32,000 bases of DNA from Schaalia odontolytica. GTDB taxonomy: Bacteria; Actinomycetota; Actinomycetes; Actinomycetales; Actinomycetaceae. The translations under genes and the position numbers were made by a program. Where the stretch lies: positions 1,140,001 to 1,172,000 of the forward strand of contig NZ_CP040006.1 in the NCBI RefSeq assembly GCF_005696695.1. The letters are read 5' to 3'. Under the pieces are notes generated by a model. The model made no database searches. It saw nothing but the letters and a program-made list of their open reading frames with translations, and was not told the DNA's origin. Numbering within the stretch: position 1 is the stretch's first letter; each line of letters begins with the position of its first letter. Shown here in pieces: positions 1 to 32,000 of the stretch.

Positions 1-390
1 GTAGCCAACGAGGGAAGCCAAGACCGCGCGCCACACGACGCCGAGGACCGCCGCAAAAGCGTCCTGGTTTTCGTAATCCGGGGCGGGAGGCAGATACTGC
101 ACGATGAAGAAAGTGAGGGAGGCCAACAGGGAGGCCACAAAACCCATGATGATGACACGCTTAGCCCGAGCAAATCCGTAGACTTCCGAGAGCACATCGC
201 CGATGATGTACGTGAGCGGGAAGAGGATCGCGCCCCCGTCGAAAATGAGGTAGTGCGTGGACGTGCCGAGCATAAACGCCTTGGTTGCGGCGATATTCGA
301 TATGAGCAGCAGCGCCACGAAGGCAACGGAGACGATGTCAAGGGCGCGCGTGGGGCGCGCCGATCCAGACGGGACCGGGCTATCGGACAT
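1..390 (-). CDS. yhhQ: Queuosine-precursor transporter, YhhQ/VUT (DUF165) family; N-terminal 130 codons, C-terminus lies off the window
   Basis: Absent from the ORF track because it runs off the window edge. My reverse translation from the ATG (complement of 388-390) gives MSDSPVPSGSARPTRALDIVSVAFVALLLISNIAATKAFMLGTSTHYLIFDGGAILFPLTYIIGDVLSEVYGFARAKRVI... It is hydrophobic and carries the DGG..FP..Y..GD...E.YG pattern I associate with YhhQ. Confidence 0.7.
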   Translation of the reverse strand, partial: MSDSPVPSGSARPTRALDIVSVAFVALLLISNIAATKAFMLGTSTHYLIFDGGAILFPLTYIIGDVLSEVYGFARAKRVIIMGFVASLLASLTFFIVQYLPPAPDYENQDAFAAVLGVVWRAVLASLVGY

Positions 391-532
391 GGGATGAAAC
401 CTCGCAAAGCAGAGTAGATATCGGTTAATTCCGACACCCATTGTGCCCGCTCCTTGCGTGATCATGCGCAACAGCGCCGCCTCGCAGGCGGGTTGATTCG
501 CCCACACGCACCCCTCCCTCTACTCTTGGAGG

Positions 533-2146
533 GTGATTAACGTCCAGGATTTCTCGTTGCGCATCGGCCCCCGCGAGCTCGTCAACCACGCGAGCTTCCG
601 TATCGACAAAGGCATGTGTATCGGCCTCGTTGGCCGTAACGGCGCGGGTAAGACGACGACGATGAGGTTGCTAGCAGGCGAAGGCGACCGCGGAGGGGCC
701 GCCGAATACACCGGCACCATCTCGTCGAATGGGACGGTCGGTTACCTGGCGCAGGACACGCACGTGGGTGATCCGTCGATGAAGGCCCGCGACCGCATCA
801 TTTCCGTGCGTGGCATCGACTCGATTATCGCCCGTATCCGCAAGGCCGAACACGAGATGTCAACGACCGAGGGCGCTCGTCAGCAGCGCGCGATGGAACG
901 TTACGTGAAGCTCGACCAGCAGTTTACGAACTCCGGCGGCTGGGCGGCCAACGCCGAGGCGGCCCAGATTGCGCATTCGCTGGGGCTTGAAGACCGGGTG
1001 CTTGATCAGACCCTCGATACTCTCTCCGGTGGTCAGCGACGCAGGGTCGAGCTAGCCCGCGTGCTCTTCTCGGACGCAGACGTGCTGCTTCTGGACGAAC
1101 CCACGAACCACCTTGACCACGATTCGATCGTCTGGCTGCGTGACTGGATCAAGACCTTCCCCGGCGGCGTCATGATCATTTCGCACGACGTCAAGCTGCT
1201 GGGTGACACTGTCAACCAGGTGTTCTACCTCGATGCGAACCGCGCACAGATCGACATCTATCACCTCGGCTGGTCGGCCTATCTCAAGCAGCGCGAGGAA
1301 GACGAACGCCGTCGCCGTAAGGAACGCGCCAACGCGTTGAAGAAGGCCGAACACCTCAAGGCCCAGGGCGAGAAAATGCGCGCGAAGGCCACGAAGGCTG
1401 TCGCCGCACAGCAGATGCTGCGCCGGGCCGAAGAGCTTTTCGCCCAGGCGGGTTCAGAGGTCGTCCAGGACAAGGTCGCGCGCCTACGCTTCCCCGACCC
1501 GGCACCATCGGGCCGCGTTCCCCTCACTGCTGAAGGGCTGTCGAAGTCCTACGGTTCTCTCGAAGTGTTTACCGGTGTGGACCTCGCGATCGACCGCGGC
1601 TCGAAAGTCGTCGTCCTCGGCCTCAACGGCGCCGGCAAGACGACGCTCCTGCGGCTCCTGTCCGGTATTGAGGAGCCGGACTCCGGCCGTGTCGTACCCG
1701 GACATGGCCTCAAGCTCGGCTACTACGCCCAGGAGCACGAGACCCTTGATGAGACCCGCACGATTCGTGAAAATATGGCCGAGGCCGCCCCTACCCTCGA
1801 CGACACCCACGTGCGCAACATTCTCGGCCAGTTCCTCTTCCAAGGTGACGACGTCGAAAAGCCCGTGTCCGTGCTGTCTGGCGGTGAGAAGACCCGCCTC
1901 GCTTTAGCAACACTCGTCGTCTCGGGCGCAAACGTCCTGCTGCTCGACGAACCGACCAACAACCTCGACCCCGCCTCGCGCGAAGAGATCCTCGCGGCCC
2001 TGCGCGACTACGAGGGCGCCGTCATCCTCGTCACGCACGACCCCGGCGCTGTCACGGCACTCAACCCCGAGCGCGTCCTGCTGTTGCCTGACGCCGATGA
2101 GGACCTGTGGGACGACAGCTACCTGGACCTCGTTACCCTCACCTGA
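533..2146 (+). CDS. ABC-F family ATPase (soluble, ribosome-associated type; no membrane domain)
   Basis: GTG start just after GGAGG. Two ABC cassettes: Walker A GRNGAGKTT and GLNGAGKTT, signatures LSGGQRRR and LSGGEKTR, Walker B LLLDEPTNHLD and LLLDEPTNNLD. They are joined by a Lys/Arg/Glu-rich helical linker (REEDERRRRKERANALKKAEHLKAQGEKMRAKATKAVAAQQMLRRAEE). Confidence 0.9.
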   Translation: MINVQDFSLRIGPRELVNHASFRIDKGMCIGLVGRNGAGKTTTMRLLAGEGDRGGAAEYTGTISSNGTVGYLAQDTHVGDPSMKARDRIISVRGIDSIIARIRKAEHEMSTTEGARQQRAMERYVKLDQQFTNSGGWAANAEAAQIAHSLGLEDRVLDQTLDTLSGGQRRRVELARVLFSDADVLLLDEPTNHLDHDSIVWLRDWIKTFPGGVMIISHDVKLLGDTVNQVFYLDANRAQIDIYHLGWSAYLKQREEDERRRRKERANALKKAEHLKAQGEKMRAKATKAVAAQQMLRRAEELFAQAGSEVVQDKVARLRFPDPAPSGRVPLTAEGLSKSYGSLEVFTGVDLAIDRGSKVVVLGLNGAGKTTLLRLLSGIEEPDSGRVVPGHGLKLGYYAQEHETLDETRTIRENMAEAAPTLDDTHVRNILGQFLFQGDDVEKPVSVLSGGEKTRLALATLVVSGANVLLLDEPTNNLDPASREEILAALRDYEGAVILVTHDPGAVTALNPERVLLLPDADEDLWDDSYLDLVTLT

Positions 2147-2185
2147 CGACAGCATCGGCACCACTGCGGGCACCGCGGTGCGGGT

Positions 2186-2231
2186 ACGACAAAGGCCGGG
2201 ACTGGAACACGCCAGCCCCGGCCTTTGTCGT
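2186..2231. terminator. Bidirectional hairpin between convergent ABC-F and ABC-ATPase genes
   Basis: ACGACAAAGGCCGGG pairs perfectly (15 bp) with CCCGGCCTTTGTCGT. An inner CTGG/CCAG extension is possible. It lies between the stops at 2146 (+) and 2239 (-). Confidence 0.7.
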
Positions 2232-2238
2232 CAGAAGG

Positions 2239-3012
2239 TTACAGAACCTTGGAGAAGAACTCCTTGGTTCGCTCAGACTTCGGGTTATCGATGACCTCGG
2301 AGGGGGCTCCGGCCTCGACGATCACGCCACCATCCATAAAAACAACCTGGTCCGCGACTTCGCGGGCGAACCCGATCTCGTGAGTGACAACCGCCATCGT
2401 CATGCCCGATGCAGCGAGGTCCTGCATAACCTGGAGTACCTCGCCGACGAGCTCGGGATCGAGCGCTGAGGTCGGCTCATCAAAGAGCATGATCTCCGGA
2501 TCCATGGCGAGCGCACGGGCGATGGCAACTCGCTGCTGCTGCCCGCCCGAAAGCTCCGCCGGGTAATGGTCCGCGCGATCAGCCAGACCGACGCGATCAA
2601 GCAGTTCGAGAGCCTGGGCGCGTGCCTCGCTCTTCGAACGCTTGAGGACCTGAACGGGGGCCTCCATGACATTTTCGAGCGCCGTCTTGTGCGGGAAGAG
2701 ATTGAAGCGCTGGAACACCATGCCGATCCGAGAACGCTGAGCAGCGATCTCCTTATCGTGGCGCTCGTGGAGCACGCCATCCTTGTCCTCACGGTAGCCG
2801 AGCAGCTCACCGTCGACGTACACGCGGCCGGCGCTAATGTCCTCGAGCATGTTCAGGCAGCGCAGGAGTGTCGACTTGCCCGAACCCGAGGGACCAAGGA
2901 TGACGCAGACCTCGCCGGAAGCGATATCCAGGTCGATGCCCCGCAGGACGTGCAGGTCGCCAAAGAACTTGTGGACTCCGCGAACGGAGACCATGGGCGT
3001 CGTAGTCGTCAT
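2239..3012 (-). CDS. Polar amino-acid ABC transporter, ATP-binding protein (GlnQ/HisP-like)
   Basis: Walker [11 protein letters not shown]-loop, signature [15 protein letters not shown], Walker [13 protein letters not shown]-loop VTHE. Its start overlaps the permease stop (3009-3012), which suggests translational coupling. Confidence 0.93.
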
Positions 3013-3971
3013 GGTGTCACATCCAAAAACTTGAGCTTGGTGGCCTTGGCATCTTCGTCGTCATCGGAAGAAGATGACGTGGCGGGGGAGTGGGCACCGG
3101 CGTTGTCACGGCGCTCGAAGCCCTTGCCGTAGTACTTCTCGATGAAGGACTGAATCCACATCAGGAGACTCGTGATGACAAGGTACCAAATCGCAGCCGC
3201 AATCAGAAGCGGCACGGGAGCGAAAGTCGCCTGGCCACGCTGACGCGCAATGAACGTAAGTTCGAGGGTGAAGGGAATCGCCGAGACCAGGGAGGTCGTC
3301 TTCAGCATCGAAATTGTCTCATTTCCGATCGGCGGCACAATCACACGCATTGCCTGAGGAAGGATGATGCGGCGGAAGATCGTTCCACGCGGCATTCCCA
3401 GCGCGGTGGCGGCCTCCCACTGGCCCTTCGAGACACTCAGCAGGCCTGCACGCATAATTTCCGCGAGGTACGCGCCCTCGTTCAGGCCCAAGCCAATGAA
3501 CGCCATCCAGAACGGCGTGAAGTAGGTGGCCGTATCGAACGTCAGCTCCCAGCCCCACAGCGAGCCGAGGAACGGCACACCGAAGGAGAGCTTCGGGTAG
3601 AGCGTGGGCAGCAGCGACCAGAAAATCAACTGCGTGTAGATAGGGGTTCCGCGGAAGAACCAGATGTAGGCCATCGCCACCCAGCGCAGGACCGGATTCA
3701 CGGACTGGCGCATGATCGCCATCGTGATGGCGAGAGCGGTGCCCACCACCATTGCGAGGATCGTCAGGATGATCGTGAAGAGCACGCCCTGCATGATCGA
3801 ACGCGAGAACAGCCACTGGAACACGACTGGCCACTGGAAGTTCGCGTTCGTTACCAGCGCGTGGGCTGCCATTGCCGCAAGGATTGCCGCGACGATTGCG
3901 CTTGCCCACCTCCCCGGGCGGGGGACTGGTTTCGCGTCGATCAGCTCAACGCCGTCTTTGATGGTTGCCAT
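3009..3971 (-). CDS. Polar amino-acid ABC transporter permease (His/Glu/Gln/Arg/opine family) with an acidic Ser/Asp C-terminal tail
   Basis: Multiple hydrophobic spans. EAA-type loop [34 protein letters not shown] lies 5 nt upstream of the ATG. Confidence 0.9.
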
Positions 3972-3978
3972 GAGATCC

Positions 3979-4923
3979 TCAGTCGTTCGTCGCCGGGTTC
4001 AGCTCGGCGGTGGTCAGCGCTGCGTCCTGAGCGCCATAGGTGGTCAGGATGTCCTTCAGGTAGCCATTGTCCATCAGGTACTGCATAGCCTTCTGGACGG
4101 CCTGTGTCAGCTGCTCGTCGTTCTTGTTGATGGCAACGCCCTGCGGGGCGGACTCGACGACGTCACCGACCTGCTCGATCTGGCCGCCCGATAGAGACGC
4201 GGTGTAGCCGATAACGGTCGAGTCAGCGAAGGTGGCGTCGTACTGGCCGCCAATGACCTTCGTAGCAATGTCGGTCTGCAGGTCGTGCGGCATGATGGTG
4301 ATCTTGTCCTTGCCGTCGGCTACGCACTGTTCCGACAGCTCGGTTGCGTAGTCTTCCTGCGCGGTACCGGTCTGCACACCGATCGTCTTGCCACAGGGGT
4401 TGGTCGGATCGAAATTCTTCGGGTTGCCCGCAGCGACGCCGTAGGCGGAGCCCACCTCAACATAGGAGATCAGGTTCGCCTGCTCCTCGCGTTCGGAGGT
4501 GATCGTGAAGGAGGAGATACCCACGTCGAACTTCGTGCCCAGCGCCGGAATGATGGTCGGGAACTCAGCGTGGTTCGTGGTTCCCTCGTTCAGACCCATG
4601 ACCTTGGCGAGCGCCTTGTTGATGTCGACATCGTATCCCTGAGGGGTCTGCGAATCGTCACCGAGGAACTCCGCGGGTGCGTAGTCGGCGGAGGCTCCGT
4701 TACGGAGCGTGCCGCGCTCCTTGACCTCGGCGGGAACCAGGGCGGCGATTTCGTCGACGGTCGGGATCTTCGACACGTCGTACGAGGCCGTGGTTGCCGC
4801 GGCCGAGGTGCTCTCAGATCCGCTGGTCGACGAGCTGGTCGACGTCGGATCCGCGCAGGCGGCGAGAGGGAGAGCAGCTGCGGCTGCGAGGACGATGAGG
4901 GCGTGTGCCTTCGAGATGGTCAT
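3979..4923 (-). CDS. Amino-acid ABC transporter substrate-binding lipoprotein, paralog 1 (SBP family 3)
   Basis: I moved the start to MTISKAHALIVLAAAAALPLAAC. This gives a signal peptide plus LAAC lipobox, followed by a Ser/Thr-rich linker and a periplasmic binding fold. The track ORF extends to 4989, but that extension has no signal-peptide logic. Confidence 0.88.
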   Translation of the reverse strand: MTISKAHALIVLAAAAALPLAACADPTSTSSSTSGSESTSAAATTASYDVSKIPTVDEIAALVPAEVKERGTLRNGASADYAPAEFLGDDSQTPQGYDVDINKALAKVMGLNEGTTNHAEFPTIIPALGTKFDVGISSFTITSEREEQANLISYVEVGSAYGVAAGNPKNFDPTNPCGKTIGVQTGTAQEDYATELSEQCVADGKDKITIMPHDLQTDIATKVIGGQYDATFADSTVIGYTASLSGGQIEQVGDVVESAPQGVAINKNDEQLTQAVQKAMQYLMDNGYLKDILTTYGAQDAALTTAELNPATND

Positions 4924-4979
4924 GATCTGCCTTCCGATGGGAGTGGGCCGTGGCCCGTGATTGCTACCATTATGCACCC

Positions 4980-4999
4980 ATATGCACATAAATGCATAT
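4980..4999. promoter_or_regulatory. Candidate operator palindrome ATATGCA-N6-TGCATAT, about 60-70 nt upstream of SBP paralog 1
   Basis: Perfect 7+7 inverted repeat in an AT-rich island, flanked by further TATGCA/TATGCG copies (4971-5004). The same motif recurs upstream of paralog 2. Confidence 0.5.
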
Positions 5000-5019
5000 T
5001 ATGCGTAGCGTGCCGCGAA

Positions 5020-5955
5020 TCAGTCGACGGTCGGGTTGAGTGCAGCTGTCGTCAGTACTGCATCCTCAGCGCCGTAGGACGCCAGAATGTCGGTGAGGTA
5101 GCCGTTGTCCATCAGGTACTGCATAGCCTTCTGGACCGCCTCAGCAAGCTGCGCGTCATCCTTCGCGACCGCCACGCCCTGAGGGGCTGACTCAAACGTG
5201 TCGCCAAGCTGCTCAATCTTGCCGGCAGACTGCGAGCTCGTGTAGCCAATGACTGTTGAGTCCGCGAGGGTTGCGTCGTACTGGCCGCCGATCAGCTTGG
5301 TGGCGATGTCCGTCTGGAGCTCGTGCGGCATGACGATGATCTTTTCCTTGCCGGCCGCGACGCACTCGTCAGAGAGCGTGGCCGCGTATTCCTCCTGAGC
5401 CGTGCCGGTCTGAACCGCAATGGTCGCGCCGCACGGGTTAGACGGGTCAAAATTCTTCGGATTGCCAGCAGCGACGCCCCATGCGGATCCGACGTTCAGG
5501 TAAGACACCATGTTGACTTGCTGCTCGCGCTCGGAGGTAATGGTGAATGACGAGATACCCACGTCGAACTTCGTGCCGAGAGCGGGGATGATCGTGGGGA
5601 ATTCGGAGTGCTTCGTTTCCCCGGCATTCAGACCCATGACCTTGGCAAGCGCCTTGTTAATGTCAATGTCATAGCCAATGGGAGTCTGTCCATCAGCATC
5701 CATGTATTCGGCAGGTGCATATCCGGTAGAAGCTCCGTTACGCAGGGTGCCCCGCTTCTTAATGTCGTTCGGGACGAGCGCTGCAATCTCGTCGACGGTC
5801 GGGATCGATGAGACGTCGTAGTGTGAGGTGGTTGATGCGGCTGTCCCTGTCGTCGCGTCTGCGGTACTCGTACTCGTCGTGGGGTCTGCGCATGCGGCCA
5901 TTGCGGTCGCGGTACTGGCCAGAGTGAGCGTGGCGAGAAGCTTCTTGGTGTGCAT
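5020..5955 (-). CDS. Amino-acid ABC transporter substrate-binding lipoprotein, paralog 2 (SBP family 3)
   Basis: I moved the start to MHTKKLLATLTLASTATAMAAC (signal peptide plus MAAC lipobox). The mature part is roughly three-quarters identical to paralog 1 by eye, including long identical blocks such as FPTIIPALGTKFDVGISSFTITSERE. Confidence 0.88.
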   Translation of the reverse strand: MHTKKLLATLTLASTATAMAACADPTTSTSTADATTGTAASTTSHYDVSSIPTVDEIAALVPNDIKKRGTLRNGASTGYAPAEYMDADGQTPIGYDIDINKALAKVMGLNAGETKHSEFPTIIPALGTKFDVGISSFTITSEREQQVNMVSYLNVGSAWGVAAGNPKNFDPSNPCGATIAVQTGTAQEEYAATLSDECVAAGKEKIIVMPHELQTDIATKLIGGQYDATLADSTVIGYTSSQSAGKIEQLGDTFESAPQGVAVAKDDAQLAEAVQKAMQYLMDNGYLTDILASYGAEDAVLTTAALNPTVD

Positions 5956-6001
5956 GATTATGTTCCTCAGTATCCGTGATTCGAGCGTTGTCGTGTACTG
6001 A

Positions 6002-6020
6002 ATATGCAACCATGTGCATA
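6002..6020. promoter_or_regulatory. Candidate operator palindrome ATATGCA-N6-TGCATA, about 55 nt upstream of SBP paralog 2
   Basis: Same arms and same 6-nt spacer length as the site at 4980-4999, followed by TATGCG as at the other site. On the coding (minus) strand one arm reads TGCATATT and could double as a -10 element. Confidence 0.5.
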
Positions 6021-6057
6021 CTATGCGTGTCGAATGAGTCTCGGATCGTGGATACAC

Positions 6058-6088
6058 AAGTGGGCAAGCACATGGTGCTTGCCCACTT
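6058..6088 (-). terminator. Hairpin terminator downstream of the DUF4191 gene
   Basis: AAGTGGGCAAGCAC / GTGCTTGCCCACTT forms a 14-bp perfect stem with a 3-nt loop. It lies 8 nt beyond the stop at 6096. Confidence 0.65.
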
Positions 6089-6095
6089 GAGAGGT

Positions 6096-6788
6096 TCAGT
6101 TGCCGCGAAGTGCACGGCGTGACGGCTTGGCGCGGAGAGGATCGATGCCCTTTGGAATGGGAGGCTCGCCCGATCGGAGAGCGTTGATGCGTGCCGAGAC
6201 CTGGGGAACTTCCTCGGGGGTCAGCACGTTCTTCAGCTTGCGCAGCTCGCGCTGCAGATCCTTCAGAGCGATCTGCCCGTCATCGTGACCCACCTGGATC
6301 TGATGAACAGGAACGTTGCGCATGACCTTGGTGACGCGCTTCGTTTCGGCCTGGAGGAGGGGGCGAACCCGGGACGTGGGGCCCTCGGAGATGAGAACGA
6401 CGCCGGCCCGGCCAACAATGCGCCACACGAGGTCCTGCTCGCGCGTGTACGCCACGGGCTGCTCGGGAATCACCCAGCCGCGCTGAATCTGGGACAGCGC
6501 AACCTTCACGGCACCCGCCGTATCCTCGACCTGCGAGTACAGTGCGCGGCGGGTCAGAATGCTCAACAGCAAGAGGGCTGCGGTGAACGAGCCCATAATG
6601 CCGACGACAAGCCAGCCAATAAACGACATGTTGGTCAGCCAGGCGACCAGCATGAAGATGGCGATCACCGCAGCGGCCGTTCCGAGAAGCATCCACGGAA
6701 GTGCCGGGTAGGTGCGTTTGGTCAGTCGGTATGCGTCGAGGACGTTCTGATAGAAGCGCCTCTTGCCGGGGGGATTCGATTCACTCAT
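6096..6788 (-). CDS. DUF4191-like conserved actinobacterial membrane protein
   Basis: I moved the start to MSESNPPGKRRFYQNVLDAYRLTKRTYPALPWMLL. Two adjacent TM helices are followed by a soluble C-terminal domain. This matches my recollection of the protein encoded near sucB/lipA in mycobacteria and corynebacteria. Confidence 0.7.
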   Translation of the reverse strand: MSESNPPGKRRFYQNVLDAYRLTKRTYPALPWMLLGTAAAVIAIFMLVAWLTNMSFIGWLVVGIMGSFTAALLLLSILTRRALYSQVEDTAGAVKVALSQIQRGWVIPEQPVAYTREQDLVWRIVGRAGVVLISEGPTSRVRPLLQAETKRVTKVMRNVPVHQIQVGHDDGQIALKDLQRELRKLKNVLTPEEVPQVSARINALRSGEPPIPKGIDPLRAKPSRRALRGN

Positions 6789-6878
6789 AGCCTCATTATT
6801 GTACGTGCAATTGATGATCGAAAGTCCACCCGTCCGATCAGGCACTTTGTGAAATGAGTTGCATCACATTGATTCGCT

Positions 6879-8228
6879 TTGGACAATGTCGGTATGAACA
6901 TTGGCGGTTACGACGTTGGCCAAATCTTCCATATCGGGGCGACGGGCCCCGTATGGCGTACGCGCACGGATGCGGGTGAGGCGCTATTGTCGCTACGCGC
7001 CGCCGGAGATGGAGAGCGCTGCCTCGAGCGGTGGAAGGCATGGGCCTCGATCACGTCGCGACACGTTGTTGCCCTGCGCGATGTTGCGCGATCAGATGAC
7101 GGCCGCTGGGCAATCGTTTACGACTATGTGGCAGGACGTCCCCTCGATGCGGAAATTGGCTCGCCCGACTTGCGTCCAATCGCGACAAGGCGCCAGATCA
7201 TCGAAGGAATTGCCGCCGGAGTCAGTGCTCTGCACAGCGCTGGAATCGTCCACGGGGATTTAACGCCCTCCAACATCATCGTGACGCCATCCGGCCGCGC
7301 GGTCATCATCGATCTCGTCGACGAGTTGGGAGAGCATGACGGAACCCCCGGGTGGAGCCAAGGGCTCAGTGGGCAGGGGGCTGATCGCGCGTGCCTGCGT
7401 CAGCTCGCGCACCTTCTGCACATGGACGAGGCACTGGCTGAGCTCGGCTTCGATGAGCCTAACGATTGTCTTGCAGAAGCGACGCCCGTTGTTGACGATC
7501 CTGTCGAGCACCCTATTTCGCGTGAGCCCGTGGATCCCGAGCGCGTCATCGCTGACTTGCGCGCTGCGGCACTGCGCGAAGATACCCTCAGAGATGGGCG
7601 GCCCGAGCGCCTGGCTGCGTCGACACCGCAGAATGTGCGTGGCGGAAGACAGGAATCACAGCGTGGTCGGCGCCGAGCGCTCGGCGTCCTCGCTATGGGG
7701 CTGACGGCGATCATCGCAGGTGTGTCCATCATGGCCTACGGCTTGCTGCGCAGCGGTGTAAGCGGTGGCCAATCGGGAGTATCTGTCCATAGCGATCCCT
7801 CACAATCGCTTGAGCAGTCGACTGGGAGCGCGTGCGATGTTTCTACCCTGTCAGAAACGATTAATCGTGCGATCCGCACACGCGACGAAGCCGTAGTCGC
7901 CGGTGACCCGACGTCTCTCGAGAGCGTTCTCGGTGGCGAGCTGCTCGATCAAGACAAGCAGCGCATCGCAACGATGCAAAGCGACGGAGTGCGCGTCTCG
8001 CAGTTGTCCTCCCAGATCGGTGATGTGTCCGTCTTAGCCTGTGAGCCGGGCGCCATCGATGTCGGTGCGACGTTGACGGTTCTCACCTCGGAAACATGTC
8101 GCGCTGGAACGTGTGAGAAGCGCTCGGAGCCCCAAGTAACCGATCTTCGCGTGCGCGTCGATCCAGTGTCGGGAAAGGTCGTGAAGGCTGAGCCCGTTGA
8201 TCAGGATAGTGGTGCGGCGGCGCAATAA
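6879..8228 (+). CDS. Membrane-anchored protein-kinase-like protein with degenerate catalytic motifs (possible pseudokinase) and a Cys-containing extracytoplasmic domain
   Basis: Catalytic-loop-like HGDLTPSNIIV (nt about 7251-7283). The beta3 VAIK position reads LLSLR (Arg, not Lys). The DFG position reads IDLVDE. No APE segment. Single TM ALGVLAMGLTAIIAGVSIMAYGLL (about 7677-7748). The C-terminal domain has 4 Cys. An alternative start is the ATG at 6894. Confidence 0.6.
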   Translation: MDNVGMNIGGYDVGQIFHIGATGPVWRTRTDAGEALLSLRAAGDGERCLERWKAWASITSRHVVALRDVARSDDGRWAIVYDYVAGRPLDAEIGSPDLRPIATRRQIIEGIAAGVSALHSAGIVHGDLTPSNIIVTPSGRAVIIDLVDELGEHDGTPGWSQGLSGQGADRACLRQLAHLLHMDEALAELGFDEPNDCLAEATPVVDDPVEHPISREPVDPERVIADLRAAALREDTLRDGRPERLAASTPQNVRGGRQESQRGRRRALGVLAMGLTAIIAGVSIMAYGLLRSGVSGGQSGVSVHSDPSQSLEQSTGSACDVSTLSETINRAIRTRDEAVVAGDPTSLESVLGGELLDQDKQRIATMQSDGVRVSQLSSQIGDVSVLACEPGAIDVGATLTVLTSETCRAGTCEKRSEPQVTDLRVRVDPVSGKVVKAEPVDQDSGAAAQ

Positions 8229-8274
8229 CGCCGAAATAACGCCTAAGATGCTCGGTGAACGTCCAGGCGACAGT

Positions 8275-8308
8275 GATGGGGTGGGCCTCATGCGAGGCCC
8301 ACCCCATC
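8275..8308. terminator. Bidirectional hairpin between the convergent kinase-like gene and sucB
   Basis: GATGGGGTGGGCCTC atgc GAGGCCCACCCCATC forms a 15-bp perfect stem. Confidence 0.75.
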
Positions 8309-8323
8309 AGCGTTCGGTGAGGA

Positions 8324-10045
8324 TCAGAGTCCGAGGTCGGACTCGAACGCGCCTTCCTCCAGGCGCTTCTTCACATCCATGAGGAAGCGCGAAGCGTCGG
8401 CACCGTCAACCAGGCGGTGGTCGTAGGACAGCGACAGGTAGACCATCGAGCGAATCGCGATGACGTCGGCGCCGTCGGCACCCTTCATCACGACGGGACG
8501 CTTCACGATCGTGCCAACGCCCATGATCGCGGTCTCCGGCATGTTGAGGACCGGCGTATCGAAGAGCGCGCCGCCCGAACCGGTGTTGGTCACCGTGAAC
8601 GTCGAGCCGGACAGCTCGTCGGGGCCAATCTTCGAGTCGCGAGTACGAGCAGCCAGATCGTTGATCGAGGCGGCGATGCCCGCGATGTCCTTGTCTCCGG
8701 CGTTCTTCATCACCGGGACCAGCAGACCGCGCGGCGTGTCAACGGCGATGCCCACGTGCTCGTAATCGAAGTACGTGACCTCCTTGTCGTTGATCGTCGC
8801 GTTGATCTTCGGGTGGTAGGCGAGGGCCTCGGTCGCGGCCTTCACGAAGAAGGGCAGGAACGTCAGCTTGGTGCCGTGCTTGGCAAGGAACGCGTCCTTC
8901 GAACGCGCGCGCAGAGCGGCAACCTTCGTGACGTCGACCTCGATAACCGTGGTCAGCTGAGCCGCGGTCTGCAGAGACTCGACCATACGGCGGGCGATCG
9001 TCTGACGCAGTCGCGACATCTTTTCGGTCGTGCCACGCAGCGGCGAGGGTTCGCGAACGGCGGCTGCCTGCGCGGCGGGAGCAGCAACGGCAGCGCGGGC
9101 GGCAGCGGCGGCAGCCTCGATGTCCTCGCGGCGCACGCGGCCGCCGACACCCGTGCCCGACACGGACGCCAGATCGACGCCGAGCTCGCGGGCGAGCTTA
9201 CGAACGATCGGGGTGACATACGCGGACCCGGTCACGGCAACAGGGGTTTCAACGACCGGAGCAGCGGAAGCCGTCTGCGCCAGCGTCGAGGCGTTCGGGA
9301 AGGGATCAACCGGAGCTGCCGGAGCTGCCGGAGCTGCCGGAGTTGCCGGGGCAGCGGGCGCTGCGGGAGCAGCTGGGGCAACCGGAGCGGCCGGTGCCGC
9401 GGGGGCGGCCGGAGCGGCCGGGGCAGCTGCCTCGGCGACGGGAGCAGCAGAGGGGGCCGACGACGAAATAATCGCGACGACGGTACCGACCTCGACGGTC
9501 TCGTCCTCGGGAACGCGGATCTCTGCCAGGAAACCGGCCACGGGGGAGGGGACCTCGGAGTCGACCTTGTCCGTGGAGACCTCGAGCAGCGGCTCGTCGG
9601 CGTCAACGGCGTCGCCCACGGACTTCAGCCACGTGGTGACGGTGCCCTCGGTGACGGACTCGCCCAGAGCGGGCATGCGCACCTCAGTACCCTGCGCGGG
9701 AGCGGAGGCAGGGGCGGCAGCGGTCTCAACAGGAGCTGCAGCAGGCGCTGCCGGAGCCTCGACGGGAGCAGCCGCGGGTGCAGCAGCAGGGGCTGCCGAA
9801 GCCTCAGACGCATCGCCAATGCGAGCGATCTCGGTGCCGACCTCGACAGTCTCATCCTCGGGGACCAGGATTTCCAGCAGGACGCCGGCCACGGGGGAAG
9901 GGACCTCGGAGTCGACCTTGTCCGTGGACACCTCAACGATGGGCTCGTCGAGTTCGACGGTGTCGCCGACCTGCTTGAGCCACGTGGTGACGGTGCCCTC
10001 GGTGACGGACTCGCCCAGAGCGGGCATGGTCACTGAAGTTGCCAT
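8324..10045 (-). CDS. sucB: Dihydrolipoamide acyl(succinyl)transferase, E2 component of the 2-oxoacid dehydrogenase complex
   Basis: I moved the start to [18 protein letters not shown], with GGAGA upstream. Two lipoyl domains each carry [14 protein letters not shown]. Other elements are Ala/Pro linkers, a subunit-binding domain ([34 protein letters not shown]) and a catalytic domain with DHRLVDGA. Confidence 0.93.
9310..9345. repeat. Tandem 9-bp repeat (CCGGAGCTG x3 plus one variant) within the Ala-Pro linker coding region of sucB
   Basis: Read directly: ccggagctg ccggagctg ccggagctg ccggagttg. It encodes the (PAA)n/(APA)n linker. The surrounding 9290-9460 region is low-complexity GC-rich. 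Confidence 0.85.
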
Positions 10046-10073
10046 GTGTGTTCTCCTATTAAAAAATTTTCGG

Positions 10074-11447
10074 TCAGTTGTGGACGTGGAGCGGCTTGCC
10101 TGCCAGCGCCATAGCCGCTTCGCCAAGCGACTCGTTCTGGCTGGGGTGTGCGTGGATCAGGGAAGCGACATCCGAGGGGTATGCCTCCCAATTCACCATG
10201 AGCTCGCCCTCACCAATCTGCTCGCCGATGCGCGCGCCGATGCCGTGGAAGCCCACGATCGGACCGCCCTCAACCGAGACCAGCTTGATGATGCCCGATG
10301 TGGCCAGGATAGACGACTTTCCGTTGCCGGCGAGGTTGTACTCGACGGTGCGCACCTGGTCTCCAAACTTTTCGCGTGCCTGCTTCTCGGTCATGCCGAC
10401 GGAGGCAATCTCCGGCTCGCAGAATGTCACGCGCGGGATGTTGATATCAGCCTGCATGGTCGGGTTCAGGCCGGCGATCTCTTCGGCGACGAAGATGCCC
10501 TGCATGAAGCCGCGGTGTGCCAGCTGAAGGCCGGGAACGATGTCGCCGACCGCGTAGATGTTTCCAACGCCGGTGTGCAGGCGGTCGTTGGTGATCACGA
10601 AGCCGCGATCCAGCGTGATGCCGGCCTGCTCGTAGCCCAGGCCCTCGGTGACGGGGCCGCGGCCAACTGCGACCAGAAGGACGTCGGCGTCGAAAGCCTT
10701 GCCGTCTTCGGTCGTGACGTGCACGCCCTGCTCGTTCTGCGTGGCCGAGGCGAAGCGAGTGTTCGTGTGGAACTTGATGCCGCGCTTGCGATAGGCGCGC
10801 TCGAGCTGCTTGGAGATGGCCTCGTCTTCGTTGTTGGCGAGGTGGGGCAGCGCTTCAATGATCGTGACCTCGGCGCCGAAGCTGCGCCACACGGAGGCAA
10901 ACTCCAGGCCGATGACGCCGCCGCCAAGAATCACGGCGGAGGAGGGAACCCAATCCATCTGAAGGGCCTGGTCGGAGGAGATCACGCGGCCGCCGATCTC
11001 GAGGCCGGGGATCGAACGCGAGTAGGAGCCGGTCGCCAGAACGATGTTGCGGCCGGTAATGCGCTGGCCGTTCACCTCGATGGTGTTCGCGTCGGCGAGG
11101 CGGCCCCAGCCGGAGATGACCTCGACGTTGCGAGACTTGAGCAGGCCCTGCAGGCCCTTGTACAGGCCGGAGATGACGGAGTCGCGGTACTTGCCCACCT
11201 GAGCCATATCGATGCCGTTGAAGGTGGAGGAGACGCCGAACTTGGACGACTCGCGCACGGCCTCGGCCGTTTCTGCAGCGTGCAGGTATGCCTTGGTGGG
11301 GATGCAGCCGCGGTGCAGGCAGGTGCCGCCCACCTTGTCACCGTCGATGAGGGCGACCTTCATGCCCAGCTGCGCAGCGCGCAGGGCGGTCGCGTAGCCG
11401 CCGGAACCCGCACCCAGAATGACGATGTCGTAGGTCGATTCGCTCAA
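10074..11447 (-). CDS. lpdA: Dihydrolipoyl dehydrogenase (E3)
   Basis: TTG start with GAGGAG 9 nt upstream. FAD site GAGSGGY, redox disulfide [16 protein letters not shown] site [11 protein letters not shown]-terminal HAHPS motif. Its stop lies 28 nt upstream of the sucB start, which suggests an lpd-sucB operon. Confidence 0.95.
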
Positions 11448-11659
11448 GGTTTAAAACTCCTCGCTGATGAGCCGAAGCTCAGATGGTTGTTTTCATGACG
11501 GGCCTCACGGTCCTTATAGGTCCATTGTCCCACGTTTGCGCAACGCTGTCTTGAAGCTCAGTGTTCCATCGCGGTGCATCAGGCCACACGGCATAGTTGC
11601 TCGCGGCACTCATCTCTCATGCGATGCGCCGCGACAATGCTGTCGGTAGGATCAGACCT

Positions 11660-12151
11660 GTGCACGGACATGACACGACGAACGAGGCCGTCGGTGCGCG
11701 CGATCAGCGCCCGCCGTCGCTTGGACTTGGCCGCATCATCATTGCTCTCTTTTGGCTCCTCGGAGCTTGGATTCTCGTGACGGCCATCCTCGATCTTTTT
11801 CATGCGCAGGGACAGCCCTGGGGTCCGCGCATCGTTGCTCTCCTCGCAGGCATTGACTATCTCGTCGCAGCCACGGCGCTCACCCACAACGGGCGTCGCA
11901 TGCGCATCGTTGGTTGGGTCACGATCTCTTTGTCGATTGCTATTCCGATTATTCTGTGGGTTGCATCGCTCGGCTTGGATGAGCTGAATTCCGCACGCTC
12001 AGCGTGGACTGGCTTCGGCGTCGACTTCTACTTCCTGCCCTTTATCGTGTCGATCATCGGCCTGATCTGGATGTGGCGCTCGAATCCGCGCAGGATCGTC
12101 TCACTCGCAGAGCAGGTCGAACGTCCATCCGCCCCGTGGAGGGCGCACTGA
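11660..12151 (+). CDS. Hypothetical integral membrane protein (about 4 TM)
   Basis: Hydrophobic segments IIIALFWLLGAWILVTAIL, IVALLAGIDYLVAATAL, GWVTISLSIAIPIILWVA and FLPFIVSIIGLIWMW. I prefer the in-frame GTG at 11660 because TAGGAT (11647-11652) lies 7 nt upstream (leaderless pattern). The track start of 11597 is also possible. Confidence 0.5.
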   Translation: MHGHDTTNEAVGARDQRPPSLGLGRIIIALFWLLGAWILVTAILDLFHAQGQPWGPRIVALLAGIDYLVAATALTHNGRRMRIVGWVTISLSIAIPIILWVASLGLDELNSARSAWTGFGVDFYFLPFIVSIIGLIWMWRSNPRRIVSLAEQVERPSAPWRAH

Positions 12152-12184
12152 CCCACTGCTTGATCCAGCGATGAACGCAGTAAG

Positions 12185-12218
12185 CGAGGCCCGGCGGAGT
12201 AATCCGACCCGGGCCTCG
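12185..12218. terminator. Bidirectional hairpin between the convergent membrane-protein gene and trmL
   Basis: CGAGGCCCGG ... CCGGGCCTCG forms a 10-bp stem, with an inner CGGA gtaa TCCG extension. Confidence 0.65.
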
Positions 12219-12241
12219 TTCGTCATCTTTCCGTCGTGGAG

Positions 12242-12703
12242 TTAGACGCCGTTCGGGAAACCCAGCTGTCGCCAGGCCTCGTACAGGACGATCGATGCGG
12301 AGTTGGCCAAGTTGAGCGAACGCACCCCGTTAACCATCTGAATGCGCACGCGATCCTCCACACGCGGATGATGCATCGCATCCTCCGACAGGCCGACCGA
12401 CTCGCGCCCAAAGAGGAGGCCGTCTCCATCGGCATAGGAGACGTCGGAGTACATAGTGGTCGCGTGGCCCGTGAGCGCCCAGACGCGCCCTGGAACCTCG
12501 GCGAGTGCCTCATCGAGAGAATCGTGCACCATAACGTGCGCGAGGTCGTGGTAGTCCAGGCCTGCGCGGCGGAGCTTCGCGTCGTCCATGTCGAAGCCCA
12601 GCGGCTTGACCAAGTGCAGCATCGATCCAGTGCACGCGGACAGGCGAATAGCGGCACCCGTATTGCCGGGGATTTCCGGCTCCCAAAAAATAATGTGCAG
12701 CAT
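12242..12703 (-). CDS. trmL: tRNA (cytidine/uridine-2'-O-)-methyltransferase, SpoU/TrmL family
   Basis: MLHIIFWEPEIPGNTGAAIRL..., the C-terminal knot region SLNLANSASIVLYEAWRQLGF, and a size of 153 aa are all typical of TrmL/CspR. Confidence 0.88.
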   Translation of the reverse strand: MLHIIFWEPEIPGNTGAAIRLSACTGSMLHLVKPLGFDMDDAKLRRAGLDYHDLAHVMVHDSLDEALAEVPGRVWALTGHATTMYSDVSYADGDGLLFGRESVGLSEDAMHHPRVEDRVRIQMVNGVRSLNLANSASIVLYEAWRQLGFPNGV

Positions 12704-12708
12704 AATCC

Positions 12709-13236
12709 TCAGGCCTGGTGGGTCACGGTCAGGGAGGCGCGTGCGATCGTGTGCTCGAGCGCCACGAACGAGGCCATGGCTGGGGTCGCGTCGTCGTCGA
12801 GCCCCAGCGAATCCGTATCGAGGGCGTGCACCGTGAATACGTAGCGGTGGGGGCGGTCGCCGGCGGGGGGAGCGGCTCCGAAGTAGGAGGCCTCTCCCGC
12901 ATCGCCGCGCAGATGGAAAGCCGGACCGTCCAGCATGAGGTCGGATGCTCCGGCACCCGCCTCCAGGTGGGTCATGGACGACGGGATGTCAAGAATTGCC
13001 CAGTGCCACCAGCCCGAGGGGATCGGGGCGTCCGGGTCAAAGCAGGTCAGCATGAAGCTCGCCGTGTCCTCGGGGAAACCGTGCCAGGTGAGGTCCGGGG
13101 AAAGGGATCCGGCCTCGGCGGTCGCCGACTCGGGCATAGGCGCGCCGTCGGTGAGAACGCTCGATGACAGCGTAAACATGGGGACTTCCAGGCCCTCGTA
13201 GGGGCTGGGGGCAAGGGGGCGCTGGTCGATGTTCAT
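12709..13236 (-). CDS. YbhB/YbcL-type PEBP (Raf kinase inhibitor-like) family protein
   Basis: I moved the start to MNIDQRPLAPSPYEG. It has the PEBP signatures CFDPDAP..GWWHW and GDRPHRYVFTVHALD. The 113-codon upstream extension in the track crosses the divergent promoter/LexA box and is not credible. Confidence 0.85.
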   Translation of the reverse strand: MNIDQRPLAPSPYEGLEVPMFTLSSSVLTDGAPMPESATAEAGSLSPDLTWHGFPEDTASFMLTCFDPDAPIPSGWWHWAILDIPSSMTHLEAGAGASDLMLDGPAFHLRGDAGEASYFGAAPPAGDRPHRYVFTVHALDTDSLGLDDDATPAMASFVALEHTIARASLTVTHQA

Positions 13237-13330
13237 GCGTGCTCCTTTCTCGGTGTTTCCATTGTGACCTATTCGCGCGCGATCGGCGTTCGGGACGCAG
13301 ATGTATGAGCAGGGTTCTACACTTCCAGTG

Positions 13331-13346
13331 TCGAACACATGTTCTA
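13331..13346 (+). promoter_or_regulatory. LexA (Cheo-type SOS) box TCGAACacatGTTCTA overlapping a TATTGT -10-like hexamer upstream of imuA'
   Basis: It matches the Gram-positive/actinobacterial GAAC-N4-GTTC consensus. It lies 18 nt upstream of the imuA' ATG and is followed by the GGGAGGGGA Shine-Dalgarno sequence. Confidence 0.85.
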
Positions 13347-13363
13347 TTGTTGGGAGGGGAGTT

Positions 13364-13846
13364 ATGACCGATGCGCACGCGCGACTACTGGCGGCGCGCG
13401 ACGTGTTGAACCGTGCCGAACAGGCTGTTGGCCTGCGAGCGCGTGACGATATCGAGCATGCGCAGTCGGGGATTTCTCCTGTCCTTCTGGGGCCGACGGG
13501 CAGGGCTGAACTCATCCGACTACTGCTCGATGTGTGCCCCTCCGAGGGGTGGATCGGCGTGTGCGGAGTGAGCAATATCGGCTGGGAATGGGCCTCGCAG
13601 CAGGGGATGGACCTCGACCGTGTGCTGGTGTTAAACGCGGGGAAAGATCACCAGGTGGGGGACCTGTGTTCCCTTCTGATAGAAGCCTGCGATGTTGTCT
13701 GTCTCGATGTTCCTGAGCTGTCCGGCGCACAGCAGCGGGCCCTGGCGGCTCGGGCCCGATCGATGGGACGCACCATCGTGACACTGCGCCCCTGGCCGGG
13801 GTTCTCTCGCGATGCGGTGCGTCAACGGATGCGGCTGGTGGTCTAA
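13364..13846 (+). CDS. imuA': ImuA'-like SOS mutasome accessory protein (RecA-fold, non-ATPase)
   Basis: It starts at MTDAHARLL after a strong Shine-Dalgarno sequence. The pattern GWIGVCGVSNIGWEWASQQGMDLDRVLVL...CDVVCLDVPELSGAQQRALAARARSMGRTIVTLRPWPG resembles mycobacterial ImuA' (Rv3395c-type). Its position directly upstream of imuB and behind a LexA box supports the call. Confidence 0.75.
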   Translation: MTDAHARLLAARDVLNRAEQAVGLRARDDIEHAQSGISPVLLGPTGRAELIRLLLDVCPSEGWIGVCGVSNIGWEWASQQGMDLDRVLVLNAGKDHQVGDLCSLLIEACDVVCLDVPELSGAQQRALAARARSMGRTIVTLRPWPGFSRDAVRQRMRLVV

Positions 13847-15409
13847 GTGCGTGACATGGTGGTGTGGGTGCCCGATTGGCCCGTCCACTGCCTCGTGGTC
13901 GATCTGCCGCCGGGTGGCGCTGGGGCCGTCGTACATAGTGAACGCATCGAGGTTGCCAGCGGCGCTGCTCGGAGCGCCGGAGTCAGGAGTGACATGAGCG
14001 TACGAGAGGCGACATATGTGTGTCCCGATCTCGTTTGCTTGCCTCGCGACCCTGATCGCGAGGCGCGAGCGTTTAGCGCCGTTGTCGATGCTTTCGATTC
14101 AGTGGCGGCCGGGGTGGAGTGCGTGCGCCCCGGGGTAGCTAGGTGTCGGGCGCGCGGTCCCGCTCGTTGGCATGGGAGTGAGGAGGCCGCGGCCTTGGCT
14201 CTGGTGTCGGCGATCGAGGAGTCCGTCGGCGTTGAATGTTTTGTTGGCATCGCCGATGGTCCAGTCGCATCCCTGGAGGCGGCGCGCGAGGGGCGCATTG
14301 TTCCTGCCGGAGAAAGCCAATCATTTCTGGGGCGCGTCCCGTTACATCGTGCCCTGTGGGCCGTTCCTGTCGCGATGGCTGATAGAGCAGCTGACACCAT
14401 CGAGCTATTGACGGGCCTAGGTGTTCACACGTGCGCGGATTTTCTGGCACTGGGGCGAGGTCGTGTGTGCGAGCGCTTCGGCGACGTCGGTGAACAACTC
14501 TGGAATCTCGCCTCCGGAGGCGACAGCGCCATCACGCTGGCCGGGCGCATTCAACCAGACATCACGATGGAGTGCGTCATTGATGTGGGTGGAGAGTCCA
14601 TCGATACGATGATGGTGCCCATTGGGCGCATCGCACGAGATCTGTCTCAGAGGCTGGGGCGGGGCGGGCTCGTCTCGCAGACCCTGCGCATCGATGTGGA
14701 GGATGCCGGGGGCGGTCAGCGCACTCGCACGTGGAGCGGATGTGACGTGTGCGCATCCGACGACGTTGCGCTGCGTGTCCGGTGGACGCTCGCGGGGTGG
14801 ACTTCGGGTATCGAAGGGCCCAGTGGCGCGGTGACCTGCATACGCGTCACCGCGTGCGATCCGCGGGTGGGGCGCAGTGCATCAGCACTGTGGGGGAGGT
14901 CAGACCGCGAGCGCGATGTCTCGCGTAGCGTCGTGCGCATTCAGGGGATGGCGGGGCCAGATTCTCTCCTGATTCCGCGGGTACAGGGCGGATACGATCC
15001 GCGCAGCCGTGTTGTGATGACCAGGTGGGGGAGTAAGCCTCTCCTTCGCCCGCATGAGGGGGCGTGGGAGGGACGCATCTCTCATCCTCCGGCGACGCTT
15101 TTTGACGAGCCCGTGCGTGTGAGGATTGTTGGCGCATCGGGGGCCTTCGACGACGTGCGTGTGGACCACCGAGGGGCCTTGAGTGCTGCACCCGCCTACC
15201 TCGTGAGCGAGCGTGATGTCTCGCAATCAGTGTCGGGGAGGGGGCGCCGTGCGGCTATCTCGCGGGTGGAAGGGCCTTGGCCAGTGGGAGGTCGGTGGTG
15301 GGCGCAGGAGAGACCGCGCGCCTACATGAGGGCTCTGCTTGAGGACGGACGGGACGTTCTCCTTGTCTGGAAGGAGGGGGAGTGGGCGATCGAGGGACTG
15401 TCCCAGTGA
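13847..15409 (+). CDS. imuB: ImuB, catalytically inactive Y-family polymerase homolog (mutasome adaptor)
   Basis: The GTG start abuts the imuA' stop. The N-terminus VVWVPDWPVHCL is typical of ImuB and lacks the DxD catalytic acidic residues of DinB. A candidate beta-clamp motif ASALWG lies at residues 345-350 (nt about 14879-14896), a position comparable to QLPLWG in M. tuberculosis ImuB. Confidence 0.85.
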   Translation: MRDMVVWVPDWPVHCLVVDLPPGGAGAVVHSERIEVASGAARSAGVRSDMSVREATYVCPDLVCLPRDPDREARAFSAVVDAFDSVAAGVECVRPGVARCRARGPARWHGSEEAAALALVSAIEESVGVECFVGIADGPVASLEAAREGRIVPAGESQSFLGRVPLHRALWAVPVAMADRAADTIELLTGLGVHTCADFLALGRGRVCERFGDVGEQLWNLASGGDSAITLAGRIQPDITMECVIDVGGESIDTMMVPIGRIARDLSQRLGRGGLVSQTLRIDVEDAGGGQRTRTWSGCDVCASDDVALRVRWTLAGWTSGIEGPSGAVTCIRVTACDPRVGRSASALWGRSDRERDVSRSVVRIQGMAGPDSLLIPRVQGGYDPRSRVVMTRWGSKPLLRPHEGAWEGRISHPPATLFDEPVRVRIVGASGAFDDVRVDHRGALSAAPAYLVSERDVSQSVSGRGRRAAISRVEGPWPVGGRWWAQERPRAYMRALLEDGRDVLLVWKEGEWAIEGLSQ

Positions 15410-15448
15410 GCCGGTGCTGGGGATGGGTGGGTGCCGTAGACTGAAAGG

Positions 15449-18400
15449 ATGGTATCTCTGTCGCACACGCTGGCCTCGCTGTCGGATGATGACATGATGG
15501 CCCTCGTTGGCCCGGCGGCGTGGGCGAATGGCCTGCGTTTAGCGCGCAGTGGCGCGGTGCGTGAATTCTCCTGGAGCGAGGATGGGGAGCAGGCTGAAGC
15601 ACGCGTGAAGGAAGCCGGGCTGACCTATCGCGTGCGCGTCGCACAGGGCGCTGTGCGTCCCTCCCTCGCGTGTGCGTGCCCGCTGCGCAGTGATTGTCCC
15701 CATACGGTCGCGACGCTCATTGTTGGGCGCGAGGATGCCCGCGACAAGCAGCGCTCGGTGCCTGAGTGGAGCCGTGTCCTCGAGCAGATGCTGGGTTCTG
15801 ACCGCGACCGCCTGGGCGAGCCGTTGGCCCTCGTCGTCGATGCGCATGATCCCGGGGTTGAGCCGTCTCTCATCCCGCTGCGCCGAAGCTCCTCATCCGG
15901 GTGGACGACGAAGAGGGCTTCGTGGCTCGATTTGACGGCGACGCAGTGGGCGTCAGTGACGGATGGGCTGGATCCCACGCATGTCTCGCTCATGCGCGAG
16001 GGGTACCGCCTGTCGCGTGAATCGCGTTCGTGGCACTCGCGCACGGAGGTGACGCTCAGTTCGCTGGGTGAGCATGCCTACGCGTGGCTGGCACGCCTGG
16101 TACGGGCCGGGGTTGAACTCTACGCCTCGACTGAGGCCGATGAGAAGGTGGTGCTCTCGCACGCAACCTGGGATGCGGACATTGATGTGCGATCCAGTGA
16201 CGACGGCCTTGACGTCAGAGTCGTCGCGCGTAACGGAGACGAGGTGATCACGAGGCCGCGCATCGACCGCGACGCGAGTGTGCTCCTGCTGGATGGAGGG
16301 CGCGGAATCGCGCGGATTGAGGGTGTAGGAACGCTCGACGGCTTTCCTCTCGATCGAGGCCTGCATATTCCTGCCGCAGATGTTGCGCAGTTTCGTGGCA
16401 CGTGGCTGCCCGCCCTCCTCAGGCGTTTTTCGATGGCTTCCTCCGATGGCAGTTTTGACGCTCAGGCTCGCCCGGACGTGTCGCTCGTGGGCACGGTGCG
16501 ACGCGACGGGGAATCTGTCGTTGTGCGTTGGTGGGCCGAGTATCGTCAGGGTGAGTCACGCTCGCGCACTCCTGTGGCCCACTGCGCGGACGACGAGGCC
16601 GTGGCCGAGATCGTGGGGCGCGTCGAGTTGTGGGGACGCGGGTTGGACTCCGCCCTGTGGACCGCGCCTCCGACGACCGGGAGGCTGTCTCCGTGGCGTG
16701 TTCCCGCCTTCTTGGAAGCGGTTGTTGATACTGAGGGCATCGATGGCCTCGTGTGGGACGTTGCGGAGGATGTGCGTGCCATCGACGTGCGAGAAGACGG
16801 ATTCGATGTCGATGTGAGCGTTGATCCGGCCGAACGCGACTGGTTTGACCTCAACGTGCGCCTGCGCCTCGGTGCCGTCACGATCAGCGTGCGCGATGCG
16901 CTCGAAGCGATCGCAGGCGGGCAGGAATACGTCGAGGTCGAGGGAACGTGGGTGCGCCTCGACGGCGAACGTATTCGTTCCTTGGCGACATTGCTGGAAG
17001 AGGCGCGCACCCTGGCGGGGTGGGACGGCGAGGGGTTCAGGCTCACGCCGATGCAAGTCGGCGTCGTCGATCTATTCGCGAGCGCATCCGACCACGTGAG
17101 GATCAGCGATGCGTGGAGGACGCGGGTTGCTCCACTGCGCGACGGCTCCTCGGATGAAGGTCTACCTCCGGTACCATCGCTCAGCTCGGTTCTGCGGCCG
17201 TACCAACGGCACGGCCACGCGTGGTTGACGGCTCGCTTGTCCGGTGGAATCGGTGGAATTTTGGCTGATGACATGGGCCTGGGAAAAACCGTCCAGATCC
17301 TGTCGGCTGTGGCAGCGCTGCGAGCGCATGCACCCGCTGGCGATCCCTCGCCTGTTCTCGTCGTGGCGCCGACCTCCGTCGTCGGCGTGTGGATAGACCA
17401 GGCGCGCACCTTCACACCGCACCTGCGCGTGCGCGCGGTGACCGAAACGGCCACGCGCCGTGGGACGACGATCCAGGAGGAGGTTGCCGATACGGATATC
17501 GTCGTCACCTCCTACACGCTCGCCCGCCTGGAGGCGGAGCAGTGGAACCAGGTGCGCCTCGGCGGAGTTGTCATCGATGAAGCGCAAGCGGTGAAAAACC
17601 CCCGCACTGCAACCTACCGTGCGCTTCGCGATCTTGAGTCGCCCTGGAAGTTGGCGGTGTCGGGTACCCCCATCGAAAACTCACTGGGAGACCTGTGGTC
17701 GTTGCTTTCCTTGACGTGCCCAGGCCTCCTACCCCCGTGGGAAACGTTCCAGCAGCAGGTGCGCAGGCCCATCGAAAACGGCGCGGACCCGGCGATGCTC
17801 GGGCGTCTGACGGCGTACGTCGCGCCCTTTGTTCTGCGGCGCACGAAGGAGGCGGTCGCTCCGGATCTGCCCGATAAGATCGTCGACATTGTGCGCGTCG
17901 ATTTGGGCAAGGAACACCGCCATATCTACGATCAGTACCTGGCCCGCGAGCGCGCCCGGATTCTCGACCTGCTGCGAGACGTGGATGCGAACCGAATGAG
18001 TGTGCTCGCGTCGATTACGAGGCTGCGTCAGCTAGCGCTCGATCCGGCTCTCGTCGAGGAGTCGTATGCGCACGTGGGGTCGGCAAAAATCGAGTACCTG
18101 GCGGATCGGCTGGACGAGATCGTGCCACTCGGGCATCAGGCGCTGGTGTTCAGCCAGTTCACCTCGTTCCTGGAACGTATCCGGCACATGCTTGAGCGCC
18201 GTGGAATATCCGTCGTTCAGCTCGATGGCTCAACGCGTGGTCGCGCTGAGGTCATCGAGAAGTTCCGCTCGGGCGATGCGCAAGTCTTCCTCATCTCGCT
18301 GAAGGCTGGCGGTTCAGGATTGACCCTCACCGAGGCGGACTACGTCTACGTCATGGATCCCTGGTGGAATCCTGCCGCGGAGGAGCAGGCGATTGATCGC

Positions 18401-18580
18401 GCGCACCGCATCGGTCAGACGAAGAAAGTCAATGTCTATCGAATGGTTGCCACTGACACGATCGAGGCGAAGGTCGTGGAACTTCAGGATCGCAAGCGCC
18501 AGCTCATTTCTTCGGTGATGAATGGGACCGGGACGGGCGCTCGCCTGAGCGAGGCGGACCTGCGCGGGCTCCTCGACTAA
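15449..18580 (+). CDS. SWIM zinc-finger / SNF2-family DNA-dependent ATPase (HelZ/RapA-like helicase)
   Basis: SWIM CxCx5CxH (CACPLRSDCPH, nt about 15671-15703). SNF2 motifs ILADDMGLGKTVQ (I), VIDEAQAVKN (II) and SGTPIEN (III). Helicase-C motifs LVFSQFTS, SLKAGGSGLTLT and QAIDRAHRIGQ (VI). GAAAGGA lies 5-6 nt upstream of the ATG, and the gap from the imuB stop is only 39 nt. Confidence 0.92.
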   Translation: MVSLSHTLASLSDDDMMALVGPAAWANGLRLARSGAVREFSWSEDGEQAEARVKEAGLTYRVRVAQGAVRPSLACACPLRSDCPHTVATLIVGREDARDKQRSVPEWSRVLEQMLGSDRDRLGEPLALVVDAHDPGVEPSLIPLRRSSSSGWTTKRASWLDLTATQWASVTDGLDPTHVSLMREGYRLSRESRSWHSRTEVTLSSLGEHAYAWLARLVRAGVELYASTEADEKVVLSHATWDADIDVRSSDDGLDVRVVARNGDEVITRPRIDRDASVLLLDGGRGIARIEGVGTLDGFPLDRGLHIPAADVAQFRGTWLPALLRRFSMASSDGSFDAQARPDVSLVGTVRRDGESVVVRWWAEYRQGESRSRTPVAHCADDEAVAEIVGRVELWGRGLDSALWTAPPTTGRLSPWRVPAFLEAVVDTEGIDGLVWDVAEDVRAIDVREDGFDVDVSVDPAERDWFDLNVRLRLGAVTISVRDALEAIAGGQEYVEVEGTWVRLDGERIRSLATLLEEARTLAGWDGEGFRLTPMQVGVVDLFASASDHVRISDAWRTRVAPLRDGSSDEGLPPVPSLSSVLRPYQRHGHAWLTARLSGGIGGILADDMGLGKTVQILSAVAALRAHAPAGDPSPVLVVAPTSVVGVWIDQARTFTPHLRVRAVTETATRRGTTIQEEVADTDIVVTSYTLARLEAEQWNQVRLGGVVIDEAQAVKNPRTATYRALRDLESPWKLAVSGTPIENSLGDLWSLLSLTCPGLLPPWETFQQQVRRPIENGADPAMLGRLTAYVAPFVLRRTKEAVAPDLPDKIVDIVRVDLGKEHRHIYDQYLARERARILDLLRDVDANRMSVLASITRLRQLALDPALVEESYAHVGSAKIEYLADRLDEIVPLGHQALVFSQFTSFLERIRHMLERRGISVVQLDGSTRGRAEVIEKFRSGDAQVFLISLKAGGSGLTLTEADYVYVMDPWWNPAAEEQAIDRAHRIGQTKKVNVYRMVATDTIEAKVVELQDRKRQLISSVMNGTGTGARLSEADLRGLLD

Positions 18581-19641
18581 AGGGCGGTGATGCCCCTCGG
18601 GCGAACGGCGACCTTCAGGCCAGCGCGTGTGCGCACGGCGTCGAGGGCGTCGCTGACGTCGGACAGCTCATACTCGTGTGTGATGAGCGGTGATAGGTCA
18701 ATGCGTCCGCTCGAGAGCGCATCAACCGCCGCCGCGTAGTCGTCAAGGGTCGCGTTCGCGCTGCCGCTGATGGTCAGCTCCCGGTAGTGCAGGAGGTTGG
18801 GGTCGATCTGAGTCATCGCTCCCGCGGGGAAGCCTGCAAAGAAGGACACGTGGCCGCCGATGCGCGCGCACTGAGCGGCAACGGGGACGAGGTCTGGGGC
18901 TCCGACTGCGATGATGACGACGTCTGCTCCAACGCCGTCAGTCCACGTGAGGACCTCACGCACAAGATCCTCGCCTTGGGCGCTGGTCGTCACCTCGGCT
19001 CCCATTGCTCGCGCGGGTTCGAGGCGTGCCTGCCGTCCGCACGCCATGACGCGTGCGCCGGTAGAAACCGCGAGTGCGCAGTGGATGAGGCCGATCGGGC
19101 CAGTTCCCAGAACGAGTACACGGGAGTTGAATTCGATGGGCAGGCGTGCTGTAGCGCGCAGGCAGCACGAGAGCGGCTCGGCGAGCGCGAGGTGAGGCGG
19201 GGCGATCTCGCGAGCGACGGGGGTGATGCAGGCGAGCGCTTCTTCGGGGACGAGGACGAGGTCGGCGAGGCCTCCATCCACCCCCGTTCCGAATAGGCGC
19301 ATGTTCGCGCACACGTTGGAGCGGCCGCTAGTACAGGGGGCGCAGTGTCCGCAGGCGATCTCCGGAGCGAGTCCGACCTGCGTGCCCGGAGCGGGAACGT
19401 CGACCCCTGCGGTGAGCTCGCTTCCAACGCGCCACACGCGTGCGGCAATTTCGTGCCCGAGGATCACACCCGGGGTGACGCCGTTCGTTTTCTGTCCAGT
19501 CGCAATGCGAAGGTCCGTGCCGCACAGGGTTGTTGCTTCGACGGAGAGGAGAACGTCGCGTGGGCCGAGTGTTGGGATGGGGCGTTCGTCGAGTACCAGG
19601 GCACCGGGGGAGCGAAGCGACGCTGCGAGCATGGATTCCAT
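18577..19641 (-). CDS. Zinc-dependent medium-chain alcohol/polyol dehydrogenase (threonine/sorbitol dehydrogenase-like)
   Basis: CGTDLRI and LGHEIA catalytic-zinc context, structural-zinc cluster CGHCAPCTSGRSNVC, Rossmann motif GTGPIGL. I chose the start MESMLAASL (19641). The track start of 19728 would run into the dnaE2 promoter. Confidence 0.88.
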   Translation of the reverse strand: MESMLAASLRSPGALVLDERPIPTLGPRDVLLSVEATTLCGTDLRIATGQKTNGVTPGVILGHEIAARVWRVGSELTAGVDVPAPGTQVGLAPEIACGHCAPCTSGRSNVCANMRLFGTGVDGGLADLVLVPEEALACITPVAREIAPPHLALAEPLSCCLRATARLPIEFNSRVLVLGTGPIGLIHCALAVSTGARVMACGRQARLEPARAMGAEVTTSAQGEDLVREVLTWTDGVGADVVIIAVGAPDLVPVAAQCARIGGHVSFFAGFPAGAMTQIDPNLLHYRELTISGSANATLDDYAAAVDALSSGRIDLSPLITHEYELSDVSDALDAVRTRAGLKVAVRPRGITAL

Positions 19642-19730
19642 GTTCCCAGCATAGGGCTTGTGTTCCTCGTGGGAGGGGCGCCGTTCGTCCTCACTGTACG
19701 CACCAACGTACATCCCCACCATCACCACTA

Positions 19731-19752
19731 TCGAACATATGTTCTATATAAT
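19731..19752 (+). promoter_or_regulatory. LexA (Cheo-type SOS) box TCGAACatatGTTCTA abutting a TATAAT -10 hexamer; leaderless dnaE2 promoter
   Basis: The box is at 19731-19746 and TATAAT at 19747-19752. The GTG start at 19759 lies 6 nt after the hexamer. Confidence 0.85.
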
Positions 19753-19758
19753 GGCTGT

Positions 19759-22700
19759 GTGACCACGGAACGACGCTACGCAGAACTGCATGCGCACAGC
19801 GCCTTCACCTTCCTGGATGGGACCGACGAGCCCGCGCGTATGGTGGAGGAAGCTGCGCGCCTGGGGCTCGATGCCCTCGCGATTCTCGACGTCGACGGCA
19901 TGTACTCAACCGTTCAGACGACGATGGCAGCCCGCGCGGCCGGCCTGCCGATCGTGTACGGCGCTGAGCTCACGCTCGCACCGGATGCTCTGAGAGGTAT
20001 CGTTCCGGGCACATCTGCACCGGGGTGGGGACTCGCTCCCGGAGCTGAAGATCCGGGGATGCGCCTTCCTATTTTGGCGGCCAGCCCCAACGGTTACGCG
20101 CATCTCGTGGGAGCGATGAGCGATCGAGCACTGTCCGAACCTGGGCAGCGCAATCCACGCCACGACCTCGTCAATCTGAGCGAGGTCGGAGGGGAGCTCG
20201 TCGTCCTCACTGGCGGTAGGCGGGGTCCGCTCATGCGCGCGCTGCGAGCCGGGGGATCGGCGTCCGCACGCCGAGTCCTGGATGGGCTCGTGGACGCGTT
20301 CGGTCGCGACCATGTGCTCGTCGAGTGGCAGGCTGCGCGTGGGGATGAGGACGAGGTCGGAGACGTGCTCGCGGAGCTTGCGCGCGCGAGCGGAACTCAC
20401 CTGGTGGCGACGAGCGGAGCGCGCATGTCCTCACCCTCGAAGCAGGCGCTCGGCGACATTTTGACAGCAACCCGCTTGGGATCGTCCTTGGACGAGGCGG
20501 AGGCTCATCTGGGCGCACACCGCTCTTTCCTGCGTTCGCCCGCGGAGATGGCGCGACTGCACGGATCACACCCGCAGGCACTCGACAACACGTGCGAGGT
20601 CGCAGCCGCGTGCGCTTTCGACCTGCGTCTCGTCGCCCCGCGCCTGCCACGTACCCAGGTCCCCGACGGGCACACCCCGGACAGCTGGCTCGCGCACTGC
20701 ACCTACGAGGGCGCGCGCGTGCGCTATGGATCACGCGCGCACCACCCCCGGGCATGGGAGACGATCGAGCATGAACTGGGGGTCATCGAGCGCCTCGGAT
20801 TTGCGGGCTACTTCCTCATCGTCAAGGAGATCGTCGACTTTTGCGCCCGAAACGGGATCCTCTGCCAGGGCAGGGGGAGCGCAGCCAACTCGGCGGTGTG
20901 CTATTGCCTGGGAATCACAGCGGTGGACGCGGTGCGCCACAACCTGCTGTTCGAGCGATTTTTATCCGATGCGCGCTCGGGACCACCGGATATCGACGTC
21001 GATATCGAGGCGTGTCGTCGAGAAGAGGTCATCCAGTACGTCTACGACACGTTTGGGAGGGATTGCGCGGCCCAGGTCGCGAACGTTATCACGTACCGCC
21101 CGCGCTCAGCGATCCGCGACGTCGCGCGCGCCCTCGGCTACCCCGCTGGTACGGCCACAGCCTGGTCCCAAGGCAGGGGAGAAGTGCCACCCCTCGTTGG
21201 GGATGCGGCCCAGGCGCTTGCGCGCCTACCCCGGCACATGGGGATCCACTCGGGTGGCATGGTGCTCACTGATCAGCCGGTATCGCGCATCTGCCCGGTT
21301 GGGTGGGCCGCGATGCCGGGACGTACGGTTCTCCAGTGGGATAAGGAGGACTGCGCGGATGCCGGCCTCGTGAAGTTCGACCTGCTATCGCTCGGCATGC
21401 TGACAGCGTTGCGCGTCGCCTTCGACGAGCTCCAGGCAGGTGATGTGCGTGCGGGGGAGGCCTCGAATCAGCTGCGCGGCTGGGCGCCTCGAGTAGTGCG
21501 AGGACGCGAGGGCCAGCCCCTAGGCCTGCACACCCTGCCGGAGGAGGATCCGAGGGTCTATGACTTGCTGTGCGCGGCCGACACGGTGGGCGTCTTCCAG
21601 GTGGAGTCGCGCGCGCAGATGAACACGCTTCCTAGGCTCAAACCGCGCTGCTTCTATGACATTGTTGTGGAGGTTGCTCTGATCCGACCGGGGCCGATCC
21701 AGGGGCGCTCAGTTAATCCCTATCTGCGGCGTCGGTCGGGACGCGAGAAGGTCACCTATCTGCACCCACTCCTTGAACCCGCCCTGCGCCAGACGCTCGG
21801 GGTTCCCCTCTTTCAGGAGCAGCTCATGCGCATCGCGACGGACGCGGCGGGCTTGTCGGGGGCGCGCGCCGATCAGCTGCGCCGCGCGATGGGCGCCAAG
21901 CGCAGCCCGGAGCGCATGGAAGCCCTGAAAGGGGACCTCATGGCGGGCATGGAGGAACGAGGGATCGATGCGCCCACGCGCGAGCGTATCTTTGAACAGC
22001 TCAAGGGCTTTGCAGACTTCGGATTCCCGGAGTCTCATTCATTTTCGTTCGCGCACATCGTGTACGCATCCTCCTGGCTGAAAGTGCACGCTCCCGAGCA
22101 CTTTTATGCCGCGATCCTGGCCTCCCAGCCAATGGGCTTCTATTCGCCCGCGACCCTCGTGCAGGACGCCCGCAGGCACGGGGTGCGCGTGGCGGGTCCA
22201 TCGGTCAACGATTCACTCGTCGACGCAAGCGTGCAGCGCGTGGGCGAAAATGAGACGGGGGAGTCCTACAACCCGGGGCGCACGGAGGCTTTGCCCTCGC
22301 GCGGCACCGTTGCCCTCGATGTCGATCGCGAGCTTGCGGTGCGTATCGGGCTCTCTCAGGTACGAGGCCTGGGTGCGGTCGCCGAGCGCATCGTCGAAAC
22401 CAGGCGTCAGGGAGCATTTACGAGTCAGGCAGACCTTGCGCGGCGCGCCCACGTGAGCGCCTCCGCCATGGAAAAGCTCGCGATGGCCGGCGCCCTCGAG
22501 TGTCTGGGGGTCGGGCGGCGTGAGGGTGCATGGGCTGCGGGGGCGCTCGCGCAGCCACAGGGTCGGGGCGGTCAATGGCAGCCGTTTCTTCCGGGAACGG
22601 AGGTGGGGTCCCGCGTACCCGAGCTGCCTTCGTTATCGGAGGTGGAACGCATGCGCTCGGATGTCGCTTCGACGGGGCTGACCCCGGGGCTCCACCCTTT

Positions 22701-23043
22701 CAGCTACGTCCGCGGATCGCTGCCCGCTAGCGTCCTCCGAGCTGGCGAACTAGGCCAGCACCTGGCCGGACGCATCGCCGACATCGCCGGAGTCGTCACC
22801 CATCGACAGCGCCCGCACACGGGCGGGGGGATCACGTTCCTCTCCCTTGAAGACGAGACGGGTTTCGTCAACGTCTCTGTCTCGGTGGGTGCATGGAAGA
22901 AATTTCGACGCGTGTGCCTGGAGTCGAATGCGCTCCTCGTTCGCGGGACGCTCGAATGGGGTGACGGCGCGATTAACGTGCAAGCCTTCCAGATCGCCCC
23001 CGTCGACCTGCCCATCGACGTGCGTTCCAGAGACTTTCGCTAA
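19759..23043 (+). CDS. dnaE2: Error-prone DNA polymerase III alpha-subunit paralog DnaE2 (ImuC)
   Basis: Begins VTTERRYAELHAHSAFTFLDGTDEP (PHP domain). Pol III alpha core includes GSAANSAVCYCLGIT, PDIDVDIE and FDLLSLGML, followed by a C-terminal OB fold. It is preceded by a LexA box. The track's 138-codon upstream extension is antisense to the ADH gene and I rejected it. Confidence 0.93.
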   Translation: MTTERRYAELHAHSAFTFLDGTDEPARMVEEAARLGLDALAILDVDGMYSTVQTTMAARAAGLPIVYGAELTLAPDALRGIVPGTSAPGWGLAPGAEDPGMRLPILAASPNGYAHLVGAMSDRALSEPGQRNPRHDLVNLSEVGGELVVLTGGRRGPLMRALRAGGSASARRVLDGLVDAFGRDHVLVEWQAARGDEDEVGDVLAELARASGTHLVATSGARMSSPSKQALGDILTATRLGSSLDEAEAHLGAHRSFLRSPAEMARLHGSHPQALDNTCEVAAACAFDLRLVAPRLPRTQVPDGHTPDSWLAHCTYEGARVRYGSRAHHPRAWETIEHELGVIERLGFAGYFLIVKEIVDFCARNGILCQGRGSAANSAVCYCLGITAVDAVRHNLLFERFLSDARSGPPDIDVDIEACRREEVIQYVYDTFGRDCAAQVANVITYRPRSAIRDVARALGYPAGTATAWSQGRGEVPPLVGDAAQALARLPRHMGIHSGGMVLTDQPVSRICPVGWAAMPGRTVLQWDKEDCADAGLVKFDLLSLGMLTALRVAFDELQAGDVRAGEASNQLRGWAPRVVRGREGQPLGLHTLPEEDPRVYDLLCAADTVGVFQVESRAQMNTLPRLKPRCFYDIVVEVALIRPGPIQGRSVNPYLRRRSGREKVTYLHPLLEPALRQTLGVPLFQEQLMRIATDAAGLSGARADQLRRAMGAKRSPERMEALKGDLMAGMEERGIDAPTRERIFEQLKGFADFGFPESHSFSFAHIVYASSWLKVHAPEHFYAAILASQPMGFYSPATLVQDARRHGVRVAGPSVNDSLVDASVQRVGENETGESYNPGRTEALPSRGTVALDVDRELAVRIGLSQVRGLGAVAERIVETRRQGAFTSQADLARRAHVSASAMEKLAMAGALECLGVGRREGAWAAGALAQPQGRGGQWQPFLPGTEVGSRVPELPSLSEVERMRSDVASTGLTPGLHPFSYVRGSLPASVLRAGELGQHLAGRIADIAGVVTHRQRPHTGGGITFLSLEDETGFVNVSVSVGAWKKFRRVCLESNALLVRGTLEWGDGAINVQAFQIAPVDLPIDVRSRDFR

Positions 23044-23753
23044 CCAGCGCTTCGCGCATGCTGTGCCACGCCATCTAGGAGGTATGTGCGCAGGTCATCG
23101 ACCGTGTCGCACACGGCATCCGCGTCGTCAAGGCCGTCCTCAGTCGCGTAGCCCCACCCAACGCCGATCACTGGAATGCCAGCCTCCTTGGCGCCGCGCA
23201 CATCCCAGATCGAGTCCCCGACGATGACGGGGCGGGAGATGTCGGCGCCGCGGGCCTCCAAGCGCGTCAAGGCCTCGTGAATGACTGTTGCTTTGCTCGA
23301 TGCCGGGTCGGGTGTAGCGCCAGCAATCACGTCAAAAATGCAGGACAGGCCGAGATGCTCCATCTGAGCGAGAGCCATCGGGGCCTGTTTCGACGTCGCG
23401 GTCGCCAACGGAACGCCCGCATCATGAAGTTCGTGAAGCAGATCAATGACCCCGGGGAAGGGCTCGGGATCAAGAAAGTGAGCTTGATATCGCGAACGGT
23501 AGCCGCTCACGAGGTTGGCTAGGAGATCACCCTTGTAACCCAGGTCGCCGAAGGAGTACCACAGCGGCGGGCCGACATAGGTGCGAAGCCGCTGATCGTC
23601 GGGGATCGGCAAATCGTAGTCTGACAGTGCGCCACGAAATGCACTCATGACGGCAGGAGCGGAATCAACAATCGTTCCGTCGACGTCAAAAAGGACAACA
23701 GAAATGGATAAAGACACGTGGCTCCCCCGCGTTGTTGGTGCTTTCTTAGTCAC
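23040..23753 (-). CDS. HAD-superfamily hydrolase (phosphoglycolate phosphatase/PGP-like, subfamily IA)
   Basis: Motif I is VLFDVDGTIVDS and motif IV is IVGDSIWDVRGA, with a helical cap between them. GTG start with GATAAT about 8 nt upstream. Its stop overlaps the dnaE2 stop (CTAA). Confidence 0.85.
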   Translation of the reverse strand: MTKKAPTTRGSHVSLSISVVLFDVDGTIVDSAPAVMSAFRGALSDYDLPIPDDQRLRTYVGPPLWYSFGDLGYKGDLLANLVSGYRSRYQAHFLDPEPFPGVIDLLHELHDAGVPLATATSKQAPMALAQMEHLGLSCIFDVIAGATPDPASSKATVIHEALTRLEARGADISRPVIVGDSIWDVRGAKEAGIPVIGVGWGYATEDGLDDADAVCDTVDDLRTYLLDGVAQHARSAG

Positions 23754-23805
23754 TATGCCCTATTATCCCGAGAGAAGCATCCGACACGACCACGAGGAGG
23801 GAGAC

Positions 23806-24294
23806 ATGGAATCACGAGCACGACTGACGCCGATCGTTCAGGCCAATAGTGCGCGCGCTGCCGCATGGCGAGTCTTCTTCGAGGCGTCCGGGCGCCTACA
23901 GGGCATTCTCGAGACGCGCCTCAAGCGCACCTACGGGGTTTCCATGCCCGACTACAACATTCTCCTGGCCCTTTGGGAGGCGCCTGGCCATCGTCTGCGC
24001 ATGGGCGAGCTGGCCGACCGCGTCGTTTATTCGCCGTCGCGCGTCACCTACCTCGTTTCGAATCTGTCGCGCGATGGATGGGTGGAACGCGTTCCCTCCG
24101 CGGTCGATCGCCGCGGCTACGACGCGTGCCTGACGACCCAGGGGATCGAAACTGTGCTTGCTGCCACAGAGCTGCATCAGCAGACGGTCAGCGAGTACCT
24201 CCTGGATGGCATGACGGACGCCGATATCGACTCAATTGCCAAGGTTTTCGCCACTCTCGACTCGCGCCTGCGCGACGGCGAAAAGGACTCCTAG
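23806..24294 (+). CDS. MarR-family transcriptional regulator
   Basis: Starts at MESRARL after GAGGAGGGA. Winged-helix segment MPDYNILLALWEAPGHRLRMGELADRVVYSPSRVTYLVSNLSRDGWVERVPSAVDRRGYDACLT. Confidence 0.88.
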   Translation: MESRARLTPIVQANSARAAAWRVFFEASGRLQGILETRLKRTYGVSMPDYNILLALWEAPGHRLRMGELADRVVYSPSRVTYLVSNLSRDGWVERVPSAVDRRGYDACLTTQGIETVLAATELHQQTVSEYLLDGMTDADIDSIAKVFATLDSRLRDGEKDS

Positions 24295-24372
24295 TTTCGA
24301 TTGGCGCATATCGCCCACATCGTGTTAAGCTTCTACTCGCTTGCGGATCGCAACGGTTCGCATCGCTCACCT

Positions 24373-24459
24373 GCGCGGGTGGCGGAATAGGCAGACGCGC
24401 TAGCTTGAGGTGCTAGTCCTCATTTTACGAGGGTGGGGGTTCAAGTCCCCCTCCGCGCA
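24373..24459 (+). tRNA. tRNA-Leu (anticodon GAG), class II with long variable arm; CCA not encoded
   Basis: Hand-folded cloverleaf. Acceptor GCGCGGG/TCCGCGC (one G-U pair), D arm GCG-GAATAGGCAGA-CGC, anticodon stem CTAGC/GCTAG with loop TTGAGGT. Variable arm CCTC-attttac-GAGG, T arm GGGGG-TTCAAGT-CCCCC, discriminator A. Confidence 0.9.
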
Positions 24460-24466
24460 CGAAATG

Positions 24467-24494
24467 CCCCGGGGCCGAAAGGCTCCGGGGTTTT
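24467..24494 (+). terminator. Rho-independent terminator after tRNA-Leu
   Basis: CCCCGGGGCC gaaa GGCTCCGGGG (10-bp stem, one G-U pair) followed by TTTT. Confidence 0.8.
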
Positions 24495-24518
24495 CCATAT
24501 CAATCGTGAGGAGGCACC

Positions 24519-25202
24519 GTGCGTATCGACATGTGGCTCGACACCTGCGACCCGTGGAGCTATCTCGGGCTGCGACACCTGCGCGCAGCCCTCGAGGATT
24601 TCGAGCATCGTGACAAGGTTGAGGTCTACCTGCACGCTTTCCTTCTTGACCCGGAACTCGACGCCCCCGTGGACAAGCCCCGCGTCGTTGCTCTCGTGGA
24701 ATCCGGCGCTGCAACGCTCGAAGAGGTGCACGAATCCGACGAGCGCATGCAGGCGCTCGGCGCGCGCGAGGGGATTCGCTTCGACTTCGATAACCTCATC
24801 ATCGCTCCGACGTCGCGCGCACACCGTGTCATCGCGGCCGCGCACGATGCGGATATTGATGCCGATACGGTGGCAGGTCCATCCTCTCTGCAACTGAAAG
24901 TCGCCGAGGCCATTATGCGCGCCCACTTCGAAATGGGGCTGGACATCTCCCACCCCGAGGTTCTCATCGGGTGTGCCCAAGACATCGGAATGCCGCCGGA
25001 GCTTGCTGCTCTCGCTGTGGGCGACGAAGAATGGGCGTCCCGCGTGTATTCAGACTTCCAGATGGCGATGCACATGGGTGTCACCGCCGTCCCAACGTAC
25101 GTCTTCGACGCGCAGTTCCTCGTCGACGGACATCAAACGATCACCGCATTTACGAACATCCTGGCTACGGCCTGGGAACAGTCTCGAAAGGATCACGCAT
25201 GA
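24519..25202 (+). CDS. DsbA/FrnE-like thioredoxin-fold protein with a degenerate active site
   Basis: GTG start after AGGAGG. FrnE-like layout (N-terminal WLDTCDPWSYLG, C-terminal GVTAVPTYVFD..FLVDGHQ). The expected CPWC motif reads C-D-P-W-S (nt about 24546-24560), so only one Cys remains and there is a one-residue insertion. Confidence 0.75.
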   Translation: MRIDMWLDTCDPWSYLGLRHLRAALEDFEHRDKVEVYLHAFLLDPELDAPVDKPRVVALVESGAATLEEVHESDERMQALGAREGIRFDFDNLIIAPTSRAHRVIAAAHDADIDADTVAGPSSLQLKVAEAIMRAHFEMGLDISHPEVLIGCAQDIGMPPELAALAVGDEEWASRVYSDFQMAMHMGVTAVPTYVFDAQFLVDGHQTITAFTNILATAWEQSRKDHA

Positions 25203-25711
25203 GCGAGAAGAACACCCCCACCTCGAACACGCAGGGGGCACCCAGCCCGATGGATCTCGTCATGGAGTTCCATCGCACATACTCGGTGCCGATCCGATCC
25301 TTCAACGATCCGACGCTCTCCTACGATCGCTTGGACCTGCGCATGAGCCTGATCGCCGAAGAATTCGCCGAACTCGTGGGAGCGGTCTACGGCAAGCGCG
25401 CCCGCGCCATCATCGAGGAAGCAACCGCTGAGGCCGTTGCTGCCGACGATGGAGAGCGCGATGTTATTGAGGCTGCGGATGCCCTTGCAGACCTCGTGTA
25501 CGTCATTTTCGGGATGGCGATCGAGTCGGGCATGGATCTGGATTCGGTGCTCGCCGAAGTGCAGGCGTCGAACCTGTCGAAGCTTATGCCTGACGGCTCC
25601 GTCAAGCTCCGCGAAGATGGAAAGGTTCTCAAAGGCCCCAACTTCTTCCCGCCGAATGTTGCGCGCGGCCTCGGCCTGGAGACCGAGGAGAGCGCCAACG
25701 ACGCGGACTAA
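25199..25711 (+). CDS. MazG-like all-alpha nucleoside triphosphate pyrophosphohydrolase family protein
   Basis: Its ATG overlaps the DsbA-like stop (ATGA at 25199-25202). The metal-binding helices LIAEEFAELVGA and EAADALADLVYVIFG are typical of the MazG/HisE-like NTP-PPase fold. Confidence 0.72.
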   Translation: MSEKNTPTSNTQGAPSPMDLVMEFHRTYSVPIRSFNDPTLSYDRLDLRMSLIAEEFAELVGAVYGKRARAIIEEATAEAVAADDGERDVIEAADALADLVYVIFGMAIESGMDLDSVLAEVQASNLSKLMPDGSVKLREDGKVLKGPNFFPPNVARGLGLETEESANDAD

Positions 25712-25782
25712 GGTCCCTAGCACGCGCATTCGTGCCCGCCAGGTGACACAATAGACGCGGTCCACTCATAAGGAGGAAAGAC

Positions 25783-26880
25783 ATGGCACGCGTCGCAGTC
25801 ATCGGCGGAGGTTACGGAGGCGTCACGGTAGCAAAGGGGCTGGACCCCATCGCAGACGTTGTCCTCATCGAACAGAAGGACCAGTTCGTCCATCACGCAG
25901 CCGCGCTGCGTGCCGCGGTCGACACCGTATGGGAACACGCGATCTTCATGCCCTACACGAACCTGCTGCACCGCGGCGAGGTCGTCCGTGGCACAGTGTC
26001 GCGTGTCGACGGCACGACCGTTCATGTCTTCGGCCACGACCCGATCGAGGCCGACTACGTCGTCTTCGCGACCGGATCGACCTATCCTTTCCCGGCGAAG
26101 TACTCCTCTTACCGCTCGTCCGTGGCGAAGGCTCGCCTCGAGCAGCTGCACGAGAACCTCGGCCGCGCCCGCTCGGTGATGATCGTCGGCGGTGGCACCG
26201 TCGGCATCGAGCTGACCGGCGAACTCGCCAATGCTTTCCCCGGCCTGGACATCACGATCGTCGAGGCCTCCGATCAGATCCTGGGTACGCCCGGCTACAC
26301 CGACGCGCTGCGCAACGAGATCAGTGAGCAGCTGAGCACCCTCGGCGTGCGCGTCGTGACCGGCTCTGAGCTCGCTTACCTGCCCCCGCAGAATGTCGGC
26401 GACCTCGGTCACTTCATGGTCGAAACCAAGAACGGGGAGGTCATCGAGGCCGATCTGTGGTTCCAGTGCTACGGTGCCCGCGCCAACACCGGCTTCCTGA
26501 TCGGCAGCGACTACGAGTCCGTCATGAACCCGAACGGCACCATCCGTGTCGATGGCACCATGCAGGTCGCGGATCACCCGAACGTCTACGCCGTCGGTGA
26601 CCTCACCGATGTGCGTGAATCGAAGCGTGCCGACGCCGCGCGTCAGCAGGCCCGCGTCGTCATCGCGAACATCACCGCCCAGATCGAAGGGGAGAAGCCC
26701 GACGCCATCTACCAGCCGACGAAGGAGTGGGTGATTCTGCCCCTCGGCCCGAACATGGGTGCGTCGCAGCTGCTTGATGCGGACGGGCAGACCCGCATTC
26801 TCGGCGCGGAGCAGACCGCCGAGATCAAGGGAACCGATCTGATGGTGTCCGTTATTCGTTCGCAGCTCAACCTTCCCTGA
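25783..26880 (+). CDS. NAD(P)/FAD-dependent oxidoreductase (pyridine nucleotide-disulfide oxidoreductase fold, AIF/FSP1/NDH-2-like)
   Basis: AAGGAGGA Shine-Dalgarno sequence. FAD site VIGGGYGG, second Rossmann motif IVGGGTVGIELTGEL, and YAVGDL near the C-terminus. No CxxxxC redox disulfide is seen. Confidence 0.85.
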   Translation: MARVAVIGGGYGGVTVAKGLDPIADVVLIEQKDQFVHHAAALRAAVDTVWEHAIFMPYTNLLHRGEVVRGTVSRVDGTTVHVFGHDPIEADYVVFATGSTYPFPAKYSSYRSSVAKARLEQLHENLGRARSVMIVGGGTVGIELTGELANAFPGLDITIVEASDQILGTPGYTDALRNEISEQLSTLGVRVVTGSELAYLPPQNVGDLGHFMVETKNGEVIEADLWFQCYGARANTGFLIGSDYESVMNPNGTIRVDGTMQVADHPNVYAVGDLTDVRESKRADAARQQARVVIANITAQIEGEKPDAIYQPTKEWVILPLGPNMGASQLLDADGQTRILGAEQTAEIKGTDLMVSVIRSQLNLP

Positions 26881-26913
26881 TAAAGTGCCCCGTCTCACGG
26901 TAGAATGACTGTC

Positions 26914-27201
26914 ATGACTGGAGATGCCCGCCGCGCGCTGACGCGCCTGCTCAACGCTTTCGAAAACCACTTCGACATCGCCCGCGATGGAGACGAGGCC
27001 GACGACGCCGCGCTCGAAGCAGCTGAGCTTGCGCTGCGCGACGCGTTCTTCACCTACGACGACATTCTTTTCACTCAGCTGGGCGTGGAATTGCCGTTCG
27101 ACATTCTCGATGACTCCGAGGAAGACGACGATGATTTCGACGATTCCGATGAAGACGATGACGATGAGGAAGAAGACGACTTCATTGAGGTCGACGACTG
27201 A
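26914..27201 (+). CDS. Small conserved-looking protein with helical N-terminal half and extreme poly-Asp/Glu C-terminal tail
   Basis: 95 aa from the ATG at 26914. TAGAAT at 26901-26906 lies 7 nt upstream (leaderless pattern), although the track start of 26905 would sit inside that hexamer. 25 of the last 33 residues are D/E (DILDDSEEDDDDFDDSDEDDDDEEEDDFIEVDD). The function is unknown. Confidence 0.6.
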   Translation: MTGDARRALTRLLNAFENHFDIARDGDEADDAALEAAELALRDAFFTYDDILFTQLGVELPFDILDDSEEDDDDFDDSDEDDDDEEEDDFIEVDD

Positions 27202-27220
27202 TTCGATCATCAGCTTGTTC

Positions 27221-27266
27221 AAGATGGGTGGGGTCCGAACCGCTTGGTTCGGACCCCACCCATCTT
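27221..27266. terminator. Bidirectional 21-bp perfect hairpin between the convergent acidic-protein and aldo/keto reductase genes
   Basis: AAGATGGGTGGGGTCCGAACC gctt GGTTCGGACCCCACCCATCTT. Confidence 0.8.
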
Positions 27267-27302
27267 AACGTGATCAGCGACGTCAATCGCGTGAAGCGCG
27301 CC

Positions 27303-28235
27303 TTACTGAGCTACCTCGGAAAGAACCTGCCGAATGGGCGCCGGCAACGGCTCCGTGTAGTCGAGCAGCGTCTCCAACTGGCGCAGCGTGCGCGGACCGA
27401 CGAGGGCACTGGTGACACCCGGATAATCGCGCACCCACGCAAGTGCCACGTCACCCGTTGAGCGCTCCAGTCCCGCGCCTGCACGCGTGGCAGCCTCAAT
27501 GACGCCGCGCGCCGAGCCCGTCAAGTGACCCTCCACCAGATGGCGAAGATGCGGCGAAGCGGCGCGTGAGTCTGCGGGCGTCGAGTGGCGATACTTGCCC
27601 GTCAGAGCACCGCCAGCTAGTGCGGACGCGGCAATGACGCCGACCCCGTGTTCACTCAGCTCAGCGACCGTCGCCGCCCGCGAGGTATCCGCGAGGGAGA
27701 AGGGGAACTCGACCACCGAGATCGGAGCGCTCGCTCCGAGCACGCCGCGTGTTACGGCCTCGGCAAGCTGCCAATGCGTTGCCCGCGACAGCCCCACGTA
27801 GCGCGCACGGCCAGAGCGATACGCTGCGGTCGCAGCTTCAAGAGTCTCCTCCAGTGGGACCTCCGGGCGAGGCTCCACCATCCACACGTCCACGTAGTCG
27901 GTGTCCAACCGTGCGAGGGCATCATCGAGACTGCGCAGCAGATCGCCGCGCCCCGCAGCGCTCACCCACGCGCCTTCGGAGGCCCGGCGTACGCCTCCGC
28001 GCCACGCGACTGCCACGCGGTGCCGACCAACAGCTGCGATGGCTTCGGACAGGATGTCCACCGCCATGCCGTCACCATGGGACGCGGAACATTCCACGAG
28101 ATTGCCGCCCGCGTCGACGAAACGGCGCAGCATGTCGAGCGCTTCGGGGCCGTCAGTGTCGCGCCCCCAGGTGAGCGTGCCGATACCAATGGCCGACAGG
28201 TAGAGCCCGGTGCGGCCGCATTGCTTCAAGTCCAT
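27303..28235 (-). CDS. Aldo/keto reductase family oxidoreductase
   Basis: 310 aa with AKR (TIM barrel) pattern: GLYLSAIGIGTLTWG, FVDAGGNLVECSASHGDG, DYVDVWMV, RYVGLS. It starts 4 nt after the upstream nuclease stop. Confidence 0.85.
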   Translation of the reverse strand: MDLKQCGRTGLYLSAIGIGTLTWGRDTDGPEALDMLRRFVDAGGNLVECSASHGDGMAVDILSEAIAAVGRHRVAVAWRGGVRRASEGAWVSAAGRGDLLRSLDDALARLDTDYVDVWMVEPRPEVPLEETLEAATAAYRSGRARYVGLSRATHWQLAEAVTRGVLGASAPISVVEFPFSLADTSRAATVAELSEHGVGVIAASALAGGALTGKYRHSTPADSRAASPHLRHLVEGHLTGSARGVIEAATRAGAGLERSTGDVALAWVRDYPGVTSALVGPRTLRQLETLLDYTEPLPAPIRQVLSEVAQ

Positions 28236-28239
28236 GCAT

Positions 28240-29094
28240 CTAGCCTAGCCGAGTCCGCAACAGCCACCGTGCATGTTGCTCGGGCAGCGGGGGAGTGGTT
28301 CCGCCGAACACCGGGCAGAGCGCACGCACCCCGCACCAGTTGCACAGGGGATTCTTGCGCGGCGCAAAGGAGTCGTTCTCAATGTCGCGTGCAATCGAGT
28401 CCCAGAGCTGGTCAATGTGACGCTCAAAATTCGCGATGTCACCCGCTTCGGGATCAAAGGTGATGACCTGGCCGGCCTTCAGATAGACGAGCTGCATGCG
28501 AGAGGGCAGCACCTGAGTGCGCGCGAGAAGTAGGGCGTAGAAACGCAGCTGGTACAGGGCCTCGTCGACGTAGCGCGGGCCGGGAGCCTTCCCGGTCTTG
28601 TAGTCCACGACCCGAAGCCGTCCGTCGGGGGCACGGTCCACACGGTCGATGAAACCGAGGAGCCGCACGCCGCCCGAGGTCGTCGTCGTCACGCGCTGCT
28701 CGAGCGCTGCGGGCGCAATCCACTGAGGCTGCTCGATCGCAAAGTACCCATCGATGACCGCACGTGCCTCATCGAGCCACGCGTCACGGTCCGCATCGTC
28801 GCTGAACAACGCGGGAACCTCCGGGTTCTTCGATGCCAAGGCCTCGTATTGGGGTCCTACCTGGCTGCGCGCGGCCTCAGGTGTACGCTGCTGCGCGGGC
28901 AGAGCGAAAAGATGTTCCAGCACCGCGTGCACGATTGTGCCCAGGGCCTTCGCGCGCGTTTCCGGTTCACGGTATCCGTCCAGGACGTGAAGACGGTACT
29001 GCAGGGGGCAGCGCTCGTATTCCTTCGCTCGCGAAGCCGAGAGTGCGGGCTCCCACGTGCGCTCGGCCGCCGAAGGGGTGATCAGGTCTGTCAT
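28240..29094 (-). CDS. PD-(D/E)XK (RecB/Cas4-like) nuclease family protein with a 4-Cys cluster
   Basis: I moved the start to MTDLITPSAAERTW. Nuclease core GFIDRVDR...LRVVDYKTGK, N-terminal Cys (YERCPLQY) and C-terminal CNWCGVRALC. This is the arrangement seen in Fe-S-containing Cas4/AddB-type nucleases. The gene is divergent from trmI, as in mycobacteria (Rv2119/Rv2118c as I recall). Confidence 0.78.
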   Translation of the reverse strand: MTDLITPSAAERTWEPALSASRAKEYERCPLQYRLHVLDGYREPETRAKALGTIVHAVLEHLFALPAQQRTPEAARSQVGPQYEALASKNPEVPALFSDDADRDAWLDEARAVIDGYFAIEQPQWIAPAALEQRVTTTTSGGVRLLGFIDRVDRAPDGRLRVVDYKTGKAPGPRYVDEALYQLRFYALLLARTQVLPSRMQLVYLKAGQVITFDPEAGDIANFERHIDQLWDSIARDIENDSFAPRKNPLCNWCGVRALCPVFGGTTPPLPEQHARWLLRTRLG

Positions 29095-29197
29095 GAATAC
29101 CACGCTAACCCCTCCCGCCCTCATCTGTGTCCTGCCATGGGCGCAGCTGGTGGCAAGCGCTATCCTTTACGTAATGACTATTCAGCGTAATACTTCA

Positions 29198-30223
29198 ATG
29201 TCGGCCAATGATTTTGGCCAGCCCACCCGCCGAGGCGTCCTTTCCGAGGGCGATCGCGTGCAGGTTCGCGACCCCAAGGGACGCTTCCACCAGGTGATTC
29301 TCGTGAGCGGTGGTCGTTTCCAATCCAACCGCGGCGGATTCAACCATAACGACGTCATTGGCCGTCCCGACGGCCAGGTGATTGTCACGGAGGAGGGCCG
29401 CCAGTTCCAGATCCTGCGGCCCCTGCAGGTCGACTATGTGATGTCGATGCCCCGCGGCGCCGCAGTCGTCTATCCCAAGGATGCAGGGGTCATCACCCAC
29501 ATGGGCGATATCTTCCCCGGCGCGACCGTCGTCGAGGCCGGCGCGGGTTCCGGTGCGCTGTCGATGGCTCTCCTTGATGCCGTTGGCCCGCAGGGTCGCC
29601 TTATCTCTGTGGAGCGCCGCCAGGACTTTGCTGACATCGCGGCCGCCAACGTCGACCTGTGGTTTGGCCGCCGCCATCCCGCATGGGACCTGCGCGTCGG
29701 TGACGTCGACGAGGTACTGTGGTCGGCCGAAGAGGGCAGCGTCGACCGGATCGTGCTCGACATGCTTGCTCCCTGGGAGAACATCGAGGCCATCACCCAT
29801 GCACTGATTCCGGGCGGCGTGCTCGTGTGCTACGTCGCGACCGTCACGCAGATGTCACGTCTCGTTGAGGATCTTCGCGCCTCCGAGCGTTTCACAGACC
29901 CGATCGCCTGGGAGGACATGCGCCGCGAGTGGCACCTCGACGGCCTGGCGGTGCGCCCTGAGCATCGCATGGTGGCTCACACCGGTTTCCTCGTGGTCAC
30001 CCGCCTCCTCGCGCCTGGCGTCACGCCGCAGGAACGTGCAACGCGTCCGGCGAAGGCAGCTGAAGGCCAGGGCGGCGCGTGGGACGACGAGCAGGACTGG
30101 TCGCTGGAGAAGGTCGGTCAGCGTGTGAACTCCGAGAAGAAGGTTCGCAAGGTCCGCCGCGACGTCGTCGCGCAGGCCGACACGTGGGCGTCGGAGGGAC
30201 GTGAGGCAGCAGCTGATGAGTGA
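29198..30223 (+). CDS. trmI: tRNA (adenine58-N1)-methyltransferase TrmI
   Basis: I chose the start MSANDFGQPTRRG. N-terminal beta domain (GDRVQVRDPKGRFHQVIL), SAM site VVEAGAGSGALSMAL, and DRIVLDMLAPWE. An alternative start is the ATG at 29174. Confidence 0.88.
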   Translation: MSANDFGQPTRRGVLSEGDRVQVRDPKGRFHQVILVSGGRFQSNRGGFNHNDVIGRPDGQVIVTEEGRQFQILRPLQVDYVMSMPRGAAVVYPKDAGVITHMGDIFPGATVVEAGAGSGALSMALLDAVGPQGRLISVERRQDFADIAAANVDLWFGRRHPAWDLRVGDVDEVLWSAEEGSVDRIVLDMLAPWENIEAITHALIPGGVLVCYVATVTQMSRLVEDLRASERFTDPIAWEDMRREWHLDGLAVRPEHRMVAHTGFLVVTRLLAPGVTPQERATRPAKAAEGQGGAWDDEQDWSLEKVGQRVNSEKKVRKVRRDVVAQADTWASEGREAAADE

Positions 30224-31760
30224 GGTCGAAGCCCGTCAGGCTCTCGAACGGCGCCTGATATCTCTGGAGGAAAAGAACGGCCGCCTCACCACCGCGCTGA
30301 CGACTGCGCGCACCGAGTTGATTCGGCTCCAGGGTGAGCTGGCGGACGTGTCGCGTCCTCCGCAGACTCTGGCGACGTTCGTGCGGGCGTTTCCCGCGTC
30401 CCGTCAAATCGAGGTCGTCACGGGCGGTAAACGCATGCGCGTTGCCGTCACCCCGAAGCTCGATGTCACTGACCTGTCGTACGGGCAGTGGGTGCGTCTC
30501 GACGACACGATGATCGCCGTGGCAGCGGATGACTTCCCACGCAGCGGGCAGGTCGTGTCCGTGCTCGAGCTCGTCGGCGCCGACCGCGTGCTCGTGGCGA
30601 CGGAAGGCGGAGCGGAGACCCTCCTCGAGCTGGCCGGCCCTCTGCGCCACGGAAACCTGCGCCCCGGCGATTCTCTCGTCGTGGACGCCCGCTCGGGCAT
30701 CGCGTTTGAGCGCATCGTACGCGAGGATGTCGAGCAGCTGCTCACCCCCGAGGTTCCCGACGTCACGTACGAGGACATCGGTGGTCTCGACGATCAGATC
30801 GCGCAGGTGCGCGACTCGATCGAGATGCCCTTCAACCATCCTGAGCTGTACCGCCAGTTTGGCCTGCGTCCGCCCAAGGGCATTCTTCTGTACGGGCCTC
30901 CCGGCTCGGGCAAGACCCTGATCGCGAAGGCCGTTGCCAACTCGCTGTCGAAGCGCGGAGGAGCCTCGACGTTCTTCCTGTCGATCAAGGGCCCCGAACT
31001 GCTCAACAAATTCGTCGGTGAAACCGAGCGCCAGATTCGCGCCATTTTCGCTCGTGCGCGAACCCTCGCAGCCGGCGACACCCCCGTTGTCATCTTCTTC
31101 GACGAGATGGAGGCCCTGTTCCGCACGCGTGGCACGGGCGTTTCCTCAGACGTCGAAACGATGATCGTTCCGCAGCTGCTCGCCGAGATGGATGGCGTCG
31201 AATCCCTCGACAACGTCGTGATCATCGGCGCCTCCAACCGCGCGGACATGATCGACCCGGCCGTGTTGCGCCCGGGGCGCCTCGACGTGCGCATCCGCGT
31301 GGATCGCCCCGACCGCGCGGGCGCCCTCGACATCTTCTCGAAGTATCTAACGCCCCAGGTGCCGATCCATGCCTCGGAAATCGAGCGTTTCGGCGGCATT
31401 AACGAGGCTGTGGCGGGCATGAGAGAACGTGCAGTCGACGCGCTCTACGCGCGCAATGAGACGACGGCGCTCTTCCTCGCAACCCTGGTGAACGGCGACC
31501 ACAAGCGCATCTACCTGTCTGACCTTGTGTCCGGCGCTCTCATTGCCGGCATCGTCGAACGCGCAAAGAAGTACGCAATCAAGGACGCGCTGACGGGCGC
31601 CTCTTCCGGGCTGAGCATGAATCATCTGCTGCGCGGGGTGCACGAGGAGATGAACGAGTCCCTCGAACTCGCGGCCACCTCCTCGCCGGAGGACTGGGCT
31701 CGTACGAGCGGACTGGCTCCTGAAATCGTCAGCGTGAAGCCGATTGGAACAGTGAAATGA
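30216..31760 (+). CDS. arc: AAA+ ATPase ARC (Mpa homolog; pupylation-pathway unfoldase)
   Basis: N-terminal coiled coil (EARQALERRLISLEEKNGRLTTALTTARTELIRLQGEL), OB region, Walker A GPPGSGKT, Walker B VIFFDEMEA. Its start overlaps the trmI stop. The C-terminus reads ...SVKPIGTVK, with no GQYL/HbYX. Confidence 0.9.
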   Translation: MSEVEARQALERRLISLEEKNGRLTTALTTARTELIRLQGELADVSRPPQTLATFVRAFPASRQIEVVTGGKRMRVAVTPKLDVTDLSYGQWVRLDDTMIAVAADDFPRSGQVVSVLELVGADRVLVATEGGAETLLELAGPLRHGNLRPGDSLVVDARSGIAFERIVREDVEQLLTPEVPDVTYEDIGGLDDQIAQVRDSIEMPFNHPELYRQFGLRPPKGILLYGPPGSGKTLIAKAVANSLSKRGGASTFFLSIKGPELLNKFVGETERQIRAIFARARTLAAGDTPVVIFFDEMEALFRTRGTGVSSDVETMIVPQLLAEMDGVESLDNVVIIGASNRADMIDPAVLRPGRLDVRIRVDRPDRAGALDIFSKYLTPQVPIHASEIERFGGINEAVAGMRERAVDALYARNETTALFLATLVNGDHKRIYLSDLVSGALIAGIVERAKKYAIKDALTGASSGLSMNHLLRGVHEEMNESLELAATSSPEDWARTSGLAPEIVSVKPIGTVK

Positions 31761-32000
31761 GTAGCGAACGCATTATCGGAACCGAGACCGAGTACGGGGT
31801 GTACCGTCCCGGAGACACGTGGGCAAACCCGATCGCCCTGTCGACGAAGGTCGTCACCACGTACGGCGAGATCAGCCGCGCGGGCACGCCGGCCCAGGGT
31901 GCCGGCGTCGTCCGGTGGGACTACACGGGGGAGGACCCGCTCAACGACCTGCGCGGTATGCGCATGTCCCGTGCTGCGGCAGACCCGTCGTTGCTCACTG
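31757..32000 (+). CDS. dop: Pup deamidase/depupylase Dop (or PafA-family ligase); N-terminal 81 codons, continues off window
   Basis: Its ATG overlaps the arc stop (ATGA). My translation MSSERIIGTETEYGVYRPGDTWANPIALSTKVV... matches the (I/L)xGxETEYG N-terminus of the Dop/PafA carboxylate-amine ligase family. Position immediately after arc favours Dop. Confidence 0.7.
   Translation, partial: MSSERIIGTETEYGVYRPGDTWANPIALSTKVVTTYGEISRAGTPAQGAGVVRWDYTGEDPLNDLRGMRMSRAAADPSLLT

Follow-up and report, generated by a model that had tools for sequence, protein, structure and literature searches.

Gene content and LexA boxes of the region

Within the window (the whole analysed stretch of 32,000 nucleotides), which comes from an oral Schaalia genome, the genes imuA', imuB, a SWIM/SNF2 ATPase gene (hereafter SNF2), an alcohol dehydrogenase gene (adh) and dnaE2 follow one another, and the features of the region are listed in Table 1. 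A LexA box on the imuA' promoter and an imuA' stop codon (13844-13846) abutting the imuB GTG had been reported in a preliminary description of the locus, and both were found. The imuA' product matches NCBIfam NF058630 (Rv3395c ImuA') with an E value of 1.3e-14 and 54 bits, which is below the cut-off of 65, and orthologues occupying the imuA' position carry PF27531 (MT3502_N). ImuB, for which there are 76 related loci, has a Y-family fold, and in its translation the N-terminus VWVPDWP replaces the catalytic DxD. The imuA' transcription start site (TSS) is predicted at about position 13330, so that box 1 would cover +1, and an equivalent TAGACT or TACACT hexamer is located just 5' of the LexA box in the related loci L018, L080 and L088. 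A LexA box can be observed at the position equivalent to box 1 in nearly all related loci reaching that far, and GAAC-N4-GTTC boxes precede imuA' in Schaalia, Gleimia, Nanchangia, Kribbella and other loci. We propose that imuA'-imuB forms one LexA-repressed unit, with the box over the predicted TSS.

Table 1. Features of the imuA'-imuB-SNF2-adh-dnaE2 region; positions are those of the window.
Feature	Position	Strand	Remarks
imuA' promoter -10-like hexamer TACACT	13318-13323	+	predicted from sequence only
LexA (SOS) box 1, TCGAACACATGTTCTA	13331-13346	.	GAAC-N4-GTTC type, 5' of imuA'
imuA' (160 aa)	13364-13846	+	true start ATG 13364; Shine-Dalgarno (SD) GGGAGGGG at 13352-13359
imuB (520 aa)	13847-15409	+	start GTG 13847; Pfam IMS, 1.6e-12
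imuB-SNF2 spacer (39 nt)	15410-15448	+	5' part variable; 3' part GTGCCGTAGACTGAAAGG almost invariant
SNF2 -10-like hexamer TAGACT	15437-15442	+	exactly 6 nt 5' of ATG 15449; predicted leaderless promoter; no LexA box
SNF2, SWIM/SNF2 ATPase (1043 aa)	15449-18580	+	CxCx5CxH at aa 75-85 (nt 15671-15703); ATPase core at aa ~575-1040
adh, Zn-dependent alcohol dehydrogenase	18577-19728	-	Pfam ADH_N, ADH_zinc_N; convergent with SNF2, 4-bp overlap
LexA (SOS) box 2, TCGAACATATGTTCTA	19731-19746	.	5' of dnaE2
dnaE2 promoter -10 hexamer TATAAT	19747-19752	+	6 nt 5' of GTG 19759, leaderless layout
dnaE2, error-prone Pol III alpha (1094 aa)	19759-23043	+	Pfam PHP, DNA_pol3_alpha, finger, HHH_6, OB

The dnaE2 gene, which was overlooked in the preliminary description, is linked to the cassette and lies 1.2 kb past SNF2; its product scores 1235 bits against NCBIfam NF004225 (cut-off 939). 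The same box 2 is found 5' of dnaE2 in L018, L080, L084, L085, L088, L089, L090 and L091, and the hexamers TATAAT, TACCAT and TATGAT occupy the same register before dnaE2 in L018, L080 and L084. This gene would constitute a second LexA-repressed unit, in which the box is followed by TATAAT and then by a leaderless GTG. Boxes 1 and 2 are the only GAAC-N4-GTTC boxes in the cassette region, and exactly two LexA boxes per locus, one 5' of imuA' and one 5' of dnaE2, were identified in the relatives; no box was found 5' of SNF2 or tdk in the loci scanned for boxes. The 4.3-kb gap would hold two genes independent of LexA boxes, SNF2 and the convergent adh. The latter is a passenger gene of the imuB-dnaE2 gap, with orthologues of 345-346 aa in L090 and L091, and is absent from L018, L080, L085 and L088. 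The ORF listed for adh is probably about 100 nt too long at its 5' end.

In the SNF2 ORF, Pfam identified SNF2-rel_dom (2e-61) and Helicase_C (7e-23), and the motifs GLGKT, DEAQ, SGTPIEN and QAIDRAHRIGQ are present, as expected from the intact motifs described previously. The SWIM-like finger is invariant in 11 divergent orthologues; the Pfam SWIM profile gave no match to the protein. In its core, SNF2 is similar to Mot1, CSB and Rad26, which remove DNA-bound proteins. With its SWIM zinc finger at the N-terminus, the product would act on double-strand DNA as an ATP-driven translocase or remodeller. Its architecture, consisting of a CxCxnCxH finger at the N-terminus, a central domain that weakly matches DUF3670 and an SNF2 ATPase at the C-terminus, is that of the bacterial SWIM + DUF3670 + SNF2 helicases (NCBIfam SCO1167/SCO6262, the pneumococcal pilus-regulating Snf2 and the PADLOC 'DpdE' PDLC02851). 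The C-terminal half matches the NCBIfam families of this type at 384-395 bits, but SNF2 remains far under the cut-offs of these equivalogs (395 vs 1200; 384 vs 1100), and, unlike in DpdE systems, no dpd context surrounds it. We know of no translesion synthesis role for any of these helicase families. Full-length relatives of the N-terminal half are found mainly in Actinomycetaceae.

The imuB-SNF2 spacer and the start of the SNF2 gene

The distance of 39 nt between the imuB stop codon (15409) and the ATG of the 1043-aa ORF agrees with the preliminary description, as does the lack of a terminator in the spacer (fold z-score of -1.6, no T-tract). The spacers are also short elsewhere, with 4 nt in L088, 9 nt in S. 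turicensis and 32 nt in Nanchangia. The GAAAGGA sequence that had been assigned as the SD of SNF2 had to be rejected: it spans 15443-15449, takes in the first letter of the start codon and leaves no usable spacing, and it cannot therefore serve as an SD.

The pattern TA[GA]ACT-N6-ATG was found before SNF2 in all of the scanned loci of the S. odontolytica/bouchesdurhonensis/turicensis group (102/102), and the hexamers TAGACT, TAGAGT, TAGAAT, TATCCT and TAAGCT can be observed in the same register in L077, L078, L080, L088 and L086. A hexamer in this register is kept in five more deeply diverged lineages, in which the upstream sequence is otherwise unalignable and the spacers range from 4 to 155 nt; in one of these, Flaviflexus, SNF2 is not beside imuB and has an unrelated context with the same hexamer layout. 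By chance, TANNNT would occur at a rate of 0.0006-0.0045 per position. Conservation 5' of the SNF2 ATG is 0.99 at positions -12 to -1, as compared to 0.79 at -45 to -13. The hexamer-N6-start arrangement of dnaE2 behind its LexA box can be taken as a positive control, within the same locus, for the SNF2 hexamer. It is important to mention that gene callers often set the SNF2 start further downstream (1026 or 1034 aa); in-frame indels identify the first ATG as the coding start. No PafBC-type TGTCGG motif was seen near this start.

The centre of the TANNNT -10 motif lies 7-12 bp 5' of the TSS in M. tuberculosis (PMC3898074). Known leaderless actinobacterial genes (Cortes et al. 2013, PMC3898074) have a TANNNT -10 element, no -35 element and a TSS at the start codon. 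Similarly, the SNF2 hexamer is located at -12 to -7 of the ATG, no SD is present and the start nucleotide is a purine; the TSS here is a predicted one. This TANNNT position is characteristic of leaderless promoters in actinobacteria, and both promoter activity and leaderless translation are predicted from it. Unlike in the known leaderless genes, the putative SNF2 promoter lies at or within the 3' end of the preceding gene. In Nanchangia, SNF2 is preceded by a well-spaced SD (GGAAAGGA-5 nt-ATG) and lacks a -10 hexamer, and in the tdk-bearing lineages SD-like sites are found 14-59 nt past tdk.

Gene order in relatives and SNF2 where the cassette is lost

Schaalia spp., Gleimia, Nanchangia and three other Actinomycetaceae lineages share the order imuB-(tdk)-SNF2-(adh)-dnaE2. 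SNF2 thus follows imuB, directly or past tdk, in several genera, and the adjacency is not a property of a single genome; in metagenomic Schaalia loci, imuB is directly 5' of SNF2 in 80 out of 80 cases. The N-terminal half of SNF2 is only 27-33% identical between the genus-level lineages (at least four) that share this order. Of the gap genes, SNF2 alone occurs in all of the cassette-bearing Actinomycetaceae loci sampled, at N-terminal identities as low as 27-30%, and it is always co-directional with the cassette; tdk and adh occur in variable combinations. The flanking sucB-lpdA-SpoU-PEBP region is syntenic too, and for this reason the adjacency of SNF2 is weak evidence for a functional link, although it does not speak against one.

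In Actinomyces sp. B33, an intact SNF2 is arranged as SpoU<-SNF2->HAD, with no imuA', imuB or dnaE2 within 23 kb, and no B33 ImuB appears among the named ImuB matches. In S. turicensis UMB0250, SNF2 is intact and imuA' and imuB are decayed, with deletions and a 4.9-kb type III R-M insertion; S. turicensis has no adjacent dnaE2.

The mycobacterial cassette consists of imuA'-imuB (Rv3395c-Rv3394c) and an unlinked dnaE2 (Rv3370c), both of which are damage-induced. The present locus shares with it a two-gene imuA'-imuB unit whose ORFs abut and whose promoter has a LexA box, a catalytically dead Y-family ImuB (PMC10421592, PMC8682763), and a separate dnaE2 unit, here with its own LexA box. In contrast to mycobacteria, only 4.3 kb lies between the two units, and the gap contains the co-directional SWIM/SNF2 gene and adh, as well as tdk in sister lineages. 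The contiguous imuA-imuB-dnaE2 operons (Caulobacter type; actinobacterial loci L023, L024, L027 and others) have the same genes, the same order and a box 5' of imuA. However, their imuB and dnaE2 genes are separated by 0-350 nt and share one box, with no second box in the gap of any of the unsplit loci in other Actinomycetota (0/15), whereas the cassette described here is split and its dnaE2 has a second box and a putative leaderless promoter. Among the 14 loci of other Actinomycetota with a split imuB-dnaE2, 12 have a separate LexA box for dnaE2, and the passengers in ten such gaps sampled were unrelated metabolic genes, namely GDH, PhoD, MFS, hydrolases and a monooxygenase.

Expression and possible role of SNF2

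The best explanation, to which we assign a probability of about 0.55, is a split SOS cassette whose gap holds an autonomous SNF2 gene, transcribed mainly from its own TANNNT promoter into a leaderless mRNA. SNF2 is more probably an autonomous gene beside the mutasome genes than a fourth subunit of the mutasome, owing to its apparently LexA-free promoter and its persistence after loss of the repair genes. Some degree of co-transcription with imuB is likely, given the missing terminator and the very short spacers. SOS read-through is possible; since no terminator is located 3' of imuB, SOS-induced transcripts would probably run to some extent into SNF2. On such a transcript the SNF2 ATG would have no usable SD, and the SOS contribution to the protein level is therefore expected to be minor.

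In a rival model that builds on the preliminary description, SNF2 would instead be the third gene of a LexA-controlled imuA'-imuB transcript, SOS-co-induced and acting as an accessory remodeller and fourth component of the mutasome, for example in RNA polymerase, RecA or nucleoid-protein clearance or in clamp access for DnaE2. What stands of this proposal is that transcription meets no stop past imuB and that the adjacency extends to several genera. The spacers of 4-39 nt, the SD-led Nanchangia gene without its own -10, the gene order kept despite the low N-terminal identity, the invariable position behind imuB in the metagenomic Schaalia loci, and the likeness of the core to protein displacers are also in its favour. 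However, it is not the best reading of the main mode of expression, considering the conserved leaderless-type -10 without a usable SD here and in most lineages, and the lack of a LexA box at SNF2 when dnaE2 has its own. The role as a mutasome component is unproven: SNF2 is kept where imuA', imuB and dnaE2 are absent or decayed, the unlinked Flaviflexus gene has the same promoter layout, split cassettes elsewhere contain unrelated passengers, and the mycobacterial mutasome functions without SNF2 (PMC10421592). We consider this model unlikely.

Somewhat less probable still is a functional link without operon membership, in which a constitutive SNF2 would serve damage tolerance at mutasome substrates and its location would be kept by selection for co-inheritance or for co-localised expression between the two SOS units. 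Such a link is compatible with the own SNF2 promoter, and it agrees with the fact that SNF2, alone of the gap genes, is never lost from cassette-bearing Actinomycetaceae loci and never reversed relative to the cassette. On the other hand, a syntenic block would likewise retain any useful housekeeping gene (SpoU and PEBP are equally stable), SNF2 outlasts the cassette, and the literature offered no support, with no paper found that connects SNF2 to imuAB. Taken in any form, a functional link between SNF2 and the mutasome is unproven and rather unlikely. As compared to the autonomous SNF2 gene favoured above, a DpdE-, ZorD- or DrmD-type helicase for phage defence placed here by chance is highly improbable: although the PADLOC DpdE sub-model PDLC02851 matches over the full length (558 bits, E value of 9e-168) and ZorD ranks second among the structural matches (1057 aligned columns), the NCBIfam scores are far below their cut-offs (DpdE, 51 vs 500; ZorD, 211 vs 1500; DrmD, 65 vs 950), Pfam found no dpd, zor or drm partner-type domains in the window ORFs scanned, and the gene lies within a chromosomal backbone conserved across genera rather than in a variable island.

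Two LexA boxes in a split mutagenesis cassette

The relatives nearest to the window belong to the oral Schaalia/Pauljensenia odontolytica group (ImuB identity of 80-98%), and the features of the cassette, together with those of the compared loci (L-numbers), are presented in the table below. The N-terminus of ImuB reads VWVPDWPV at the place of the DxD of active DinB/UmuC, the catalytic acidic residues being missing, and the protein contains an ALWG motif that we take to resemble the mycobacterial clamp motif QLPLWG. Loss of the DxD is a feature of the ImuB family (PMC6511836). No match was obtained for ImuA' in the Pfam copy searched; the positional orthologues of imuA' in related loci carry PF27531 (MT3502_N). 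The third component, DnaE2 (ImuC), is an error-prone paralogue of the Pol III alpha subunit.

Features of the window and of compared loci
Feature	Sequence	Position	Strand	Basis or remark
LexA-like box TGAACGTAAGTTCG	window	3251-3264		inside ABC-transporter permease region
sucB	window	8324-10126	-	real gene beneath antisense ORF
822-aa ORF	window	9030-11498	+	weak collagen-repeat match
lpdA	window	10074-11447	-	real gene beneath antisense ORF
PEBP	window	about 12709-13236	-	Pfam/NCBIfam annotation
LexA box TCGAACACATGTTCTA	window	13331-13346		imuA' promoter
imuA'	window	13364-13846	+	NF058630 (Rv3395c ImuA'), E 1.3e-14, 54 bits, below cut-off of 65
imuB	window	13847-15409	+	Pfam IMS domain, 1.6e-12 (Y-family polymerase fold)
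TAGACT	window	15437-15442		hexamer before SNF2
SNF2 ATPase, 1043 aa	window	15449-18580	+	Pfam/NCBIfam
Zinc alcohol dehydrogenase (adh), convergent	window	18577-19728	-	Pfam/NCBIfam
LexA box TCGAACATATGTTCTA	window	19731-19746		ahead of dnaE2
TATAAT	window	19747-19752		dnaE2 promoter
dnaE2	window	19759-23043	+	NF004225 error-prone polymerase model, 1235 bits (cut-off 939)
PD-(D/E)XK nuclease, TrmI, Mpa/ARC	window	28240-31760
SNF2 without cassette	L077 (Actinomyces sp. B33)	9421-13852		between SpoU and HAD
N6_N4_Mtase + ResIII pair	L025 (S. turicensis UMB0250)	9881-15921		inserted in 3' part of imuB
tdk	L083/L084 (Gleimia)	9341-9973
tdk	L089	9306-9941
tdk	L090	3462-4076
tdk	L091	1202-1816
adh	L090	7528-8565		between SNF2 and dnaE2
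adh	L091	5075-6115		between SNF2 and dnaE2

The LexA box on the imuA' promoter and the imuA' stop directly adjoining the imuB GTG, both reported in the preliminary description, were found again on inspection of the sequence. That description had overlooked that dnaE2 is linked as well and starts 1.2 kb downstream of the helicase. The predicted dnaE2 promoter consists of the second LexA box followed by TATAAT and, 6 nt further on, the GTG start; the listed ORF start at 19345, which overlaps adh, was rejected as an over-extension in favor of this GTG, predicted to be leaderless. Both boxes recur at the same positions in related loci, each locus having exactly two, one before imuA' and one before dnaE2, and no GAAC-N4-GTTC box precedes the helicase gene or tdk (thymidine kinase) in any lineage examined. 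The additional LexA-like box in the permease region is probably fortuitous, because matches to the box pattern occur in the window at chance frequency (31 found vs. 26 expected).

The start of the helicase gene

As previously described, the imuB stop lies 39 nt from the helicase ATG, and the spacer 15410-15448 contains no terminator-like element and no significant hairpin; folding of 15385-15470 revealed no significant structure (z -1.6). A consensus scan for sigma-70 promoters and terminators over 12600-20200 found no terminator near the junctions, and no promoter, the latter because the scan requires a -35. Owing to the lack of a terminator between imuB and SNF2, SOS read-through from imuA'-imuB would be plausible. 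The sequence GAAAGGA, proposed as the Shine-Dalgarno sequence of the helicase gene, is located at 15443-15449, where it overlaps the A of the ATG and therefore cannot act as such.

Exactly 6 nt upstream of the ATG stands the hexamer TAGACT, and TA[GA]ACT-N6-ATG was observed in 102/102 loci of the S. odontolytica, A. bouchesdurhonensis and S. turicensis groups, conservation being 99% at -12..-1 vs. 79% at -45..-13. The motif TANNNT at -12..-7 can also be observed in five further lineages, in one of which the gene is unlinked from the cassette. In distant lineages the spacers cannot be aligned and are 4, 9, 61, 118 and 155 nt long, and the register of the hexamer is kept. The hexamer is TAAACT in S. 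turicensis, TAGACT in Actinomyces sp. B33, TAGAGT in locus L078, TAGAAT in S. hyovaginalis (L080), TATCCT in locus L088 (where it lies within the imuB 3' end) and TAAGCT in Flaviflexus equikiangi, and the base rate of TANNNT is only 0.06-0.45% of positions in the compared sequences. In-frame indels just after the ATG show that it is the true start. Moreover, in every lineage the LexA box of dnaE2 is immediately followed by a hexamer, N6 and the start, and this identical layout serves as an internal positive control for the hexamer of the helicase gene.

Most M. tuberculosis promoters are defined by a TANNNT -10 element centered 7-12 bp upstream of the transcription start site (TSS), without a -35 element, and leaderless mRNAs are common in this species (PMC3898074). 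The helicase start looks like such a leaderless promoter, as predicted from the sequence alone, and matches in register the leaderless actinobacterial transcripts, whose TANNNT -10 ends ~6-7 nt ahead of a start codon that doubles as the TSS (PMC3898074). Under the operon model of the preliminary description, SNF2 would lack a promoter of its own and depend on the LexA promoter; the predicted promoter at the conserved TANNNT, together with the lack of a LexA box, argues against this. There are exceptions: in Nanchangia anserum the hexamer is absent and a well-spaced Shine-Dalgarno sequence (GGAAAGGA-5 nt-ATG) is found, and the tdk-bearing lineages have short Shine-Dalgarno-like leaders before SNF2. 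Inspection by eye upstream of the SNF2 hexamer revealed no match to the PafBC/RecA-NDp motif (TGTCGG...TANNNT).

Gene order and regulation of the imuB-dnaE2 gap

Genome scans with ImuB identified the orders imuA'-imuB-SNF2-<adh-dnaE2 in the odontolytica group, imuA'-imuB-SNF2-dnaE2 in A. bouchesdurhonensis, and imuA'-imuB-SNF2, with no adjacent dnaE2, in S. turicensis. With the window helicase as the query, no homologue below 90% identity was obtained, and the S. turicensis orthologue was then used instead. The apparent confinement of full-length orthologues to Schaalia, suggested by a word-indexed search, was overturned when the N-terminal half was searched exhaustively with HMMER, which gave 93 representatives at E<=1e-10. 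The order PEBP<-imuA'-imuB-SNF2-dnaE2 was found in S. hyovaginalis, L078, Nanchangia and L088, and PEBP<-imuA'-imuB-tdk-SNF2-(<adh)-dnaE2 in Gleimia, L089, L090 and L091; in Flaviflexus and L087 the SNF2 orthologue is located elsewhere in the genome, unlinked from the cassette. A metagenome scan using a five-sequence alignment of the N-terminal half returned only oral Schaalia, with imuB directly upstream of the helicase gene in all 80 loci (80/80). No conserved 7-10-mer was present in the 11-sequence alignment of this half.

The preliminary description considered SNF2 to be the third gene of a LexA-controlled imuA'-imuB operon and possibly a fourth mutasome component, and the survey of gene neighborhoods provides its strongest point: the imuB-(tdk)-SNF2 order in Schaalia, Gleimia, Nanchangia, L088, L089, L090 and L091 extends well beyond one genome, and the adjacency is old and widespread in the Actinomycetaceae. 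The upstream neighbors sucB, lpdA, SpoU and PEBP are just as syntenic, so that a conserved position cannot by itself tell selection apart from inertia. A neighbor-joining tree of the SNF2 proteins was too star-like to show whether the unlinked copy of Flaviflexus was once part of the cassette or had always been separate. Against the operon model, the scan with ImuB never found an SNF2 gene in the cassette outside the Actinomycetaceae, and the mycobacterial mutasome has been defined without SNF2 (PMC10421592). In addition, an operator and promoter of its own would be needless for dnaE2 if the helicase gene had merely joined an SOS operon that went on as one unit of four genes. We consider this model unlikely.

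The helicase gene was also found without a functional cassette at its locus. In Actinomyces sp. B33, SNF2 stands alone between SpoU and HAD; PEBP, imuA', imuB and dnaE2 are all missing from the locus, no B33 protein occurs among the named ImuB homologues, and the helicase gene retains TAGACT-N6-ATG and every motif. The mutasome of S. turicensis UMB0250 is a pseudogene cluster, in which imuA' has lost 350 bp and imuB has lost 407 bp and carries a 4.9-kb type III restriction-modification insertion, and the helicase ORF is intact despite this decay. The locus L082 is less informative, as everything in it has decayed, including the 5' end of the helicase gene.

For comparison, we analyzed the 29 non-Actinomycetaceae loci among L023-L076 that have both imuB and dnaE2, including those of Kribbella, Aeromicrobium and Acidimicrobiales. 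Where imuB and dnaE2 are at most 346 nt apart, a LexA box between them was found in none of 15 loci; where the gap is 0.6-6.4 kb, such a box lies ~190-230 nt before dnaE2 in 12 of 14. The largest ORFs of ten split gaps were sampled, and nine had Pfam matches. Each of these is an unrelated metabolic gene, in some cases co-directional, and the set comprises glutamate dehydrogenase, PhoD, an MFS transporter, hydrolases of the alpha/beta and epoxide types, and a luciferase-like monooxygenase. No helicases, only metabolic genes, were found in the 3-6 kb gaps of Kribbella and Acidimicrobiales. The imuB/dnaE2 junction appears to be a recurrent insertion site. The Actinomycetaceae resemble these other split cassettes in having a gap, here with a varying set of tdk, SNF2 and adh, and a separately LexA-boxed dnaE2 with a predicted leaderless start.

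The best-supported reading, to which we assign a probability of roughly 55%, is that of a split SOS mutagenesis cassette with, in its gap, a SWIM/SNF2 gene that would be autonomous and leaderless and has no LexA box; read-through of SOS transcripts from imuA'-imuB would be possible and probably secondary for SNF2. This reading predicts a TSS at 15449 and LexA independence. It is doubtful, though conceivable, that the family has evolved a damage-tolerance module of four parts. In this reading, a SWIM/SNF2 translocase would have been fixed in the imuB-dnaE2 gap from the family ancestor onward and would serve the ImuA'-ImuB-DnaE2 mutasome as an accessory remodeler, which could remove RNA polymerase, nucleoid proteins or RecA filaments from the path of DnaE2; read-through from the imuA' promoter would raise its level during SOS, with Nanchangia and the tdk-bearing lineages as the clearest cases. 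Less probable still is a helicase that is expressed constitutively and yet functionally linked to the mutasome.

If the helicase were a true mutasome partner, it would be the first chromatin-remodeler-type motor tied to bacterial SOS mutagenesis and a lead on the access of DnaE2 to blocked forks. The evidence favors the more ordinary but useful picture of a split, doubly LexA-boxed cassette whose gap has trapped SNF2, tdk and adh. No link between SNF2 and imuAB was found in the literature searched, so that the embedded gene order is undescribed; on present evidence, it is an arrangement and not a new system. It is important to mention that tight co-directional adjacency is a poor guide to function in high-GC Actinobacteria, because leaderless promoters hide within very short spacers.

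The helicase product and the neighboring genes

The helicase was matched by Pfam SNF2_N (2e-61) and Helicase_C (7e-23), and in its C-terminal half it has the canonical SNF2 motor, with a match to PDB 1z63 (9e-77). The motifs I, II (DEAQ), III and VI are intact, as first noted, and invariant in 17 sequences. The SWIM finger was likewise recovered as CxCx5CxH, and C75, C77, C83 and H85 do not vary among 11 orthologues, whose N-terminal halves share only 25-44% identity with that of the window protein; Pfam SWIM (PF04434) is below threshold for the window helicase and is annotated in distant homologues. In the AF2 model, pLDDT averages 78 and is ~85-93 in the SNF2 core; the SWIM region is confident, and a stretch at aa 100-340 is poorly defined (45-70). 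Foldseek with this model returned essentially SNF2 cores (Mot1, ISWI, INO80, CSB/Rad26, ZorD) and gave the N-terminal half no function. From family knowledge, we presume the protein to translocate on dsDNA and to displace or reposition proteins bound to it. A tail of the form [AD]DLxxLL[DE] is kept in the last ~10 residues across orthologues (ADLRGLLD, ADLAELLD, SDLVDLLDN) and could be a short linear interaction motif.

The NCBIfam families match the C-terminal half only, all far under their cut-offs: SCO1167/SCO6262 (395 vs. 1200), pilus-regulating Snf2 (384 vs. 1100), ZorD (211 vs. 1500), DpdE (51 bits vs. 500) and RapA (21 vs. 576). DrmD scored 65 vs. a cut-off of 950. The PADLOC 'DpdE' sub-model PDLC02851 matched end to end (558 bits); it is probably a model of SWIM/SNF2 helicases in general and may call Dpd components too often. 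The Dpd helicase DpdE, Zorya ZorD, DISARM DrmD and RapA were all rejected on these NCBIfam scores and on the absence of dpd genes and of the other partner genes among the window ORFs scanned. A role in defense is unlikely, because Pfam detected no dpd-, zor- or drm-type domains in these ORFs and the gene occupies a position in a conserved backbone (glutamine-type ABC, DUF4191, kinase, sucB, lpdA, SpoU, PEBP, cassette, HAD, MarR ... PD-(D/E)XK, TrmI, Mpa/ARC).

In the window, the stops of adh and SNF2 overlap by 4 bp. The distant lineages L090 and L091 have adh at this place, too, so that the gene may be ancestral to the imuB-dnaE2 gap; because the start region of adh is turned toward the LexA box of dnaE2, divergent LexA control of adh is conceivable. 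In Gleimia, L089, L090 and L091, tdk is located between imuB and SNF2, 14-59 nt before the latter, and may be SOS-co-transcribed. The public gene call P0394 (849 aa) combines IMS and TK domains in one protein and is either an imuB-tdk fusion or a merged gene call. Antisense artefact ORFs are typical of high-GC DNA, and the 822-aa ORF over sucB and lpdA was rejected as one of these. The PD-(D/E)XK nuclease, the tRNA methyltransferase TrmI and the proteasomal ATPase Mpa/ARC form what we take to be a Pup-proteasome neighborhood, comparable to Rv2115c-Rv2119 of M. tuberculosis.
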